Below the pieces are notes generated by a model, which was given only the letters and a program-made list of their open reading frames with translations, had not been told where the DNA came from and did no database searches. From NCBI GenBank assembly GCA_030524585.1, contig JAUNGJ010000002.1, positions 20,406-84,405 on the forward strand: a stretch of DNA of 64,000 bases, given 5' to 3'. Source of the DNA: Eubacteriales bacterium. GTDB lineage: Bacteria > Bacillota > Clostridia > Lachnospirales > Lachnospiraceae. Numbering within the stretch: the first letter of the stretch is position 1; the number at the start of each line of letters is the position of its first letter. The position numbers and the translations under genes are program-made. This document shows positions 1 to 64,000 of this stretch, piece after piece.

Positions 1-1
1 T

Positions 2-3000
2 ACAGAAGGAGCAGTGATCTACTATTCTGTAAACGGCCAGGAATATCAGATTTATGATGAGAACGCGAAACCAGTTCTTAATGAAATGCCTGTAAACATC
101 AGAACCTATGCGGCAAAGGATGGACTTACAGATAGTATTAAAGTCATTTATACCTATACATTGGGTAAGGTTAAAACCGTAAAGGCGTCCCCGAACGGCG
201 GAGCGGTTATGAAGGATACGGAAGTAACCTTAAAGTGTGATACAGAGGGAGCAACGATTCTGTATTCTGAAGATGAAGGAACAACCTGGACAGAATATAC
301 GGATAAACTGGTTCTGTCAGAGCTTCCAAAGAGCTATCAGGTTAAGGCAGTGAAGGAAGGCTATGAAGAAAGCAATGTTCTGACACTTTCCTACACCGAA
401 AGAACCAGCGAGAAGTACAGCATTTATTTTGGACAGCTTCACTCACACACCAGTTATTCAGATGGAGCGGGTTCAGCTGACAGTGCATTTAAGCATGCAA
501 GCACGGAAGTTGATAATCTTGATTTCCTTGCAGTGACAGACCACTCTAATTCTTTCGACAACACAAATGCTGCTAATATCAATGATGGCAGCATGAGTGA
601 AGAATGGGTAGAGGGTCATGCACTGGCAGATCAGTATACCACAGATGATTTTGTTGGTATTATGGGATTTGAGATGACCTGGTCTAACGGACTTGGCCAC
701 ATGAATACCTTTAATTCCGATGGATTCCAGAGCAGGACGCAGACAGAGTATTCTACTTACAGCACAGCGCTGCAGAACTATTACTCAACACTGAAGACTT
801 CTCCGAATTCAATTTCACAGTTTAACCATCCGGGAACAACCTTTGGTGATTTCAGCGATTTCGCTCACTATGATGAAGAGAGTGACAAACTGATTACAAC
901 GATTGAGGTTGGTAACGGAGAAGGCGCAATCGGAAGCAGCGGATACTTCCCGTCTTATCAGTATTATCAGAGAGCGCTGGATAAGGGCTGGCATGTAGCT
1001 CCAACCAACAACCAGGACAACCATAAGGGTCTGTGGGGCGATGCGAATACAGCACGAAGCGTTGTATTGGTAGACAGCCTTACACGCGACAATATTTATG
1101 ACGCAATGCGCAATTACCGTGTATATGCTACAGAGGACAATGATCTCAGTATCTACTATACGCTGGATGGATATGAGATGGGTTCCATTCTGACAGAAGG
1201 ACAGACTGGAGATACCGTAAATATCAAAGCAGAACTGAGCGATCCGACAGATAAGGCAATCGGCAAAGTTCAGGTTATCACAAATGGCGGACTTGTTCTG
1301 GCAGAACAGGATGTAGCTACTAATGAAGAAACCGTAGAATTTACAGTAGAAAATAAATACTCTTACTACTACCTGAAGGTTGTTGAAGGTGACAGTGATA
1401 TTGCAGTGACAGCACCGGTATGGGTAGGAGAGGTAGAAGCTGCAGGTATTAACAGCTTTACTACGGATGAGGTGCTTCCTGTTCAGGGACAGGCGCTTAC
1501 AGCAAACTTAGAGCTGTACAATAATGAAGATGAAGCCATGACGATTAACTCCATTACATTCTCAGTAGACGGAGAGATCGTACATACGGCAGATCTTGCG
1601 GCAGCAGGTCTTACAAGTGTTCCGGCTATGGGAACAGCAAATTACAGCTTTGACTATACTTATGACAAAGTTGGAAGCATGGAGATTACAGCTACTGTTG
1701 ATGCAACATTGAGCGGTGCAGCGAAGGTATACGAAAGCAATCTGAAGCTTACCTATGTAACACCGGAGATGGTAACGAAGGTCATTATCGACGGATCACA
1801 CTATAATGATTATGTTACAGGTTATTATGGCGCAAACATGGGCAACTTTACCAAGATTGCAGGACAGAAGAATGTTAAGGTCGAGATTGTAACAGATAAG
1901 ATCACACCTGAAACACTGGCAGACTGTGCACTGCTTGTTGTTTCCGCACCGGCGAGAAGATCTGGAACGGCAAACGCAGGCGACTATGTTCAGAGCTGGT
2001 TTGAGGATAAATTTATCGAAACGGTGAAAGCATACGTGGAAAATGGCGGAAGCGTTGCAGTATGTGGTCTGGCAGACTACCAGGATAAGTCTCAGTCAGA
2101 TCCTGACAAACATGCGTCAGCTCAGCTTAATAAGCTTCTGGAAGCCATAGGATCTACAATGCGTATTAATGATGATGAGGTATACGATCCGGTTAACAAT
2201 GGCGGTCAGTTCTATCGTCTGTATCCATCTGTGTTTAATATGGAATCCAAATGGACGGCCGGTATCATAACAAGTGATGATAATCCGGATAATTACCAGA
2301 AGTACAGCCAGTATTCAGGATGCTCTGTAGACCCAGGCGAGGGTACATGGCTGGTAAAAGGCTTTGACACTACTTACTCTGTAGACTCTGACAAGGACGG
2401 CGTCGGCAATACAGACGAGATTGAGACAGATGACAGCTATGGCTATCATATCGTTACTCCAAAAGGCCAGGTTGTGTTCTTAGCAAGCGAGGATACAGCA
2501 GGCGGCGGAACTGTTTTTGCAGCAGGCGGTGTATTCCTGTCTGACTTCGAGGTGGCAGCAGAGCTTGACAATCCGTTTGATCTTGCATATGCAAACCGCA
2601 CCATCGCTGAGAATATTCTGGATGCGGTGACAGTAGAACTTACGCCAATGTCAATTGCAGAGTTCCGTCAGATGGACATGGGAGAAGTAGGTGCTATTGA
2701 AGGATATGTGACCGCAGGAACAAGCAATGAGTATAACACATTCTTTGATACAATTTATGTGCAGGATGATACGGCAGGTATTACGGTATTCCCATATGCT
2801 GAGCAGGGACTTGAAATCGGTACGAAGGTAAAGATTACCGGATATGTGGATGCTTATCAGGGAGATAAGGAAATCCAGGTTATGAGTGTAAAGGTTCTTG
2901 CAGATGCGGAGAAGAAGATCTATGAACCGGAGAAGCTGAGTGCAGCGGATGCCATGAATTATGAACTGAGCGGCGGCAAGCTGGTACAGGTGCAGGGCAA

Positions 3001-3664
3001 GGTAACAGGATTGCTTCTTGATGATACAGGAAAGGGAGTATCCCAGTTCTGGCTTGATGACGGAAGCGGTCAGAAAGCAAATGTATTTATTGATGGATAC
3101 ATCAATTCCGGTACAACAGGAAAGAACGAACTGGCATCCTTCGTAAAAGAAGGTGCAACTGTATCGGCAGTTGGTCTGGTATATGCACATCCGGAGGGAG
3201 AATCTGAAGAGTCGGTTATCTGCCTGAGAGTCCGCAATGTAGACGAGATTGTCGCAGTTGCAGTTTCGGATGGAGTAAATAAGGACGACCTTCAGAATGA
3301 AGTGACGAATGCACCATCTAAGCCGCAGAGCAGCTACACAGAGGAAAGCTGGAAGGCATATCAGAACGCATTGGATAAGGCATTGGAAGTACTTGCAGAT
3401 CCAGATGCATCACAGGCAGATGTAGATGCAGCACTGAAGGCGCTTCAGGAGGCAAAGGCTGGACTGAAGGAAATCACGGCAGATAAGCCGGGCAATAATG
3501 CTGGCACTAATAAGCCGGGAAATAGCAATTCCGATACAAAGAAGTCTGGCGAAGTATCCAGGACAGGAGATGTGGCGCCGATTGCGCTGATCATCGTATT
3601 ACTTCTTATCAGCGGCGGAACAATTGCTGTATTGACGGTGCGCAGAAGGAGAAGATACAGATAA
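2..3664 (+). CDS. Cell-surface multidomain PHP-family phosphoesterase / nuclease-like protein (5' end lies outside the window)
   Basis: The reading frame is open to the window edge. PHP metal motif LHSHTSYSDG...AVTDHSN. OB-fold-like segment GYVTAGT...ITGYVDAYQGDKEIQV, as in ExeM/NucH-type extracellular nucleases. FIVAR-like helix WKAYQNALDKALEVL. C-terminal SRTGD followed by a hydrophobic helix and RRRRRYR, which looks like a sorting signal. Confidence 0.75.
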   Translation, partial: TEGAVIYYSVNGQEYQIYDENAKPVLNEMPVNIRTYAAKDGLTDSIKVIYTYTLGKVKTVKASPNGGAVMKDTEVTLKCDTEGATILYSEDEGTTWTEYTDKLVLSELPKSYQVKAVKEGYEESNVLTLSYTERTSEKYSIYFGQLHSHTSYSDGAGSADSAFKHASTEVDNLDFLAVTDHSNSFDNTNAANINDGSMSEEWVEGHALADQYTTDDFVGIMGFEMTWSNGLGHMNTFNSDGFQSRTQTEYSTYSTALQNYYSTLKTSPNSISQFNHPGTTFGDFSDFAHYDEESDKLITTIEVGNGEGAIGSSGYFPSYQYYQRALDKGWHVAPTNNQDNHKGLWGDANTARSVVLVDSLTRDNIYDAMRNYRVYATEDNDLSIYYTLDGYEMGSILTEGQTGDTVNIKAELSDPTDKAIGKVQVITNGGLVLAEQDVATNEETVEFTVENKYSYYYLKVVEGDSDIAVTAPVWVGEVEAAGINSFTTDEVLPVQGQALTANLELYNNEDEAMTINSITFSVDGEIVHTADLAAAGLTSVPAMGTANYSFDYTYDKVGSMEITATVDATLSGAAKVYESNLKLTYVTPEMVTKVIIDGSHYNDYVTGYYGANMGNFTKIAGQKNVKVEIVTDKITPETLADCALLVVSAPARRSGTANAGDYVQSWFEDKFIETVKAYVENGGSVAVCGLADYQDKSQSDPDKHASAQLNKLLEAIGSTMRINDDEVYDPVNNGGQFYRLYPSVFNMESKWTAGIITSDDNPDNYQKYSQYSGCSVDPGEGTWLVKGFDTTYSVDSDKDGVGNTDEIETDDSYGYHIVTPKGQVVFLASEDTAGGGTVFAAGGVFLSDFEVAAELDNPFDLAYANRTIAENILDAVTVELTPMSIAEFRQMDMGEVGAIEGYVTAGTSNEYNTFFDTIYVQDDTAGITVFPYAEQGLEIGTKVKITGYVDAYQGDKEIQVMSVKVLADAEKKIYEPEKLSAADAMNYELSGGKLVQVQGKVTGLLLDDTGKGVSQFWLDDGSGQKANVFIDGYINSGTTGKNELASFVKEGATVSAVGLVYAHPEGESEESVICLRVRNVDEIVAVAVSDGVNKDDLQNEVTNAPSKPQSSYTEESWKAYQNALDKALEVLADPDASQADVDAALKALQEAKAGLKEITADKPGNNAGTNKPGNSNSDTKKSGEVSRTGDVAPIALIIVLLLISGGTIAVLTVRRRRRYR

Positions 3665-3688
3665 GTAACGATAGTAAGGTGGAACAGG

Positions 3689-4897
3689 ATGAGACAAACG
3701 AAAAGCGATAAAAAAACAGAAAATTATCAGATGAAACAGCCTGTGACGACCAAGCATCGAAGGATAGGAAAGAAGGCAGGCAGTCTGGCGTTTTTAGCGC
3801 TGGCTGCCATCCTTTTTTGTGCTTTGCTGTATTACGCAAATTATGACAGGCCGACGTATACCAGCAGTGATACGTCAGGAATTGAATATGAGGTCGGAAA
3901 AGTAACCGGAATTCTTGCGGATAACAAGGTTGCGGACGAAAGTGTGGAAGGACAGTGGCTTGGCACCATGGATCTCCAGATTGAAATTCTGACCGGGCGT
4001 TACAAGGGACAGTCTGTGAATGTGACGAATTATTTCAGTGCTTTGTATAATGTTCGGGTGGAACAGGGAGATAAAGTGTCAATCAGAATCGATACATCGG
4101 AAGATGGCTATCAGGTGTCGATCTATAACTATTACCGGGTGCCTCAGATGATTGGCTGTGTGCTGGTATTCCTTCTTCTTCTCATTATTATAGGCGGGAA
4201 GAAAGGGGCAAAATCAGCTGCGGGATTAATCTTTACGATGGTGTGTATCCTCTGGCTTCTGCTTCCTCTTGCACTAAAAGGATATCCGCCGCTTTGGGTT
4301 ACCATTTTTCTGATATTGATTTGCAATCTGCTCACCTTTTATCTGGTGGACGGTATCCAGGCTAAGACGATAGTGGCTGCTGCCGGAAGCGTCTGCGGCG
4401 TGCTTGCAGGGGCAGGGTTTGCCATGCTGGCGCAGGCAGTGATGTCAGTGACAACCTATCAGATGGACGAGGCGGAGACATTGCTGCTGATTACGACGAC
4501 TACCAGACTTGAGGTTAAGGATCTGTTTCTGTGCGGCATATTGATTGCATGTATGGGAGCAGTTATGGATGTTGCAATGAGTATCGCATCTGCGGTTGCA
4601 GAGATCCACAGTGTAAATCCGCAGATGGGAAGGAAAGAACTATTCCGTTCGGGAATGAATATTGGCCGTGATGCCATGGGGACAATGTCAAACACACTGA
4701 TCCTTGCATTTGCCGGAAATTCATTGAATATGATCCTGATGATCTACTCCTACGGGGTTGGATTCCAGCAGCTAATGAATACGGATTTTGTGGCAATTGA
4801 GGTAATACGCAGTATCGCGGGCAGTATAGGAATTATCTGTACCGTTCCGATCGTAGCATTCATTTCGGCGGCGTATTTTGGGAAAAATACAGATTAA
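3689..4897 (+). CDS. YibE/F-family integral membrane protein
   Basis: One N-terminal TM helix, an extracytoplasmic domain of about 120 aa, then multiple TM helices. IIGGKKGAKSAAGL motif resembles YibE/F-like proteins. SD AAGGTGG lies 7 nt upstream of the ATG. Confidence 0.55.
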   Translation: MRQTKSDKKTENYQMKQPVTTKHRRIGKKAGSLAFLALAAILFCALLYYANYDRPTYTSSDTSGIEYEVGKVTGILADNKVADESVEGQWLGTMDLQIEILTGRYKGQSVNVTNYFSALYNVRVEQGDKVSIRIDTSEDGYQVSIYNYYRVPQMIGCVLVFLLLLIIIGGKKGAKSAAGLIFTMVCILWLLLPLALKGYPPLWVTIFLILICNLLTFYLVDGIQAKTIVAAAGSVCGVLAGAGFAMLAQAVMSVTTYQMDEAETLLLITTTTRLEVKDLFLCGILIACMGAVMDVAMSIASAVAEIHSVNPQMGRKELFRSGMNIGRDAMGTMSNTLILAFAGNSLNMILMIYSYGVGFQQLMNTDFVAIEVIRSIAGSIGIICTVPIVAFISAAYFGKNTD

Positions 4898-5005
4898 CAA
4901 AGCACGGTTATAGGGAGTGCAAGTAATTTTTCGCAGGGGATATTACATTACCTGGTAGAAATTAAAAGAAAAACTTATTTCTATTAGGGGGAAAGGAATG
5001 AAAAT

Positions 5006-7288
5006 ATGAAAAAGATATCTAAAAGATTATGCTCTCTGGTATTGGTAATGATGATGGTATTCTCTTACGTACCAGCAGTAGCAGCAGCTGACCTGGATGA
5101 TACTGCGAATGTGGAAAGCACAGAGTCATTGGATGCAGAGAACACGGAAGCAGTAGAGTCAGAAGCAGATACTGAAGAACCACAGGCAGATGCGCCGGAT
5201 ACGGATTCTGATTTAGAAGAGCCTGCTGCACAGGCAGATCCTGCAGAAGGCACAGAGGACTATGAAGGCTGGGATACCATTAAAGTATTTGAGACGACAG
5301 ATATTCATGGCTGGATTACAGATGTCTCTACTTATAAGGAAGAGACTTTCCAGTATCGTCTGGCTTACATTGCTAAGATTGTAAATGATGCACGTGCAAA
5401 TACAGAAGCTTACGATGATGTTCTGCTTTTGGATACCGGTGATATTTACCAGGGAACACCGCACTCTAACCTGACCTATGGCGCAGCGCTTCTTGCAGCA
5501 TTTGACGCTATGGAATACGATGCAGTCGGACTTGGAAATCATGAATTTGACTGGGATGTAACAACCTATGCAGCCGATTCTGATGGAACGATGGCGCCTT
5601 ATGAGATTGGCGACTATAAGGGAGATTCTGATATTCCGGTATTGATGAGTAATTTATACTATGCGGGAACGAAGAACCGGGTTGATTTTACACAGGATTA
5701 TACAGTAGTAGAAAAAGCTGGTCATAGAGTAGCTATTATTGGCTGGGCTGACGACTACAGAGCTGATATCAAGGCTTCTCAGATAGCACCGTATGAAATT
5801 GACGATGATATGAACAAACTGAATACATTGGCATCAGAAGTTAAGGAGAAGGAAGAAGCAGATATCGTGATCGTTCTGGCACATGCTGATCCGGCTCCTA
5901 TTGCAGATGCATTGGATCCGAATGTGGTTGATCTGGTAGCAGGAGGACATACTCATCAGAGAACAAATGGAACTTCTGAGGTAACTGGTATTGATTATAT
6001 GCAGGGCTATCGTTATGCTTACGGCTATTCTACAACTGAGATTAAAATTAGTCCGGAGGGAGAAGTTGACGTAGTTACACCTACATATGTCGATACTGCT
6101 TATAATTATGATCTGGTTCCAAATCTGTATTATAAGGATGGAAACAATACGGCATTGGATCCGGAAATCGTTAAAATCAGTCAGGCTGCATGGGATGCAG
6201 TAAAAGGCGAGATGTATGAGGTACTGTGTACGGTTGACCAGAGCATTACCAGATCCTATATTGATCCGGCAAATGGTACCACTTCTATCGCAGGCAGCTG
6301 GATTGCAGAACTGATGTTGGCTGCAACGAAAGAGTACAATACGGTTGCTGCATTTGCTAACCGCGGTGGCGTCCGTGCAGATCTGGTAATGGAACCAGGG
6401 GCAGCGACAAGAGATATTACAGTTGCAGATATTTATACGATTTCTCCGTTTGGTAATCGTACATTGACATTTGCGATTACAGGACAGCAGATGGCGCAGC
6501 AGTTGGAGAATGCTCTGATAGGCTTAAATCCGGAGATTGGTATTGAGGGCGGATACAGTAATTCAAACTATGGCGATCAGTTCGCGGGTATCACCATGAC
6601 TTACAGAGTGGTAGACGGCGGTATTAAGGTGGTTTCTATCATCACAGATGATGGAGAGATCATTGATGTTAATGACAATACAAAGACATATAATGTATGT
6701 ACGAATGAATACTGTGCAACACTTCCGGGATCTGTGTTTGAAAACATGACTCCGCTGGTAAAGCTGGATGATGCTCCGATCGATAACCTCAGCACAATTG
6801 AAGCCCTTCGTGAACGTCGTGATACAGTAGGTCTTGCAATGGAACTGGATACCAGCGTTCATTCCATGACTATTGAAAATAAGATTCAGCAGATTACAGA
6901 TGCAGTAGACGAGTATGATGCAGCAAACGTAACATCTGCAGATAAAGCAGCACTGGAAGGCCTGTTGACTGAGATTGATGCACTGTTTGCATCAGACAGT
7001 CTGTCAGAAGCAGAAGCTGCTGCATTACAGTCTGCGAAAGCAGATATTGCGGAAATGCTGGCAAAAATTGCTGAGGCTGACAATAAAGGTGATGGAGAAG
7101 AAGGTAATGGCAGCGATAATGTAAAACCAGCTGACAAAACCGATAATAAGACGGCTGGAAAAGGCGGTAAGGCTGCCAGAACTGGAGACACAAATGAAGT
7201 TATGCCTTGGGCAGTTATGCTGATGATCGGCGCTGTGGGCATTGCCGGTGTAGCAGAAACATCCAGAAGAAAACAAAAAAGAGGTTAA
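5006..7288 (+). CDS. Secreted, wall-anchored 5'-nucleotidase / metallophosphoesterase (UshA-like)
   Basis: Signal peptide. Calcineurin-like motifs GDIYQGTP and GNHEFD. C-terminal 5'-nucleotidase domain. FIVAR-like helices. C-terminal AARTGD followed by a hydrophobic helix and RRKQKRG tail. Confidence 0.85.
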   Translation: MKKISKRLCSLVLVMMMVFSYVPAVAAADLDDTANVESTESLDAENTEAVESEADTEEPQADAPDTDSDLEEPAAQADPAEGTEDYEGWDTIKVFETTDIHGWITDVSTYKEETFQYRLAYIAKIVNDARANTEAYDDVLLLDTGDIYQGTPHSNLTYGAALLAAFDAMEYDAVGLGNHEFDWDVTTYAADSDGTMAPYEIGDYKGDSDIPVLMSNLYYAGTKNRVDFTQDYTVVEKAGHRVAIIGWADDYRADIKASQIAPYEIDDDMNKLNTLASEVKEKEEADIVIVLAHADPAPIADALDPNVVDLVAGGHTHQRTNGTSEVTGIDYMQGYRYAYGYSTTEIKISPEGEVDVVTPTYVDTAYNYDLVPNLYYKDGNNTALDPEIVKISQAAWDAVKGEMYEVLCTVDQSITRSYIDPANGTTSIAGSWIAELMLAATKEYNTVAAFANRGGVRADLVMEPGAATRDITVADIYTISPFGNRTLTFAITGQQMAQQLENALIGLNPEIGIEGGYSNSNYGDQFAGITMTYRVVDGGIKVVSIITDDGEIIDVNDNTKTYNVCTNEYCATLPGSVFENMTPLVKLDDAPIDNLSTIEALRERRDTVGLAMELDTSVHSMTIENKIQQITDAVDEYDAANVTSADKAALEGLLTEIDALFASDSLSEAEAAALQSAKADIAEMLAKIAEADNKGDGEEGNGSDNVKPADKTDNKTAGKGGKAARTGDTNEVMPWAVMLMIGAVGIAGVAETSRRKQKRG

Positions 7289-7319
7289 TTTCTTCATATA
7301 ATGATTTATAGTAAAATGA

Positions 7320-7353
7320 AAAGCCTGATTCTACAAAAGAGTCAGGCTTTTGT
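7320..7353. terminator. Bidirectional intrinsic terminator between convergent genes
   Basis: 9-bp stem AAAGCCTGA/TCAGGCTTT (7320-7328 / 7342-7350), flanked by an A-run upstream and a T-run downstream. Confidence 0.7.
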
Positions 7354-7355
7354 CG

Positions 7356-8246
7356 CTATTTATATTCAAATCCACTTGGTTCGCAGAGTGGTTTTTCTAA
7401 CAGCTCAGGATTGGCGAAAATATGTTTTATCAATTTCAGACTGCGGGCAAAATAGAATCCATCTGCGATTCGCTCATCCAATGTGGCGCCGATGTCGATC
7501 AAATCGCGGATTTCCCTGTGACCGTCCGGCATTAGAACCTCATCCTTGTGAAGCGTTCCGATAGTAATCATAATGCTGTTTGTCCCATAATTGTTCAGAT
7601 GATGATAGACAGCAGGGCATTTGATACTTCCAAGATTGCTGCACAGAATCGTCGTGTAGTTTGGATCGCCTTTCGTAATAAAATCCGGATTCAGACCCCA
7701 GAAATCCAGCCAGCGGATGATGCGGATCAGCAGCATGAGGATTGGCCGGGGAATTTTGGCAAAGGTATCCAGTAATGAGTCGACACCTCCGGTGGAATGC
7801 TCGCTTTTCCTGGTTTCCTTCACATCGCCGATGATTTTGCGGCTGATTTCATTGACAGTGTCGGTGTCCTTTGGTACGAGTACCATGAGCGCTTCTTCGG
7901 CATGATCCGTAAAACGGCGTTTGCATACAAAGCTCAGGCTGATTTCGTCCCGCTCATAGATACGGCGTCCCTGAATAAAACGGTTCATTAGAGGCCGTTC
8001 TTTTACCATACGTGCAAGACCTGTGACAGCGCAGTGGAAAATGGTCAGTTTATAGTCCGGGTTTTCAAGATTTTTCTTTTCAATATACCTCATCAGCTCT
8101 GTTGCGTCGATGGTATCATTCAGATATACTTCACAGTCGGTACGGTTTGGCATAAGGTGTGCCATAACGGATTGTAAGCCGGGAGTATTGCGGACCAGGC
8201 GGGCATCCCGGCGGTCTCCCCAGCGTTTTTGATTTGGTTTGCTCAT
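7356..8246 (-). CDS. 2-oxoacid dehydrogenase acyltransferase-like (CAT-fold) stand-alone acyltransferase
   Basis: N-terminus KRWGDRRDARLV and catalytic-type motif DERIADGFYFA (analogue of DHRxxDG). Its start overlaps the stop of the upstream ligase gene (ATGA at 8243-8246). Confidence 0.65.
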   Translation of the reverse strand: MSKPNQKRWGDRRDARLVRNTPGLQSVMAHLMPNRTDCEVYLNDTIDATELMRYIEKKNLENPDYKLTIFHCAVTGLARMVKERPLMNRFIQGRRIYERDEISLSFVCKRRFTDHAEEALMVLVPKDTDTVNEISRKIIGDVKETRKSEHSTGGVDSLLDTFAKIPRPILMLLIRIIRWLDFWGLNPDFITKGDPNYTTILCSNLGSIKCPAVYHHLNNYGTNSIMITIGTLHKDEVLMPDGHREIRDLIDIGATLDERIADGFYFARSLKLIKHIFANPELLEKPLCEPSGFEYK

Positions 8247-9949
8247 GAGTTCTGATTCCTTTCTTGAGGGGAAATGTTATTGGACTCTTCCTCCAGCAGG
8301 CGGTATGCCACTTTGCCGACAAGTGTTTTCGGAAGTTCCTGGCGAAATTCGATTTCTTTTGGCAGGGCATAACGTGCTACATGGAGGCGCAGGTATTCCA
8401 TGATGCGCTTTCTGCGTTCTGCATCAGGAGAAATACCGTCCTTCAGTACAATATATGCTTTGACCCGGTGCATACGGCGTGGGTCTTTGACACCGATTAC
8501 ACAGCTGTAGGAAACATCCGGATGTGCGTCGATGATATTTTCCACCTGACCCGGATATACGTTATAGCCGTTGGTAATGATCAGACGCTTCATGCGCTGG
8601 CGGTAATAGACATAGCCATCTTCATCCATATATCCCAGATCACCGGTGTACAGCCAGTTCTTTCCATCTGAGAGTGGCTTCAGGGCATCGGAGGTTTCTT
8701 CGGGATTATCCAGATATCCCAGCATGACGGTAGGGCCGCTCAGAATGATCTCCCCTTCTTTACCGCAGGGCATGTCTTCATCTGTGCCAGGCTTTACAAT
8801 GCGGTAACTGGTATCCGGGAATGGAATGCCGATACTGCCTTCGCGGTAGGTATCCCGGGGAGTCAGGCAGCTGGCGGTCACACATTCGGTTAATCCATAG
8901 CCTTCCCTTATCTGAATGGAAGAACCGTGCTCTTTCAGAAAGGCATCTACTTTTTTCTTTAATTCTACGGAAAGCGAGTCGCCGCCGCAAAACATGCCCT
9001 GAAGAAAGCTCAGGTCTTTCCCGTTTAAATCCGGTATGTGAAGCAGCGCTTCGAAAATCGTTGGTACGCCGGCGATAAAATTCGGCTTTTTCTTAATCAG
9101 CATCTGGGCGTAGCTTTTATTGGTAAAGGTAGGCATAAGAATACAGCAGGCGCCGTGGATCAAAACGGTGTGCAGATTAATACCCAGACCAAAACCATGA
9201 AAGCATGGCATACAGCTCAGCATTTTAAGACCGGTATGAAATTCCTGTCCAATCGCTTCGCGGGCCTGCATGGCACAGGCGTTAAAATTCAGGTCTGAGA
9301 GACAGATGCCCTTGGGAGTGCCGCTGGTTCCCCCACTGTAGAGGATAACAGCAGTACGGGACGGATTAAATTCCGGCGCGGGAAGCAGGGTGGGTTTGCT
9401 GCCTTTCTTCAGAAAATGCTTCCACAAAACTGCGTGGTCAGTATTGGGGAAGCGGAGAAAATCCTTCCCTTTCTTTATTACGTAAGCAGCTTTCAGAGCT
9501 GGATTCAGTTCATCCTGTATGCGGGCAACCAGAACGGTGACGGGCTGCTCAACCTCAAATAGGGCTTCTTCAACCTTCTCATAAAATAAATCAGCCGTCA
9601 GGATTGCTTTGCTGTGGGAAATTCTCAGATAAAACGAGATCTCGCTGCGGGCGGACAGGGGGTGAACCATGTTGGCAATTGCTCCGATACGGTTAAGAGC
9701 ATAGAAGCAATCCAGTGCCTGTGGTGTGTTGGGCATGCAGATCGTCACGGCATCTCCCTTTTCTATGCCCAGGGCCAGAAAGGCACGGGCAGCGCGCTCA
9801 ATACGGCGGATAAAAGCCAGATAGCTGGTTTTTCGCCCATAGAATTCATAGGCCGGCTCCTTCGGATACAGGCCGGCAATCTGTTCGATCATCTGGAACA
9901 TCGTTAATTTGGGGTATTCCAGATGGCTTCGCTGTGTATAAGTTTCCAT
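8243..9949 (-). CDS. AMP-dependent long-chain acyl-CoA ligase
   Basis: AMP-binding signatures YSGGTSGTPKG, GYGLTE and YTGDLGYMDEDGYVYYRQRMKRLI. The ORF track starts at TTG 10024. I prefer the ATG at 9949 (METYTQRS); 9964 is also possible. Confidence 0.85.
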   Translation of the reverse strand: METYTQRSHLEYPKLTMFQMIEQIAGLYPKEPAYEFYGRKTSYLAFIRRIERAARAFLALGIEKGDAVTICMPNTPQALDCFYALNRIGAIANMVHPLSARSEISFYLRISHSKAILTADLFYEKVEEALFEVEQPVTVLVARIQDELNPALKAAYVIKKGKDFLRFPNTDHAVLWKHFLKKGSKPTLLPAPEFNPSRTAVILYSGGTSGTPKGICLSDLNFNACAMQAREAIGQEFHTGLKMLSCMPCFHGFGLGINLHTVLIHGACCILMPTFTNKSYAQMLIKKKPNFIAGVPTIFEALLHIPDLNGKDLSFLQGMFCGGDSLSVELKKKVDAFLKEHGSSIQIREGYGLTECVTASCLTPRDTYREGSIGIPFPDTSYRIVKPGTDEDMPCGKEGEIILSGPTVMLGYLDNPEETSDALKPLSDGKNWLYTGDLGYMDEDGYVYYRQRMKRLIITNGYNVYPGQVENIIDAHPDVSYSCVIGVKDPRRMHRVKAYIVLKDGISPDAERRKRIMEYLRLHVARYALPKEIEFRQELPKTLVGKVAYRLLEEESNNISPQERNQNS

Positions 9950-10188
9950 TTCAATATCTCTCATTCTTATGTAATCTAATGTTTTTTCTGTTTTTAATAT
10001 ATACTCTTTACCGCAGAAATTCAATTATTATTTTACATGTATGGATTATAGGATTTCTTTCATGAATCCTAATTTAGGCAACATTTTTGAAAAATTAGAG
10101 ATTATTTATTGTTTATAATTTTTTTATTCTATAAAGGAAAAAAAGAGTTATAATATATAGTTATGAAATTATATTAGGAGTACAGAAG

Positions 10189-13100
10189 ATGACAGGAGAA
10201 CCAAAGAAAAGGCAGACACTTTTTGTAGGGGTGGATGTGGGTTCCACTACGACGAAAGTGGCTGTCATTGATGAAAAAGAAATTATTTATTCAGAGTACA
10301 AACGACACAATGCCAATCAGGTACAAAGCGTAAGGGAGGCGCTGCTGCGGCTGGCGGAATTGTTTCCGGACCGGCAGATGCGGGCTGCGATGACAGGCTC
10401 CGGCGCAAAGCCAGTTGCGGAGACCCTGCAGGTTCCTTTTATTCAGGAGGTTGTTGCAAATTCCATTGCGCTGCGGGAAAAATACCCACATGTGCATACC
10501 GCCATTGAGCTTGGCGGGCAGGATGCCAAAATTATTTTCTTTCAGGAGAAGGAAGAAGACGGAAGTCTGAATGTCTCAGATATGCGTATGAATGGAAGCT
10601 GTGCGGGAGGAACAGGAGCTTTTATTGATGAGATTGCGACGATCTTAAAGGTTCCGGTAGAAGAGTTCAACGCACTGGCAGCGGAGGGAAACTGCGTATA
10701 TGACATTTCCGGGCGCTGCGGTGTCTATGCCAAAACGGATATACAGCCACTGCTCAATCAGGGGGTGGCTAAATCGGATTTGGCGCTGTCGTCTTTCCAT
10801 GCAATTGCAAAGCAGACGATCGGCGGACTTGCACAGGGGCTGGATATTGAAAAGCCGGTAGCTTTTGAGGGAGGACCGCTGACATTCAACCCTATGCTGG
10901 TGAAAGTCTTTGCCAAGCGGCTGGGGCTTTCCGGGGAGGATATTATTCTTCCTGACCATCCGGAGATTATGATTGCATATGGAGCAGCCCTCTCTCTTGG
11001 AAGCATGTTTGAAGGGGAGGGGCAGAGCTTTCTGGCAGAGGAGCTCGCAGAGAAGCTGACAGAAGAACATCGAAGGAAGGCAGGCGGGTCAGAGGACCGG
11101 GAACGGCCGTTTTTCGCATCGCAGGAGGAACGGACAGCCTTTATGGAGCGGCATAAGCTTCCGCCTGAAAAGAAGGTGATTCCGGAACCTGGGCAGATCG
11201 TACGCGCCTATCTTGGAATTGATTCCGGCAGTACGACCACAAAGTTTGTGCTGATGGATGAAGAGGAACAGATTCTGGAGTCCTTTTACGCGCCGAATGA
11301 GGGAGAGCCTCTGCAGGTGGCGAAGAATGCATTGCTTGGGATTCGGGAACGGTACCGGAAGGCAGGAGCAGAGCTGGAGATCATTGCCGCAGGTACGACA
11401 GGCTATGGCGAACTGCTTTTTGCCAAAGCATTTCAGACCGAGTGCCATGTGGTGGAGACCGTTGCCCATGCCCGTGCGGCAGGAAAATATGTGGGAGATG
11501 CTTCTTTTATTCTGGATATCGGCGGACAGGATATGAAGGCAATCTGGCTGGATCAGGGCATTATCACGAATATCGTGGTGAACGAAGCATGTTCCTCCGG
11601 CTGCGGTTCGTTTCTGGAAAATTTTGCCGCGACCTTACATATTCCGGTGAAACAGATCGCAGAGGCGGCCTTCTCCTCCGAAAATCCGGCCGCGCTGGGA
11701 AGCCGCTGTACCGTATTTATGAACAGCAGCATCATTACGGAGCAGAGAAATGGCAGATCGCCGGAGGATATTATGGCAGGACTCTGCCGTTCGATCATTG
11801 AAAATGTATTTACAAAGGTAATCCGGATCTCCAATTTGGACAGTCTGGGCGATAAGATCGTGGTACAGGGAGGAACTTTCCAGAACGATGCGGTGCTTCG
11901 CGCCATGGAGCAGTATATGGGAATGGAGGTTGTGAGGGCGCCGTATCCCGGAATTATGGGGGCGATCGGAGTTGCACTGATTACGAAAGAACGGTTTCAA
12001 AAAGGTGAGGGAAAGAGGACCTTTATTGGACTGGATGCGCTGGATGAATTTTCCTATACTCAGGATGCAAATTCCATCTGTCCGTTTTGTGCAAATCACT
12101 GTAAACGGACGATTGTCCGGTTTTCAAATGGAAATTGCTGGATTACCAATAACCGCTGTGAGCGGGGAGAAATACTGGGCGATCCGAAGGATGCGAATGT
12201 GCATCTTCAGCTAAAGGAAACGAAGAAGAAAAAAGATCAGATCCCGAATCTGTTTCGGACAAGAGAGTCGCTTCTGATGCGGGAGTATCCCTATCCGGCG
12301 CTGGAACCTCAGAAGGATATTACGATCGGAATTCCCCGGGTCCTTTCCTTCTGGGAAACGATGCCCTTCTGGACCGTTTTCTGGAAAGCCCTTGGATTTC
12401 GAGTAAAAATATCTCCGGACAGCACGCGGAGCATATACGAAGATGGCCTGTCGGCGGTCACCTCAGATACGGTCTGCTTCCCGGCAAAGCTGGTGCACGG
12501 ACATATCCGGAGTCTTATAAAGAGTGGTGTGGACCGTATCTTTATGCCGTCGATTACAACGGTTGCTTCGGAAAATACAGAAAAGACCAGTCAGTCTATG
12601 TGTGCGGTCGTGAAGGGATACCCGATCGTTGTGCGGAATTCGGACAATCCGCAGAAGCGCTGGGATGTTCCCTTTGACGCGCCGCTGTTCCACTGGTATA
12701 CCAGGGAAGACCGGGACAGGCAGCTGATTGATTATATGAAAGAGACCTTCCAGATACCGGCGGAGCATACCCGTAAGGCCATGGAGGCAGCGGATGCAGC
12801 CCAGGAGACCTTTCACAGAGAGCTCCTGGAAGCGGGACAGAAGGTCTGCGAGGATGTGAAAGCAAGAGGAACCTATGCGGTGGTGCTGGCTTCCCGTCCC
12901 TATCAGAATGATGCGCTGGTAAACCATGACCTGCCGGAAATGTTTACCAGACTTGGGATTCCGGTATTGACCGCGGACTCTCTGCCGGAAGCAAATCAGG
13001 TGGACTTGAGTCAGAGCCGTCTGGATGTTGTGAATAACTATCATGCCCGTATGCTTTCTTCGGCAATTCTTTCAGCCCGGGCAGACTACCTGGAATATGT

Positions 13101-14553
13101 GCAGATTGTAAGCTTTGGGTGTGGACATGATGCCTATCTTTCGGATGAGATTATTCGTCTGATGAAAGAGATTTCCGGGAAGACCCCGTTAGTTCTGAAA
13201 GTAGATGAAAGCGATATTCAGGGGCCGCTGCGCATCCGGGTACGGTCCTTTACGGAAACCATAGCTATGCGAAGGGATGAGAAGCGGGAGCTTTGTGTGC
13301 ATCCGCTCAGTGACCCCTATCCGGTGAAATTTGAGAAGGAGTCCCGGAAAGAGAAGATTGTTCTTATGCCGAATACCTCCCACGCCTTCAGCCGTGTGAT
13401 GTCGGCAGTATTTGCCAAACAGGGCATACGGACAGAATCCCTGGAGATTGGACGGGAGGAGGCGATCCGCCTGGGAAAGCAGTATGTGCATAATGACATC
13501 TGTTTTCCGGCACAGATCGTGATCGGAGAAGCGCTGGCGGCACTTCGGAGCGGAAAGTACGATGACAGAGAAGTGGCGATCGGTATGGGAAAATATGTGG
13601 GCGACTGCCGTCTGACCCATTATAGTGCGCTGCTTCGCAAGGCCCTTGATGATGCAGGGTATCCCCACGTCCCGATTATTACAAATGATGATGAAGACTA
13701 TCATAACATCCATCCGGGATTCCGGATGAGTCTGCCTTCAGCCATGCGGATTGCATTTGCACTTCCCATGATTGATGTGCTTGAGGAGCTGCTTCGGAAG
13801 ATCCGCCCGTACGAGCGGAAGCAGGGAAGCGCCAACCAGGCCTTTGAACGGGCGATGGATGCGGTGATTGACGGATTGCAGGAGCATGGAATCCAGGGAG
13901 CGCGCCGGGGATTTGAAAAGGCAGTTGAGATCATGAAGGATGTGGACTATGACAGATCCCACCCGAAGCCGAGGGTACTGATCGTGGGAGAGTATCTTCT
14001 GAACTTTCATCCGGGTGCGAACCATGATATTGAAGATTATCTGGAACGGAATGGCTTTGAAGTAATCGAAGCGCGTATGACGGATGTAATCCGTAAGACC
14101 TATTTTTATCAGAATGCGCAGATTAAGGAATATCACCTGAAGAAGCCGGCTTCAAAGAAGCTGTGGTTTGGCAGTACGGAGATATTCTTTAATATGGCCC
14201 ATGACATGACTGACGGTATTGCGAAGGCCCATCCTCTGTATACGCCGGCATGCCGTATGCAGGAGCTGGTAAAAGAAAGCGACTCCATTATACATCATAC
14301 CTTTGATGCGGGGGAAGGAGTACTGATTCCGGGAGAAATCCTGCATCATGCAAAACAGGGGTGCCGTGCATTTGTAATTCTCCAGCCCTTTGGATGCCTG
14401 CCAAACCATGTGGTCGGACGGGGAATTGCAAAGAGGCTGAAAGAGCTGTATCCAGACGCCCAGATTCTGCCATTGGACTATGATCCGGACGTAAGCTTTG
14501 CCAATATTGAGAATCGGCTGCAGATGCTGATCATGAGTCAGAAAGGTGTTTAG
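10189..14553 (+). CDS. Fused BCR/HAD-family protein: two activase ATPase repeats plus a dehydratase-like (HGD-D/DUF2229-type) region; resembles a fused PlsA-PlsR anaerobic plasmalogen synthase
   Basis: Two BcrAD/BadFG-type repeats (GVDVGSTTTK...MNGSCAGGTGAF and GIDSGSTTTK...VNEACSSGCGSF). Cys-rich linker CPFCANHCKRTIVRFSNGNCWITNNRCERG. A C-terminal region of about 750 aa. SD AGGAG upstream. Confidence 0.8.
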   Translation: MTGEPKKRQTLFVGVDVGSTTTKVAVIDEKEIIYSEYKRHNANQVQSVREALLRLAELFPDRQMRAAMTGSGAKPVAETLQVPFIQEVVANSIALREKYPHVHTAIELGGQDAKIIFFQEKEEDGSLNVSDMRMNGSCAGGTGAFIDEIATILKVPVEEFNALAAEGNCVYDISGRCGVYAKTDIQPLLNQGVAKSDLALSSFHAIAKQTIGGLAQGLDIEKPVAFEGGPLTFNPMLVKVFAKRLGLSGEDIILPDHPEIMIAYGAALSLGSMFEGEGQSFLAEELAEKLTEEHRRKAGGSEDRERPFFASQEERTAFMERHKLPPEKKVIPEPGQIVRAYLGIDSGSTTTKFVLMDEEEQILESFYAPNEGEPLQVAKNALLGIRERYRKAGAELEIIAAGTTGYGELLFAKAFQTECHVVETVAHARAAGKYVGDASFILDIGGQDMKAIWLDQGIITNIVVNEACSSGCGSFLENFAATLHIPVKQIAEAAFSSENPAALGSRCTVFMNSSIITEQRNGRSPEDIMAGLCRSIIENVFTKVIRISNLDSLGDKIVVQGGTFQNDAVLRAMEQYMGMEVVRAPYPGIMGAIGVALITKERFQKGEGKRTFIGLDALDEFSYTQDANSICPFCANHCKRTIVRFSNGNCWITNNRCERGEILGDPKDANVHLQLKETKKKKDQIPNLFRTRESLLMREYPYPALEPQKDITIGIPRVLSFWETMPFWTVFWKALGFRVKISPDSTRSIYEDGLSAVTSDTVCFPAKLVHGHIRSLIKSGVDRIFMPSITTVASENTEKTSQSMCAVVKGYPIVVRNSDNPQKRWDVPFDAPLFHWYTREDRDRQLIDYMKETFQIPAEHTRKAMEAADAAQETFHRELLEAGQKVCEDVKARGTYAVVLASRPYQNDALVNHDLPEMFTRLGIPVLTADSLPEANQVDLSQSRLDVVNNYHARMLSSAILSARADYLEYVQIVSFGCGHDAYLSDEIIRLMKEISGKTPLVLKVDESDIQGPLRIRVRSFTETIAMRRDEKRELCVHPLSDPYPVKFEKESRKEKIVLMPNTSHAFSRVMSAVFAKQGIRTESLEIGREEAIRLGKQYVHNDICFPAQIVIGEALAALRSGKYDDREVAIGMGKYVGDCRLTHYSALLRKALDDAGYPHVPIITNDDEDYHNIHPGFRMSLPSAMRIAFALPMIDVLEELLRKIRPYERKQGSANQAFERAMDAVIDGLQEHGIQGARRGFEKAVEIMKDVDYDRSHPKPRVLIVGEYLLNFHPGANHDIEDYLERNGFEVIEARMTDVIRKTYFYQNAQIKEYHLKKPASKKLWFGSTEIFFNMAHDMTDGIAKAHPLYTPACRMQELVKESDSIIHHTFDAGEGVLIPGEILHHAKQGCRAFVILQPFGCLPNHVVGRGIAKRLKELYPDAQILPLDYDPDVSFANIENRLQMLIMSQKGV

Positions 14554-14555
14554 CA

Positions 14556-15368
14556 ATGAATGAGAAAACAATTGGAGAACTGTCCCGGTTTACGGGGGTA
14601 TCGGTTCACACAATAAAATATTATGAGAAGATCGGCCTTCTTTCTTCCAGCAGAAAGGAACATTCCAATTACCGCTCCTACAACGTAAGAAACTGTATGG
14701 GAATATATGAATGTATGAAGTACCGGAATATGGAATTTTCCCTGAAGGATATGGCAGTACTTTTAAAGGAGGCGGACAGCGGACGGCTTCAGCAGATGAT
14801 GGAGGCGCGAAGTGCGGAGCTGGACCATGAAATACGGCGTCTTCAGAAGATAAAAGGAAAAGTGGACGGCTACCGGAAGGAGCTGGCGGATTTCGACGAA
14901 CGGCTGGGGCAATGGTATATTGAACAGATACCGGATTTCTTTTTTAGAAAACAGACGAATCAGCTGGAATATGGAGACAATGGCGAGGTGGAGATGAATG
15001 GAATTAACCTTGCCGAGGATGAGCCTGAGAGTAAGGCCACGGTGTATTTGAGCCGGGACTACCTCAATGGAGGCGGTGTGGATTATGCCTGGGGAATCGG
15101 GAAATTTGCGGCGTCGGATGAGCAGGAGTATTCCCGCTTAAAGCAGGCTGGACTTACACATATAGGACGAACAAGAGCTTTTGTTCTGTATGAGAGATTT
15201 GCCGGACAGTATGTGTCGAATGGTGAAATGGCGGCGGTTCTTCGGAAGAGATTCGGAGAATATGGGGCGGAATTTCCAGGAGATGCCTATGGAATCTGCC
15301 TGAAAATTGTCCATGACCAGCAGGAAAATGAATGGCAGTATATGAAAATATTTATTCCCCTTGGGTAA
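14556..15368 (+). CDS. MerR-family transcriptional regulator with a C-terminal effector-binding domain
   Basis: N-terminal HTH IGELSRFTGVSVHTIKYYEKIGLL. The start is 3 nt after the stop of the upstream gene. Confidence 0.85.
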   Translation: MNEKTIGELSRFTGVSVHTIKYYEKIGLLSSSRKEHSNYRSYNVRNCMGIYECMKYRNMEFSLKDMAVLLKEADSGRLQQMMEARSAELDHEIRRLQKIKGKVDGYRKELADFDERLGQWYIEQIPDFFFRKQTNQLEYGDNGEVEMNGINLAEDEPESKATVYLSRDYLNGGGVDYAWGIGKFAASDEQEYSRLKQAGLTHIGRTRAFVLYERFAGQYVSNGEMAAVLRKRFGEYGAEFPGDAYGICLKIVHDQQENEWQYMKIFIPLG

Positions 15369-15380
15369 ACAGTACCGGAG

Positions 15381-15413
15381 GCAACATGAGAGCAGCACTC
15401 ATGTTGCTTTTTT
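15381..15413 (+). terminator. Intrinsic terminator
   Basis: Perfect 10-bp stem GCAACATGAG/CTCATGTTGC, 7-nt loop, then TTTTTT. Confidence 0.85.
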
Positions 15414-15547
15414 CATGCTAAGATGCTCCGTTGACGCGTCCTTTTTGCTTAAAAATAGTCAATTATTTAACAATAAAACGGCATGATTTATAGAAAAAAT
15501 AAATGTAAACAGGCTAAATATATGTGAAAAACGGCATAATTAAGGGC

Positions 15548-15576
15548 TTGACCTGAAAGCTGGACTTAGTTATATA
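15548..15576 (+). promoter_or_regulatory. Candidate sigma-A promoter for the hydrolase/GntP genes
   Basis: TTGACC, 17-nt spacer, TATATA. Confidence 0.45.
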
Positions 15577-15622
15577 CTTAACAATGTAGTGAATGGACGG
15601 AATAGATAAAGGAGGTTATGTT

Positions 15623-16603
15623 GTGAGTTTTATTTCGAACAGAGAGGCATTTCTTGCAAATGAACCGGAGATTGACGTGAATCAGTTTGTAAAGGCTGAG
15701 TTAGACCTGCCTTATGCGGACGAATCACCGAACCAGATTCTGGATGTCTGGTATCCGGAAGATGGAGAGGGGCCGTATCCGCTGGTTATACTTTTTCACG
15801 GCGGAGCATTTGCAATGGGACATAAAAGAAGCCACTACATCGCATCGATGGCAAAGCCTGTGCTGCAGGGTTATGCGGTGGCGACGGTGGAGTACCGGCT
15901 TTATACAGAGGCCAGATGGCCGGCACAGCTGATTGACGGGAAAGCGGCAATCCGCTATCTCCGTGCGAACGCCGGGAAACTGAATCTGGATGCAGACCGG
16001 TTTGCGGTCTGGGGAAATTCGGCGGGCGGCTGTGTGACACAGCTTCTGGCTACATCCGGAGACCGTCCGGAGTGTGATGATCTGACGGTGGGAGTTCAGG
16101 CTTCCAGCCGGGTTCAGGCGGCGATTGCATGGTATTCTATCAATGAGCTGGTAAGCTGTGAGCAGTTTGGAATGGACATTGCAGAAAGGCGGAATGCGAC
16201 AGGAGCCGGAAAGGGCATGATGCCGAATGACGGAAAGGGAAGTACTTCCATGTTTACGGAACTGCTGGGATATGAGCCGCTGCTGTATCCGGACCGTACG
16301 GTAAAGGCAAGTCCGATTACTTATGTGGATGAGACCTGTCCGCCGATGCTGCTACAGCATGGAACAAATGATATGATCGTGGACTATCATCAATCCGTGT
16401 ATATGTACGATAAGGTGGCGAAGATATGCGGGAAAGACCGGGTAATGCTGGATTTATTTGAGGGAGAGTCCCATGGCTCTGCAAAAATCAAGTCCGATGA
16501 GAATATCAGCAGATGTATCGATTTTCTGGATCAGGTTTTATGGGAGGGGAAGAATCCTTACCGCAAACCTCTTGGAGAGCTTCGCATTGCAGGGAAAAAT
16601 TAA
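15623..16603 (+). CDS. Alpha/beta hydrolase (esterase/lipase family)
   Basis: Oxyanion motif HGGAF and nucleophile elbow GNSAGG. The GTG at 15623 lies 7 nt after SD AAAGGAGG, so I prefer it to the track start at 15593. Confidence 0.8.
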   Translation: MSFISNREAFLANEPEIDVNQFVKAELDLPYADESPNQILDVWYPEDGEGPYPLVILFHGGAFAMGHKRSHYIASMAKPVLQGYAVATVEYRLYTEARWPAQLIDGKAAIRYLRANAGKLNLDADRFAVWGNSAGGCVTQLLATSGDRPECDDLTVGVQASSRVQAAIAWYSINELVSCEQFGMDIAERRNATGAGKGMMPNDGKGSTSMFTELLGYEPLLYPDRTVKASPITYVDETCPPMLLQHGTNDMIVDYHQSVYMYDKVAKICGKDRVMLDLFEGESHGSAKIKSDENISRCIDFLDQVLWEGKNPYRKPLGELRIAGKN

Positions 16604-16633
16604 GTTTATAAAAAAAGAAAAGGAGAGAGCATC

Positions 16634-17962
16634 ATGGCAACAACAATTTCTGTTATCGGTCTTCTTCTTGCGGCGGTAATTTTTATCGTTGTAGTATGGA
16701 AGGGACTTGATATATTTACATCTACCATTCTGGTTTCGTTTATCATCATTCTGTCAAGCTGGATGAACTGGTGGGAGGCGCTGACAAATTATACGGGCGG
16801 CTACTGCGGATTTATCGGAAGCCAGATTTTTGTGCTGGTTATCGGAGCGGTCTTCGGCGAACTGATGGGCGTTTCCGGAGCTGCAGAAGCAATCGCAAAC
16901 TGTATTACGGAAAAACTTGGCGTGAAAAATGTAATTTTATCAATTACCGTTATTTCTACCGTATTTGTATATGTGGGCATTTCCGGTTTCGTAGTACTGT
17001 TTGTCATTGCTCCGATTGCAACGGTAATGATGAAGCGTGCAGGATATGCTTACCGTATGATCCCGGGTATCATCTTTATCGGCGCTACCTGTTCGGCAAT
17101 GCTTCCTTATGCGATTAACGTAACCAACACGATTCCGGCGGCAATCATCGCAGAACAGCTTCCGGGAGAGCCGGTGTCTCTTGGTTCTGCGCCGCTGCTT
17201 GGTGTCGTGGCCTTTGTGGTATCTACCTGCGTAGGATATTTCTATATGGTGCATGCGGCGAAGAAAACTGCGGTAAAAGAAGGAACTGTAGTAGATGACA
17301 CACAGCCGGTAAAGATCGTGCCGACCCGAGATGATCTTCCATCCGTAGGCATTGCGCTGATTCCTTTCGTGGCAGTAGTTGTGCTTGTGCTGGCAATTTC
17401 CAACCTGACGGCAATGGATGCAAATGCGGTGGTTGTTCTGGCGCTGTTTGTCGGAAGCGCGCTTCTGGTTCTTCTCTGCCGCAGGCAGATCGGAGAGAAG
17501 CTGAAAGAAACGATTGCAAAAGGTGTTAATAACGGCGTCGGAGCGACGGTTATGGCAGCGGCGATCATCGGCTTTTCAACGGTGCTTCAGAACTCCATCG
17601 GCTTTGAGGCAATCAAGAACTGGGTTTTGGATTTCAACATGAATCCATATATTACAGAGTTCCTGGGCCTGAACATTCTGGCAGGTATTATGGGAAGCGG
17701 TACGGCAGCAGTACAGACCTTCTTCCAGTTCTTTACCACGTCGCTGGTAGATAAGGGCGCAAGTTCGGCGGCATTACACCGTCTTGCACCGGCAGCGGTA
17801 ACCGGTATGAATACGCTTCCGAATGCGGGAGGTATGGTTGCCCAGCTGAACTGGATGGGAATCTCTCTGAAAGACGGATACTGGTATGTATTTGTAACTT
17901 CTGTTCTTGCGCCGATCGTGGGTGCGTTTGCAGCCTGCATTTTGGCAATGATCATGTATTAA
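16634..17962 (+). CDS. GntP-family (gluconate/organic-acid:H+) permease-like transporter
   Basis: About 12 TM helices. Segment FGELMGVSGAAEAIANCITEKLG resembles the GntT motif G..MEESGGAERIA..L...FG. Confidence 0.55.
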   Translation: MATTISVIGLLLAAVIFIVVVWKGLDIFTSTILVSFIIILSSWMNWWEALTNYTGGYCGFIGSQIFVLVIGAVFGELMGVSGAAEAIANCITEKLGVKNVILSITVISTVFVYVGISGFVVLFVIAPIATVMMKRAGYAYRMIPGIIFIGATCSAMLPYAINVTNTIPAAIIAEQLPGEPVSLGSAPLLGVVAFVVSTCVGYFYMVHAAKKTAVKEGTVVDDTQPVKIVPTRDDLPSVGIALIPFVAVVVLVLAISNLTAMDANAVVVLALFVGSALLVLLCRRQIGEKLKETIAKGVNNGVGATVMAAAIIGFSTVLQNSIGFEAIKNWVLDFNMNPYITEFLGLNILAGIMGSGTAAVQTFFQFFTTSLVDKGASSAALHRLAPAAVTGMNTLPNAGGMVAQLNWMGISLKDGYWYVFVTSVLAPIVGAFAACILAMIMY

Positions 17963-17987
17963 AAGAGAATAAAAACTATATAAAAAT

Positions 17988-18022
17988 GCCTTTGCAGAAA
18001 ATCATCTGTAAGGGTATTTTTA
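17988..18022 (+). terminator. Intrinsic terminator
   Basis: 11-bp stem GCCTTTGCAGA/TCTGTAAGGGT (includes G-U pairs), 6-nt loop, then ATTTTTA. Confidence 0.6.
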
Positions 18023-18187
18023 TGCCTTAGTGTGCGAAGAGACGCGCCGGTGACGCAGCTTCTGCAGGTGGGAAAAACCGGATTTCCATAAGATAAAAAT
18101 ATGGACGAAACTTAGGATATATATTATACTTATTGAGCACCTATGTTCGGTAAGTATCTTGGAAGAGCATAGCAGCGGAAACAGAGG

Positions 18188-19522
18188 ATGAGGTATGTTA
18201 TGAGAAAGAGAGAATCATTTAGTTCGAAGTGGGGATTTATTCTGGCCTGTATCGGCTCGGCAGTGGGAATGGGAAATATCTGGATGTTTCCGACCAGAGT
18301 ATCGCTATATGGAGGAGGATCTTTTATCATTCCCTATTTTATTTTTGTGATTTTCATTGGGTCAACTGGAATTATCGGCGAGATGAGCTTTGGACGCGGA
18401 ATGCGGTCCGGACCTGTCGGGGCATTTGGCGCGGCCTGTGAAAGAAGGGGGAAGCGGGGAGCCGGCGAGGCAATCGGATTGATTCCGGTGTTGGGATCCT
18501 TAGCGATGGCGATCGGATATACAGTGGTTTTGGGATGGATACTGAAGTATACGGTAGGAACCTTTACAGGAGCTACACTTGCGGGGAATAATGTGGATGA
18601 GTTTGGCGCGGCGTTTGGCAGTATGGCGTCTGCGTTTGGTAATAACGGCTGGCTGCTTGCGGCCCTTGCTGTGGGAATGGTCATTCTTATGCTGGGTGTG
18701 GGAAGCGGAATCGAGAAAGCGAATAAGATTATGATGCCGGTCTTCTTTGTGCTATTTGTGATTCTGGGAATTTATGTTTGTTTCCAGCCGGGGGCGGCAG
18801 ATGGATACCGGTATATTTTCCGGGTAGATATGAAAAGTCTCACAGATCCGGTTACATGGATCTATGCGTTGGGGCAGGCGTTTTTCTCACTGTCTATTGC
18901 AGGAAACGGAACTCTGATCTATGGCTCCTATCTTTCCGACGATGAGAATATTCCGGCATCTGCCGGACGGGTGGCTCTGTTTGATACCCTTGCGGCGATG
19001 CTTGCGGCCCTGGTGATCATTCCGGCTATGGCAACGACGGGAAGCCAACTGAATCAGGGAGGCCCTGGGCTGATGTTTATATTCCTGCCCAATTTGTTCA
19101 AATCGATGCCGGGAGGCTGGCTTGTAGCGGTCATTTTCTTTGTGGCGGTTCTGTTTGCAGGAATATCGTCTTTGATCAACCTTTATGAAGCGCCGATTGC
19201 GACCGTACAGGAGAAGCTGGGTCTTGGCCGTGTGCAGGCCTGCGCGGCGGTCGGAATCTTCAGCGCAGTGGTGGCAGTATGTATTCAGGGCATTGTCTCA
19301 GGCTGGATGGATGTTCTGTCCATTTATATCTGTCCGCTGGGAGCCGGTCTTGCCGCAATCATGTTTTTCTGGGTATGCGGAAAGGACTATGTGGAGCGGC
19401 AGGTAAACAAGGGGAGAGAGAAGCCTTTTACGGATAAGTTTTATCCACTTTGTAAATACATATTCTGTCCGCTGTGTTTTCTGGTATTGATACTGGGAAT
19501 CATCATGGGAGGAATCGGTTAG
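18188..19522 (+). CDS. Sodium-dependent transporter, neurotransmitter:sodium symporter (SNF) family
   Basis: N-terminal signature WGFILACIGSAVGMGNIWMFP and about 11-12 TM helices. An alternative start at ATG 18200 is possible. Confidence 0.85.
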   Translation: MRYVMRKRESFSSKWGFILACIGSAVGMGNIWMFPTRVSLYGGGSFIIPYFIFVIFIGSTGIIGEMSFGRGMRSGPVGAFGAACERRGKRGAGEAIGLIPVLGSLAMAIGYTVVLGWILKYTVGTFTGATLAGNNVDEFGAAFGSMASAFGNNGWLLAALAVGMVILMLGVGSGIEKANKIMMPVFFVLFVILGIYVCFQPGAADGYRYIFRVDMKSLTDPVTWIYALGQAFFSLSIAGNGTLIYGSYLSDDENIPASAGRVALFDTLAAMLAALVIIPAMATTGSQLNQGGPGLMFIFLPNLFKSMPGGWLVAVIFFVAVLFAGISSLINLYEAPIATVQEKLGLGRVQACAAVGIFSAVVAVCIQGIVSGWMDVLSIYICPLGAGLAAIMFFWVCGKDYVERQVNKGREKPFTDKFYPLCKYIFCPLCFLVLILGIIMGGIG

Positions 19523-19562
19523 ATAAAATTAGGAAGTATTCTGTTGATTGGGGGCTTGAATA

Positions 19563-20228
19563 ATGAAGCAGAAGAAACAGATGTCAGAATCCATTCGCCT
19601 TGGCGTACTCTTGGCAGTATCGGGCGGCTTTATGGATGCGTATTCTTATATAGAGAGGGAGCATGTGTTTGCAAATGCACAGACTGGGAATATGCTGCTG
19701 TTTGGAGTGAATCTTTCGGAAGGAAACTTTGCAGCGGCAGCGCGCTACTTTTTCCCGGTATTTGCATTTGCGCTGGGGATTGCGCTGGCAGAACTGGTAC
19801 ATATGAAAGAACCGGAATTGCTGCACTGGAGGCAGATCATAGTTCTGGCCGAGGCGCTGATTCTTGTAGCCGTCAGTTTTTTTCCGCAGAGTATGAATAT
19901 GCCGGCGAATGCACTGACGTCATTTGCCTGTGGTATTCAGGTTGAAGGGTTTCGCAAAATCCGTGGAAATGGCATCGCTACCACAATGTGTATTGGAAAT
20001 CTCAGGAGCGGCACCCAGAAATTCTGTGACTTTCTTCATAGGAGAGACTATGAGGCGCTGAAAAGTGCGGCGCTCTATTACGGGATTATCATCTGCTTTG
20101 TAATCGGGGCGGTTCTGGGGAATTTTGTGATACGGCTGCTTCATGAAAAAGCAATCCTTTGCTGCTCTGTTATATTGATTTTTGTATTTCTCCTTATGTT
20201 TATTGATTATGAGCATGACCGGCTGTAA
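19563..20228 (+). CDS. YoaK/DUF1275-family membrane protein
   Basis: Motif GGFMDAYSY...FANAQTGN and six predicted TM helices. Confidence 0.7.
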   Translation: MKQKKQMSESIRLGVLLAVSGGFMDAYSYIEREHVFANAQTGNMLLFGVNLSEGNFAAAARYFFPVFAFALGIALAELVHMKEPELLHWRQIIVLAEALILVAVSFFPQSMNMPANALTSFACGIQVEGFRKIRGNGIATTMCIGNLRSGTQKFCDFLHRRDYEALKSAALYYGIIICFVIGAVLGNFVIRLLHEKAILCCSVILIFVFLLMFIDYEHDRL

Positions 20229-20246
20229 AATAGCCGGTCTTTTTTT
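20217..20246 (+). terminator. Intrinsic terminator
   Basis: Stem GACCGGCT/AGCCGGTC followed by TTTTTTT; it overlaps the stop codon. Confidence 0.8.
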
Positions 20247-20294
20247 CGACTCTAATCCTTTCATGGGATGTAAGTATTTTTGTGATTTGCCATG

Positions 20295-20303
20295 TGCTAA
20301 AAT
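20295..20303 (+). promoter_or_regulatory. Extended -10 element (TGcTAAAAT) upstream of the Bce-type ABC genes
   Basis: TGCTAAAAT with a poor -35, which would fit an activator-dependent promoter. It lies inside the 5' extension of track ORF 20282. Confidence 0.3.
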
Positions 20304-20326
20304 GGGATCAGAACATAAAGGAGGTT

Positions 20327-21106
20327 ATGGATGTGGAGCCGATTCTTAAAATTGAGTCTTTAAAAAAATATTATGGCAGATCAACAAATCAGACGAAAGC
20401 ACTGAATGGGATTACTTTTCAGGTGATGCCCGGTGAATTTTTGGGTATCATGGGCAGCAGCGGATCCGGAAAGTCAACGCTTTTGAACTGTATTGCAGCG
20501 GTAATTCAGTCTGATGGCGGAACTATTGTGATGAATGGCAGGCAGATACAGACACTCAAAGGAAGAAAGCTGGCCGATTACCGCGGAAAGGAGATCGGAT
20601 ATCTATTCCAGAATTTTGAATTGCTGGATAATCTAACCGGACGGGAAAATATTTTACTGCCGCTGGCGCTTCATAATGTGCCGGAGAAAGAAAGCAGACG
20701 GCGGTTAGAGCAGCTGACATCCTATCTGGAAATTATGGAGGTGCTGGAGAAATTTCCTGCTCAGATGTCCGGAGGCCAGAAGCAGAGGGTTGCTGCAGCC
20801 AGGGCGATGATCTTAAATCCGAAGATGATTCTCGCTGATGAACCCACAGGCGCACTGGACTCTAAGAATGCAAAGGCGCTGATGGAGAAGCTTGCCGGGT
20901 TAAATCAGGATACGGATGCTACAATCCTGATGGTGACCCACGATACCAATGCGGCGAGCTATTGTAAGAGAATTCTGTTTATTCAGGATGGTGTGATTTT
21001 TCATGAAATTCGCAGAGACGTCCCGCGGGAATCTCAGCAGGCATTTTATGAACGAATTCTGAAAGTCATGGCACAGCTGGGAGGAGGAAGCGCAAATGTT
21101 CTTTAA
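20327..21106 (+). CDS. ABC transporter ATP-binding protein, BceA/MacB-type
   Basis: Walker A GSSGSGKST, signature SGGQKQR, Walker B ILADEPTGALD. ATG 20327 lies 4 nt after the G-run of the SD AAGGAGG, so I prefer it to the track start at GTG 20282. Confidence 0.9.
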   Translation: MDVEPILKIESLKKYYGRSTNQTKALNGITFQVMPGEFLGIMGSSGSGKSTLLNCIAAVIQSDGGTIVMNGRQIQTLKGRKLADYRGKEIGYLFQNFELLDNLTGRENILLPLALHNVPEKESRRRLEQLTSYLEIMEVLEKFPAQMSGGQKQRVAAARAMILNPKMILADEPTGALDSKNAKALMEKLAGLNQDTDATILMVTHDTNAASYCKRILFIQDGVIFHEIRRDVPRESQQAFYERILKVMAQLGGGSANVL

Positions 21107-23153
21107 ATTGGTTGCCCGCAACAGCAAAAGGAGCAGAAAAGAAAATAGTCTGTTTTTCGCCTCACTGCTGATTTCGATTGTGGCTTTTTATGTTATTTTG
21201 TCATTGTCCCGTCAGGATGTTATGATTTTTCTGTCCAAGATGGAAAGTGATGCGGTAAACAGGCTGATGACGATGATTCCCGTGCTTTATGGGATTACCT
21301 TGTTTATCCTTTTCTTTCTCATTTACTATGCCAGCAAGTATCAGTTAGAGCGGCGCAGACATGAATTTGGAGTTTATTTGATGATGGGGATGCGCCGAAT
21401 TAGATTATTTGCCATGCTTTTATTGGAAGATATTCGCAGCAGTGTGATGGCGCTTTTGATTGGCCTGCCGGCGGCCATTCTGCTGTCGGAGTTAATCAGC
21501 CTGATCACAGCAAGGCTGGTGGGGCTTGGCATCATTCATCATCAGGTATCCTTTTCCCTATATGCAGTGGTGTGTACGGCGGCTGGATTTCTCCTGATCA
21601 AGCTGACGGCATTTTTGATCCTCAGCGGAAAGATTGCAGGACAGGAGATCGGAGCATTGCTTGTTGATACACCGGAAGGAGCGAAAAGACAGATGCCGGT
21701 ATGGGTCTATGCCGCGGCAATGATTACAGGAATCTGCTGTCTGATAGCTGCCTATTGCCTGGCAATCAGTGGCTTTTCCTGGTATAGGATGGGGCGTATG
21801 GGATTTACGATGGTTTTGGGAGCTGCCGGCACGCTGCTTTTATTTTATGGTCTTCGCTTCCTGATAGGATCGCTGGCAAAAGGGGGAAATAAGAGCGACA
21901 GGCTTCGGGTGTTTAACATCCGTCAGATTGAGGAAACCGTGATTCACCGCTCCGGCACGCTGGCTATCAGTTCACTTTTGATTCTGGCGGCTCTGTGCTG
22001 TTTTGGCGCAGGTGTGGCAATTGCAGAGTATTATTGGGGATCTGAGCCTCATGTTTTGGATTATACATTTGAAAGTAATGAGAGTGATGTCACAGCAATC
22101 CGAAAGACTCTGGCTGCGCACGATTTGGATTCGCAGTTCTCGGATCTGTTTGAAATGCAGGTGGGAAGCATCCATACAGCCAAGGAGCTGGAAAATGTGT
22201 TCCAGTTAGATTCGGTCATGTCTGCCCTGTCCGAAATGGAACCATCTGAGGATAGGGACATCCTTCTGAATAATCTTGGCTATGCAGATTATCCGCACCT
22301 GATTTCACTGAGCGGTTATAATCAGCTGCTGTCTGCTGCTGGTAATCCGGAGTTAACGTTGGGAAAAGACGAGATAGCCGTCTATATGGACAGCAAGTTT
22401 GTTACCAACAGGGGAAAACAGATGCTTGACCAGATTCTGGAGACGGAACCGAAAGTGTGGCTGGATGGAAACTCGTATTATCTGACAGGGAAAGTACAGA
22501 CGGCAGATCTGGTCACGGACTACTCCATTACACTGTCCTTTGCGCTGATCCTTCCGGATGAGGCGTTTGAATATTATACACAGGGCAAATACGGCAGTTA
22601 TCTCAATGGGATTCTGGATGCTTCTATAACCGAAAAGGTTAGCCTTATGACCGCAATTTCAGATATGAACGGGAAGCTGGATGAGACGGGATTGGCTTAT
22701 GAAAGCTACCTTCAGAATCTGGGACGCCAGCTGTTTTATGTTGTGGCAGCCAGTTATATTACGATTTATCTGGCGATTATTTTTCTGATTATTGCCAATA
22801 CCATGATCGGAGTACAGTTTCTTATGGGGCAGCAGAAATCGAATCGGAGATATATGACGCTGATCCGTCTTGGCGCGACCTATGAGCTCCTTTGCAGAGC
22901 AGCCCGGAAACAGATAAACTGGTATTTTGGGATTCCGATTGTGGTTGCGGTAATCAGCAGTCTGTTTGGAGTTCGGGCGCTGTTTGCCGGATTGCTGTCA
23001 TCGAGGATGCAGGAAAGTCTTCCTGAGATGATAATTGTTTCCGGAGTTATGATTTTCGTGTTGTGTGTGGTAGAATATTTTTATATCACTGCGGTAAAAC
23101 GTTCAAGCAGCCGCTATCTTCTGACGCTTATGGTGCCGGAGCGGGAAGAATAG
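21096..23153 (+). CDS. FtsX-family ABC permease, BceB-type (10 TM helices with a large extracellular loop)
   Basis: 685 aa. Two FtsX-type TM bundles separated by a soluble domain of about 200 aa. Overlaps the ATPase gene. Confidence 0.85.
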   Translation: MFFKLVARNSKRSRKENSLFFASLLISIVAFYVILSLSRQDVMIFLSKMESDAVNRLMTMIPVLYGITLFILFFLIYYASKYQLERRRHEFGVYLMMGMRRIRLFAMLLLEDIRSSVMALLIGLPAAILLSELISLITARLVGLGIIHHQVSFSLYAVVCTAAGFLLIKLTAFLILSGKIAGQEIGALLVDTPEGAKRQMPVWVYAAAMITGICCLIAAYCLAISGFSWYRMGRMGFTMVLGAAGTLLLFYGLRFLIGSLAKGGNKSDRLRVFNIRQIEETVIHRSGTLAISSLLILAALCCFGAGVAIAEYYWGSEPHVLDYTFESNESDVTAIRKTLAAHDLDSQFSDLFEMQVGSIHTAKELENVFQLDSVMSALSEMEPSEDRDILLNNLGYADYPHLISLSGYNQLLSAAGNPELTLGKDEIAVYMDSKFVTNRGKQMLDQILETEPKVWLDGNSYYLTGKVQTADLVTDYSITLSFALILPDEAFEYYTQGKYGSYLNGILDASITEKVSLMTAISDMNGKLDETGLAYESYLQNLGRQLFYVVAASYITIYLAIIFLIIANTMIGVQFLMGQQKSNRRYMTLIRLGATYELLCRAARKQINWYFGIPIVVAVISSLFGVRALFAGLLSSRMQESLPEMIIVSGVMIFVLCVVEYFYITAVKRSSSRYLLTLMVPEREE

Positions 23154-23187
23154 TGCCGACAGCGATGAATATAAGGAGGAGAACTTC

Positions 23188-23874
23188 TTGAAAAAAATTG
23201 CGATTGTAGAAGATGAAATTCTTATGAGGAAAGAGCTGGCTGATATGCTGTGTAAGGCGGGATACCGGATTGAGGAAATTCATGAGTTTGAGCATGTGAC
23301 CACACAGCTGTTAAAGTGTGCTCCTGATCTGGTTATTCTGGACATGAATCTGCCGGGAGTCAGCGGGTTTCAAATCTGTCGGGATTTGAAACAGAAAAGT
23401 GCCATACCGGTTCTCGTGCTCACGTCCCGGGATCAGCTTCAGGATGAATTACATGCGCTGAAGCTGGGGGCAGATGAATATCTGACCAAGCCCTGCAGGA
23501 AGGAACGGCTGCTGGCACGGGTGTCCAATGTGATGAAACGGTATGAGGGCCGGCCGAATCTATTGGAAGGGATGGATTTCCTTCTGGACCGGCAGACTCA
23601 TACACTGTATATTCACAATAAATCCGTTGTTCTTCCGGGAAATCAGGGGAAGCTTCTGGAGGTATTTCTGATGCATGGTGACCAAACCGTTTCGAAGGAG
23701 GAACTGTGTATGGCGCTGTGGGGAACGACGGAGTTTATTGACGAAAATGCACTTCAGGTTAATCTGACACGATTAAAAAAGACAATGACCGGTCTGAGAA
23801 TGAGTCAGCAGATCGTTCCCGTCCGCGGAATCGGATACCGGCTTACAGCAAAGGAGAATGTCAATGAAAATTAG
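23188..23874 (+). CDS. OmpR-family response regulator (BceR-like)
   Basis: Receiver domain (DLVILDMNLPG, phospho-acceptor Asp) plus a winged-helix C-terminus. TTG start after SD AAGGAGGA. Confidence 0.9.
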   Translation: MKKIAIVEDEILMRKELADMLCKAGYRIEEIHEFEHVTTQLLKCAPDLVILDMNLPGVSGFQICRDLKQKSAIPVLVLTSRDQLQDELHALKLGADEYLTKPCRKERLLARVSNVMKRYEGRPNLLEGMDFLLDRQTHTLYIHNKSVVLPGNQGKLLEVFLMHGDQTVSKEELCMALWGTTEFIDENALQVNLTRLKKTMTGLRMSQQIVPVRGIGYRLTAKENVNEN

Positions 23875-24865
23875 GGGTAAGAGGATCAGACAATATGCGG
23901 TCTGGCTCTGGCTTTTGCTGGGGGTGGACGCATTTGCAGCATTGCTGCTGTGGATTGCTGATGTGCAGGCGTTTCGTGCGATGGTGACTATGATATTGCT
24001 GGCCACTGTGTTTTTATTTTCTGCCGTATGTTTTGTGCTTGTTCAGCTGGAGGAGAAAAGAGAGCAGGCCTTTTGGGCTTTTTTGAGTAATCCGGATGAA
24101 TATCACGAAGAACTGCTGCTTGGAACAGTTCCTGCCGCTTGGGCAGAGGCCATACACCTGCTGGGGGAGACTTTGCGTGAACAGCAGTATGCCTATGAAC
24201 ATCTGCAGATGCGGCTGGTGGATTATGAAGAATATGTAGAGCTGTGGGCGCATGAGACAAAGACGCCGCTTTCGCTGCTGACGTTTTTGCTGGATAACCG
24301 CAGGGATGAACTGCCTGAAACCGTAGAGTTCAAGTTGGAGCATATTCGAAGCAAAATGCAGGAGTCCATAGAACAGATGCTGTTTTATGCACGGCTGAAA
24401 AGCGGCCGAAAGGATTATCTGTTTGAACAGATCAGTATCCGTTCGTGCGTAGAGGACGTACTGGGAGATTACAGACCATTATTGGAAGAAAAGCAATTTA
24501 AGATCCAGCTTCATCTTCCGGAGGGGGAGGTTTATTCGGACAGGAGAGGGCTGCGTTTCCTTTTGGGACAGGTGATTAGCAACGCGATTAAATACAGCGG
24601 TAAAGAACCAGAACTGTGCTTTGAATTTTTTCAGAAAGGGCAGGTCTGGGTGCTGAGTATCAGGGATAATGGTATGGGCGTTCGAGACTGCGACCTGCCC
24701 TATATTTTTGAAAAGGGATTTACGGGCGATTCTGGTAAGGTAAGGAAAAAGGCAACCGGGATGGGGCTATATCTGGCCAAAGGCATTGCAGAGGATATGA
24801 ACCTTTTCCTGGAAGCAGAATCAGAGTGGGGAAAAGGATTTAAGATGCGGATATCATTTCGGTAA
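23858..24865 (+). CDS. Intramembrane-sensing histidine kinase (BceS-like)
   Basis: Two N-terminal TM helices with almost no external loop. H-box HETKTPLS. N and G boxes NAIKYS and DNGMG. Overlaps the regulator gene. Confidence 0.85.
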   Translation: MSMKIRGKRIRQYAVWLWLLLGVDAFAALLLWIADVQAFRAMVTMILLATVFLFSAVCFVLVQLEEKREQAFWAFLSNPDEYHEELLLGTVPAAWAEAIHLLGETLREQQYAYEHLQMRLVDYEEYVELWAHETKTPLSLLTFLLDNRRDELPETVEFKLEHIRSKMQESIEQMLFYARLKSGRKDYLFEQISIRSCVEDVLGDYRPLLEEKQFKIQLHLPEGEVYSDRRGLRFLLGQVISNAIKYSGKEPELCFEFFQKGQVWVLSIRDNGMGVRDCDLPYIFEKGFTGDSGKVRKKATGMGLYLAKGIAEDMNLFLEAESEWGKGFKMRISFR

Positions 24866-26206
24866 ACAGAGTCTTGCCGTAAACTGCGGGGCACTCATCT
24901 CTACATCCAGCGTCCCGTCCATGAGTTCCATCATTTTGCGGACACTTTTCAATCCGATCTGGGTACTGCAGGCGTCAGAGTGTTCTGGTTTTACAGTGTT
25001 TTTTAGAACGATTACAATCTTATCCTCTACAGAGCCGGTAATGATGACCGGTTCTTTTTTGTCTCCGTATTTGATAATGTTGGAGAACAGGTTGCTGAAG
25101 ATTCGCTTCAGCATGGCAGTGTCCCCTAAAAAGGAGACCGTTTCTGTCTGGGGAAGGGACAGCTCCGTGTGGAATCCGATCAGGCGAAGAAAGTCTGCGT
25201 TTTCTTCGAGATGCTGATACAGAACCTCTGTGGAAAGGGGCGACAGATTGGGCGTCTCGGCATCCTCATAGACCAGTGCGTATTCAAAAATCCGGTCCGT
25301 CATTTCTTTGATTTCATCGGTTTTGCGAAGGCATTGCTCCAGATATTTTCCCTGCATATCCGGTTTGGGATTTAGCTTTAATATTTCCAGATACCCTTTG
25401 AGAATAGTCAGTGGCGTACGCAGGTCATGGGACAGGGCGGCAATCAGATCCTGATTGGCCCGGTGGCTTTCCTGTTCCTGTGTGATTGTTTCCTGCAGGG
25501 CAAGGCGAAGGCCGTCGAGCTCATGGGAAAGAATACCGATTTCATCCTGTCCCAGAGCTGGGAACGGAGTTGTAAGGTCGCCGGTAGACATTTGAAGAAT
25601 CTGCTGCTTTAAAAGGACGACTGACTTCATTTTCCTGCTGATAAAAAACAGAATGACTGCAAAGAACAGGACAATGCTGGTTCCAAGGCAGAAGGCAAAA
25701 TAGGGCATTACAAAACGGGTACGGTGATAGAAAACAAAACTAACCTGAGCGTAGCCATTCTGGAATTCAACCGGGAAATCATAGCTTATCTCTCCGCTGC
25801 CATTGGTCCATTGGTAGAAATGATCGAAGGTAAAACGGAAATTGTCAGAATCCATGATTCGGGGGAACTGCCCGGCGCGATAGGCGCCATCCTCCAGGCC
25901 GTAAATATAGATGCCGGTATAGTCATCTGCCAGCTCAAAGAAAGGCTGAATCGCTTCCACCGCTTCCGTGTCGTCCTCTGATTCGGGGATATTATATTTC
26001 AGCGCTTCCTGACGGATTGTGAGCCAGAAATCGTCGTCTAAGTCAGGAAAAATATTCAGAGATATCACGGAATTATGCGCCAGAGCCTCCCACACGTTCC
26101 ATTTGTGCAGCCAAAGAAACTGGTGCAGCAGAAAACAGACGACGCCTGTAATCAGAATTAACAGACTAAGCTGGGTACGTATGCGGAAATTCTTAAATCT
26201 AGTCAC
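24854..26206 (-). CDS. Sensor histidine kinase with an extracytoplasmic sensor domain
   Basis: Two TM helices flank a loop of about 140 aa. HAMP domain. H-box LSHDLRTPLT. HATPase motifs. Confidence 0.9.
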   Translation of the reverse strand: MTRFKNFRIRTQLSLLILITGVVCFLLHQFLWLHKWNVWEALAHNSVISLNIFPDLDDDFWLTIRQEALKYNIPESEDDTEAVEAIQPFFELADDYTGIYIYGLEDGAYRAGQFPRIMDSDNFRFTFDHFYQWTNGSGEISYDFPVEFQNGYAQVSFVFYHRTRFVMPYFAFCLGTSIVLFFAVILFFISRKMKSVVLLKQQILQMSTGDLTTPFPALGQDEIGILSHELDGLRLALQETITQEQESHRANQDLIAALSHDLRTPLTILKGYLEILKLNPKPDMQGKYLEQCLRKTDEIKEMTDRIFEYALVYEDAETPNLSPLSTEVLYQHLEENADFLRLIGFHTELSLPQTETVSFLGDTAMLKRIFSNLFSNIIKYGDKKEPVIITGSVEDKIVIVLKNTVKPEHSDACSTQIGLKSVRKMMELMDGTLDVEMSAPQFTARLCLPK

Positions 26207-26921
26207 ATCGATACCCCCTTCCCCAAATAGTTTTGATCAAAACCGGATTTTTCGGATCTTTTTCAATTTTGCTCCGCAGATTGCGGATGTGTACCATAAC
26301 CGTATTATTTGCTCCGTAATAATAAGGTTCCTCCCAGATGCTCTCGTATAAGCGCTCTGCGGAAAAAACCTGATGCCGGTTTGTAACCAGCAGCTTTAAC
26401 ATGGCATACTCGGTAGCGGTAAGCTCCAGGACTTCTCCGTTCCGGTAAACATGTCCGGCTTCCGTATTGATTTCCAATCCATGAAAATGGAGAACCGGTG
26501 CAGCTGCAGCCTGTCCGGGAATATCACTTCCCTGATATATATGGTATCGGCGAATCAGTGCCTTGGCGCGGAGCGTCAGCTCGGAGTAGGAAAAGGGCTT
26601 GGACAGATAGTCGTCCCCGCCGCTTGAGAATCCAAGCATTTTGTCACTGTCTTTGGTACATGCGCTTAAAAAGAGGATCGGGGCATTGGTGAGCCGGCGG
26701 ATTTCCAGACAGGTCTGGTAACCATTTAGTCCCGGCATCATAATATCCAGAATAATCAGGTCAAAGGAGCGTTTGCTCAGCTGAATTAGAGCAGACGCTC
26801 CGTCTTCGGCCTCTGTCACCTGATAACCTTCATTACTTAATAGAATCTGTATAATCTCACGGATTTCCGGATTGTCGTCTACAATGAGTACATGGAATAT
26901 ATTCGAGTTGAGCGTTTCCAT
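26199..26921 (-). CDS. OmpR-family response regulator
   Basis: Receiver domain (DLIILDIMMPG) plus a winged helix (IKTIWGRGYR). Overlaps the kinase gene. Confidence 0.9.
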   Translation of the reverse strand: METLNSNIFHVLIVDDNPEIREIIQILLSNEGYQVTEAEDGASALIQLSKRSFDLIILDIMMPGLNGYQTCLEIRRLTNAPILFLSACTKDSDKMLGFSSGGDDYLSKPFSYSELTLRAKALIRRYHIYQGSDIPGQAAAAPVLHFHGLEINTEAGHVYRNGEVLELTATEYAMLKLLVTNRHQVFSAERLYESIWEEPYYYGANNTVMVHIRNLRSKIEKDPKNPVLIKTIWGRGYRCD

Positions 26922-27010
26922 TGTATAAGTCCTTTCTTTGGTGTCTGTTTCTGTGCTCTATTATACCGAAATTCGATTCAGAATGTACTTAATCTTAAGA
27001 AATCTTTAGA

Positions 27011-27029
27011 AATACTTTTGGCAATACTT
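27011..27029 (+). promoter_or_regulatory. Direct repeat AATACTT-N5-AATACTT; candidate OmpR-type regulator binding site
   Basis: Perfect 7-mers at 27011-27017 and 27023-27029, 12 bp apart, in the divergent intergenic region. A third TACTT occurs at 26986. Confidence 0.35.
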
Positions 27030-27071
27030 AAGATATAGGGCGTAGTATGTCCGTTACAGGAGGTGTAGCAA

Positions 27072-28043
27072 ATGGATAAAATATCAGTGGTTGTTCCGTG
27101 CTGGAATGAGGAAGAAGCGCTGCCTATTTATTATAGAGAGATGCGGCGTGTAATGGACAGGATGAGGAATAGTGAAAAAGGAGATGCGCCGGAAATGGAA
27201 CTGATTTTTGTAGATGATGGTTCAGAAGACGGGACGCTTGCCATTATGAAGGAACTTCACCGGGCAGATTTGCGCTGCAGGTATTTATCCTTTTCCAGAA
27301 ACTTTGGAAAAGAGGCGGCAATTTATGCCGGACTTAAAAATGCTTCAGGCAATTATGTGGCGGTTATGGATGTGGATCTGCAGGATCCGCCGTCTCTTCT
27401 GCCGGAGATGTTTTCTATACTGAAGAGGGAGGATTACGACAGTGTTGCGACCAGACGCTCCACTCGGACGGGGGAATCCAGATTTCGGTCATTTCTGTCG
27501 GAAAGTTTTTATAAAGTTATCAATCGGATTTCCAGGACAGAGATTGTAAATGGGGCGAGAGATTACCGTCTGATGAACCGGAAAATGGTAGATGCGGTAC
27601 TCCGAATGAGTGAATACAACCGTTTTTCAAAGGGAATCTTCGGATGGGTCGGATTTCGCACCAAGTGGCTGGAATTTGAGAACATAGAGCGTTCTGCAGG
27701 AGAGACCAAATGGTCTCTTGGAAAACTGTTTCGCTATTCGATGGAGGGGATTACCGGATTTTCGGTAGCGCCGCTGTCTTTAGCATCAATCGTGGGGGTA
27801 CTGTTCTGCGGTCTTTCTTTTCTGCTGGTTTTACTGATCGTGGTGAAAACGCTGGTGTGGGGAGATCCGGTATCAGGATGGCCGTCATTAGCCTGCATTA
27901 TTTTTCTGGTCAGCGGGGTGCAGCTTCTGTGTACGGGAATCGTGGGACAGTACCTGTCCAAGACTTATCTGGAGACAAAGCACCGCCCTATCTTTATTCT
28001 GAAGGACTCCAGTGAAGAGGGTGAGCAGAATGAAGGCGCGTAG
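27072..28043 (+). CDS. GT2 polyprenol-phosphate glycosyltransferase (CsbB/GtrB-like)
   Basis: Motifs VVVPCWNEEE, FVDDGSEDGT and DVDLQDPP. Two C-terminal TM helices. Confidence 0.85.
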   Translation: MDKISVVVPCWNEEEALPIYYREMRRVMDRMRNSEKGDAPEMELIFVDDGSEDGTLAIMKELHRADLRCRYLSFSRNFGKEAAIYAGLKNASGNYVAVMDVDLQDPPSLLPEMFSILKREDYDSVATRRSTRTGESRFRSFLSESFYKVINRISRTEIVNGARDYRLMNRKMVDAVLRMSEYNRFSKGIFGWVGFRTKWLEFENIERSAGETKWSLGKLFRYSMEGITGFSVAPLSLASIVGVLFCGLSFLLVLLIVVKTLVWGDPVSGWPSLACIIFLVSGVQLLCTGIVGQYLSKTYLETKHRPIFILKDSSEEGEQNEGA

Positions 28044-30573
28044 AGCAGGAAGATGGAACGGAATTCCATATGTGCTTCTGGCGGTGCTGACACTACTGGT
28101 GTGCTGGCTTTTTGTGTGGCGGTACGGCGTGTTTGGCGCCAAGGTGGATTGGATTAGCCAGCACAGTGTATTTCCGGATTATTTTCGGCAGCAGTTTTAC
28201 GAGACCGGAGAACTGTTTCCGGAATTTGCCGGTAATATTGGCGGGGGTCAGAATATTTATAATTTTGCCTATTATGGGCTGTATAATCCTGTGATTCTGA
28301 TTTCCTATCTGCTGCCCTTTGTGAAGATGGGAGATTATCTGATGGCAGCTGGCGTGGCGGAGATTATCATATCTCTGTGGCTGATATATTACTGGCTTAT
28401 AAAGAGAAATTTTTCCAAAGAAATCAGTCTGTCGATGGCAGTGCTGTTTCTGCTTGCGGGCCCTGTGATTTATCAATCCTATCACCAGGTAATGTTTATC
28501 AATTACATGCCGTTTCTGTGTATGGCCTTTCTGGGCGTGGACCGGTATTTTGAAAAGGGTAGGCGGGGCCTGTATACGGTCAGTGTGTTTCTGATGATTC
28601 TGTCCAGCTTTTATTTTAGCATTGGAGGAATGCTGGCGCTGGTGCTATACGGGATTAGCCGGTATCTGGAATTGAGAGAGAGCCAAAAACAGAGTCCGGG
28701 AAGTGCTGTCTGGCATTTTCTGAAGGATGGTATGAGCTTTCTGATTCCCATGCTGACGGCAGTTCTGATGAGCGGCGTGCTTCTTGTGCCCACGGCATTT
28801 GCGATTCTGGGAGGGCGGGAAGGCTCTGGGATGACCGACATTGGATCGCTGTTTATACCGGACGTTCAGATTTTACAGTTGGCTTACAGCAGCTATGGGA
28901 TTGGTCTAACAACACTGATCTTTACCGTTTTGATTACGGGGTTCACATATCGGAAATGGAGCGAGAGGGTGCTGACCTATGGCTGTGTGCTGTTGTTTGT
29001 GCTCCCGGTGTTTTCGTGGCTTCTAAACGGGGGTCTGTATGTGCGGAGTAAAGCGCTGATTCCATTTCTTCCGCTTCTGTGTTACATGATGGCGGCTTAT
29101 CTGGAAAAGCAGAGGAATCGGGAAATCTCTTTTCGGATCAACGTAACGGCATATAGTCTGACGCTGCTGCTGTGTTATGAACACTACCGGGGGCAGGAGC
29201 TGGCAGGTGAGCCGTTGAAATGGTACCTGATTCTGGCGGACGGAATCCTGATGCTGGTTAGTTTTTTGATTTTCTGGCGATGGAGAAGGGTATGCATACT
29301 GATCATACCGTCTGTAGCCTGTCTGTTCCTGTATGGCAGTATCGTTCATAGAGCATATGGAGAGGTGATGGATTATGAGACCTATCGTCAGATTACAGAT
29401 GAAGAGACTGGGAAAAGGATTGCGGAGATTCTGGACGGGGAAGCAGGCTTTTACCGGGTGGAACAGATCGGATCTGAAGAGGAAAAGGCGGCAAATCTGA
29501 ACCGGATTTGGGATGTCAGACAGTGGATATCGTCCGTATATTCCTCTGCATATCATGTAGATTATCAAGAGCTTCGAAAGGATGTCTTTGGAGTAGAGGA
29601 ACCCTTTCGCAATGATCTGATGCAGGCGGCTTCCGAAAATCCACTGTTTCAGAAGCTGATGGGTGTGAAATATGTCGTGGAGGGGCAGAGGGTATACGAA
29701 AATGAGTATGCTGCGCCCATTGCCTATGCTACGGATAAGGTGATTCCGCAGAAGGATTACGATCAGCTTAGCTTTCCCTATAACCAGACCGCGCTTATGC
29801 AGTATGCGGTTGTACGAAACAGCCGCGGCCAGACAAAACAGTGGGAAGAGGGGGCTGAGATAAGAACGGAACACCTGATGGATGAATGCCATATTCAGGA
29901 GAAGAAAAAGACAGGCGTCAAGTATCCTGTATCGGGAAAGGAGAAGGAAAGAATTCTGTATATGCAGTTTCGGGTAAAGAATAACCGGCCTGGTCAGGAT
30001 GTGGCGGTATGGGTAAATGGAATCCGCAATAAGCTTAGCGCCAGAGGGCATATCTATTACAATGGAAATACCGTTTTTACTTACGTGACAAGGCTGAAAG
30101 AAGGGCAGTCGGATGTGGAGATCGTGTATGGAAACGGAGATTATGAGATCTCAGATATAGAATGTTATCTGAGTGACAGCAGTGTGCTGGAAGATGCAGA
30201 TGTCTTGAAATCTGGGGAAGGAAACTGGGAAAAGCTGTATCAGTCTGAATTTCAGGTAAATCGGGAACAGACGAAGGGAAATCGGATTCAGGGAGATATT
30301 CAGGTTAAGAATACGGGATATTTTATCACGTCGATACCTTATGATACTGGTTTTGAGATTCTCGTGGACGGAAAAAGGACGGCCGGTGAGAAGGTGAACA
30401 CAGCGTTTCTTGGATTTTCGATTGCCGAGGGAAAGCATCAGATTGAAATCATCTACCATGCGCCGGGTGTAAGGCTGGGATGGACCATGACGGGCCTGGG
30501 CATTCTTCTGCTGGCGATTACCTTGATTTATCAGTGCAATTTAGAAAAAAAGCAAAAATTAAATAATAGTTAA
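28030..30573 (+). CDS. YfhO-family membrane glycosyltransferase
   Basis: About 850 aa and polytopic. N-terminal region DWISQHSVFPDYFRQQFYETGELFPEF...YYGLYNP. Paired with the GT2 gene as in csbB-yfhO. The track start at GTG 28012 is also possible. Confidence 0.75.
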   Translation: MKARRAGRWNGIPYVLLAVLTLLVCWLFVWRYGVFGAKVDWISQHSVFPDYFRQQFYETGELFPEFAGNIGGGQNIYNFAYYGLYNPVILISYLLPFVKMGDYLMAAGVAEIIISLWLIYYWLIKRNFSKEISLSMAVLFLLAGPVIYQSYHQVMFINYMPFLCMAFLGVDRYFEKGRRGLYTVSVFLMILSSFYFSIGGMLALVLYGISRYLELRESQKQSPGSAVWHFLKDGMSFLIPMLTAVLMSGVLLVPTAFAILGGREGSGMTDIGSLFIPDVQILQLAYSSYGIGLTTLIFTVLITGFTYRKWSERVLTYGCVLLFVLPVFSWLLNGGLYVRSKALIPFLPLLCYMMAAYLEKQRNREISFRINVTAYSLTLLLCYEHYRGQELAGEPLKWYLILADGILMLVSFLIFWRWRRVCILIIPSVACLFLYGSIVHRAYGEVMDYETYRQITDEETGKRIAEILDGEAGFYRVEQIGSEEEKAANLNRIWDVRQWISSVYSSAYHVDYQELRKDVFGVEEPFRNDLMQAASENPLFQKLMGVKYVVEGQRVYENEYAAPIAYATDKVIPQKDYDQLSFPYNQTALMQYAVVRNSRGQTKQWEEGAEIRTEHLMDECHIQEKKKTGVKYPVSGKEKERILYMQFRVKNNRPGQDVAVWVNGIRNKLSARGHIYYNGNTVFTYVTRLKEGQSDVEIVYGNGDYEISDIECYLSDSSVLEDADVLKSGEGNWEKLYQSEFQVNREQTKGNRIQGDIQVKNTGYFITSIPYDTGFEILVDGKRTAGEKVNTAFLGFSIAEGKHQIEIIYHAPGVRLGWTMTGLGILLLAITLIYQCNLEKKQKLNNS

Positions 30574-30679
30574 TTTTTTTGATTAACACTTAACGTCTCC
30601 TCAATTGTGAATACCGGCTTTATCTGTTATGCTTAAACCAGCAGAGGCCGATGCAAACAACAGACAGGAGGCGTTTTTT

Positions 30680-31354
30680 ATGCAGATAGGACAGGTAATA
30701 CGTAAATATAGAAAAGCAAAGAATCTGACACAGGAGGAAATGGCGGGCCGTCTTGGCGTGACGGCACCGGCTGTTAATAAGTGGGAAAATGGAAATTCAT
30801 TTCCCGATATTACACTGCTGGCGCCCATTGCAAGACTATTGGAGATTTCGCTGGATGAGCTGCTTTCATTCCGGGAGGAACTGAAGGCGGAGGAGATCGG
30901 GGCGATTGTCTGTGAGGTGAACTCCAAACTGAAGGAGGAAACGTATGAAGAAGCCTTCCGATGGGCCCAAAAGAAGCTGGAGCAGTATCCAAACTGTGCA
31001 GAGCTGATTCTGTCGGTGGCGGTGGTGTTGGATGCATGGCGCATGGCAAAAGAGAAACATGCAGCAGAACGCTATGATGATGTGATCAGCCAGTGGTATA
31101 TCCGGGCATTGGAGAGTAATGATGAGAATATCCGTACCAGAGCGGCGGATGCTTTGTTTGGATTTTACCAGAGGAAGGAACAGTATGGGAAGGCAGAAGA
31201 ATGCCTGTTATATTTTTCGGGGCAGAATCCGGAAAGAAAGAGAAAGCAGGCGGTTATCTACAGTAAGACGGGCAGAAGGGACGAGGCGTATCAAGCATAT
31301 GAAGAGCTGCTGTTTTCAGGATATCAGATGATTGCGGGAGAACTTTCGGGATGA
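30680..31354 (+). CDS. XRE-family HTH regulator with a helical (TPR-like) C-terminal region
   Basis: HTH LTQEEMAGRLGVTAPAVNKWENG. ATG 30680 lies 8 nt after SD AGGAGG, so I prefer it to the track start. Confidence 0.8.
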   Translation: MQIGQVIRKYRKAKNLTQEEMAGRLGVTAPAVNKWENGNSFPDITLLAPIARLLEISLDELLSFREELKAEEIGAIVCEVNSKLKEETYEEAFRWAQKKLEQYPNCAELILSVAVVLDAWRMAKEKHAAERYDDVISQWYIRALESNDENIRTRAADALFGFYQRKEQYGKAEECLLYFSGQNPERKRKQAVIYSKTGRRDEAYQAYEELLFSGYQMIAGELSG

Positions 31355-31535
31355 AGCAGCCTACGGATTCCTGAAGGAAGATAAAAGATGGCAGAAGCTG
31401 GTGCAATAGATGCGATTTGCTTATTTTTTTGCGATAGTATATTGATAAATCCCTTCGGTTTTTGTAATAATAGAGATGATATTTACGCATGTTTTGCGGG
31501 TGGCTGTTTTTGAATGTAATGTAAAGGTGATTTAG

Positions 31536-32462
31536 ATGAAGCAGACGTATTTAACAAAAACCTGGGTGGTGGCAGGATTGGCTTTTATCTGCTGTCTCCT
31601 TTGGGGCAGTGCAATTCCAACGATCAAGACAGGATACCGGCTGATGGAAGTGGGGGCTTCGGACACGGCTTCCCAGATAGTCTTTGCAGGAATCCGTTTT
31701 ACGCTGGCGGGATTACTGGTGATATTGTTTGCCTGCATCAGGGAGAGAAAAGTAATTCTGCCCGGGAAGAATGTAATAAAGCTGGCTTTTCCACTGTGTC
31801 TGGCGCAGACCGTGGGACAGTACTTCTTCTTTTATGTGGGAGTGGCCCACACATCCGGGGTAAAGGGCAGTATCATTAACGGCCTTGGAAATTTTGTTGC
31901 GATTCTGATGTCCTGTCTGGTCTTCCGGCGGGAAAGGATGACAGGAAATAAACTTCTGGGATGTGCTCTGGGATTTGCCGGAGTGGTGGTGATCAATCTG
32001 ATGGGAAACCAGCTGGATGGGGGATTTCGGCTGATCGGTGAGGGAAGTATTTTTATTGCCCAGCTTGCCTATGCCTTATCCACAGTATTGATCAACAAAT
32101 TCTCGAGACAGGAATCTCCGGTGATTCTCAGCGGATGCCAGTTTTTTATCGGGGGACTGCTGCTGTTGGGAATCGGCCTGGGAATGGGCGGACGTCTGAA
32201 TCATGGATCGGCAGCGGCGGCAGGAATCCTGCTGTATCTGGCGTTGGTATCGGCGGTTGCGTATACATTATGGTCTGTACTGCTTGCTTATAACCCGGTT
32301 TCCAAAGTGGCGATTTATGGATTTATCAATCCACTGTGCAGTGTGATCCTGTCAGCGCTGATACTGGGAGAAACAGCCCAGGCCTTCCGTCTGGGGAGTC
32401 TGTCGGCGCTTGCATTGGTCTGTGTGGGCATTTTTGTGGTAAACCGGGGGCAGTCAGTATGA
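31536..32462 (+). CDS. EamA/DMT-family transporter
   Basis: Ten TM helices with two EamA-like repeats. Confidence 0.8.
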   Translation: MKQTYLTKTWVVAGLAFICCLLWGSAIPTIKTGYRLMEVGASDTASQIVFAGIRFTLAGLLVILFACIRERKVILPGKNVIKLAFPLCLAQTVGQYFFFYVGVAHTSGVKGSIINGLGNFVAILMSCLVFRRERMTGNKLLGCALGFAGVVVINLMGNQLDGGFRLIGEGSIFIAQLAYALSTVLINKFSRQESPVILSGCQFFIGGLLLLGIGLGMGGRLNHGSAAAAGILLYLALVSAVAYTLWSVLLAYNPVSKVAIYGFINPLCSVILSALILGETAQAFRLGSLSALALVCVGIFVVNRGQSV

Positions 32463-33457
32463 GTATGAGAATGAAGAAAAAACGGATTTTTGATATTATC
32501 CAGATTGGGAATGATACGGACAGGGTGAGCCGGGGATTTGATATTTTTATTATGGTGATGATTCTCTGCAATCTGTTCCTTGCCATTTATGAGACCTTTG
32601 ACAGTTCAATCAGGTATCAGAGTATCCTGACTCTTGTGGAACTGATAACGGTAGCGGTATTTACCGTTGAATACGGCCTGAGAGTGTGGACGGCGGATTA
32701 TCTGTACAGTGATATTGACAGCAGATGGAAAGCAGTGCTCCGATATATCTTTTCATTCAGTGGCATCGTGGACCTGCTGTCTTTTCTTCCATACTATCTC
32801 CCGGTCTTTTTCCCGGCCGGCGTTGTGGCCTTCCGCATGTTCCGGGTCATCCGGATCTTGCGTCTGTTCCGGATCAATGCGTATTACGATGCTTTCAATG
32901 TGATCACTACCGTACTGAAAAATAAACGGGATCAGCTATTATCCTCTATTTTTATTATTCTGGTGTTGATGACGGCTGCTTCTCTGTGTATGTACAGTCT
33001 GGAGCATGAGGCACAGCCGGAAGTATTTCGGAATGCATTTTCCGGCTTCTGGTGGGCGGTATCTACCCTGCTGACGGTTGGCTATGGAGATATTTATCCC
33101 ATTACTGCATTAGGAAGACTGTTTGGTATATGTATTACATTTCTGGGAGTGGGAATGGTTGCAATTCCTACCGGTATCCTGTCTGCCGGATTTGTTGAGC
33201 AGTATGCAAAGATCAAGGAGATCGACGAGGATATCAAAATCAGAGATACACAGTACATTCAGCTGGAGATGAAAGAGGGAAGTCCATGGATCGGAAAAAG
33301 AATTCGCAATCTGATGCTTCCGGCAGAGCTTGCGCCGGTCATTGTGCGAAGAGGCGAGAGGATTCTCGAACCGGGAGAAAATCTGATCCTCCGGGAGGGG
33401 GATGTAGTGGTGCTGGCGGCAGAAGAGATTGAGGGAGAGAATTTGATGTATGAGTAA
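32459..33457 (+). CDS. Voltage-gated-type K+ channel with a C-terminal TrkA-C (RCK_C) domain
   Basis: Selectivity filter TVGYGD. S4-like FRMFRVIRILRLFR. TrkA-C segment. The ATG overlaps the upstream stop (ATGA at 32459-32462). Confidence 0.85.
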   Translation: MSMRMKKKRIFDIIQIGNDTDRVSRGFDIFIMVMILCNLFLAIYETFDSSIRYQSILTLVELITVAVFTVEYGLRVWTADYLYSDIDSRWKAVLRYIFSFSGIVDLLSFLPYYLPVFFPAGVVAFRMFRVIRILRLFRINAYYDAFNVITTVLKNKRDQLLSSIFIILVLMTAASLCMYSLEHEAQPEVFRNAFSGFWWAVSTLLTVGYGDIYPITALGRLFGICITFLGVGMVAIPTGILSAGFVEQYAKIKEIDEDIKIRDTQYIQLEMKEGSPWIGKRIRNLMLPAELAPVIVRRGERILEPGENLILREGDVVVLAAEEIEGENLMYE

Positions 33458-34976
33458 GGAGAAGACTTACATTGCAATTGATTTAAAGTCCTTTTACGCT
33501 TCCGTGGAGTGTATTGAGCGGGGATTGGACCCGATGAATACCCATCTGGTGGTGGCGGATGCGTCGCGCACGGAAAAAACCATCTGTCTGGCGGTATCTC
33601 CATCTCTGAAGGCCTATGGCATCCCTGGAAGACCCAGGTTATTTGAGGTGGTGCAGAAAGTAGCAAAGGTTAATACAGAACGGCAGCGGAAGGCTCCGGG
33701 ACAGAAGTTTACCGGGGCTTCAGCCAATGCCATCGAGCTGGAATTTGTATCGGCGCTGAAGGCAGACTATGTGGTCGCACCGCCCCGGATGGCGCTGTAC
33801 TTAAAGTACAGTGCCCGTATCTATGATATTTACCTGAAATATGTGGCGCCGGAGGATATTCATGTCTACTCCATCGACGAGGTATTTATGGATGTGACGC
33901 ATTATCTGAATACCTATCAGATGACGGCAAGGGAGCTTGCGGGCAGAATCATCCGGGATGTGCTGGAGACAACGGGGATCACGTCTACGGCGGGAATTGG
34001 AACGAATCTGTATCTGAGCAAGATTGCGATGGATATTGTGGCAAAGCATATTCCGCCGGATAAGCATGGGGTGCGGATTGCGAAGCTGGATGAGATGAGT
34101 TACCGGAAGCTTTTGTGGGGGCACCGTCCACTGACGGATTTCTGGAGGGTAGGCAGAGGATATGCCCGGAAGCTGGAAGCATACGGCCTGTATACGATGG
34201 GAGATATTGCAAGGTGTTCTCTGGGAAAGCCGGAGGATTACCTTAACGAGGAGCTGCTTTATAAGCTGTTTGGGGTAAATGCAGAGCTTTTGATCGATCA
34301 TGCCTGGGGCTGGGAACCCTGTACGATGGCGGATATTAAGGCGTATCGGCCGGAAAATAACAGTATGGGTTCCGGGCAGGTGCTTCACTGTCCGTATGAT
34401 TTTCAGAAGGCGAAGCTGATTGCAAGAGAGATGACGGACCTTCTGGTATTGGATCTGGTGGACAAAGGACTTGTGACAGATCAGATGGTGCTGACGGTAG
34501 GCTATGACAGAAGCAGCTTAAAAGATCCGGACATCCGCAAGACATACAGGGGTGAAATCACCACGGATCATTATGGACGGAAGGTTCCCAAACATGCCCA
34601 CGGGACGGTAAATCTTGGAAGGAAGACTTCATCGACAAAGCTGATTACCGACGCGGTTATGAAGCTGTATGATGAAATCGTGAATGAGAAACTGCTGGTC
34701 AGAAGGGTGAATGTTACGGCGAATCATGTGGTGCCGGAATGTAAGGAACAGCAGGAAGAGATCTTCGAACAGATGAATCTGTTCACCGACTATGCTGCCC
34801 TTGAAAAGAAACGCAGGCAGGAGCAGGCGGGGCTGGAGCGGGAACGGAAGATGCAAAAGGCTATGCTGGATATTAAGAAGAAATATGGAAAAAATGCCAT
34901 TTTAAAGGGTATGAATCTGGAAGAAGGAGCTACCGCCAGGGAGCGGAATAACCAGATCGGCGGCCATAAGGCATAG
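33450..34976 (+). CDS. Y-family (translesion) DNA polymerase, UvrX/UmuC-like
   Basis: N-terminus IAIDLKSFYASVEC and SIDEVFMDVT. Overlaps the end of the channel gene by 8 nt. Confidence 0.85.
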   Translation: MSKEKTYIAIDLKSFYASVECIERGLDPMNTHLVVADASRTEKTICLAVSPSLKAYGIPGRPRLFEVVQKVAKVNTERQRKAPGQKFTGASANAIELEFVSALKADYVVAPPRMALYLKYSARIYDIYLKYVAPEDIHVYSIDEVFMDVTHYLNTYQMTARELAGRIIRDVLETTGITSTAGIGTNLYLSKIAMDIVAKHIPPDKHGVRIAKLDEMSYRKLLWGHRPLTDFWRVGRGYARKLEAYGLYTMGDIARCSLGKPEDYLNEELLYKLFGVNAELLIDHAWGWEPCTMADIKAYRPENNSMGSGQVLHCPYDFQKAKLIAREMTDLLVLDLVDKGLVTDQMVLTVGYDRSSLKDPDIRKTYRGEITTDHYGRKVPKHAHGTVNLGRKTSSTKLITDAVMKLYDEIVNEKLLVRRVNVTANHVVPECKEQQEEIFEQMNLFTDYAALEKKRRQEQAGLERERKMQKAMLDIKKKYGKNAILKGMNLEEGATARERNNQIGGHKA

Positions 34977-34989
34977 AAGGAGGCAGAGC

Positions 34990-35205
34990 ATGAAAAGGGA
35001 AATGCAGGATTGGGAACCGTATGAAGATATTATCCATCTGCCGCACCATGTGTCCACAAAACATTCGCAGATGCCTGTACAGGACCGGGCGGCTCAGTTC
35101 GCTCCTTTTGCAGCGTTTACCGGACACGGTGAAGTCATTAAGGAGACCGAGAACCGGCATGTCAGTGACGATATGGAGTTTGTGGAATATGAAGGCGATA
35201 TATAG
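34990..35205 (+). CDS. YolD-like small protein (polymerase accessory)
   Basis: 71 aa. Motif RAAQFAPFAAFTGH is typical of YolD-like proteins found downstream of Y-family polymerases. SD AAGGAGG lies 7 nt upstream. Confidence 0.6.
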   Translation: MKREMQDWEPYEDIIHLPHHVSTKHSQMPVQDRAAQFAPFAAFTGHGEVIKETENRHVSDDMEFVEYEGDI

Positions 35206-35212
35206 ACGGTAA

Positions 35213-35758
35213 TCAGCCGTCGTTTGTGTTTGTGAGAGAAGTAAGAATCTGGACGATTTCATCGACAGATTCTTTTTTTTCGCCCTTTTCCCACTGAATA
35301 AATACATTCAGCAGAGCGCCGGCATAAAAGTAGAGATCGTAGATGGAGCCGGAATAATGGGGCGCTACATAGAGCATCATATATTCATTGATAGCATTGA
35401 TCATCAGATAGTGCAGATCGGCTTCCTCCAATGTAATGAAAAGAAATGCATAGCGGTCAAAATAGCGGAGAGCATGGCGGATGCGTTCTTCCTTCCGCAG
35501 TACGGTGAGAGTAATAGTCTCCGGGCATTCTTCCAGATAACCGTTGATGATTTCCTGAAGGTAGTTGTTGAGAGCGTCGGTCTTGTCGCGGAAATAATGA
35601 TAGAAGGTCATCCGTGATACACCGGCCTTCTTAACAATATCGGAAATCGTGACGGAGTCAAAATCTTTCTGCTGAGTCAGAGCAAGGATAGATTCACCGA
35701 TACACTGTCTGGTGAAACGGTTTCTCTTGGTAAATTTCTTATTAACAAGTCTTATCAT
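35213..35758 (-). CDS. TetR-family transcriptional regulator
   Basis: HTH ISDIVKKAGVSRMTFYHYF. ATG 35758 follows a GGAGG SD, so I prefer it to the track start at 35821. Confidence 0.85.
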   Translation of the reverse strand: MIRLVNKKFTKRNRFTRQCIGESILALTQQKDFDSVTISDIVKKAGVSRMTFYHYFRDKTDALNNYLQEIINGYLEECPETITLTVLRKEERIRHALRYFDRYAFLFITLEEADLHYLMINAINEYMMLYVAPHYSGSIYDLYFYAGALLNVFIQWEKGEKKESVDEIVQILTSLTNTNDG

Positions 35759-35921
35759 GACAACCTCCGAAGATATGAGCTGAATACATGGATGAAAATA
35801 TATGTTCAAATATTGACACATTGGCTTTCTTTGTAAATTGTATCATAGAATGAGGTAAGATACAATTAAGAAGTAGTAATGAAAACTACGTGTAAAGTAA
35901 AAGAGGTCATGGGAGGAAGCT

Positions 35922-36779
35922 ATGGAAAAGATAGTCATATTGGCTGAAACCGGTTCGGATATAACAAAGGAAGTGGCGGCGGAATACGGGATCTGGCTGG
36001 TGCCGATGCATGTGTCATTTGGAGATGAAACCAGAGATGACGGGACATTTTCGGCAGAGGAAATTTATGGATATTATGAACGCACGGGAATGCTGCCAAA
36101 GACGAGCGGCTGTGTGCCGGAGGATTTTGTCAGGATATTTCGTGAGATCCGAAAAGCACATCCGGGTTGTAAGATCCTGTATCTTGCGTACTCGGCGGTT
36201 ACTACCTGCTCTTATCAGAGCGCAGGGATTGCCATTGAGGAAGAACAGATCGAAGGAGTAGTCTGTATCGACACAAAACAGGTGTCCGCAGGACAGGGCG
36301 CAGTAGTGATTGAGATGGCAAAGCGTCTGAGCAGGCACCCGGAGTGGGATGTGGAAAGAGCCGCTAAAGAGGCCGTAAAAATTGCCGAGAGTGTCAGGAT
36401 GTGTTTTGTGCCGGATACACTGGAATTTTTAAGGGCAGGAGGCAGAGTCAGCAATGCGGCGGCGCTGGCCGGGAGTCTTTTAAAGCTCCATCCCTGCATT
36501 GAGATTCTGGATGGCCGTCTGCAGGCTACGAAAAAACAGCGCGGGAATATGAAAAAGATTGTGCCAAACCTGGTAAAGGATTATATGGAAGAAAAGCAGC
36601 TGTCTCCGGAAGAGATTTTTCTGATCTGGGCTCCGGGATTGGAAGAGGGGACAAGGAGAGCGGCTGAGCTTACGGCTTATGAAAGCGGCGCAAAGAAAGT
36701 AACCTGGGTACGGACCGGAGGGGTGATCACCTGCCATGGAGGTCCGGGAGCATTTGGAATTGCCGGTTTTGAAAAATAA
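35922..36779 (+). CDS. DegV-family fatty-acid-binding protein
   Basis: Start KIVILAETGSDI, a length of about 285 aa, and a C-terminal GPGAFGIA motif. Confidence 0.8.
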   Translation: MEKIVILAETGSDITKEVAAEYGIWLVPMHVSFGDETRDDGTFSAEEIYGYYERTGMLPKTSGCVPEDFVRIFREIRKAHPGCKILYLAYSAVTTCSYQSAGIAIEEEQIEGVVCIDTKQVSAGQGAVVIEMAKRLSRHPEWDVERAAKEAVKIAESVRMCFVPDTLEFLRAGGRVSNAAALAGSLLKLHPCIEILDGRLQATKKQRGNMKKIVPNLVKDYMEEKQLSPEEIFLIWAPGLEEGTRRAAELTAYESGAKKVTWVRTGGVITCHGGPGAFGIAGFEK

Positions 36780-36800
36780 AGTTATATTAGAGTATTTTGA

Positions 36801-36832
36801 AATAGTTTGCACTCGCGTGCAGACTATTTTTG
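36801..36832 (+). terminator. Intrinsic terminator
   Basis: 12-bp stem AATAGTTTGCAC/GTGCAGACTATT (one G-U pair), 4-nt loop, T-rich tail. Confidence 0.7.
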
Positions 36833-36912
36833 TGCTATACTAAATCCGCAGCTGCAAATAAAGGATAGATAGCTGCGGTAATGTACTTCCAGAGGAGAAA
36901 GTTGGGGTTAAG

Positions 36913-37437
36913 ATGAAGACAGCAGGGATTGATGCGAATGAACGCAGATTCCAGCATATTAAGCATGAATTTGAGCCGGTTTACGATCAGGATTCCCGGA
37001 TTTTGATTTTGGGGACACTGCCTTCGGTAAAATCCAGAGAGCAGCAGTTTTATTACGGGCATCCGCAGAACCGTTTTTGGAAGGTGTTAAGCGCTCTGTA
37101 TGAAGCGGCAGACGTGCCGGCGACAATCGGGGAAAAGAAGGAATTTCTGCTGGAACATCACATAGCTGTCTGGGATGTGATCGCGGAGTGTGATATTATC
37201 GGCTCCAGTGACAGCTCAATTAAAAATGTAGTACCCGCCGATCTGACGGAGATTCTGGAGAATGCGCCGATTGAGTGCATTTATGCAAATGGCGGAAAGG
37301 CCTATGAGCTGTATATGAAATACAGCTATGAGAAAACAGGGAGAGAGATTGTGAAGCTTCCGTCTACGAGCCCGGCTAATGCGGCATTTCAGATGGACAG
37401 GCTTCTGGAAGCCTGGAAGCAAAAGATAAGAAATTGA
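36913..37437 (+). CDS. DNA-deoxyinosine (hypoxanthine) glycosylase, UDG family 6-like
   Basis: Motif ILILGTLPSVKSREQQFYYGHPQNRFWKVL. Confidence 0.7.
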   Translation: MKTAGIDANERRFQHIKHEFEPVYDQDSRILILGTLPSVKSREQQFYYGHPQNRFWKVLSALYEAADVPATIGEKKEFLLEHHIAVWDVIAECDIIGSSDSSIKNVVPADLTEILENAPIECIYANGGKAYELYMKYSYEKTGREIVKLPSTSPANAAFQMDRLLEAWKQKIRN

Positions 37438-37448
37438 GAGGGATAATT

Positions 37449-38342
37449 ATGTTAAAGAATAAATCGATATTTGGAGCATTTTGCGGTCTGATGACAGGAA
37501 TATGCTGGGGAGTTTCGGGTGTGTTCGGACAGTTTTTGTTTGAGACCAGGGGAATTGAGACGGCCTGGCTGGTGCCGATCCGCCTGACAAGCGCCGGTAT
37601 ACTGCTGCTTATATATCTGTTTGTTACCAACAGGGAGGAAGTGATTCGTCTGGCGAAGAACCGGAGAGATTTTATCCAGACGATACTTGCCGGGGTCTGT
37701 GGAACGATGATGTTTCAGCTGACTTTTTTTGGAACGGTTCAGCGGTCCAATGCGGGAACTGCTACGGTGCTTCAGTATCTGGCGCCGGTAATGATTATGG
37801 TTTATGTGTGTGTGCGGAAAAAGAAGCTGCCGAAGAAGCTTGAGACATTATCCATTCTTCTGGCAATCGGAGGCATTTTCCTTATATCAACACACGGAAA
37901 TATCCATTCGCTGGTCATGACCCCGGAAGCGCTCATGTGGGGAATCGGCTGTGCATTTTTTATGTTTCTGAATACGGTGATCCCGGAGTCGCTGTATGAG
38001 AGGCATCCGTCCACTGTCGTGGTGGGATGGGCGCTCTTATTTGGCGGAATTGTACTCTCCTGTGTGTTCAGACCCTGGAAATATACGGTACGGTTTGACG
38101 CGGCGGTCTGGGTATCCCTGTTCTTTATTATTATTGGGGGATCGGTTGCGGCGTACCTTTTTTATGCTAATTCTGTAAAATGGATTGGTCCGACAAAGGC
38201 GAGCCTGTTCTCCTGTATTGAGCCGGTAACGGCTACCATATTATCCGCACTGTGGCTAAAGACGGATTTTATATGGATTGACCTGATTGGATTTGTACTG
38301 ATTCTGTCAACCGTATTTATTTTAAGCAGGACCGGTGACTAG
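37449..38342 (+). CDS. EamA/DMT-family transporter
   Basis: Ten TM helices. ATG 37449 lies 6 nt after SD GAGAGGG. Confidence 0.8.
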   Translation: MLKNKSIFGAFCGLMTGICWGVSGVFGQFLFETRGIETAWLVPIRLTSAGILLLIYLFVTNREEVIRLAKNRRDFIQTILAGVCGTMMFQLTFFGTVQRSNAGTATVLQYLAPVMIMVYVCVRKKKLPKKLETLSILLAIGGIFLISTHGNIHSLVMTPEALMWGIGCAFFMFLNTVIPESLYERHPSTVVVGWALLFGGIVLSCVFRPWKYTVRFDAAVWVSLFFIIIGGSVAAYLFYANSVKWIGPTKASLFSCIEPVTATILSALWLKTDFIWIDLIGFVLILSTVFILSRTGD

Positions 38343-39466
38343 AACCGGTCATTTAAAAGCAGCCAGTTGGCTCTCCACCAGCGCATGATCTGCCAATAGT
38401 CGGCGCCGGAGAGCCCGTATTCTTTTATCAGATTAAATTTTGCTGATATACTTCTGACATCTTCGAACCACACTTCGTGTTCAGTTCCATTCAGCGTATA
38501 ACGAAAATAAGGAGACATGGCGGTTTCGTCAAATTGAATGACGGCGTTATTTTCTACCGCAATGCGAATGGCCTCCACATTTCCAATGGTGACGGCTGCG
38601 GTAGTACCCTGCTCAAAGGGGAGGGGCCAATCATAACCATAGTTTGGGATTCCAAGATGGATCTTCTCGGGAGGAATTTCGGTAACGGCATAGTCTACAA
38701 CCCGGCGAACGGCATTCAGAGGCGCTACCGCCATGTTGGGACCGTATTTGTATCCCCATTCATAGGTCATAAGAAGGACGGAGTCTGCCGCCGCGCCAAG
38801 CGCCGCATAATCTTTGCCCTCGTAGAGAAGGCCCGGCTGATTGGCGGAAGTCTTGGGCGCAAGGGCCACCGTGGTTGTGTAGCCGTAAGGACGGAGCGCG
38901 GCTGCCAGCTCATTTACAAACGCGGTAAATGCATCCCGGTCCTGCCGCTGAATAAATTCAAAATCTACGTCTGCGCCGGCAAAGTTTTTGGATTGAAGGG
39001 TATTTAGGACCTGGCCGATCAGATTCTGCCTGTAGTTCTCGTTTTGCACGACAGAAGTGATCAGGGCGTTATTAAACTGACCGGAGGCGTCGAAAGGGGT
39101 TAAAGTGAGAATGGGACGCACATCCTGGGACAGGGCAGCCTGAATCATCCAGTAGTCATCCAGTGGAGGCAGCAGAAGATTTCCTTCGGGGGTGAACCCG
39201 TAGGAAAAGATAAAGAGCTCTGTCAGGAAGGGAAGCGTCTGCTCCAGAACCCAGGGACTAATATAAGTATAGGCATAGCCGCCGGCCTGGATCGAAGGCT
39301 TCGCAGGAGAAAATTCCTCCGGGTAAGTAATGAGAAGCGCCTGGCCGACTGCAAGAGCATAGGGGTATACCAATTGGTTGCCGTAGATGATGGAGTCGGC
39401 GGACACACCGAAATTCGCGGCGATACTATCAATGGTATCCCCGGAGGCTACAACGTAGATATCCAT
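38339..39466 (-). CDS. LysM + GH18 spore cortex-lytic hydrolase (SleL/YaaH-like)
   Basis: N-terminal LysM (YVVASGDTIDSIAANFGVS). GH18 catalytic motif GADVDFEF. Confidence 0.75.
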   Translation of the reverse strand: MDIYVVASGDTIDSIAANFGVSADSIIYGNQLVYPYALAVGQALLITYPEEFSPAKPSIQAGGYAYTYISPWVLEQTLPFLTELFIFSYGFTPEGNLLLPPLDDYWMIQAALSQDVRPILTLTPFDASGQFNNALITSVVQNENYRQNLIGQVLNTLQSKNFAGADVDFEFIQRQDRDAFTAFVNELAAALRPYGYTTTVALAPKTSANQPGLLYEGKDYAALGAAADSVLLMTYEWGYKYGPNMAVAPLNAVRRVVDYAVTEIPPEKIHLGIPNYGYDWPLPFEQGTTAAVTIGNVEAIRIAVENNAVIQFDETAMSPYFRYTLNGTEHEVWFEDVRSISAKFNLIKEYGLSGADYWQIMRWWRANWLLLNDRF

Positions 39467-39540
39467 AATAAACTCCTGGAGAAGTTCTTTTATTTAGTAT
39501 ATGAAACAGGGGGAGGACTGACAAAATAATATGGCTTAAT

Positions 39541-39587
39541 GGATGCAAATATTTCTAATTGTGCATCCCATGTAAATGTTTTATAAT
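39541..39587 (+). promoter_or_regulatory. Candidate promoter with an overlapping inverted repeat
   Basis: Inverted repeat GGATGCA-N14-TGCATCC (39541-39568) overlaps the -35 TTGTGC (39559-39564). A 17-nt spacer precedes TATAAT (39582-39587). Confidence 0.45.
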
Positions 39588-39653
39588 CTATTCAGAGAGT
39601 GAGTGCGGAAATGGCATGATACATCAAAAGAGGAAGAATGAGAGGACGAAAGT

Positions 39654-40973
39654 ATGAAGAAAAGTAATCCAAAGGCGTTGCTGCCGATTGGCGTGTTTCT
39701 GGTTTTGTATTTGGGACTGGGAATCCTGTTTGAGTATGTGATGAAGATTCCGATGGGATTTTACAATATTCCGATTGTCATTGCTTTTATGGCGGCAATT
39801 CTGGTTGCGTGTCTCCAGAACCGTGAGCTGAAGTTTGATGACAAGCTGGAGGTTATGGCAAAGGGATTGGCAGATAAGAACATCATTACCATGCTGCTGA
39901 TCTTTTTGACTGCCGGTGCTTTTGTCGGCGTGGTCGGAAGAAGCAGTGCGGAGAGTGTGGCATATTTTATGCTGTCATTAATTCCGGCAAAGTTTGCAGT
40001 TGCGGTACTGTTTGTGGTAGCCTGTTTTGTATCGACAGCGATGGGGACTTCTGTGGGGACGATTACGCTGATCACACCGATTGCGGTGGCGGTATCTGCG
40101 GCGTCTGGCTTTGATCTGCCCCTATGTGTAGGCTCAGTTATGGGAGGAGCTATGTTCGGAGATAACCTGTCATTTATTTCAGACACTACGATTGCTGCAT
40201 GTAATGGACAGGGATGTGCCATGAAGGATAAGTTTCGGGAGAACTTTGGAATTGCTTTTCCGGCGGCGCTGGTAACGCTGGCGCTGATTCTGGTATTATC
40301 CCTGCGCACGGATCTGAGCGGAGCGGTATCCCAGGACTATAATCTGATTCAGATTATTCCATATGTGCTGGTTCTGATTGGCGGCATTATTGGAATCAAT
40401 GTATTCATTGTGCTTCTGGTCGGAATTGCGTCGGGAGCAGTGATCATGCTGGCAACAGGGCAGATTGCACCGGTGGATCTGATCAGCAGTATGGGGTCCG
40501 GTGCAGCAGGAATGTTTGAGACCAGCATGGTCGCGATTCTGGTATCCGCCATGTGTGCGCTGATCCGGGAATATGGAGGCTTCGAAGCGCTGCTTGCTGC
40601 AATCCGCAGAGTATTTAAGGGAAAGAAGGGCGGACAGCTGGGGATGGGACTTCTGGTTGGGGCCATGGATATTGCAACGGCGAATAACACGGTTGCCATT
40701 GTTATGGCGAATCCGATTGCCGCTGAGATGGCACAGGAATATGGCGTTACACCGAGAAAAACAGCTTCTATACTGGATACCTTTTCCTGTGTTTTTCAGG
40801 GGGTAATTCCCTACGGTGCACAGATGCTGGTGGCGCTGTCGGCGGCTAATGAGCTGGGATATGAGCTGTCGGCCTTTGATGTGATTCCGCGGTTGTTTTA
40901 CCCGGGACTGCTGCTGATCAGTTCGCTGATATTTATCTTCGTAATACCGGGAAAGCGCGGGATTACCGAATAA
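39654..40973 (+). CDS. NhaC-family Na+/H+ antiporter-like transporter
   Basis: Polytopic, about 12 TM helices, with GTSVGTITLITPIA-type segments. Confidence 0.5.
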   Translation: MKKSNPKALLPIGVFLVLYLGLGILFEYVMKIPMGFYNIPIVIAFMAAILVACLQNRELKFDDKLEVMAKGLADKNIITMLLIFLTAGAFVGVVGRSSAESVAYFMLSLIPAKFAVAVLFVVACFVSTAMGTSVGTITLITPIAVAVSAASGFDLPLCVGSVMGGAMFGDNLSFISDTTIAACNGQGCAMKDKFRENFGIAFPAALVTLALILVLSLRTDLSGAVSQDYNLIQIIPYVLVLIGGIIGINVFIVLLVGIASGAVIMLATGQIAPVDLISSMGSGAAGMFETSMVAILVSAMCALIREYGGFEALLAAIRRVFKGKKGGQLGMGLLVGAMDIATANNTVAIVMANPIAAEMAQEYGVTPRKTASILDTFSCVFQGVIPYGAQMLVALSAANELGYELSAFDVIPRLFYPGLLLISSLIFIFVIPGKRGITE

Positions 40974-41688
40974 TAAATCTGCGTATCAGGCAGCTGACTA
41001 CTCCGGCAAGGCAGAGTGTAAACAGCACGGAGTGCAGGGAACCATAGACCGCTAATGCTCCCTGCATTCCCTGGAGCGGCGCCGGTGACGCCGGGATAAG
41101 TCCTCCAAAAAGGCTGGACAGGAGAGAGCCCGTGTAGATAAAGAGAAAGGAGAACAGGCCCCTTCCTTTGTCGGCGGGATTTCCCCTGCGGACTCCGTTT
41201 TTACTGCCAAACAGAACAAGAAGAAATGTAATGATCTCAAACAGCAGTAAAAAGAGCGCCACGCCGGCATAAGCGCCGAGAATATAATTCTTTTCGTTTA
41301 CCGCATGCAGGATGTTTCCATAGGCGCTGTGGTTTTTCCAGAAAGAGAGGCCCAAAGTATATGTAATAATGGCAATCAGAATCAGCGTTGCGGCGCGAAG
41401 CAAAAAACTGCCGATCTTATAGATGGCCTTTCCTCCGGCTTTTGCTGTCTTGGCAGCGGGAGAAACCAGATTTGGCACTCCGTGTTTTTTCTTTTTCCTT
41501 TTCTCTTTATCCGAATTGCGGCGTCTGTCCGAAAAATCGTCATCTACCCCGTCATTATCCAGCTCTGACAGGCTGGAAAGTGCGTCCTGATAATCGTCGT
41601 CTTCCTCCTTAAATTGCAGATCAGACAGATCCTCCTCGTAAATCACTTCAAAATCATCGTCAAAAAAATCTTTATTATTTATACTCAT
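40963..41688 (-). CDS. Hypothetical membrane protein with an acidic, disordered N-terminus
   Basis: About 60 aa rich in D/E, then KEKRKKKK, then four predicted TM helices. I recognise no family. Confidence 0.5.
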   Translation of the reverse strand: MSINNKDFFDDDFEVIYEEDLSDLQFKEEDDDYQDALSSLSELDNDGVDDDFSDRRRNSDKEKRKKKKHGVPNLVSPAAKTAKAGGKAIYKIGSFLLRAATLILIAIITYTLGLSFWKNHSAYGNILHAVNEKNYILGAYAGVALFLLLFEIITFLLVLFGSKNGVRRGNPADKGRGLFSFLFIYTGSLLSSLFGGLIPASPAPLQGMQGALAVYGSLHSVLFTLCLAGVVSCLIRRFIIR

Positions 41689-41821
41689 AATTAATCCCTC
41701 CTAACGAATGGTTCCTATTCTATTCTGTTTATGAAGAAGAAACAAGAGATATCATAGAATGTTCACGAATAAATAAGATTTTCTTAAGCAGGAAAAAGAA
41801 GGAAAATATTAAAAAAAGATG

Positions 41822-41850
41822 TTGACAGATAGGAAAAGTAGGAATATAAT
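41822..41850 (+). promoter_or_regulatory. Consensus sigma-A promoter of the cysK operon with an embedded ACAGATAGGAAA box
   Basis: TTGACA (41822-41827), 17-nt spacer, TATAAT (41845-41850). The 12-mer ACAGATAGGAAA occupies 41825-41836. Confidence 0.75.
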
Positions 41851-41898
41851 CAAATAAACACATAAAACATATCAAAATAGTAGGAAAAGGAGAAGCGT

Positions 41899-42831
41899 AT
41901 GTCTAATATTTATAAAGGAACACTCGGATTAATTGGAAATACACCTCTGGTAGAGGCAGTCAACGTGGAGAGAGATTTGGAACTGGAGGCAACCATTCTG
42001 GTGAAGCTGGAATATTTCAACCCGGCAGGAAGCGTGAAGGACAGAATTGCCAAGGCAATGATTGAGGACGCAGAGGAGAAGGGAATTTTAAAGGAAGGTT
42101 CTGTAATTATAGAGCCTACGTCAGGAAATACGGGCATCGGTCTGGCAGCGATTGCAGCAGCAAAGGGATATCGAATTATTCTCACTATGCCGGAGACGAT
42201 GAGTGTTGAGAGAAGAAACATTCTGAAGGCCTATGGAGCTGAACTGGTATTGACAGAAGGCGCCAAGGGAATGAAGGGCGCAATTGCCAGAGCAGAAGAG
42301 CTGGCTAAGGAAATTCCGGGAAGCTTTATCCCCGGGCAGTTTGTGAATCCGGCCAATCCGGCAATTCACAGAAGCACAACCGGACCTGAGGTCTGGAACG
42401 ATACCGATGGAAAGGTAGACTACTTTGTGGCAGGTGTAGGAACCGGTGGAACGCTGACCGGTGTCGGCGAATATCTGAAGGCTCAGAATCCGGAGGTAAA
42501 GATTGTCGCAGTAGAGCCGGCTGGCTCTCCGGTGCTCTCGGAAGGAAAGGGCGGTCCTCATAAGATTCAGGGTATCGGAGCCGGATTTGTACCGGATGTA
42601 CTGAATACAGAGATTTATGATGAGATTATTAAAGTGGAAAATGAAGATGCATTTGCAGCAGGAAAGATCCTTGCAAAGAAGGAAGGCGTATTGGTTGGAA
42701 TTTCTTCCGGAGCAGCACTGCATGCAGCAATTCAGCTGGCAAAACGTCCGGAGAATAAAGGAAAAACTATTGTAGCGCTGCTCCCGGATACCGGTGACAG
42801 ATACTACTCTACTCCACTCTTTACAGAATAA
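41899..42831 (+). CDS. cysK: Cysteine synthase A (O-acetylserine sulfhydrylase)
   Basis: PLP-lysine motif [15 protein letters not shown] loop and GISSGA motif; 310 aa. Confidence 0.92.
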
Positions 42832-42865
42832 CAGAATAAAAATATAGAAGAATGAGGTATCTATT

Positions 42866-44176
42866 ATGGGCGAGAAAATCACAAGAGAAAACAGGAAATT
42901 TAAATTTGAAACATTACAGCTGCATGTTGGTCAGGAGAAGCCGGATCCGGTAACCGATGCCAGAGCAGTGCCGATTTATCAGACTTCATCCTATGTATTC
43001 CGCAACAGCGATCATGCGGCAGCACGTTTCGGTCTGGCGGATGCGGGAAATATTTATGGACGTCTTACAAATCCTACGGAGGATGTATTTGAGCAGAGAA
43101 TTGCGGCCCTGGAGGGCGGCGTGGCAGCGCTTGCCGTAGCATCAGGAGCAGCAGCGATCACCTATACCATCGAGAATCTGGCCCAGAATGGCGACCATAT
43201 TGTATCCGCTAAAAATATTTACGGAGGTTCCTATAATCTGCTGGCGCACACACTTCCACAGTATGGCATTCAGACAACATTTGTAGACATCTTTAATTAT
43301 GATGAGGTGGAAGCGGCAATTCAGGATAACACAAAGGCAGTTTTCATCGAAACTCTTGGCAATCCGAATTCGGACGTAGTAGATATTGAAGCCATTGCTG
43401 AAATAGCACATAAGCACAAAATTCCGCTTGTAATTGATAATACCTTTGCAACTCCATATCTGGTGCGTCCAATTGAATATGGAGCTGACATTGTGGTACA
43501 TTCCGCAACGAAATTTATCGGAGGACACGGCACGACGATTGGTGGTGTGATTATTGATTCCGGTAAATTTGACTGGGAAGCATCCGGAAAATTCCCGTCC
43601 TTAACCGAGCCGAATCCAAGCTATCACGGAATCAGCTTTACAAAGGCAGTAGGAGCGGCGGCATTTGTAACAAAGATTCGCGCGATCCTTCTGAGAGATA
43701 CCGGAGCGACGATTTCACCTTTCCATGCATTTATCTTCCTGCAGGGTCTGGAGACGCTTTCACTGAGAGTAGAGCGTCATGTGGAGAATGCGCTGAAGGT
43801 AGTAGAATATTTGAATAACCATCCACAGGTAGAAGCAGTACATCATCCGGCAGTAACTGCGGATGAAAGCCAGCAGGAACTGTATAAGAAGTATTTCCCG
43901 AATGGCGGAGGCTCCATCTTTACATTTGAGATCAAAGGGGATGCCCAGAAAGCGAAGGATTTTATCGATAATCTTGAGCTGTTCTCACTGCTTGCAAATG
44001 TAGCTGACGTGAAGTCCCTTGTGATTCATCCGGCTACCACCACACACAGCCAGTGCACGGAGGAAGAGCTGTTAGACCAGGGAATTAAGCCGAATACAGT
44101 GCGTCTCTCCATTGGAACAGAGAATATTGATGATATTATTCAGGATCTGGAAGAGGCATTCAAGGCAGTGCAGTAA
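42866..44176 (+). CDS. O-acetylhomoserine (O-acetylserine) sulfhydrylase, MetY/CysD-type
   Basis: N-terminus [11 protein letters not shown]...[15 protein letters not shown]-lysine context [10 protein letters not shown]. 436 aa. Confidence 0.88.
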
Positions 44177-44193
44177 TAGTGCGTGGGGTAATC

Positions 44194-44640
44194 ATGAAGC
44201 TTTCAAAAAAGTGCAGGTATGGACTCAGGGCTTTGATCGATCTGTCTGCAAATGCTGGGAATGAATACATGGTGCTGGGAAATATCGCGGAGCGAAATGG
44301 TGTCTCTCCACAATATCTGGAACAGGTATTTGCCAGTCTCCGAAGAGCGGGGATCGTAAAAGGAATCAAAGGCTCACAGGGAGGCTACCGGCTGAATATA
44401 GATCCGGGAGAACTTACGGTTTCGGAGATTCTGGAGGCTCTGGACGGCAGTTATCAGATTGACGCAGAGGAGACTCCGGATGACAGTCATGGCCGTGGTA
44501 TAGCAGACAGTATTCAGAATCTGGTGATTGATCAGATTAATGAAAAATTAAATCAGATATTAACGGGTATCACATTGAATGATTTGAAAAGGCATTATTT
44601 GGATTATAAAGAATACAATCAGGATATGTACTATATTTAG
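44194..44640 (+). CDS. Rrf2-family regulator, CymR-like (no Fe-S cysteine triad)
   Basis: N-terminus MKLSKKCRYGLRALIDL and ...YLEQVFASLRRAGIVKGIKGSQGGYRL. It lacks the IscR-type Cys cluster. Confidence 0.8.
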   Translation: MKLSKKCRYGLRALIDLSANAGNEYMVLGNIAERNGVSPQYLEQVFASLRRAGIVKGIKGSQGGYRLNIDPGELTVSEILEALDGSYQIDAEETPDDSHGRGIADSIQNLVIDQINEKLNQILTGITLNDLKRHYLDYKEYNQDMYYI

Positions 44641-44643
44641 TGG

Positions 44644-44671
44644 AAAGAGAGCCTTAGAGAGGCTCTCTTTT
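44644..44671 (+). terminator. Intrinsic terminator (probably partial)
   Basis: Perfect 10-bp stem AAAGAGAGCC/GGCTCTCTTT with a 7-nt loop and a short T tail. The next ATG is only 35 nt downstream. Confidence 0.65.
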
Positions 44672-44705
44672 GTAGTAAATTGGGGAAGGAAGGAAAAGAA
44701 CGGGT

Positions 44706-45851
44706 ATGGAGTATAGAATTGAGACGCGATGTATTCATGGAAAGGAACAGATGATCAAACAACATCCCTTTGGGACGGTCAGTGTGCCGATTTATCAGAC
44801 GGCAACCTTTTCTCATCCAGGTATCGGCCATTCAACGGGCTATGATTATTCAAGAGAAAGCAATCCTACGAGGAGTGAGCTGGAAGAGGTGGTTTCCTCG
44901 CTGGAGGGGGCCTTTGACACAGTGGCCTGTTCTTCTGGGATGGCGGCGGTCACACTCTGTCTGGAATTGTTTCACAGAGGGGATCATATCCTGTGTACCG
45001 ATGATCTGTACGGCGGTTCCGTGCGGGAATTTGAGACGGTTGGAAGAAAGCGGGGATTGGAATTTTCCTATGTCGATACTTCGGATTGGAAGCTCGCCGA
45101 AAGGGGGATCCAAAAAAACACCAAAGCGTTGTATATTGAGACGCCCAGCAACCCAACCATGAAGGTGACGAACCTATATAAAATGAAAGAACTGGCAAAA
45201 CAGCATGATCTTCTGCTGATCGTGGATAACACGTTTCTGACGCCATATTTCCAGAACCCTCTTGCCCTGGGGGCAGATATTGTGATTCACAGCGGCACCA
45301 AGTTTCTGGGAGGGCATAATGATACGCTGGCCGGATTCTTAAGTACATCCAGGGAAAGCCTGGCTTCTGAGATCCGTTATCTCTATAAAACGGTTGGCAG
45401 CAGTTTATCGCCCTTTGACAGTTTTTTATTGCTGCGGGGGATTAAGACATTGTCTGTCCGGCTGGAAAAACAGCAGAGCAATGCGTTGGAAATTGCCCGC
45501 TGGCTTCAGGATCATGATAAAATAGAGGATGTGTATTATGTGGGATTGCCGGAGCATCCGGGATATGATACAAACCTGGCCCAGTCCAGAGGATTCGGAA
45601 GCATGATTTCATTCCATACGGATACGCCGGAGACAGCGAGAAGGATGCTGGAGAAAATCCGGCTGATCACCTATGCGGAAAGCCTTGGCGGGGTGGAATC
45701 TCTTCTGACCTATCCTATGCTTCAGACACACGGAGATGTCCCGGCAGAGGTGCGGGAGAGGCTTGGTATTACGGATTCTTTTTTGCGGATGTCGGTTGGG
45801 ATTGAGAACATACAGGATCTGATCGAGGATCTGGAATATGCGCTTTCATAA
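44706..45851 (+). CDS. Cys/Met-metabolism PLP enzyme (cystathionine gamma-synthase / gamma-lyase / beta-lyase family)
   Basis: Motifs VPIYQTATF and the PLP-lysine context SGTKFLGGHND; 381 aa. Confidence 0.88.
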   Translation: MEYRIETRCIHGKEQMIKQHPFGTVSVPIYQTATFSHPGIGHSTGYDYSRESNPTRSELEEVVSSLEGAFDTVACSSGMAAVTLCLELFHRGDHILCTDDLYGGSVREFETVGRKRGLEFSYVDTSDWKLAERGIQKNTKALYIETPSNPTMKVTNLYKMKELAKQHDLLLIVDNTFLTPYFQNPLALGADIVIHSGTKFLGGHNDTLAGFLSTSRESLASEIRYLYKTVGSSLSPFDSFLLLRGIKTLSVRLEKQQSNALEIARWLQDHDKIEDVYYVGLPEHPGYDTNLAQSRGFGSMISFHTDTPETARRMLEKIRLITYAESLGGVESLLTYPMLQTHGDVPAEVRERLGITDSFLRMSVGIENIQDLIEDLEYALS

Positions 45852-45875
45852 ATGACAGAGGACGGAGGATAAGAA

Positions 45876-47039
45876 ATGTTTGATTTTGATACAACGATAG
45901 AACGAAGAGGAACGGATTGTTTAAAGTATGATTTTGCCAGAGAGCGGGGGATGCCGGAGGATGTGCTGCCCCTGTGGGTTGCCGACATGGATTTTGCCAC
46001 CGCGCCTGTGATTCTTGAGAAGCTGGAGCAGAGAGTCCGCCACGGAATATTCGGATATTCGGAGGGGAAAGAAGGATACTTCCGGGCTTTGGAGAGCTGG
46101 TATGAGAGACGGTTTGACTGGAAGGTTAAAAGAAGCTGGCTTGTGAAAACGCCGGGAGTAGTGTTTGCCCTTGCTACGGCTGTGCGGGCTTATACGGAGG
46201 CAGGAGATGCAGTGCTGATTCAGCAGCCGGTGTATTATCCCTTTAGTGAAGTGATTCTGGATAATGGAAGAAGATTGGTGAACAGCCCCCTGAAAATAGT
46301 GGAAGGCCGCTATGAGATGGACTTTGAGGATTTTGAGGCAAAGATCGTGGAAGAGAAGGTGAAGCTGTTTTTGCTTTGCAGTCCCCATAATCCGGCGGGC
46401 AGAGTCTGGAAAGAGTGGGAACTGAGAAAAGTGGGCGAGATTTGCCAGAAACACGGAGTACTTGTGGTCAGCGATGAGATTCACAGCGATTTTGTATGGC
46501 CTGGCAATCATCATCTGGTATTTGCGTCCCTGTCCCCGGAGCATGAAAAGATGACGGTCACCTGTACGTCGCCAAGTAAAACCTTCAATGTCGCCGGCCT
46601 TCAAATTTCGAATATTTTTATTCCGGATCCGGAGCTTCGAAGAAGGTTTCGGGAGAAGATGGCTTCGGCCGGATACAGTCAGCCGAACGTGATGGGACTG
46701 GCGGCATGCCAGGCTGCCTATGAGGGCGGAGAGCAATGGCTGGAGGAATTGAAAGGGTATATCTGGGATAATTATCTGTTCCTGAAGGATTATCTTGAGA
46801 AAAACATACCAAAGGTACAAGTCTTTCCTCTTGAGGGAACCTATCTGGTCTGGGTGGACTTCCGGCAAACGGGACTGACGGAAAAGGAGCGGCAGGATCT
46901 GATCGTAAATAAGGCGCATCTGTGGCTGGACAGCGGAGCGATGTTCGGAGAGGACGGGGAAGGCTTTGAACGGATTAACATTGCCTGCCCGAGGGCGACG
47001 CTGGAGCGGGCGTTGAGGCAGTTGGAGGAAGCACTATGA
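45876..47039 (+). CDS. patB: PatB/MalY-type aminotransferase with cystathionine beta-lyase activity
   Basis: N-terminus FDFDTTIERRGTDCLKYD, CSPHNPAGRVW and SPSKTFN (PLP lysine). Confidence 0.85.
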   Translation: MFDFDTTIERRGTDCLKYDFARERGMPEDVLPLWVADMDFATAPVILEKLEQRVRHGIFGYSEGKEGYFRALESWYERRFDWKVKRSWLVKTPGVVFALATAVRAYTEAGDAVLIQQPVYYPFSEVILDNGRRLVNSPLKIVEGRYEMDFEDFEAKIVEEKVKLFLLCSPHNPAGRVWKEWELRKVGEICQKHGVLVVSDEIHSDFVWPGNHHLVFASLSPEHEKMTVTCTSPSKTFNVAGLQISNIFIPDPELRRRFREKMASAGYSQPNVMGLAACQAAYEGGEQWLEELKGYIWDNYLFLKDYLEKNIPKVQVFPLEGTYLVWVDFRQTGLTEKERQDLIVNKAHLWLDSGAMFGEDGEGFERINIACPRATLERALRQLEEAL

Positions 47040-47656
47040 AAAATCCACTTCACTATCAATTATCAGAATATGACTGTGGACCCACGGCGATGTTGAATGC
47101 CATCAGGTTTTTGTTTGAACGGGAGGAAATATCGCCGGTGGTTATCCGGAATATTATGCTGTACTGTCTTGACAGCTATAATGATGAGGGCATTATGGGG
47201 AAATGCGGCACCTCCCATGCGGCCATGATGTTTCTCAGCAACTGGTTGAATGGATTTGGAAAGATCGGCCAGCTTCCGGTATCCAGCAGCTATCTTTCCG
47301 GCGAGGGCGTCTGGGTAGGAAAAGGAAGCCACATCAACGGCGCGCTGTGCCGGGGAGGCGTGGTGGTGGTGCGGCTGTTTTTTGACTGTGCCCACTATGT
47401 GCTGCTTACCGGGATTCGGGATGGGAAGATTCTGATGTTTGATCCCTATTATGTGGAAGGTGATCTGGAACAGCCAGGGGTGGTCCAGGTAGAGGATCAG
47501 CCCTTTTGGTATAACAGGATCGTGGATGTAAGCTGTTTTAACCGGGAGTCTACGGAGCTGTATGCCCTGGGGCCGGTGGAATGCCGGGAGGCGGTAATTA
47601 TTTACAATGACAATACAAAGAAAGAAGAGGAAGAGGCAATTGAGTATTTTATTTAA
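47036..47656 (+). CDS. Cytoplasmic papain-fold, peptidase C39-like protein
   Basis: Q-x5-C motif QLSEYDCGPTAMLNA (Cys codon at 47075-47077) and CAHYVLLTG (candidate His). No signal peptide or TM helix. The start overlaps the patB stop (ATGA). Confidence 0.55.
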   Translation: MKNPLHYQLSEYDCGPTAMLNAIRFLFEREEISPVVIRNIMLYCLDSYNDEGIMGKCGTSHAAMMFLSNWLNGFGKIGQLPVSSSYLSGEGVWVGKGSHINGALCRGGVVVVRLFFDCAHYVLLTGIRDGKILMFDPYYVEGDLEQPGVVQVEDQPFWYNRIVDVSCFNRESTELYALGPVECREAVIIYNDNTKKEEEEAIEYFI

Positions 47657-47679
47657 AACATACTATTTTGGTATGTTTT
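47655..47679 (+). terminator. Stem-loop / terminator
   Basis: 9-bp stem AAAACATAC/GTATGTTTT with a 7-nt loop; AT-rich. Confidence 0.5.
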
Positions 47680-47711
47680 AAATAAAATACAATGAAGTTA
47701 TACAGAGTCTG

Positions 47712-47739
47712 TTGACAAAAGATTTTTTCATGCTATAAT
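47712..47739 (+). promoter_or_regulatory. Consensus sigma-A promoter with an extended -10
   Basis: TTGACA (47712-47717), 16-nt spacer, TGcTATAAT (47731-47739). Confidence 0.75.
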
Positions 47740-47747
47740 CCTATTAA

Positions 47748-47759
47748 ACAGATAGGAAA
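47748..47759 (+). promoter_or_regulatory. ACAGATAGGAAA box (second copy); candidate CymR-type operator
   Basis: The 12-mer is identical to 41825-41836 and lies just downstream of the -10. ATAGGAA resembles the ATMGGAAT core of the B. subtilis CymR site. Confidence 0.35.
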
Positions 47760-47797
47760 GATATAGATAAGAAATAAAGTGGAAAGGAGAAGATAAC

Positions 47798-47947
47798 ATG
47801 ATGAAAAAGATACACAAATGTTTGGAATATATGTGTTGTTGCGGCGGTATGTGTACGCCTATGGCTGAATGTTGTCAGGATTTAATGATGCTTTCCATGC
47901 TGCAGATTTATGACTTCCGGAACAGAGAATGGACGCCGGGGTCATAA
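47798..47947 (+). CDS. 49-aa Cys/Met-rich small ORF (candidate leader peptide), absent from the ORF track
   Basis: My translation: MMKKIHKCLEYMCCCGGMCTPMAECCQDLMMLSMLQIYDFRNREWTPGS, with 7 Cys and 8 Met. SD AAGGAG (47783-47788) lies 9 nt upstream of the ATG. Confidence 0.6.
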   Translation: MMKKIHKCLEYMCCCGGMCTPMAECCQDLMMLSMLQIYDFRNREWTPGS

Positions 47948-47982
47948 TGCAGAAAAAAGGAATGGGATTCCGGAGAATACAA

Positions 47983-48009
47983 AGGAAGCATCACGCTTCC
48001 TGTTTTTTT
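47983..48009 (+). terminator. Intrinsic terminator / attenuator
   Basis: Stem AGGAAGC/GCTTCCT (47983-47989 / 47995-48001), 5-nt loop, then GTTTTTTT. The next gene's SD begins about 20 nt later. Confidence 0.75.
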
Positions 48010-48043
48010 GCGCAAAATTTACGGTATATGAGGGAGAGAGACG

Positions 48044-48703
48044 TTGGATATTGAATTTGTGACCGAATATTTGCCCATGTATGTGGAGGCTGCAAAGCTG
48101 ACGCTGCGACTGGGATTCATAGGTATTCTGTTTTCTATTGTGATTGGAATTATCTGTTCTCTGGTTGGATATTATAAGATTCCGCTGTTGAGACGGATAA
48201 CGGCAGTATACATAGAGCTGTCCAGAAATACGCCGTTGCTGGTACAGTTGTTTTTCCTGTATTTTGGACTTCCCAAGCTGGGAATCATGCTCAGCTCAGA
48301 GGGATGTGCGATCATCGGGCTCAGCTTTCTGGGCGGCAGCTATATGGCGGAGGCTTTTCGCAGCGGCCTGGAGTCCGTTGAAAAAAGCCAGGTGGAGTCA
48401 GCCCTTGCCATAGGACTGAGTCACCCTCAGGCGATGCGTTACGTGGTTTTTCCGCAGGCGTTGGCGGTATCCATACCGCCCCTTTGTGCGAATATCATTT
48501 TTCTGATCAAGGAGACCTCCGTGTTCAGTGTGGTAGCGCTTGCCGATCTGATGTATGTGGCGAAGGATCTGATCGGGCTGTATTACCAGACGGACGAGGC
48601 GCTGCTGATGCTGGTGATTGCCTATCTGATCTTGCTGCTGCCGGTTTCTCTGGCGGCGGGCTTGCTGGAGAGGAGGTTAAGGTATGCAGGATTTGGGAAT
48701 TAG
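48044..48703 (+). CDS. Polar amino-acid ABC permease (TcyL/YxeN-like)
   Basis: His/Glu/Gln/Arg/opine-family permease features, including the EAA-type loop ALAIGLSHPQAMRYVVFPQA. TTG start after SD GAGGGAGAG. Confidence 0.85.
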   Translation: MDIEFVTEYLPMYVEAAKLTLRLGFIGILFSIVIGIICSLVGYYKIPLLRRITAVYIELSRNTPLLVQLFFLYFGLPKLGIMLSSEGCAIIGLSFLGGSYMAEAFRSGLESVEKSQVESALAIGLSHPQAMRYVVFPQALAVSIPPLCANIIFLIKETSVFSVVALADLMYVAKDLIGLYYQTDEALLMLVIAYLILLLPVSLAAGLLERRLRYAGFGN

Positions 48704-49361
48704 AGTATTGTTCATGGGCAATAACTTTTCCAGGCTGTTAGGGGGCCTGTGGATTACCGTCAAGATTTCTCTGATTGCGGTTGCCCTGTCGATGGTATTG
48801 GGAATCCTTCTGGGGATGGTTATGACGCTGAAACATCCGGTTACCAGATTTATTACAAAGGTGTATCTGGAATTTATCCGAATCATGCCCCAGCTGGTGC
48901 TTCTGTTTCTGGTGTATTTCGGACTCACCAAATCCTTCGGAATCCAGCTGTCCGGGCAGACTGCCGCGGTGATCGTGTTTACCCTCTGGGGGACGGCAGA
49001 GATGGGAGACCTGGTCAGAGGAGCGCTGATCTCCATACCAAAGCATCAGTACGAAAGCGGTGCGGCGCTGGAACTTGAGAGCAGGCAGATTTACCGGTAT
49101 ATCATCATTCCCCAGACCCTCAGGAGATTGATTCCGTTAGCCATTAATCTGACGACCAGAATGATTAAGACCACATCGCTGATCGTGTTGATCGGAGTGG
49201 TCGAGGTGCTGAAAACGGCGCAGCAGATTATTGAGGCGAACCGGTATACGGTTCCGGATTCGGCTCTTTGGATTTACGGAATGATTTTCTTCCTGTATTT
49301 CATCGTCTGTTGGCCAATCTCCAGATTCGCGGCAAGGATGGAAAAGAAATGGGAGAATTAA
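48684..49361 (+). CDS. Polar amino-acid ABC permease (TcyM-like)
   Basis: Second permease paralogue, with loop ESGAALELESRQIYRYIIIPQ. SD GAGGAGG upstream. Confidence 0.85.
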   Translation: MQDLGIRVLFMGNNFSRLLGGLWITVKISLIAVALSMVLGILLGMVMTLKHPVTRFITKVYLEFIRIMPQLVLLFLVYFGLTKSFGIQLSGQTAAVIVFTLWGTAEMGDLVRGALISIPKHQYESGAALELESRQIYRYIIIPQTLRRLIPLAINLTTRMIKTTSLIVLIGVVEVLKTAQQIIEANRYTVPDSALWIYGMIFFLYFIVCWPISRFAARMEKKWEN

Positions 49362-49376
49362 CCGGGAGGTGGTTTT

Positions 49377-50123
49377 GTGGAAGAGAAAGAAAAATTGCTG
49401 GAGGTACATGAGCTTTACAAGGATTACGGCAATGGTCCGGTACTGAAAGGCATATCGCTGGACGTACATAAAGGGGAGGTCGTGGTTCTGGTAGGACCTT
49501 CCGGCTGTGGAAAGAGCACGTTCCTTCGATGTATGAACGGGCTGGAGGCAATCCAGTCCGGGGAAATACGTTTGGATGGCAACGTGATCACAGATGATAA
49601 AACGAAATGGAGTGATGTGCGGCAAAAAATAGGAATGGTATTTCAAAGCTATGAGCTGTTTCCGCATATGACAGTTATGGACAATATTCTGCTGGGGCCT
49701 TTAAAGGTACAGAGAAAGGATAAAAGAGCGGCGGAAAAAGAAGCGGAGAAGCTTTTGGAGAGAGTTGGCCTCCTGGATAAGAGGGATTCCTTTCCCAGGC
49801 AGTTATCCGGGGGCCAGAAGCAGAGGGTGGCAATCGTCAGGGCACTGATCATGAAGCCGGAGATACTTCTTTTTGATGAAGTGACGGCGGCGCTGGATCC
49901 GGAAATGGTGCGGGAAGTGCTGGACGTTATGCTGGAGCTGGCAAGGGAAGGCTCTACCATGGTGATTGTTACTCATGAGATGCAGTTTGCCAGGGCGGTT
50001 GCAGACCGCATCGTATTTTTAGACGGTGGTGAAATTGTAGAGATGGATGCACCGGAGAACTTTTTTACCCGACCAAAAACCGAGCGCGCGCAGAGGTTTT
50101 TGAATACATTTACATTTAACTAA
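49377..50123 (+). CDS. Polar amino-acid ABC ATP-binding protein (TcyN/GlnQ-like)
   Basis: Walker A GPSGCGKST, signature LSGGQKQRV, Walker B LLFDEVTAALD. GTG start after a GGAGG SD. Confidence 0.9.
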   Translation: MEEKEKLLEVHELYKDYGNGPVLKGISLDVHKGEVVVLVGPSGCGKSTFLRCMNGLEAIQSGEIRLDGNVITDDKTKWSDVRQKIGMVFQSYELFPHMTVMDNILLGPLKVQRKDKRAAEKEAEKLLERVGLLDKRDSFPRQLSGGQKQRVAIVRALIMKPEILLFDEVTAALDPEMVREVLDVMLELAREGSTMVIVTHEMQFARAVADRIVFLDGGEIVEMDAPENFFTRPKTERAQRFLNTFTFN

Positions 50124-50140
50124 AAGGAAGGATGGTTATT

Positions 50141-51748
50141 ATGAAAAAGATTTTTACATTATTACTGGCATTTGTTCTTATACTGGGAACATTGACAGGA
50201 TGCGGACAGAAAGCCGACGGTAAAGCGGAGGCAGATGACGGGGAGCGGGTATACCGCACTCTGGATGAGATCAAGGAAAGCGGTAAGATTGTTGTGGGAG
50301 TATTCAGCGATAAAAATCCATTTGGCTATGTGGATGAGAACGGCGACTACCAGGGCTATGACGTTTATTTTGCAGAGCGTCTGGCGAAGGATCTTGGCGT
50401 AGATATTGAATATGTGTCTACAGAAGCCGCAAGCCGTGTGGAATATCTGGAATCCGGAAAAGTTGACGTGGTCCTGGCAAACTTTACGGTGACAGAGGAA
50501 CGTGCAGAGTCCGTAGATTTCGCGCTGCCATATATGAAGGTTGCCCTTGGAGTGGTTTCTCCGGATGACGCTCTGATCACAAGTGCGGATGAGCTAAAAG
50601 GTAAAACACTGATTGTTGCAAAAGGAACTACTGCCGAGACCTACTTTACGGAAAATTATCCGGATGTAGAGCTGCTGAAGTTTGATCAGTATACAGAAGC
50701 TTACAACGCGCTGCTGGACGGCAGAGGCGACGCACTTTCTACTGACAATACGGAGGTTCTGGCATGGGCGCTTCAGAATGAAGGCTTTTCTGTGGGAGTA
50801 GAATCCCTGGGAGATCTGGATACCATTGCACCGGCCGTATCAAAGGGAAATGATACATTAAAAGACTGGATCAATGACGAAATCGTGTCGCTGGCAGATG
50901 AGCAGTTCTTCCATGCAGACTATAAAGAAACGCTGGAACCTGTATACGGTTCAGAAGTAGATATCGACAGCCTGGTAGTAGAAGGCGGCGTGGTTGAAGA
51001 AGAAACAGAAGCAAAGGGAACCATTACGGTGGCAGCATCTGCCACTCCTCACGCGGAGATTCTGGAGCAGGCAAAGCCTCTGCTTGCAAAAGAAGGATGG
51101 GATCTGGAAGTGACCGTGTTTGATGATTATGTACAGCCAAATCTGGTAGTTGAAAGTGATGAGTTTGACGCAAATTACTTCCAGCATATCCCGTATCTGG
51201 AAGATTTTAATAAGGAGCAGGGAACCCATCTGGTCAATGTGGGCGGCATTCACTACGAACCATTCGGTATCTATCCGGGAACCAAAGATTCTCTGGATGA
51301 TCTGAAAAAGGGCGATGTCATTGCTGTGCCAAATGACACAACCAATGAGGCCAGAGCATTGCTTCTTCTGGAGGCAAATGGTGTGATTACTCTGAAAGAC
51401 GGGGCAGGGCTTGCCGCAACGGTAAAGGATATCAAGGATAATCCGCTGGATATCCAGATTCAGGAGCTGGAAGCAGCGCAGGTATCCAGAGTAAAGGATG
51501 AGGTGGCCTTTGTGGTACTGAACGGAAATTATGCATTGGAGGCAGGCTTTTCCGTAGCAAAGGATGCTATCGCCTATGAAACTTCTGACTCAGAGGCTGC
51601 AAAGACATATGTGAATGTGATTGCAGTAAAAGAGGGAAATGAGGATTCAGAGGGAGTGAAGGCGCTGGTTAAGGTATTGAAGTCTGATGCGATCAAAGAC
51701 TATATTACAGAGACCTATGACGGAGCAGTTATTCCGTTTGAAGAATAA
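50141..51748 (+). CDS. Lipoprotein with two fused solute-binding domains: family-3 polar amino-acid SBP plus MetQ/NlpA-type methionine SBP
   Basis: Lipobox LTGC. Roughly aa 40-290 look like SBP_bac_3 (GKIVVGVFSDKNPFGY...KGTTAE). After an E-rich linker, roughly aa 295-535 look like MetQ (ITVAASATPHAEILE...DANYFQHIPYLEDFN...VAVPNDTTNEARAL). ATG 50141 lies 9 nt after SD AAGGAAGG. Confidence 0.85.
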   Translation: MKKIFTLLLAFVLILGTLTGCGQKADGKAEADDGERVYRTLDEIKESGKIVVGVFSDKNPFGYVDENGDYQGYDVYFAERLAKDLGVDIEYVSTEAASRVEYLESGKVDVVLANFTVTEERAESVDFALPYMKVALGVVSPDDALITSADELKGKTLIVAKGTTAETYFTENYPDVELLKFDQYTEAYNALLDGRGDALSTDNTEVLAWALQNEGFSVGVESLGDLDTIAPAVSKGNDTLKDWINDEIVSLADEQFFHADYKETLEPVYGSEVDIDSLVVEGGVVEEETEAKGTITVAASATPHAEILEQAKPLLAKEGWDLEVTVFDDYVQPNLVVESDEFDANYFQHIPYLEDFNKEQGTHLVNVGGIHYEPFGIYPGTKDSLDDLKKGDVIAVPNDTTNEARALLLLEANGVITLKDGAGLAATVKDIKDNPLDIQIQELEAAQVSRVKDEVAFVVLNGNYALEAGFSVAKDAIAYETSDSEAAKTYVNVIAVKEGNEDSEGVKALVKVLKSDAIKDYITETYDGAVIPFEE

Positions 51749-51803
51749 ATCTGACAGGCAGTTCGATATGCAGAAGACGTTTCCCGATACGTCTGATTGG
51801 CAT

Positions 51804-51860
51804 ACGAAAGTATAGAAAAGCAGGGATGCTGCGTCTAAAGGGCGGCATCCCAACTTTCGT
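51804..51860 (+). other. Nested intergenic RNA stem-loop between the SBP gene and metN
   Basis: Outer stem ACGAAAGT/ACTTTCGT (51804-51811 / 51853-51860) encloses a 10-bp stem GGGATGCTGC/GCGGCATCCC (51823-51832 / 51842-51851). No U-tract follows. Confidence 0.5.
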
Positions 51861-51889
51861 TCATAGAATCTATGGGAAGGAGCAATACA

Positions 51890-52693
51890 ATGGAGCCAAT
51901 GATAAGGGTAGAACATTTGAATAAAGTATTCCGGTCTGCCGGGGAGGAGGTGACTGCCGCAGATGATATCAGCTTTGCGATTGATAAGGGAGACATCTAC
52001 GGGGTCATCGGATTATCCGGCGCGGGGAAAAGCACGCTGGTCAGGTGCCTGAATCTGCTGGAGAAACCGTCCTCCGGGAATGTGTACATAGGAGAGAAGA
52101 ATCTCACGAAGCTTTCCGGAAAGGAACTGCGGATGGAGAGGCGAAAGATCGGAATGATTTTTCAGCATTTTAATCTTCTGATGCAGAGAACTGTGCTGGA
52201 CAATGTGTGCTTTCCTCTGGAAATTGCGGGAATGAAGAAGAAAGAGGCCAGAGAACGCGCGAGGAAGATGCTGCAGACAGTAGGATTGGAGGATAAAGCA
52301 AAGGCCTATCCGGTCCAGCTGTCCGGAGGCCAGAAGCAAAGAGTTGCCATTGCCCGCGTGCTGGCGGCAAATCCTGAGATCATACTCTGTGATGAGGCAA
52401 CCAGCGCTCTGGATCCTCAGACTACAAAATCGATACTTGACTTGTTGAGGGATATTAATCAGCAGTATGGAATCACGATCGTGGTGATCACCCATGAGAT
52501 GAGTGTGGTGCGGGAAATCTGCAGCCACGTGGCAGTTCTGGATCGTGGAAGGCTGGTAGAGTCCGGAACGGTGAAGGAGGTATTTGGCGCGCCGAAGACC
52601 GAGGCGGCCCGGAGGCTGATCCTATATGGAGGAAGCCCGGCGGGCAGATGGGAAGAACGAAGAATTGCGGAGGATTTGGATCATGTGGGATAA
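51890..52693 (+). CDS. metN: Methionine-type ABC ATP-binding protein (MetN-like, no C-terminal NIL domain)
   Basis: Walker A GLSGAGKST, signature LSGGQKQRV, Walker B ILCDEATSALD. Only about 267 aa. ATG 51890 lies 7 nt after SD GGAAGGAG. Confidence 0.8.
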   Translation: MEPMIRVEHLNKVFRSAGEEVTAADDISFAIDKGDIYGVIGLSGAGKSTLVRCLNLLEKPSSGNVYIGEKNLTKLSGKELRMERRKIGMIFQHFNLLMQRTVLDNVCFPLEIAGMKKKEARERARKMLQTVGLEDKAKAYPVQLSGGQKQRVAIARVLAANPEIILCDEATSALDPQTTKSILDLLRDINQQYGITIVVITHEMSVVREICSHVAVLDRGRLVESGTVKEVFGAPKTEAARRLILYGGSPAGRWEERRIAEDLDHVG

Positions 52694-53345
52694 GGAAATG
52701 ATTACCATGTTAGTGGACGGAACTGTGGATACACTTTATATGACGCTGATATCAACGCTGTTCGGGTATGTGCTGGGGCTCCCGATGGGGATTCTGCTGG
52801 CGGTAACCGATAAAGAAGGAATCCGGCCAAATGGGTTGTTATATAAAATACTGGATTTCATAGCAAATCTGATCAGAAGTATTCCGTTTTTGATTCTTCT
52901 GATTCTTGTAATACCGCTGACAAAGCTGATCGTAGGACAGAGCTATGGTCCAAACGGTACGGTGGTGCCCCTTGTGATTGCGGCGGCGCCTTTTATCGGC
53001 CGTATGGTAGAGTCTTCTCTGAAGGAAGTGGATCAGGGAGTAATTGAGGCGGCGATCAGCATGGGAGCCGGAACCGGGGAGATTATCTGGAAGGTTTTGC
53101 TGGCGGAGGCGCGCACATCGCTGCTTGTGGGAGTCACCATTGCTATCGGCACGATCCTCGGCTATTCGGCGATGGCCGGAGTGGTAGGAGGCGGAGGTCT
53201 GGGAGATATTGCCATCCGCTATGGCTATTACCGGTATCAGACGGACGTAATGCTGGTGACGATCGTCATTCTGGTGCTTTTGGTACAGATTATGCAGGGC
53301 TTGGGAATGCTGCTGTCAAAGAAAATGGATAAGCGAAGAGTATAG
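52683..53345 (+). CDS. metI: Methionine ABC permease (MetI-like)
   Basis: Five TM helices and the loop EAAISMGAGTGEIIWKVLL. ATG 52683 lies 8 nt after SD GGAGGA and overlaps the metN stop. Confidence 0.8.
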   Translation: MWDKEMITMLVDGTVDTLYMTLISTLFGYVLGLPMGILLAVTDKEGIRPNGLLYKILDFIANLIRSIPFLILLILVIPLTKLIVGQSYGPNGTVVPLVIAAAPFIGRMVESSLKEVDQGVIEAAISMGAGTGEIIWKVLLAEARTSLLVGVTIAIGTILGYSAMAGVVGGGGLGDIAIRYGYYRYQTDVMLVTIVILVLLVQIMQGLGMLLSKKMDKRRV

Positions 53346-53380
53346 GAAATCGGAAAAAGAGATATAAAAGGAGATATAAG

Positions 53381-54586
53381 ATGGGAAAACACACATTTGG
53401 AAGCGAATACGGATTTCAGACAAGAGCAGTACACACAGGGAATGATATTGACCGGGAGACCGGAGCAATCAAACGCCCGATTACGATGGCAAACAGCTAT
53501 GCGCTCCCCTACGATCCGACGGATCTGAACTGGAGCAGCGCGGGAGGGAACCTTTATACAAGAAACGGCGGTTCGAACCAGCAGTATTTACAGGAGAAGA
53601 TCGCCAGCCTGGAAGGCGGTGAGGACTGTATTGTGCTTGCCTCCGGCGTGGCTGCTCTATCCGGTCTGTTTTTTGCTCTGCTGGAAAAAGGAGATCACGT
53701 TATTTTCTCCAGTGTGACTTATATTGCGGTATATCGTCTTCTTCATGAGCTTTTGAATCACAAGTTTGGCGTGGAGACAAGTCTTGTGGATACTTCGGAT
53801 GTGGAAAATGTAAAGAAGGCGATACGGCCGAATACGAAACTGATCCATATTGAGACGCCCGGCAATCCCACGCTGACGGTATCGGATATCCGGGCAATCG
53901 CCGAGGCTGCCCATGAGCATGGGATCTTACTGTCCGTGGACAATACCTTTGCTTCGCCGTATAACCAGCGCCCGATTGAACTGGGGGCAGATTTTTCCAT
54001 AGAAAGCCTGACGAAATTTATCAATGGTCACGGAGACTCTATGGGCGGTTCCATTACCGGGAGGAAAGAATACCTCGATAAAATCCGCGCCCAATCGCAG
54101 GTGAATCTTGGAGGAACTATCAGCCCGTTTAATGCATGGCTGATTATGCGCGGCGCGGTAACCTTTCCCCTCCGGATGAGGCAGCACAATGAGAACGCTC
54201 TTGCGGTGGCAAAATGGCTGGAACAGCAGGAATGCGTCAGCTTCGTGGCATACCCGGGACTAAAGAGCAGCCGGGGATATGAGACCGCTGTGAAGCAGAT
54301 GAATCCAGGCTTTGGGGGAGTGCTCTCTTTTGGATTAAAAGCAGATCACGATACCCACAATCAGTTTGTAAGCCATCTGAATGTAATTACCTCTGCGGTA
54401 TCTCTTGGGCACGACGAAAGCCTGATCGTATTTTTGGGAGAAGACGACGAACGACAGTATCTGTATCCGGATGAATTTTCCAATGGATTTTTCCGGTTTT
54501 CGGTAGGAATAGAGGATGTAGAAGATATTATTGGAGATCTCAGACAGGCTCTTGGCAAATGCGGGTTCAAAACAGGCGGGGAATAA
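53381..54586 (+). CDS. Cys/Met-metabolism PLP enzyme, methionine gamma-lyase-like
   Basis: Motif FQTRAVHTG and PLP-lysine context SLTKFINGHGD; 401 aa. Confidence 0.8.
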   Translation: MGKHTFGSEYGFQTRAVHTGNDIDRETGAIKRPITMANSYALPYDPTDLNWSSAGGNLYTRNGGSNQQYLQEKIASLEGGEDCIVLASGVAALSGLFFALLEKGDHVIFSSVTYIAVYRLLHELLNHKFGVETSLVDTSDVENVKKAIRPNTKLIHIETPGNPTLTVSDIRAIAEAAHEHGILLSVDNTFASPYNQRPIELGADFSIESLTKFINGHGDSMGGSITGRKEYLDKIRAQSQVNLGGTISPFNAWLIMRGAVTFPLRMRQHNENALAVAKWLEQQECVSFVAYPGLKSSRGYETAVKQMNPGFGGVLSFGLKADHDTHNQFVSHLNVITSAVSLGHDESLIVFLGEDDERQYLYPDEFSNGFFRFSVGIEDVEDIIGDLRQALGKCGFKTGGE

Positions 54587-54592
54587 AAGGAC

Positions 54593-55732
54593 ATGAAATC
54601 TATCACAGTGAATGAGCTGGAGAAGCTGGATCCGGAAAAGATTACAATTATTGATATCCGAAAGCAGGAGGATTATCAGAGAAATACGATTCCGAATGCA
54701 ATCAACGTTCCCACAGAGACCTTTCAGGACACCATACCGGATCTGGATAGGGCAAAACCAGTATACGTCCTGTGCTATACAGGTGAGAAAAGCGATGGAG
54801 CTGTGGAGCTGCTGGAAGAGGCAGGGTATGATGCGGCAAATATTACCGGAGGCTACCGGGCGTTCCTGCGGCTTAAGTTAAGCCGGATGGTGCAGAACGA
54901 ATCGGAGCTTGAAGAAAAAAGGAAAGAAATTGAGAGAAGTCTGCTGAAAAAATTCCGGAAATCAATCTGGAGAAAATTTACGAAAGCCGTGCAGGAATAC
55001 CAGCTGATCCAGGAAGGAGATAAGATTGCGGTCTGCATATCCGGAGGGAAGGATTCCATGCTGATGGCGAAATTATTTCAGGAACTGCAAAGGCATGGAA
55101 AGATACCCTTTGAACTGGTTTTTCTGGTGATGAATCCGGGATATAACCAGGACAACTGGAAGATTATTCAGGATAATGCCAGAGTCCTTGGGATTCCGCT
55201 GACCGTATTTGAAAGTGATATATTCAATATTGTTGCAGGGGTTGATAAGAATCCCTGCTATCTGTGTGCCCGTATGAGGAGAGGGTATCTGTATTCGAAT
55301 GCAAAGAGGCTGGGATGCAATAAGATTGCGCTGGGACATCATTTTGACGATGTGATTGAGACCATTCTCATGGGAATGCTTTACAGCGGGAAGATAGAGA
55401 CGATGATGCCGAAGCTTCACAGTACAAATTTTGAAGGAATGGAATTAATCCGGCCGCTTTATATGGTGAAGGAAGCGGATATTAAGGCGTGGCGTGATTA
55501 TAACAGCCTTCATTTTATTCAGTGCGCCTGCAGATTTACAGAAAACTGCGCAAGCTGCGGGGGCGGAAGAGGTTCTAAGCGGGATGAGATGAAAGAGCTG
55601 ATTGCAGGGTTCCGGCAAACCAGTGGTCTGATAGAGGCCAATATTTTTAAAAGTGTCTATAATATTAATCTTCGGACTGTAATCGGATATCAAAAAGATG
55701 GGCAGACACATAATTTTTTGGAGAATTATTAA
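54593..55732 (+). CDS. Rhodanese domain fused to a TtcA-family PP-loop ATPase (tRNA/sulfur-transfer enzyme)
   Basis: Rhodanese active-site loop VLCYTGEKS. PP-loop CISGGKDS. CYLCARMRRG as in TtcA. Extra C-terminal Cys cluster CACRFTENCASCGGG. Confidence 0.75.
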   Translation: MKSITVNELEKLDPEKITIIDIRKQEDYQRNTIPNAINVPTETFQDTIPDLDRAKPVYVLCYTGEKSDGAVELLEEAGYDAANITGGYRAFLRLKLSRMVQNESELEEKRKEIERSLLKKFRKSIWRKFTKAVQEYQLIQEGDKIAVCISGGKDSMLMAKLFQELQRHGKIPFELVFLVMNPGYNQDNWKIIQDNARVLGIPLTVFESDIFNIVAGVDKNPCYLCARMRRGYLYSNAKRLGCNKIALGHHFDDVIETILMGMLYSGKIETMMPKLHSTNFEGMELIRPLYMVKEADIKAWRDYNSLHFIQCACRFTENCASCGGGRGSKRDEMKELIAGFRQTSGLIEANIFKSVYNINLRTVIGYQKDGQTHNFLENY

Positions 55733-55831
55733 AAAAGGAAGAATGGAAAAGACACAAAAGATTTGCACAGAACCACATAAAAAGCACACATTTCCCTGCT
55801 ATGCTGAATCACAGCGAAGGAGGCAGTGTGA

Positions 55832-57700
55832 ATGAAAGCATCAAACAGGAAGATTATGCTCTATATTGGAGGCATGACATGTATAAATTGCCAGAATAAA
55901 ATCGAAAAAACATTAAATAAAACCTATGGTGTGTGCAGTGCCAGGGTCAGTTACCGTGACGGCAGGGCTGAAATTGTCTATGATGAGAAAAAAATTTCCG
56001 TGCGGGAGATTAGGGAGACGATTGAAAGCCTGGACTATGAAGTCCTGGACAGACCGCAAAAGCAGGTGCCGGATATTATTCGTACGATATATCTGCTGGC
56101 GGTTATTCTTATGCTGTATGTGATTCTGCAGTCCCAGAACCTTCTGAACCGTCTGGTTCCAAGTCAGCTTGCTGACAGTAAAATGGGATATGGAATGCTG
56201 TTTATCATCGGTCTGATCACTTCGGTACACTGTATCGCCATGTGCGGCGGCATTAATCTTTCCCAGTGCATTCCCCAGTCTGAACAGGGAGAGGAGGGCG
56301 GCGGAAAGCTGTCGGCTTTTCGGGCTGCCTTTCTGTATAATCTGGGACGTGTAATTTCCTATACGGCAATTGGTTTTGTGCTGGGATTGCTGGGCATGAT
56401 AATCGGCGGTGACGCCCAGATCGGAATGGGGGAGATTTTGCAGGGTATTGTGAAAATCATTGCCGGTGTGTTTATGATAATTATGGGAATTAACCTGCTG
56501 GGACTCTTTCCGGGCCTGCGGAAATTTACCATACGGATGCCGCGGACTCTGGCCGTCAGGGTCGGAGTAGAGAGGGCAAAAAGTAACCGTCCATTTTATG
56601 TGGGAATTTTGAATGGATTTATGCCATGCGGGCCGCTGCAGGCCATGTGGATCGTGGCTCTTGGGACGACGAATCCGCTGGCAGGAGCGCTGTCTATGTT
56701 TCTGTTTAGTCTGGGAACGGTGCCGTTAATGCTGGGGCTGGGTTCTATAGTATCGGCGCTTGGAAAGAAATTTACGAAGAAGATGATGACGGCAGGCGCT
56801 GTTCTGGTGGTGGTGCTTGGCCTTGCGATGGTTTCTCAGGGATGTTCTCTAAGCGGCCTGTCTCCCGTCTGGGGCAGGCAGAAAAAAGCGGAGGCAGGTG
56901 AAGCCGGGGACGTATCCATTCAGAATACAGATGGTATCCAGGAGGTTCACAGCACACTGGAAATCGGTCGCTATCCCAACATTACTGTACAGAAGGGGAT
57001 TCCTGTGAAATGGATCATTGACGCCCCAGAAGGAAGCATCAATGGATGCAATTACAGAATGCGGATCCCGAATCTGAATCTGGAGCACACCTTCCAGGCC
57101 GGAGAAAATGTTATTGAATTTACACCGGAAGAAATCGGCACGATTCAATATAGCTGCTGGATGGGCATGATTCATGGCAGCATTTATGTGACCGACGATG
57201 GAACAGAGGCAGAGGATGTAACAGAAAGTAACGCAGTGGAACAGGAGGCGGCAGAAGCAGTTCCATCCGGATATTCCATTCCGACGGAGAACATTGCCGT
57301 TGCGTCCATGGGCGAAGACGAGCAGGGGAATCCCATTCAGAAAGTTGACGTAAGGCTGACGGATCAGGGATTTGAGCCTGCAATCGTGGTGGTGCAAAAG
57401 GAAATAAATGTAATCTGGAATATTACGGTGGAAAGGGAAGATGCTGATGGGGGAATTGATTTTCTTGCACCCATGTATTCCACGAAGCTGACGCTGGAAA
57501 GTGGAGAGAATCCCCTGTCGCTGTATCCAACGGAGGATTTTGATGTTGCTGTCGGCGATTATAAAGGATTTGCATATCTGAAGGTGGTGGACGATTTGAA
57601 TTATATAGATGAAACGGCCATTCGGGCGGAAGTGGCGGATTATGAGCCGCAGATTTACCCGGCGTCTATCTATGATACAGGTATGAGCTGCTGCAATTAA
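55832..57700 (+). CDS. Fusion protein: HMA metal-binding domain, DsbD_2/TauE-like membrane domain and two cupredoxin-like domains
   Basis: GMTCINC (HMA). TM core with SVHCIAMCGG and FMPCGPL. A cupredoxin-like domain with NGC...YSCWMGMIHG. Second beta-rich domain. C-terminal MSCCN. Confidence 0.7.
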   Translation: MKASNRKIMLYIGGMTCINCQNKIEKTLNKTYGVCSARVSYRDGRAEIVYDEKKISVREIRETIESLDYEVLDRPQKQVPDIIRTIYLLAVILMLYVILQSQNLLNRLVPSQLADSKMGYGMLFIIGLITSVHCIAMCGGINLSQCIPQSEQGEEGGGKLSAFRAAFLYNLGRVISYTAIGFVLGLLGMIIGGDAQIGMGEILQGIVKIIAGVFMIIMGINLLGLFPGLRKFTIRMPRTLAVRVGVERAKSNRPFYVGILNGFMPCGPLQAMWIVALGTTNPLAGALSMFLFSLGTVPLMLGLGSIVSALGKKFTKKMMTAGAVLVVVLGLAMVSQGCSLSGLSPVWGRQKKAEAGEAGDVSIQNTDGIQEVHSTLEIGRYPNITVQKGIPVKWIIDAPEGSINGCNYRMRIPNLNLEHTFQAGENVIEFTPEEIGTIQYSCWMGMIHGSIYVTDDGTEAEDVTESNAVEQEAAEAVPSGYSIPTENIAVASMGEDEQGNPIQKVDVRLTDQGFEPAIVVVQKEINVIWNITVEREDADGGIDFLAPMYSTKLTLESGENPLSLYPTEDFDVAVGDYKGFAYLKVVDDLNYIDETAIRAEVADYEPQIYPASIYDTGMSCCN

Positions 57701-57720
57701 ACTCAATTTTTATGAAGCTG

Positions 57721-57747
57721 CCCAAGTTTTCAGGCTTGGGTTGTTTG
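57721..57747 (+). terminator. Weak intrinsic terminator
   Basis: 6-bp stem CCCAAG/CTTGGG, 8-nt loop, then TTGTTTG. Confidence 0.45.
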
Positions 57748-57784
57748 CATTTCAGAAACGGGAAACAATGGATGGAGGATAAGT

Positions 57785-58483
57785 GTGGTTCAGACGGTTT
57801 TAATAGTGGAAGATGAGAGGATGGTTCGGGAGGCGGTGTCTTCTTATCTGCGGAAGCAGGGCTGTCAGGTTTTCTGGGCAGAGAATGGAAAAGATGCACT
57901 GGATATATTTAAAAAAGAGGCGGTCACTTTTGTAATCTTAGACTTGATGCTGCCGGATATGACCGGGGAAGAAATCTGTACCATCCTGCGGAAAAGATCA
58001 AGAGTGCCTATTATTATGCTGACAGCAAAGACTCAGGAGGAAGATATTCTAAATGGGCTTCGGATAGGAGCCGATGACTATATCACAAAGCCTTTTAGCT
58101 TAAAACAGTTATATGCCCGTATGGAAGTGATACTTCGCCGCACAGGAGATGAGCTGAAGCCGCTTTCGCAGAAATTCAGCTGGAATGCAGATGATCTGGT
58201 GGTGGATTTCGAGCACAGAGAGGTTTATAAGAAGGGAAAACCGCTTAATCTGACTCCCAGCGAATGGAAGATTCTGTCCGCCCTGATCCGGCATCCCCAG
58301 AAAGTGTATACCAGAGATGAGCTTATTGACCTGGTATTTGACTCGGATTTTAGCGGTTACAATCGGGTGATTGACACGCATATTAAGAATTTGCGCAAAA
58401 AGGTAGAGTGTAATCCAAAGTCGCCAGTCTACGTCCGAACGGTTCATGGTATCGGCTATAAGTTTGGGGGTGAAGAGGAATGA
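57785..58483 (+). CDS. OmpR-family response regulator
   Basis: Receiver domain (FVILDLMLPDM) plus a winged helix (VRTVHGIGYKF). GTG start 6 nt after a GGAGG SD. Confidence 0.9.
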   Translation: MVQTVLIVEDERMVREAVSSYLRKQGCQVFWAENGKDALDIFKKEAVTFVILDLMLPDMTGEEICTILRKRSRVPIIMLTAKTQEEDILNGLRIGADDYITKPFSLKQLYARMEVILRRTGDELKPLSQKFSWNADDLVVDFEHREVYKKGKPLNLTPSEWKILSALIRHPQKVYTRDELIDLVFDSDFSGYNRVIDTHIKNLRKKVECNPKSPVYVRTVHGIGYKFGGEEE

Positions 58484-59880
58484 AGCAGCACGGCCTTCGA
58501 AGCAGTATTATATTCCGTTTTGCTTTGATCGTGGTGGTGGTCATAGCAGTGGTCAGCGTGGCGTCGAACTTTCTGATCAACCGGCAGTTTGAACAGTATG
58601 TGGAAGAACAGCAGGGGGTTCGGGCGGCAGAAATGGCGCAGAATCTACCGTTCCAGTATGACAGTGCATCGGATACGTGGAATCTGGATTATGTGCATGG
58701 CATGGGAATGTATGCTCTGAATGAAGGGTATATTATAAAACTGTATGACAGGAGGGGAGAAGTCCTGTGGGATGCAGAGAATCATGATATGACCCTCTGC
58801 CATCAGGTTATGGCTGTGATTGAAAAGCGGATGCAGGAGGAGCGGCCTGATCTGAAAGGAGATTTTGTCACAAAGCGGTATGAGCTGACAGAAGGAGAGG
58901 AGCTGATTGGCTATCTGGATGTCAGCTATTATAGTCCCTACTATCTGAATGAAAATGCGTTTCAGTTTCTTTCGGCCCTGAACCGGATTCTGATAGCTGT
59001 AGGCGCGCTTTCTATAGTGGGGGCAATCTTTATGGGATTGCTGCTGGCAAATTATATCGCAAAGCCGATTTCCAGAACGGTAGAGATTACGAAGCAGATT
59101 TCGGCGGGAAAGTATAACATCCGATTTCAGGATGAAGTGGGAACGAGGGAGCTGTCAGAACTGGCACAGGCTGTAAATCAAATGGCAGAGAGTCTGGGGC
59201 AGCAGGAGGCAATGAGGAAACGCCTGACTTCGGACGTCGCCCACGAGCTTCGGACGCCGCTGGCGAATGTATCCTCCTATCTGGAGATGATGAGCGAAGA
59301 AGTGTGGGAGCCGACACCGGAACGGCTGGGTAATTGTTATGACGAACTGCAGAGGCTTTCGGGACTGGTAGCCGACCTGGAGAGGCTGCAGCAGGTAGAA
59401 AGTGAGAACCTGAAGCTGGATAAAAGGGAAGTTGATCTGCTGGAGCTTGCGGGTACTGTTGTCAGGCAGTTTGAGACCAGGCTTAAAGCAAAGCGACAGC
59501 GCTGCACCGTAGACGGAAGTCATGCGGCTGTGTGGGCAGATGAAAGCAGAATACAGCAGGTTATTACGAATCTGGTTTCTAACGCTATAGAATACACAGG
59601 AGAGGGCGGAAGTATTCAGATCCTGGTGGAAGATACCTGTGACTCGGGGATTCTCCGTGTCCGGGACAATGGAATCGGTATTAGTAAACAGGATTGCAAA
59701 CGGATCTTTGAACGGTTTTACCGTACGGACCAATCCCGCAGCCGGAAAAACGGCGGCGCCGGTATCGGGCTTACGATCGTAAAAACCATCGTTTGGGCCC
59801 ACGGGGGAAACGTGTCTGTAGAAAGCCGGCTGGGAGAGGGGAGCTGTTTTACCATAATATTGCCAAAAACCAAGATGTAA
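58480..59880 (+). CDS. Sensor histidine kinase (extracytoplasmic loop, HAMP, HisKA, HATPase)
   Basis: H-box VAHELRTPLA, N box NAIEYT, G boxes DNGIGI and GAGIGL. Overlaps the regulator gene. Confidence 0.9.
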   Translation: MKQHGLRSSIIFRFALIVVVVIAVVSVASNFLINRQFEQYVEEQQGVRAAEMAQNLPFQYDSASDTWNLDYVHGMGMYALNEGYIIKLYDRRGEVLWDAENHDMTLCHQVMAVIEKRMQEERPDLKGDFVTKRYELTEGEELIGYLDVSYYSPYYLNENAFQFLSALNRILIAVGALSIVGAIFMGLLLANYIAKPISRTVEITKQISAGKYNIRFQDEVGTRELSELAQAVNQMAESLGQQEAMRKRLTSDVAHELRTPLANVSSYLEMMSEEVWEPTPERLGNCYDELQRLSGLVADLERLQQVESENLKLDKREVDLLELAGTVVRQFETRLKAKRQRCTVDGSHAAVWADESRIQQVITNLVSNAIEYTGEGGSIQILVEDTCDSGILRVRDNGIGISKQDCKRIFERFYRTDQSRSRKNGGAGIGLTIVKTIVWAHGGNVSVESRLGEGSCFTIILPKTKM

Positions 59881-59886
59881 ATGCGG

Positions 59887-59915
59887 TTGACTTTTCTATA
59901 TATGCGTGATAGAAT
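59887..59915 (+). promoter_or_regulatory. Candidate sigma-A promoter
   Basis: TTGACT (59887-59892), 17-nt spacer, TGaTAGAAT (extended -10, hexamer at 59910-59915). Confidence 0.6.
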
Positions 59916-59954
59916 AAGCTTTAGCGAATAAAAGCGTTAAAGGGGTAAAGTAAA

Positions 59955-61589
59955 ATGCCGATTACAGAGATATTAGAAGAGAATTGTAGAAAATACGGAG
60001 AGGATATCTGTCTGGTGGAGATCAATCCGCAGCAGCCGGAGGACCGCCGGATTACATGGAAAGAATATGAACTGATGGAGCCGACCCCATTTGTGCATTA
60101 CCGAAGGGAAATTACCTGGAATGTATTTAATGAGAAGGCGAACCGTTTCGCCAATCTGCTCTTGAGCCGTGGAGTGAAAAAAGGGGATAAGGTGGCAATC
60201 CTGCTTATGAACTGTCTGGAATGGCTGCCGATTTACTTCGGAATATTAAAAACGGGAGCGTTGGCAGTGCCGCTTAACTTCCGCTATTCTGCCGAAGAGA
60301 TCGAGTATTGCGTGAATCTGTCCGATACGGACGTGCTGGTATTCGGACCGGAGTTCATTGGCCGTGTGGAGGAAATTGCGGATTCCATTTCAAGGAACCG
60401 GCTTCTGTTTTTCGTGGGAGACGGATGCCCGTCCTTTGCGGAGAGCTATGCACAGCAGACAGCAAACTGTTCTGGCACGTCGCCGGACATCAAACTGACG
60501 GATGAAGATGACGCGGCAATCTATTTTTCATCAGGAACGACAGGATTTCCCAAGGCGATTCTGCACAATCATGAGAGCCTGATGCATTCCTGCAGAGTGG
60601 AGCAGAATCACCACGGACAGACCAGAGATGATATTTTCCTGTGCATTCCGCCGTTATATCATACCGGCGCTAAGATGCACTGGTTCGGAAGTTTTTTGGT
60701 TGGTGCAAAGGCTGTTTTATTAAAGGGAACAAAGCCCAAATATATCATGGATGCCATTTCCGAGGAAAAATGTACCATTGTGTGGCTGCTGGTTCCGTGG
60801 GCACAGGACATTCTGGATGCGCTTGACCGCGGCGATTTGAAATTAGAAGATTATGAGCTTGACCAGTTAAGGCTTATGCATATCGGTGCACAGCCGGTAC
60901 CGCCAAGTCTGATCAAGCGCTGGAAGGAATATTTTCCGCATCATCAGTACGATACCAACTATGGTCTCAGCGAGTCTATCGGACCGGGAGCAGTGCATCT
61001 GGGCGTGGACAACATTCACAAGGTGGGAGCGATCGGCAAGGCCGGATATGGCTGGAAGACCAGAATTGTGGATGAGGATGGCAACGATGTGAAGCCGGGA
61101 GACGTTGGAGAACTGATCCTGCAGGGGCCTGGTGTAATGACCTGCTACTATAATGACGAGAAAGCGACGAAGGAATCTTTGAAGGATGGCTGGCTCTATA
61201 CCGGAGATATGGCGCAGGAGGATGAGGACGGATTTATTTTCCTGGTAGACCGGAAGAAGGATGTTATCATCAGCGGTGGTGAGAATCTGTATCCGGTGCA
61301 GATTGAAGATTTCTTCAGAGCGCACAGTGCGATTAAGGATATTGCGGTGATTGGTCTGCCGGATAAGCGGCTGGGTGAAATTGCAGCTGCAATCGTGGAG
61401 ATTAAGGAAGGCTATGAATGCAGCCAGGAAGAGCTGGAACGGTTCTGCAAAAAACTTCCCCGCTACAAACGCCCTCACAAATACATATTTGCAGAGGTAC
61501 CAAGGAATGCCACTGGTAAGATTGAGAAACCGAGACTTCGGGAAATTTACTGTGGCAGACGTCTGGTAGAGATGCAGAATAAAGGTTAG
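59955..61589 (+). CDS. AMP-dependent acyl-CoA synthetase/ligase
   Basis: Motifs YFSSGTTGFPKA, YGLSE and YTGDMAQEDEDGFIFLVDRKKDVIISGGENLYP. Confidence 0.88.
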   Translation: MPITEILEENCRKYGEDICLVEINPQQPEDRRITWKEYELMEPTPFVHYRREITWNVFNEKANRFANLLLSRGVKKGDKVAILLMNCLEWLPIYFGILKTGALAVPLNFRYSAEEIEYCVNLSDTDVLVFGPEFIGRVEEIADSISRNRLLFFVGDGCPSFAESYAQQTANCSGTSPDIKLTDEDDAAIYFSSGTTGFPKAILHNHESLMHSCRVEQNHHGQTRDDIFLCIPPLYHTGAKMHWFGSFLVGAKAVLLKGTKPKYIMDAISEEKCTIVWLLVPWAQDILDALDRGDLKLEDYELDQLRLMHIGAQPVPPSLIKRWKEYFPHHQYDTNYGLSESIGPGAVHLGVDNIHKVGAIGKAGYGWKTRIVDEDGNDVKPGDVGELILQGPGVMTCYYNDEKATKESLKDGWLYTGDMAQEDEDGFIFLVDRKKDVIISGGENLYPVQIEDFFRAHSAIKDIAVIGLPDKRLGEIAAAIVEIKEGYECSQEELERFCKKLPRYKRPHKYIFAEVPRNATGKIEKPRLREIYCGRRLVEMQNKG

Positions 61590-61629
61590 AATTTTGGCGG
61601 ATAATTTCTTAAAACTTTTCATAACTCAG

Positions 61630-61674
61630 ATAAGCTCTCTGCTTCCTTACGGAAACAGAGAGCTTATTTGTTTG
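61630..61674 (+). terminator. Intrinsic terminator between convergent genes
   Basis: Perfect 12-bp stem ATAAGCTCTCTG/CAGAGAGCTTAT, 14-nt loop, then TTGTTTG. Confidence 0.8.
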
Positions 61675-61686
61675 ACCTATTGAAAA

Positions 61687-62529
61687 TTACTGCTTATTTG
61701 CGAAAATATCCATATATTTTTCAACGACCTCAGACACATACTGCATTTGCTTTAGGGCAACGACGGACAGATGTGGCGTTTCATTTGCCAAAAGAGCCTT
61801 CGTGTGCTGTACGGTATAGTCAGAAATCTCTGTATTGACATTAATCTTGGCGATTCCATTACTGATACATTCTTTTACTTTTTCTTCCGGTGTTCCGCTT
61901 CCGCCATGAAGTACCAATGGTATATGCAGCGTCTCATTGATCGACTTAAGAATATCCACACGGATATTCGGAGTACCCTTGTATAATCCATGAACAGTTC
62001 CGATGGATACGGCCAGGGCATCTACACCGGTTTTTGCTGCAAATTCTTTGGCGGCATCCGGATTGGTATATACTTCTACATCATCTGCGGAGCCTTCGTG
62101 GGAAGCTTCGCCGGCCGCCAGACTTCCAAGCTCGGCTTCTACGCTGACGCCATTTGCGTGGGCAACCTCACATACCCGTTTGGTGTTGGCGACATTTTCC
62201 TCAAATGGAAGTGCTGAGCCGTCATACATGACAGAGGTGAAACCGCTGCGGATTGCCTGATAAATAATATCCAGATTGTTGCAGTGGTCTAAATGCAGAC
62301 ATACATCAATTTTACGGGTGCGGGCAGCGGCAGCGACGATTGCGCGAACCTCATCCAGAGTCATGTTGGCGAGGTATTTTTTGCCGAATGATACAATAAC
62401 CGGAGTTTCTTTCTCTTCAGCAGCCTGGAGAATTCCCTTTAGGGTTTCATAGTTATAAAAATTGAATGAACCAATTGCCTTTTTCTGCTGGTAGGCAGTC
62501 TGGAGCATGGCATTAAAGTTAGTGAGCAT
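61687..62529 (-). CDS. Class II ketose-bisphosphate (fructose/tagatose-1,6-bisphosphate) aldolase family protein
   Basis: Motifs CLHLDHC and VLHGGSG. ATG 62529 lies 7 nt after a GGAGG SD, which gives 280 aa. The track's 50-aa N-terminal extension is AT-rich and not credible. Confidence 0.85.
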   Translation of the reverse strand: MLTNFNAMLQTAYQQKKAIGSFNFYNYETLKGILQAAEEKETPVIVSFGKKYLANMTLDEVRAIVAAAARTRKIDVCLHLDHCNNLDIIYQAIRSGFTSVMYDGSALPFEENVANTKRVCEVAHANGVSVEAELGSLAAGEASHEGSADDVEVYTNPDAAKEFAAKTGVDALAVSIGTVHGLYKGTPNIRVDILKSINETLHIPLVLHGGSGTPEEKVKECISNGIAKINVNTEISDYTVQHTKALLANETPHLSVVALKQMQYVSEVVEKYMDIFANKQ

Positions 62530-62659
62530 AATAATTCCTCCCATACATAAAATCCTTTTATCAAAAATATAGCAAAAAATGGGGATTCGGTCAATAAATG
62601 TTATCTTATGGAACATAATCAGCTCAATAAAAATATTTTGAAAAAAGATGATAAAAAGC

Positions 62660-62687
62660 TTGCAATCATAGAAAATCATGTTATAAT
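62660..62687 (+). promoter_or_regulatory. Candidate sigma-A promoter of the rubrerythrin gene
   Basis: TTGCAA (62660-62665), 16-nt spacer, TGtTATAAT (hexamer at 62682-62687). Confidence 0.65.
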
Positions 62688-62689
62688 AA

Positions 62690-62704
62690 TAGTAACAGTT
62701 ACTA
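62690..62704. promoter_or_regulatory. 7-1-7 palindrome TAGTAAC-a-GTTACTA; Fur-family (PerR-like) operator candidate
   Basis: Perfect inverted repeat immediately downstream of the -10. It fits the TnnTAAn-n-nTTAnnA pattern of Fur/PerR/Zur boxes. Confidence 0.5.
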
Positions 62705-62743
62705 ATATTGATTTATCGCAAATTATCAAAGGAGGACAAACAT

Positions 62744-63283
62744 ATGGAATTAAAGGGAAGTAAAACAGAAGCGAATCTGAGGACGGCATTTGCAGGGGAG
62801 TCAGAGGCAAGGAACAAGTATACATACTATGCATCTAAGGCAAAGAAGGATGGGTATGTGCAGATTGCCAGCATTTTTGAAGAGACGGCAGCGAATGAGA
62901 AGGAGCATGCAAAGATGTGGTTCAAGCTTCTTCACGGGGGAGAGATACCGTCAACGATGGAGAATCTGGCGGATGCGGCAGCAGGCGAGAACTATGAGTG
63001 GACCGACATGTATGCAACATTTGCGAAAGAGGCAAAAGAAGAGGGCTTTGATCATATTGCCTATCTGTTTGAGCAGGTTGGAGAGATCGAGAAGGAGCAT
63101 GAGGCAAGATACAGAAAGCTGATTGCAAATATCGAAGGCGGTCTGGTATTCTCAAGAGAAGGTGACTGCATCTGGCAGTGCTCAAACTGCGGCCATATCG
63201 TGATCGGAAGGAAGGCTCCGGAAGTGTGTCCGGTTTGTGCACATCCGAAGGCATATTTCCAGATCAAGGCGGAGAACTATTAA
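62744..63283 (+). CDS. rbr: Rubrerythrin
   Basis: Di-iron motifs [10 protein letters not shown] and EKEHAKMW / EKEHEARY. C-terminal rubredoxin-like CSNCG...CPVC. ATG 62744 follows SD AAAGGAGGA. Confidence 0.92.
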
Positions 63284-63323
63284 AATAGAAGGATGTTTCT
63301 CTGAAATTAAGCAAATGATTCGG

Positions 63324-63358
63324 GAAAGCGGCAGTTTTATCTGTCGCTTTTTCTTTTG
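63324..63358 (+). terminator. Intrinsic terminator
   Basis: Stem GAAAGCGGCAG/CTGTCGCTTTT (one G-U pair), 6-nt loop, T-rich tail. Confidence 0.7.
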
Positions 63359-63413
63359 GCAGAGTATATAATAGGGAATAGAGCTTGGCAGAAAAAGAAA
63401 GGCGGAAACGATT

Positions 63414-64000
63414 ATGAAGATTATTATATCTCCTGCAAAGAAGATGAATATAGATACGGATACACTGCCAGTAAAGAAGCTGCCCCGGTTTCTGGATGAT
63501 GCCAAGGTACTGTGCCGGGAGATCCGGAAGCTGTCCTTTGAGGAAGCAAAACAATTATGGAAATGTAATGACAGGCTGGCAGAGTTAAATTATGAACGCT
63601 TCCGGAACATGAATCTGGAGCGTAGTCTTACCCCGGCGGTGCTTTCCTATGAAGGATTACAGTATCAGCATATGGCGCCCGGAGTATTCAGTGAAAGAGC
63701 CTTGGAATATATTGGTGAACATTTGAGAATTTTATCTGGCTTTTATGGAATGCTGGAGCCCTTTGACGGAGTGACGCCCTACCGTTTGGAGATGCAGGCG
63801 AAGCTGTCCGTAAGGGGAACCCAAAATCTGTATGATTACTGGGGCGACAGATTGTACCGTGAGCTTGTGAAAGAGAAGGATATGATTCTGAATCTGGCTT
63901 CAAAGGAGTATTCGAAGGTTATTGAAAAATACCTGGCGCCGGAGGATGGTTTTATTACGGTGGAATTTGGTGAGCTGATGGCTGGCAGAGTTAAGCAGAA
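63414..64000 (+). CDS. yaaA: YaaA-family peroxide-stress protein (UPF0246); 3' end lies outside the window
   Basis: My translation starts MKIIISPAKKMNIDTD...LSYEGLQYQHM...LRILSGFYGMLEPFDGVTPYRLEM. It is absent from the ORF track because there is no stop codon inside the window. Confidence 0.8.
   Translation, partial: MKIIISPAKKMNIDTDTLPVKKLPRFLDDAKVLCREIRKLSFEEAKQLWKCNDRLAELNYERFRNMNLERSLTPAVLSYEGLQYQHMAPGVFSERALEYIGEHLRILSGFYGMLEPFDGVTPYRLEMQAKLSVRGTQNLYDYWGDRLYRELVKEKDMILNLASKEYSKVIEKYLAPEDGFITVEFGELMAGRVKQ

Follow-up and report, generated by a model that had tools for sequence, protein, structure and literature searches.

A candidate leader-peptide attenuator with cysteine and methionine codons upstream of a sulfur amino-acid uptake operon in Clostridia

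The trpL, hisL, thrL, ilvL and pheL attenuators of Proteobacteria share a short ORF that is led by a Shine-Dalgarno sequence (SD) and rich in codons for the regulated amino acid, alternative 1:2, 2:3 and 3:4 pairings, an intrinsic terminator before the first structural gene, and a peptide sequence that drifts. Two of them, thrL and ilvL, respond to more than one amino acid. Leaders with Cys codons are known in other groups of bacteria. In mycobacteria, Cys runs in unannotated leaderless upstream sORFs report charged tRNA-Cys to cysteine-related operons (Canestrari et al. 2020, 10.1101/834739); these act on translation, by base pairing between the poly-Cys tract and the SD of the following gene, without a terminator (10.1101/834739). 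The cys leader peptides predicted in Actinobacteria also come without terminators (PMC1262725), and uORFC-8-2, upstream of cysS in Rhodobacterales, has two tandem Cys codons at about positions 14-15 in the first of two stems, with a U-tailed stem after it (PMC8632094). In Clostridium perfringens, T-box(Cys) terminators that read tRNA-Cys charging precede the cysteine transporter genes cysP1 and cysP2 (PMC2940859).

The element described here lies in a 64-kb stretch of DNA (hereafter the window), and we consider it likely, from its sequence and from modeled RNA folds, that ribosomes translating its leader peptide attenuate transcription of an operon for the uptake and salvage of sulfur amino acids. 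This reading, put forward in the original prediction, gained support from strand-specific recurrence of the ORF, the presence of terminators, the position of the antiterminator, enrichment for Met and the lack of an S-box or T-box. The element shares the features listed above with the proteobacterial attenuators, the alternative pairings being predicted from modeled folds, and differs from them in combining Cys with Met codons, in its Clostridia host and in preceding ABC importers and salvage enzymes rather than biosynthesis genes. It would follow the same logic as the mycobacterial poly-Cys sORFs, again at several independent loci, but here the ORF has a 5' UTR and an SD, an intrinsic terminator comes after it, and the Cys codons are not predicted to pair with the permease SD; moreover, the leaders are enriched in Met, for which no counterpart is reported in the mycobacterial elements. 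Like uORFC-8-2 and the actinobacterial cys leaders, it is a predicted case of ribosome-mediated attenuation known from comparative evidence; unlike uORFC-8-2, going by its published description, the family has up to 10 Cys codons per leader plus Met, occurs in Clostridia rather than alpha-proteobacteria, and precedes an ABC permease rather than the aminoacyl-tRNA synthetase gene cysS. The physiological job is the one done in Firmicutes by T-box(Cys), S-box (SAM-I) and CymR, except that charging would be read by the ribosome and not, as in a T-box, by direct RNA-tRNA contact. In a literature search with thin coverage of subscription journals, leader peptides with Cys or Met codons were reported neither for Clostridia nor for Firmicutes at large. 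The suggestion that a dual Cys and Met leader is undescribed thus met no contrary report for Clostridia or for Met codons but has to be narrowed for Cys, given the leaders of Actinobacteria and alpha-proteobacteria.

Transcription would begin at a sigma-70-type promoter at 47712..47739 on the + strand, with -35 TTGACA at 47712-47717, a 16-nt spacer and an extended -10 TGcTATAAT whose TATAAT occupies 47734-47739. The promoter had been called near-consensus, and in our promoter scan it scored 12/12 against the consensus, with the extended -10 TG in addition. The transcript start is predicted at ~47746, just 3' of the -10, and a 5' UTR of ~50 nt with an SD separates the -10 from the leader ATG. 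A candidate operator palindrome, CCTATTAAACAGATAGG (47740..47756, no strand assigned), adjoins the -10 and overlaps the predicted start, which would make the leader a second layer of control beneath probable repressor control at the promoter. The palindrome motif, CCTAY-N7-RTAGG(aaa), is unique within the window and matches at 19/80 orthologous loci, mostly at the same place and whether a leader is present or absent. An Rrf2 regulator gene lies near the leader at 44179-44640, and our guess, from sequence, is that an Rrf2/CymR-type regulator binds the palindrome.

The leader SD, AAGGAG, is present at 47784-47789, one base to the right of its predicted position (47783-47788) and 8 nt before the ATG. 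It is part of region 1, GUGGAAAGGAG (47779..47789, +), which is complementary to region 2 described below. The ORF itself runs from ATG 47798 to the stop UAA at 47945-47947 (47798..47947, +), and its 49 codons translate exactly as predicted, to MMKKIHKCLEYMCCCGGMCTPMAECCQDLMMLSMLQIYDFRNREWTPGS, with 7 Cys (codons 8, 13-15, 19, 25 and 26) and 8 Met (codons 1, 2, 12, 18, 22, 30, 31 and 34), so that 15/49 codons specify Cys or Met. Ten of these, Cys 8, 13-15, 19 and 25-26 and Met 12, 18 and 22, form a block of putative sensor codons 5' of region 2 (47819..47875, +).

For comparison we assembled 80 loci upstream of permease orthologues and scanned 400 nt of each for ORFs with a run of at least three Cys. 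By this strict criterion 12/80 loci carried a short Cys-run ORF on the same strand and 0/80 an antisense one, against ~1 expected from a background of 0.0126 per 400 nt and a mean of 0.27, maximum 3, in shuffled sequences. Such counts leave an explanation by chance, a fortuitous ORF in an ordinary 5' UTR with an unrelated hairpin or a decaying terminator, hardly credible. Short ORFs are common, and six CCC-run ORFs occur in the window with ~4 expected from the background rate (an estimate), but the leader ORF is the only intergenic one; the other five were considered as extra leaders and rejected, all of them lying within long ORFs on either strand. A looser criterion, a Cys/Met window score, qualified 16 loci, and the qualifying loci span Lachnospiraceae, Oscillospiraceae, Faecalibacterium, Herbinix and Lacrimispora MAGs. 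These 16 and the window make up the 17 leaders analyzed below; codon statistics were computed on 16, leaving out one near-duplicate. The two closest relatives, L001 and L002, whose permeases are 89% identical, keep the promoter and the operator but lack a leader, which indicates that the leader module is dispensable. The same promoter is also kept in L081, a 95%-identical copy.

The leaders have in common their codon content and little else. Cys makes up 15.8% and Met 10.7% of leader residues compared with 1.3% and 2.3% in the proteins of the window, an enrichment of 12-fold and 4.6-fold across the 16 leaders, and GTG, TTG, CTG and TGG codons showed no enrichment. Met was also enriched in the set chosen by CCC runs alone (38/399 = 9.5% vs 2.3%, p = 3e-13). 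The peptides are barely alignable, with a mean column identity of 20% and lengths of 23-52 aa. This pattern bears on whether the ORF might instead encode a small Cys/Met-rich protein with a function of its own, such as a peptide with metal or redox activity, with its own promoter and terminator and with the transporter expressed independently or by incidental read-through. The strong promoter, the SD and the terminator do resemble those of a stand-alone small gene, and gene callers have predicted the ORF twice in public data (P0001 and P0002). Yet length and sequence drift while only the Cys/Met codons and an RNA box are kept, the ORF always stands directly 5' of the same operon, no promoter follows the terminator in the window, and the peptide has no Pfam or NCBIfam match. 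The ORF of L081 differs, by our reading of the alignment, by 4 amino-acid changes versus 2 silent ones; its peptide (P0001) is 92% identical with every Cys and Met kept and four other residues changed. A small protein is thus quite unlikely to be the function of this ORF.

Database searches with the peptides returned little. A protein-database search with the window leader matched only the 92%-identical copy P0001, and the alignment of the 17 leaders used as a query retrieved P0002 alone, a protein with the same sequence as the L041 leader. We attribute this failure to widen the family to leader peptides rarely being called as genes. A search of metagenome DNA with the pattern GCTTYC-N70-95-GGAAGC-N3-9-GCTTCYTNTTT was no more productive: among the matches listed, at least 120, all were chance occurrences and none had a Cys-run ORF.

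Returning to the attenuator reading, the RNA elements that it calls for are present. The intrinsic terminator (47983..48009, +) consists of region 3, AGGAAGC (47983-89), a loop AUCAC, region 4, GCUUCCU (47995-48001), a G and a U7 tract at 48003-48009; it is as predicted, U7 included, except that it starts 35 nt past the stop codon and not 36. Region 2, the 5' strand of the antiterminator (47876..47896, +), comprises CAGGA (47876-47880) and UGAUGCUUUCC (47886-47896) and contains a conserved in-frame GCUUYC box. UGAUGCUUUCC can pair with GGAAGCAUCA (47984-47993) and CAGGA with UCCUG (47998-48002), so the alternative pairing proposed as mutually exclusive with the terminator stem is real and longer than described. 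The 2:3 duplex is computed at -13.9 kcal/mol vs -9.5 kcal/mol for the terminator hairpin. Region 1 pairs with 47889-47897 in the minimum-free-energy (MFE) fold of the free RNA, and the duplex of SD and region 2 reaches -10.7 kcal/mol in the window (10/300 shuffles as good), with likewise favorable duplexes in L007 (0/300 shuffles), L027 (3/300) and L041 (0/300).

Two further hairpins separate regions 2 and 3. In MFE structures the leader stop codon (UAA 47945-47947) lies in a spacer hairpin at 47899..47952 (+), which, when untranslated, would bring region 2 beside region 3 according to the modeled folds. Both changes that L081 carries in this hairpin keep pairing (C-G to U-G and U-G to C-G, from the alignment), and analogous stop-containing hairpins occur in L007, L028 and L041. 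A small hairpin, GGAAU-GGG-AUUCC (47959..47971, +), seen in all predicted folds, sits between the spacer hairpin and the terminator.

These elements recur with the ORF. A canonical SD precedes ~14-15/17 leader ORFs by our reading of start contexts, and an intrinsic terminator separates ORF and permease gene in 17/17. In 16/17 leaders the best complement of the terminator 5' arm follows closely on the Cys codons, in a part that makes up only ~43% of the scanned range. In a Lachnospiraceae-type subfamily (the window, L007, L027, L028 and L041), an in-frame GCUUCC box pairs with a GGAAGC terminator arm, and the reading frame of the box is fixed as Leu-Pro/Ser. The alignment suggests that L041 offsets an A-to-G change in region 3 by a matching one in region 4, and that region 2 accommodates the change as a G-U pair. 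The original prediction had proposed to ask whether the ORF, its Cys/Met codon enrichment and compensatory stem changes are conserved; the ORF type and the enrichment recur among orthologues.

The same boxes raise the question of whether a protein or a small ligand works the terminator/antiterminator switch, as a novel riboswitch or through an RNA-binding attenuation protein, with the ORF incidental or tolerated. Firmicute Cys/Met genes are usually under RNA elements (S-box, T-box) and not leader peptides (PMC2940859, PMC1262725), and one could see an RNA motif in the conserved GCUUCC/GGAAGC boxes together with the spacer hairpin. Such a switch nevertheless would not explain why Cys-run ORFs with good SDs are in excess on one strand or why the box keeps its Leu-Pro/Ser frame, the sequence between regions 2 and 3 is not conserved, and no Rfam family matches 47600-48150 even at E = 10; we regard it as unlikely. 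The Rfam searches comprised a gathering-score scan of the whole window, with no S-box or T-box match, a permissive scan (E <= 10) of 47600-48150, with nothing relevant, and a scan of 40 orthologous loci (L001-L040), with tRNAs only and no S-box or T-box. Weak mir and sroE matches in the scans of the window were set aside as mere hairpins. The absence of a known family match at the leader is in keeping with the attenuator reading.

Equilibrium folding with masked ribosome footprints gave a mixed picture of the switch. In the window, the terminator had a probability of 0.90 in ribosome-free RNA, rising to 0.97-0.99 once a ribosome was placed on the stop codon. With a ribosome on the first Cys cluster (masked to 47855) the antiterminator became the MFE fold, as anticipated, while with a ribosome on Cys25/26 the terminator was still favored (0.79). 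Across ribosome positions the values ranged from 0.14 to 0.96, with 0.14-0.38 for some, and depended strongly on the assumed footprint. Simulated Cys stalls lowered the probability of the terminator from 0.95 to 0.00 in L007 and gave 0.01-0.20 in L054, L080, L041 and L027, and 9/17 leaders with strong terminators showed no switch.

Because masked-footprint folding was ambiguous for about half of the leaders, truncated-transcript and duplex-scan tests were added. In the window, pre-pairing of the terminator 5' arm ahead of synthesis of the 3' arm amounts to 70%, a level reached by 1/60 shuffles; the corresponding values are 0.92 in L007 (0/60 shuffles), 0.81 in L027 (0/60), 0.93 in L041 (0/60) and 0.80 in L044 (1/60). 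In several of the nine leaders without an equilibrium switch, pre-pairing was no better than in shuffles. Altogether the modeled ribosome-dependent antiterminator pattern is clear in the window, L007, L027, L041, L054 and L080, and is positionally consistent in 16/17.

The nine leaders without a switch at equilibrium would suit a poly-Cys ORF that works by another ribosome-dependent route, such as control of permease translation, Rho-dependent polarity, or an arrest governed by the nascent peptide or by redox state instead of tRNA charging, as would the mycobacterial poly-Cys sORFs, whose target is translation and no terminator (10.1101/834739). However, all of the leaders carry a canonical intrinsic terminator, and the leader is not leaderless, having a 5' UTR and SD. 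In predicted folds the Cys codons pair locally and not with the permease SD, whose region pairs with the U-tract at most. We judge a route of this kind improbable.

Under the attenuator reading, the signal sensed is most likely Cys-tRNA charging, and Met-tRNA charging is probably sensed as well. The 49-codon leader would be translated from its own SD. When charged tRNA-Cys is scarce, and probably elongator tRNA-Met too, the ribosome would stall within codons 8-26, leaving region 2 free; the spacer hairpin would fold and place region 2 beside the emerging region 3, and the 2:3 helix would form before region 4 is made, letting RNA polymerase read through into the operon. When Cys-tRNA and Met-tRNA are plentiful, the ribosome would pass region 2 (47876-47896), enter the spacer hairpin and reach the stop at 47945. 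Region 2 would then be covered, parted from region 3 or recaptured by the SD-like region 1, the hairpin at 47983-48001 with its U7 would form, and transcription would stop 5' of the permease gene. Leader translation, stalling and the kinetic order of folding are what we infer from the arrangement of these elements, along with the part assigned to Met.

Two aspects of this scheme depart from expectation. The original prediction had any Cys or Met stall induce the operon, which may hold for codons ~8-26; Met30, Met31 and Met34 lie inside the antiterminator strand, where a stalled ribosome would mask it, so the effective sensor codons would be ~8-26. Also, region 2 lies ~50 nt 5' of the stop codon, so a terminating ribosome would not mask it as in trpL, and the OFF state would need ribosome transit or re-pairing with the SD region, a kinetic argument that we infer. 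In these respects the element is unlike the proteobacterial attenuators: the leader's own SD corresponds to region 1, a spacer hairpin that parts region 2 from region 3 contains the stop codon, the terminating ribosome would be off region 2, and the element is combined with a candidate operator at the promoter. The RNA polymerase of Bacillus subtilis runs ahead of the ribosomes, a trait that would hinder ribosome-coupled attenuation in Firmicutes.

The genes downstream fit a sulfur amino-acid signal. The first encodes a BPD_transp_1 permease (48030..48703 on the + strand, including the SD GAGGGAGAGAG at ~48030-48040), and the N-terminus read from its TTG start at 48044 agrees with orthologues. 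As had been predicted, no promoter separates it from the terminator: a simple scan found no promoter-like site in 48010-48043. The operon extends to at least 55732, with no strong terminator or promoter within it up to 57720. The earlier description of its genes was confirmed, namely two permeases, an ATPase, a fused polar-amino-acid/MetQ binding protein, metNI, a Cys/Met PLP enzyme and a rhodanese-TtcA gene. With a cystine-type transporter, a MetNIQ-type transporter and the Cys/Met PLP enzyme encoded together, the gene context is a sulfur amino-acid island.

We give an even chance to the broader proposition that this is a widespread, hitherto undescribed family of dual Cys/Met-sensing attenuators in gut Clostridia (Lachnospiraceae, Oscillospiraceae and others), with the first regulatory codons for elongator Met and with ribosome-coupled attenuation of amino-acid genes in a phylum for which T-boxes, riboswitches and repressors are considered the rule. 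Its module would come and go among close relatives and be combined with an Rrf2/CymR-type operator for two-input control of sulfur amino-acid uptake. If true, Met codons would be added to the known sensor codons and Clostridia would use ribosome-read attenuation for an amino-acid function, which would imply sufficient transcription-translation coupling or pausing there. An SD, a Cys/Met run, a complement of the terminator arm and a terminator, in this order, offer a searchable annotation signature by which ABC transporters known only generically as polar-amino-acid transporters are given a sulfur amino-acid role, and the leaders are candidate cysteine/methionine-responsive parts for engineering gut commensals. 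The leader is present in about one fifth of the orthologous transporter operons examined, and an S-box or T-box in 0/40 scanned. If confirmed, the attenuator would close a gap in what is known of sulfur amino-acid regulation among abundant gut anaerobes.

Reading of positions 47400-48300 together with consensus scans found a perfect promoter, TTGACA-16-TGcTATAAT, at 47712-47739, as the original prediction had it. The leader Shine-Dalgarno (SD) sequence AAGGAG was also present on reading the sequence, at 47784-47789, one base off the position first assigned to it. The leader ORF (47798-47947) translates as MMKKIHKCLEYMCCCGGMCTPMAECCQDLMMLSMLQIYDFRNREWTPGS, with the claimed 7 Cys and 8 Met, and the intrinsic terminator expected after it is a hairpin, AGGAAGC-AUCAC-GCUUCCU (47983-48001), followed by G and U7. 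The claim that no promoter lies ahead of the first permease gene held as well, as a consensus scan found no promoter-like site between the terminator and the TTG start at 48044. A proposed Rfam search matched no family, either in the 64-kb window at the gathering score or in the leader with the threshold relaxed to E <= 10. An AT-rich inverted repeat, AAAACATAC-N7-GTATGTTTT (47655-47679), accounts for weak Rfam hits of miRNA type at 47644-47690; it begins at the upstream gene's stop codon, ~35 nt ahead of the -35 element. This repeat, which might serve as a weak terminator or as a second site for protein binding, is kept in the two closest orthologous loci, L001 and L002, though the upstream gene of L002 differs and has its own strong terminator.

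Comparison with 80 loci carrying relatives of the first permease (L001-L080; permeases 64-89% identical, a single genome for each species, the majority Clostridia MAGs) showed that such leaders recur. Sense-strand ORFs containing three or more consecutive Cys codons were found in the 400 nt preceding the permease start in 12 of the 80 loci, compared to ~1 expected from the background density in the remainder of the same loci. Shuffled sequences averaged 0.27 such ORFs and never gave more than 3, and the antisense strand of the same 400 nt had none in any of the 80 loci. Using a looser Cys/Met window score, 16 loci in total qualified (L007, L021, L025, L027, L028, L036, L037, L041, L044, L048, L053, L054, L069, L070, L075 and L080), giving 17 leaders with that of the window. 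Leader-bearing loci are labeled Lachnospiraceae, Oscillospiraceae, Faecalibacterium, Herbinix, Lacrimispora and Eubacterium, among others. The five other CCC-run ORFs in the 64-kb window all lie within long ORFs on one strand or the other.

At 23-52 residues, the leader peptides can hardly be aligned (20% mean column identity), and near-invariance is limited to the columns of the Cys run and of the initiator Met. Cys accounts for 15.8% of leader residues and non-initiator Met for 10.7%, compared to 1.3% and 2.3% in the proteins of the window. TG-rich low complexity was considered as the source of this excess and ruled out by codon counts, since the other TG-containing codons (GTG, TTG, CTG and TGG) are not enriched in the leaders. 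Because the looser window score counted Met, Met enrichment was re-tested in leaders selected on Cys runs alone, where it persisted (38 of 399 residues, 9.5%, p = 3e-13). Met also concentrates near Cys: among non-Cys residues, its share is 19% up to 3 positions away from a Cys versus 8% farther off, as in the clusters HMMCCCC, MMICMCCCFM, MCMDSMCMCCC and AMHMCCCCACCM. By our own reading of start contexts, a canonical SD precedes ~14-15 of the 17 leader ORFs at normal spacing, and in every one of the 17 loci an intrinsic terminator lies between the leader stop codon and the permease start. In L081, a metagenomic copy 95% identical to the window leader, the ORF carries 4 amino-acid and 2 silent changes that keep every Cys and Met. 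Retention of codon identity, SD and terminator alongside a drifting peptide is what marks a regulatory leader peptide, as opposed to a functional small protein.

The alternative pairing found by hand in the original prediction proved to be real and longer than claimed: UGAUGCUUUCC (47886-47896) pairs with GGAAGCAUCA (47984-47993), and a second helix joins CAGGA (47876-47880) to UCCUG (47998-48002). In 16 of the 17 leaders, a duplex scan placed the best complement of the terminator 5' arm immediately downstream of the Cys codons, within the 3' end of the leader ORF or right after it, a zone that makes up ~43% of the scanned range. Five leaders (window, L007, L027, L028 and L041) form a subfamily with an in-frame box (A/G)UGCUUCC, reading (M/A/V)-L-P/S, a terminator 5' arm GGGAAGC and a 3' arm GCUUCC. 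In L041, the 5' arm (region 3; 47983-47989 in the window) is GGGGAGCA, a change that is compensated in the 3' arm (region 4; 47995-48001 in the window) by UGCUCC and tolerated through G-U pairs by the antiterminator 5' strand (region 2; 47876-47896 in the window). The leader SD region (region 1; 47779-47789 in the window) is complementary to region 2 in four of the five members, with equally good complements in 10/300 shuffles for the window, 0/300 for L007, 3/300 for L027 and 0/300 for L041, completing a 1:2 / 2:3 / 3:4 layout with the SD as region 1. A variable hairpin containing the leader stop codon lies between regions 2 and 3, and the two changes of L081 in the window's version (47899-47952) keep its pairing.

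Simulated folding of the window leader gave a terminator probability of 0.90 for free RNA, 0.38 with ribosome masking up to 47855, where the antiterminator is the MFE structure, and 0.97-0.99 with the ribosome beyond 47888 or at the stop codon. With A-site-based footprints the value was 0.19 on Met18 and 0.14 on Met22, but still 0.79 on Cys25 or Cys26. This spread shows that equilibrium values are footprint-sensitive. In the other leaders, simulated Cys stalls at equilibrium abolished the terminator in L007 (0.95 to 0.00), L054, L080 and L041, and partly in L027. Because attenuation is kinetic, we also folded truncated transcripts ending before the terminator 3' arm. In the window transcript, the terminator 5' arm was 70% paired to region 2, a level reached by 1/60 shuffles, and the test was strongly positive for L007 (0.92, 0/60), L027 (0.81, 0/60), L041 (0.93, 0/60) and L044 (0.80, 1/60), weaker for L028, L075, L037 and L069, and negative for L021, L025, L036, L048, L053, L080 and L070.

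Leader-peptide attenuation is a textbook mechanism. From the elements, conservation and pairings observed computationally, we infer leader translation, stalling, folding order and response as follows. With ample Cys-tRNA and Met-tRNA, the ribosome would cross region 2 and melt the spacer hairpin en route to the stop codon; region 2 would be covered, kept apart from region 3 or paired again with region 1. The local 3:4 hairpin would form, and transcription would end at 48003-48009. When charged tRNA is scarce, the ribosome would stall within codons 8-26, region 2 and the spacer hairpin would fold behind the polymerase, and helix 2:3 would form once region 3 emerges, letting the polymerase continue into the operon. 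In contrast to trpL, region 2 is not where the terminating ribosome sits, and Met30, Met31 and Met34 fall inside it. These three therefore cannot be inducing stall sites, and any sensing of Met would rest with Met12, Met18 and Met22 and their counterparts in other leaders.

A second control layer was suggested by a 17-bp palindrome, CCTATTAAACAGATAGG (47740-47756), that directly follows the -10 element and occurs once in the 64-kb window. The motif CCTAY-N7-RTAGG(aaa) is found in the upstream region of 19 of the 80 orthologous loci, whether they have a leader or lack one, in most cases just downstream of the promoter and usually with AAA behind it (L001, L002, L004, L006, L008, L014, L022, L032, L037, L041, L049-L051, L057, L068 and L077 among them), and is probably a repressor operator. 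An Rrf2-family regulator gene (44179-44640) lies 3 kb upstream of the operon, neighbored by a cysK-like gene end and two Cys/Met PLP enzyme genes, and in L066 an Rrf2 gene directly precedes the transporter operon. In C. acetobutylicum, the CymR candidate adjoins cysK (PMC3828012). A reasonable guess is that a CymR-like repressor acts on the palindrome, with the Rrf2 product as candidate.

L001 and L002, whose permeases are closest to that of the window (89% identity), have the promoter and palindrome followed directly by the permease gene. The leader ORF and terminator are missing (L001 2920-3003 and L002 2900-3002 versus window 47700-48046), and in L001 the permease SD and start occupy the positions of the window's leader SD and start. 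The window and these loci thus differ by insertion or deletion of the leader-terminator module, which is dispensable, and the ~250-nt attenuator looks like a module that has been gained or lost. Two other loci, L015 (-104 to -82 from the permease start) and L018 (-84 to -49), lack a Cys-run ORF and have in common a strong, GC-rich hairpin resembling a terminator, GGCAGGGGTTGTGCCCCTGCC followed by Ts, that may be a different attenuation device.

The leader sits in a sulfur amino-acid island (~41900-57700), in which a gene end with a CysK-like product (stop near 42830, from our own reading of the C-terminal sequence) is followed by an OAH-sulfhydrylase-like gene (42866-44176), the Rrf2 gene, a Cys_Met_Meta_PP gene (44706-45851), a class I/II aminotransferase gene (45876-47039) and then the regulated operon. 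Directly upstream of the leader is a 206-aa ORF (47036-47656) without a Pfam match, a homologous sequence to which precedes the L001 promoter. The operon has the predicted genes: two polar-amino-acid permeases (48044 and 48684), an ATPase with GlnQ and TcyN as best matches (49377), a fused SBP_bac_3 and NlpA/MetQ binding protein (50132), MetN (51872), MetI (52626), a Cys/Met PLP enzyme (53381) and a rhodanese-TtcA fusion (54593). No strong internal terminator or promoter was found up to 57720. The fused binding-protein gene and metN are 124 nt apart, and this gap (51749-51871) holds a GC-rich hairpin, GGGATGC...GCATCCC, with neither a T-run nor a consensus promoter, that might be a processing or stability element. 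After the rhodanese-TtcA gene, a gene for a 622-aa protein (55832-57700; HMA metal-binding domain, DsbD_2 membrane domain and weak cupredoxin-like region) ends at a terminator (57720-57741) and may be on the same transcript. In L202, a twin of L041, a fused homocysteine S-methyltransferase and MTHFR gene (2042-3802) lies just upstream of the Cys/Met leader, a further methionine-pathway link of this type of locus.

Cys-codon leaders have been predicted in Actinobacteria, without terminators (PMC1262725), and shown by experiment in mycobacteria, as leaderless sORFs acting on translation (10.1101/834739). In Rhodobacterales, a predicted Cys leader upstream of cysS has two Cys codons and then a terminator (PMC8632094), and in Clostridium perfringens a T-box(Cys) controls cysteine transporter genes (PMC2940859). 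A full-text search covering few subscription journals, which does not prove absence, found no published Cys or Met leader peptide in Clostridia/Firmicutes and no leader with Met as regulatory codon. The comparative and folding evidence supports the original attenuator reading, amended for the region 2 Met codons, a terminating ribosome off region 2, the probable second control layer at the palindrome and the Cys leaders already known elsewhere, and we consider it likely that the leader functions as a ribosome-mediated attenuator. Sensing of Met in addition to Cys we favor only slightly. These findings support a mechanism that is classical attenuation, in which the new aspects are the specificity for Cys, and probably also Met, the host group, and the control of importer instead of biosynthetic targets.

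Follow-up and report, generated by a model that had tools for sequence, protein, structure and literature searches.

The window analyzed here is a 64,000-nt stretch of DNA from an Eubacteriales bacterium of the Lachnospiraceae (assembly GCA_030524585.1, contig JAUNGJ010000002.1, positions 20,406 to 84,405 of the forward strand), and all coordinates are given in its own numbering. It contains the genes of two ABC importers, a polar-amino-acid-type set of two permeases and an ATPase and a MetN-MetI pair, and between them a single gene encoding a lipoprotein with two substrate-binding domains, hereafter head 1 and head 2 (Table 1).

Table 1. Genes, protein segments, and other sequence elements at the fused binding-protein locus
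Feature	Position	Strand	Remarks
Sigma-70-type promoter-like site	47712..47739	+	Before the operon; 12/12 consensus matches with TG extension; pattern match only
Leader ORF	47798..47947	+	49 codons, Cys rich (7) and Met rich (8); upstream of the operon
Terminator-like hairpin and T run	47983..48001	+	Between leader ORF and first permease gene
Permease 1, polar-amino-acid (HEQRo-type) ABC importer	48044..48703	+	BPD_transp_1, 86.5 bits; TIGR01726 HEQRo_perm_3TM, 98.9 (cutoff, 42.2)
Permease 2, same importer	48684..49361	+	BPD_transp_1, 50.9 bits; TIGR01726, 72.6 (cutoff, 42.2)
ATPase of polar-amino-acid importer (GlnQ/TcyN-like)	49377..50123	+	ABC_tran, 141 bits
Fused two-headed binding lipoprotein gene	50132..51748	+	One uninterrupted ORF; 538 aa counted from 50132; probable start, 50141
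Signal peptide	50141..50203	+	Hydrophobic; lipobox LTGC (residues 21-24, Cys24) at its end; read from translation
Head 1, predicted CjaA/Ngo2014-type L-cysteine binding domain	50255..50995	+	Residues 42-288; match to 1xt8 and 2yjp
Acidic interdomain linker	50996..51019	+	Residues 289-296; includes VVEEETEAKG; pLDDT <50 at 284-292
Head 2, predicted MetQ-type L-methionine binding domain	51020..51745	+	Residues 297-538; without own signal peptide
10-bp hairpin	51823..51851	+	In the 141-nt spacer between fused gene and metN; spacer fold, -43.7 kcal/mol (z = -3.15)
MetN-type ATPase	51890..52693	+	267 aa; TIGR02314, 347.7 bits, model positions 1-241 of 343
MetI-type permease	52626..53345	+	NF008049, 208.7 bits (cutoff, 212); likely start near 52683

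The probable start of the fused protein is an MKK start that is used by most orthologues in an alignment of 30 fused proteins. Residues G23 and C24 of the lipobox are kept in at least 90% of these 30 proteins, and the lipobox cysteine is absent in 2 of 24 fused orthologues (L013 and L026). Pfam assigned residues 53 to 257 to SBP_bac_3 (PF00497; 98.8 bits, cutoff of 26.4) and residues 298 to 535 to Lipoprotein_9/NlpA (PF03180; 283.5 bits, cutoff of 27, profile positions 1 to 234 of 236). Because the alignment to CjaA extends to residue 290, the head 1 domain ends near nt 50995 to 51000. The architecture described in the initial annotation, namely, an LTGC lipobox, a family-3 domain up to about 51000, a VVEEETEAKG linker, and an NlpA/MetQ-type domain, is thus present in full in the ORF and its Pfam matches. 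No BPD_transp_1 domain was found by Pfam in the 538-aa protein, so the binding domains are not fused to a transmembrane domain. Both heads are under strong purifying selection: relative to the window sequence, the median dN/dS is 0.033 for head 1 (dS defined in 13 of 18 pairs) and 0.055 for head 2 (10 of 18 pairs).

The closest solved structures to head 1 are those of CjaA (1xt8; E value, 8.1e-87) and Ngo2014 (2yjp; E value, 2.8e-79), other family-3 structures matching at 1e-33 or weaker. In Foldseek, head 1 shares 53 to 56% identity with these two at target TM-scores of 0.83 to 0.84. Both 1XT8 and 2YJP carry bound L-Cys (Table S1 of PMC10443332), and Ngo2014 is called cysteine specific in the available portions of bioRxiv 10.64898/2026.01.27.698081 and PMC7170509. 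All 30 fused proteins have T119, R124, and D205, and both structures show the same residues at the aligned positions. Mapped by motif rather than by superposition, they correspond to Thr-109, Arg-114, and Asp-192 of a FliY model built on 2YJP, which in the available text of PMC7170509 anchor the carboxylate and amino groups. From these likenesses, the probable ligand of head 1 is L-cysteine or another thiol amino acid very similar to it. The initial annotation had called this head cystine type, in the manner of FliY and TcyJ; that label had to be given up, since the cystine-binding-protein equivalog NF008426 gave 105.5 bits against a cutoff of 312 and the closest solved relatives, CjaA and Ngo2014, are L-cysteine receptors.

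Head 2 matches 4ib2 at an E value of 3.7e-120 and 76 to 78% identity. This structure (Rumgna_00858; UniProt A7AZY4) is listed with bound L-Met (Table S1 of PMC10443332), and for the Lipoprotein_9 proteins with a ligand, 19 in all, that ligand is L-Met or selenomethionine (PMC10443332). Residues Y333, H352, Y355, R408, N466, and N495 are invariant in the 30 fused proteins, and F350 is kept in at least 90% of them. Compared by motif spacing with the contacts Y81, F98, H100, Y103, R156, N213, and N238 of Neisseria meningitidis MetQ, the first five have identical spacing, and N466 and N495 fall in place of N213 and N238 after allowing for insertions of 1 and 4 residues. The scores of head 2 stay below the NCBIfam cutoffs (TIGR00363, 167.5 versus 228.85 bits; NF008285, 176.3 versus 374 bits), but both models were built on proteobacterial proteins, and 4ib2 is the closer reference at the identity given above. 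Head 2 thus appears to be a receptor for L-methionine. On its N-terminal side lies the acidic linker instead of a signal peptide, and the lipobox at residues 21 to 24 is the sole one in the protein. The initial annotation had left room for one half to lack its ligand-binding residues; the ligand-contact residues are conserved in both heads.

The flanking genes are of the kinds that the initial annotation had described, a TcyLMN-like set of two permeases and an ATPase upstream and a MetN-MetI pair downstream, neither with a binding-protein gene of its own; the ORF list holds no further binding-protein gene between 47657 and 53345. Permease 1 scored 134 bits against the cystine permease model NF011680, below its cutoff of 300, and the ATPase scored 298.9 bits with the GlnQ model and 289.3 bits with the TcyN model (cutoff of 406), in both cases under the equivalog cutoff. 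Since no component reaches an NCBIfam equivalog or subfamily cutoff, the substrates are predicted from resemblance to solved structures and from conserved motifs. The MetN of the window has no match to a NIL family at an E value of ≤0.01, and Pfam found no NIL domain in either MetN copy of the genome, the second copy being on another contig. Orthologues of MetI align from residues 8 to 23 onward.

The gene context was surveyed at 80 loci. Because the genomes in the comparison are for the most part metagenome bins, a location on another contig gives only a minimum distance. Three gene orders were found: permease-permease-ATPase-fused gene-MetN-MetI (order A; 10 loci plus the window), fused gene-MetN-MetI-permease-permease-ATPase (order B; 6 loci), and fused gene-MetN-MetI alone (8 loci). 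At all 24 intact fused loci, as in the window, the fused gene is followed by MetN and MetI, and in none of the three orders does a separate binding-protein gene lie beside either translocator. In all five genomes of the third order that were checked, an orthologous permease-permease-ATPase operon lies on another contig (permease 2 identity, 86 to 88%) with no binding-protein gene in the 13 to 16 kb around it, and the fused ORF, at 87 to 92% identity, is the only CjaA-like match (next best, ≤30%). The fused ORF is likewise the only CjaA-like match in the window's genome (next best, ≤31%). Unfused homologues of head 1 directly follow the same ATPase gene in 42 of 42 cases; those of head 2 adjoin MetI in 12 of 12, with MetN also present in 11 and the contig ending early in the twelfth. 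The question raised by the initial annotation, whether binding-protein genes elsewhere in the genome might serve these transporters, has a divided answer: there is a second MetQ-like lipoprotein, but it belongs to its own metN-metI-metQ operon on another contig. With that second set present, cross-use of binding proteins is possible.

Small ORFs similar to the Cys- and Met-rich leader precede 5 of the 11 operons in order A and 5 of the 6 in order B, whereas 59 of 3,000 random 630-nt windows contain one. In the third gene order, such a leader was found upstream of none of 8 fused genes and none of 5 orphan permease operons. Control of the operon by a riboswitch or T box was considered and rejected, as Rfam had no match at gathering scores over positions 40000 to 60000 and none at an E value of ≤1 in the spacer between the fused gene and metN.

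The fusion is present in at least 15 of 400 sampled genera and in many metagenome copies. In a library clustered at 50%, only P0121 among the best 150 of 28,011 matches aligned end to end with the fused query; 14 of these 150 were searched with Pfam, and apart from P0121 they were tandems of one family or chimeras with unrelated domains. The head 2 tree (39 rows, L075 being omitted for a stop within its match) requires six changes between fused and unfused states, of which well-supported branches force one. A first head 1 tree (68 rows), whose alignment included signal peptides and tethers, rejected a single fused clade (p-AU, 0.00012). When the alignment was restricted to 249 core columns and 67 rows, without the broken L033, the test did not reject a single clade (p-AU, 0.449), and the reading of repeated fusion or fission was withdrawn.

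We consider it likely that the two heads of the protein are receptors that act independently, share a single lipid anchor, and serve two ABC importers. Outside the cytoplasm, head 1 would bind L-cysteine or a close thiol amino acid and dock on the heterodimeric permease pair at 48044 to 49361, driven by the ATPase encoded at 49377 to 50123, and head 2 would bind L-methionine and dock on a MetI dimer driven by MetN (51890 to 53345). Through the fusion, the MetQ head would make use of head 1's signal peptide and lipid anchor, and within one sulfur-amino-acid operon both receptors would be made in a fixed 1:1 ratio. The proposal of the initial annotation that one tethered protein is the receptor for both translocators agrees with three gene orders that offer no other binding-protein gene and with the orphan permease operons of the five genomes. 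Docking models point the same way for head 1. Placed on permease 1 and permease 2, it scored 0.68, compared with 0.42 for the best of three controls, and so passed a mark that 116 of 157 solved complexes but just 2 of 215 mismatched pairs attain; the three runs shared at least 94% of their contacts, partner pLDDT was at least 87, and in the model one lobe contacts permease 2 and the other permease 1. Similar complexes of binding proteins with permeases have already been solved, so the pass indicates likeness and not binding, and it may come from the model's memory of those structures.

That the fusion is an artefact of assembly, sequencing, or gene calling and that the genome really has two genes is extremely unlikely. 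The window does come from a draft genome of 115 contigs, the 50%-cluster library contains obvious chimeras of these domains with unrelated proteins, and of the 26 candidate fused loci taken from other assemblies, two (L033 and L027) are broken or chimeric. The frame is nevertheless open through both domains in the window, where the initial annotation had named a hidden frameshift or stop as the possible flaw, and likewise in the other 24 of those 26 independent assemblies. Both Pfam domains are present in 120 of 120 relatives among the matches listed (80 to 99% identical, 531 to 572 aa), and seven Atlas matches lie in domain sets in which every member has both domains (the three clusters shown have 61, 67, and 99 members). 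The missing signal peptide of the MetQ head also speaks against two separate genes, as do the unfused head 1 genes, which stop exactly where the linker starts (...VVEGGKVE-stop). Among public sequencing runs, five matched with shares of 0.07 to 0.17 of sampled words, no RNA run being among the matches listed, and the four compared gave short contig pieces only. A 199-nt contig of run X3 covers 50984 to 51182 with two substitutions and no gap, but with fewer than 31 letters on the head 1 side of the linker it was not counted as bridging.

The linker between the heads is acidic but has no conserved sequence, and its length varies between 8 and 57 residues among 19 fused proteins. Such hypervariability argues for independent heads over a fixed two-head machine, and the low linker pLDDT, together with a whole-protein model that has a pTM of 0.48 and no confident interdomain packing, fits beads on a string. 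Coupling through the tether, by which the two importers would be held as one uptake unit or docking would be mutually exclusive, with cysteine uptake tuning methionine uptake or the reverse, is unlikely in our judgment. It would account for the persistence of the fusion through three gene orders, for unfused cysteine and methionine systems that are still sometimes neighbors (L037, L038, and L077), and for a leader ORF that mixes Cys and Met codons; moreover, the window's linker is among the shortest (about 8 to 11 residues; 11 by the longer count) and might hinder one head from docking when the other is already docked. A defined geometry between heads would not be expected to tolerate the range of linker lengths, however; the model has no confident packing between the domains, and in eight loci the permease operon is not near the fused gene at all. 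We regard as distinctly improbable a protein in which only one head is a working transport receptor and the other a spacer, anchor module, or sensor that no longer delivers substrate. Head 1 could indeed be kept for export and anchoring alone, since the MetQ head lacks an anchor, and the genome has another MetQ-type system. Against this, dN/dS values of about 0.03 to 0.06 and invariant ligand-anchoring residues apply to both heads, the permease operon would be left without a receptor in the window's genome and in the five others checked, and MetN-MetI follows the fused gene at every intact locus. It is very unlikely that both heads feed a single translocator in the manner of GlnPQ, widening the substrate range of either MetNI or the polar-amino-acid importer. 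Tandem domains feeding one translocator are a known design, only MetN-MetI adjoins the fused gene in the eight loci of the third order, and 6h30 is the only listed Foldseek match that spans both domains (526 columns; TM-score, 0.32 to 0.37). The two heads nevertheless come from different Pfam families, their unfused homologues are each tied to a different type of translocator, the permease operon that seems to be missing is located elsewhere in each of the five genomes and has no receptor gene there, and the docking model places head 1 on the permease pair.

ABC importers are usually described with one or several receptor proteins per translocator, and in the known fused forms the receptor domains are tied to their own permease. 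The literature within reach, which did not extend to subscription-only work (the first reports of the CjaA and Ngo2014 structures, for example), yielded no description of a fusion between SBP_bac_3 and MetQ domains, in line with the remark in the initial annotation that the architecture was not recognized as characterized. Nor did the literature searched contain a ligand or transport measurement for any member of the fused family or a binding protein common to two different ABC translocators. The protein described here appears to be a naturally occurring union of receptors from two families, for a pair of related nutrients, on a common anchor from which two translocators are apparently supplied. 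As such, it could provide a natural test system for the effects of tethering, linker length, and receptor stoichiometry on uptake. The analysis also predicts the substrates of the importer pair, reduced cysteine and methionine, in a set of gut Lachnospiraceae and corrects annotations that name only one half of the protein ("MetQ/NlpA family" and "transporter substrate-binding domain-containing protein"). The general view of ABC import is unchanged unless the heads prove to be coupled; if they are, and one head docks at a time, receptor docking would be the step at which the cell balances its uptake of cysteine and methionine.

The likeness of head 1 to CjaA (Cj0982; 1XT8) of Campylobacter jejuni and Ngo2014 (2YJP) of Neisseria gonorrhoeae extends over the full length, with the same fold and the same pocket motifs. 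Those two proteins are single-domain receptors, whereas head 1 carries a second, unrelated receptor domain at its C terminus and, unlike them, belongs to a protein from an anaerobic Gram-positive lineage. Head 2 keeps the seven methionine-contact positions of MetQ/NlpA lipoproteins (4IB2 and the MetQ of the MetNI-Q systems of Escherichia coli and N. meningitidis) and likewise adjoins MetN and MetI. It differs from them in having no signal peptide or lipobox of its own, being anchored via head 1, and the gene order is Q-N-I instead of the N-I-Q of MetNI-Q, with a partner MetN that has no NIL/C2 domain match. GlnPQ of Lactococcus lactis (SBD1-SBD2; 6H30) similarly joins two binding domains of different specificities by a short linker in one polypeptide, but its domains both belong to family 3, are fused with the permease, and compete for one translocator, in contrast to two Pfam families, no permease fusion, a lipid anchor, and, by context, two translocators in the present protein. 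Two receptor domains without a permease domain, secreted or anchored, are also found in P0123 (two SBP_bac_3 domains) and in P0124, P0126, P0127, and P0206 (two Lipoprotein_9 stretches each), where, unlike in the fused protein, both domains are of one family. The cysteine/cystine importer TcyJKLMN of Bacillus subtilis, likewise built on a permease and ATPase set of the polar-amino-acid type, has separate binding proteins. As far as the available portions of PMC7170509 and PMC6299482 describe them, FliY-YecSC of E. coli and Cbp-Ctp-Cab (NMB0787-0789) of the meningococcus share with the present locus the same type of polar-amino-acid permease and ATPase and a sulfur-metabolism neighborhood. Their binding proteins are free-standing, whereas at the present locus the receptor forms half of a fusion protein and the scores stay below the cystine equivalog models.

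The initial annotation described one lipoprotein joining two complete substrate-binding protein (SBP) domains, and this description stands: in the ORF listing of the window, a single frame of 538 amino acids contains both a complete SBP_bac_3 domain (head 1; residues 53 to 257; 98.8 bits) and a complete Lipoprotein_9/NlpA domain (head 2, the MetQ head; residues 298 to 535; 283.5 bits), according to Pfam. The run of MKK codons at 50141, which is the start in most orthologues in the alignment, is probably also the translation start here. The N-terminal signal peptide closes with the lipobox LTGC (Cys24), and head 2 lacks a separate signal peptide. Because the alignment to CjaA (1XT8) ends at residue 290 and the first MetQ strand begins at residue 297, the linker comprises only about 8 residues (EEETEAKG); across the fused proteins it ranges from 8 to 57 residues and is acidic, and its sequence is not conserved. 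The flanking genes are also as annotated, with two HEQRo-type permeases and a GlnQ/TcyN-like ATPase upstream and a MetN-type ATPase and a MetI-type permease downstream, and neither set has an SBP gene of its own, the ORF listing of 47657 to 53345 containing no other binding-protein gene.

The fusion is real and not an artefact. Both Pfam domains were found in all 120 relatives listed of the 7996 scored in a word-index search (80 to 99% identity; 531 to 572 amino acids). Scanning a single genome for each species confirmed 234 relatives; 80 loci were retained, and 26 of these were examined as candidate fused genes. One open frame covers both domains in 24 of the 26, the exceptions being a broken gene (L033) and a permease::MetQ chimera (L027). 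Seven ESM Atlas matches belong to domain sets whose every member has both domains (the three clusters shown have 61, 67, and 99 members), and unfused head-1 genes stop (...VVEGGKVE-stop) at the exact point where the fused linker starts.

Several variants were observed among the relatives. In the L027 frame, the MetQ head is joined to residues 1 to 141 of permease 1, and in L033 head 1 is followed, in a different frame, by a MetQ head without its first 92 residues; both departures could be deletions or misassemblies. In L013 and L026, the latter with the longest linker (57 residues), the signal peptide lacks the lipobox cysteine (…LAGFHTAVSAAE… and …LFGSAVITSAAE…, respectively), and these proteins may be anchored or released in another way. 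P0122 is a MetQ that stands alone and shares 80% identity with head 2; it has a non-lipoprotein signal peptide and a C-terminal acidic tail of 27 residues (Glu/Ala/Asp/Thr) of the same make-up as the fused-protein linkers.

Across 400 further genera of the window's family, each sampled by one genome, the fused open frame was found in at least 15, 13 with near full-length single matches and two (G055 and G096) with both halves in one frame; the match in G226 is partial. The genus of the window has one other species, which gave no match at E values up to 1e-40. P0121 (67% identity) was the sole end-to-end match among the best 150 in the library clustered at 50% identity. Tandem receptors of a single family also occur, with two SBP_bac_3 domains (P0123) or two Lipoprotein_9 stretches (P0124, P0126, P0127, and P0206). 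In P0269, MetI and MetQ are fused, and several further long matches from this library look like chimeras created by gene calling, the added part being a kinase, EF-Tu, IMPDH, or ParA. Fused and unfused forms are interleaved in the best trees, with 6 changes each, and the head-1 core alignment does not reject the fused forms as one clade (p-AU, 0.449). A rejection of that clade (p-AU, 0.00012) was set aside, the alignment having taken in non-homologous signal peptides and tethers.

By sequence, head 1 is closest to 1xt8 (E value, 8.1e-87) and 2yjp (Ngo2014; 2.8e-79), with other family-3 structures at 1e-33 or weaker, and head 2 is closest to 4ib2 (3.7e-120). An AlphaFold2 model of the fused protein (input, 30 fused sequences; mean pLDDT, 76.9; pTM, 0.48; linker pLDDT, <50) retrieved the same entries with Foldseek: 4ib2, putative lipoprotein RUMGNA_00858 (76 to 78% identity); 1xt8, "Cysteine-Binding Protein from Campylobacter jejuni" (53 to 54%); and 2yjp, "solute receptors for L-cysteine of Neisseria gonorrhoeae" (56%). 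Table S1 of PMC10443332 lists L-Cys as the ligand in 1XT8 and 2YJP and L-Met in 4IB2, and that source reports L-Met or selenomethionine in all 19 liganded Lipoprotein_9 proteins. Head 1 had been annotated as cystine-type, a label that should be replaced: it scores 105.5 bits against the cystine-SBP equivalog model (cut-off, 312), so far from the cut-off that we regard it as cysteine-type. The predicted cysteine preference would suit an anaerobe in a setting where the reduced form dominates. Placed by motif spacing rather than superposition, T119, R124, and D205 of head 1 match the ligand anchors named for a FliY model built on 2YJP (PMC7170509) and are invariant, while Y333, F350, H352, Y355, R408, N466, and N495 of head 2 fit the spacing of the Neisseria meningitidis MetQ contacts described in PMC6739813 and are invariant or almost so in the aligned fused proteins. 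Median dN/dS values, which are rough because dS is close to saturation, are 0.033 for head 1 (dS defined in 13 of 18 pairs) and 0.055 for head 2 (10 of 18), indicating strong constraint on both heads at the sequence level.

When the window's proteins were mapped onto the 80 retained loci, three arrangements of the fused gene emerged: permease-permease-ATPase-FUSED-MetN-MetI (order A; 10 loci and the window), FUSED-MetN-MetI-permease-permease-ATPase (order B; 6 intact loci and the broken L033), and FUSED-MetN-MetI with flanks lacking the permease operon (order C; 8 loci), in addition to the chimera at 1 locus (L027). An unfused head-1 homologue lies immediately 3' of the ATPase gene in all 42 loci that have one, and an unfused head-2 homologue adjoins MetI in all 12, with MetN also present in 11 (the L084 contig ends early). 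The two systems adjoin unfused in L037, L038, and L077. Whole-genome searches of 5 of the 8 order-C genomes found, in all 5, an orthologous permease-permease-ATPase set on a different contig (permease 2, 86 to 88% identical) and no binding-protein match in the 13 to 16 kb fetched around it; the sole CjaA-like match in each was the fused ORF (87 to 92% identity; runner-up, ≤30%). The window's genome (91.8% complete) has the same pattern (runner-up, ≤31%); apart from the fused gene, it has only one MetQ-like gene, which belongs to a separate metN-metI-metQ operon on contig C53. Dual service is supported chiefly by this combination of one two-headed receptor with two translocators that lack receptors of their own. 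Contig C64 of this genome also carries another family-3 binding-protein frame with an in-frame TAA, which may be a pseudogene.

Because the linker is variable, acidic, and not conserved and is modelled with low confidence, the two heads are most likely independent, and would act as separate beads sharing one lipid anchor. The MetQ head, without an anchor of its own, would have to stay tethered to be useful in a bacterium that lacks an outer membrane, as established knowledge of Gram-positive lipoprotein receptors implies. It seems improbable to us that, as a bolder reading would have it, the cysteine and methionine importers are coupled through the tether. Docking of head 1 onto permeases 1 and 2 scored 0.68 (best of 3 controls, 0.42), a mark attained in 116 of 157 solved complexes and in 2 of 215 mismatched pairs. 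At least 94% of contacts are shared between runs, partner pLDDT is at least 87, and one head-1 lobe is seated on each permease. Since similar complexes are already solved, this pass denotes likeness to known docking, not binding.

Upstream of the operon are a consensus promoter (pattern match), a 49-codon leader ORF containing 7 Cys and 8 Met codons, and a terminator-like hairpin. Similar Cys/Met-rich ORFs precede 5 of 11 order-A and 5 of 6 order-B operons (background, 59 of 3000 random windows), none of 8 in order C, and none of 5 orphan permease operons. Met-rich leaders (10 to 11 Met) precede 4 of 6 unfused MetQ operons sampled, Cys-rich leaders precede some unfused head-1 operons, and leaders before fused operons mix both residues; leader make-up thus seems, from these comparisons, to track operon content in the relatives. 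The fused gene and metN are separated by a spacer that folds at -43.7 kcal/mol (z = -3.15 versus shuffled sequences), has no Rfam match, and contains a 10-bp hairpin followed by a weak U tract, which may act as a partial terminator or stabilise the mRNA, setting the receptor-to-translocator ratio.

Genes running in the same direction around the fused gene form a sulfur-amino-acid island, which includes three PLP enzymes of Cys/Met metabolism, an Rrf2-family regulator, a class I/II aminotransferase of PatB/MalY type, and a rhodanese + PP-loop fusion. The 206-amino-acid protein encoded at 47036-47656 has no Pfam match and falls among ESM Atlas "putative peptidase C39" clusters (PF13529 in 17 to 31% of members); homologues adjoin the PatB-like gene in L008, L010, and L027, and in L011 and L014 they precede the permease genes. 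Both MetN-type ATPases of the genome are short, and neither has a Pfam match to the NIL/C2 domain at E values up to 0.01. In Escherichia coli MetN, this domain mediates inhibition by internal methionine.

Coordinates of the fused gene, its surroundings, and related features (window positions unless a locus or contig is named)
Feature	Coordinates	Detail
Sulfur-amino-acid island	42866-55732	Pfam/NCBIfam
Cys/Met-metabolism PLP enzymes	42866-44176, 44706-45851, 53381-54586	three
Rrf2-family regulator	44179-44640	
Class I/II aminotransferase	45876-47039	PatB/MalY type
206-amino-acid protein	47036-47656	
Promoter, leader ORF, hairpin	47712-48001	
Permease 1, permease 2, ATPase	48044-50123	
Fused gene	50132-51748 (+)	open frame
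Fused gene-metN spacer	51749-51889	141 nt
Spacer hairpin	51823-51851	
MetN and MetI	51890-53345	
MetN	51890-52693	267 aa
Second MetN of the genome	L103:1295-2113	272 aa
Rhodanese + PP-loop fusion	54593-55732	
Family-3 frame with TAA	G000:C64:7443-8156	
Permease::MetQ chimera	L027:5572-6879	
Broken fused gene	L033:5967-7362	
Fused genes without lipobox cysteine	L013:6001-7620, L026:6001-7731	
Leader ORFs of relatives	L013:3554-3706, L014:3577-3735, L026:3579-3788, L055:3488-3652, L023:32-115, L032:5733-5861, L049:5566-5718, L034:3702-3809	

Each head belongs to a well-known receptor family, and our literature search for a fusion of SBP_bac_3 and MetQ found no description of one. Among the Foldseek matches listed, only the GlnPQ tandem (6h30) aligned across both domains, with a TM-score of 0.32 to 0.37. 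In contrast to GlnPQ, the protein described here is not fused to a permease, its heads come from two different families, and its gene context points to two translocators; for these reasons, the combination is not GlnPQ-like.
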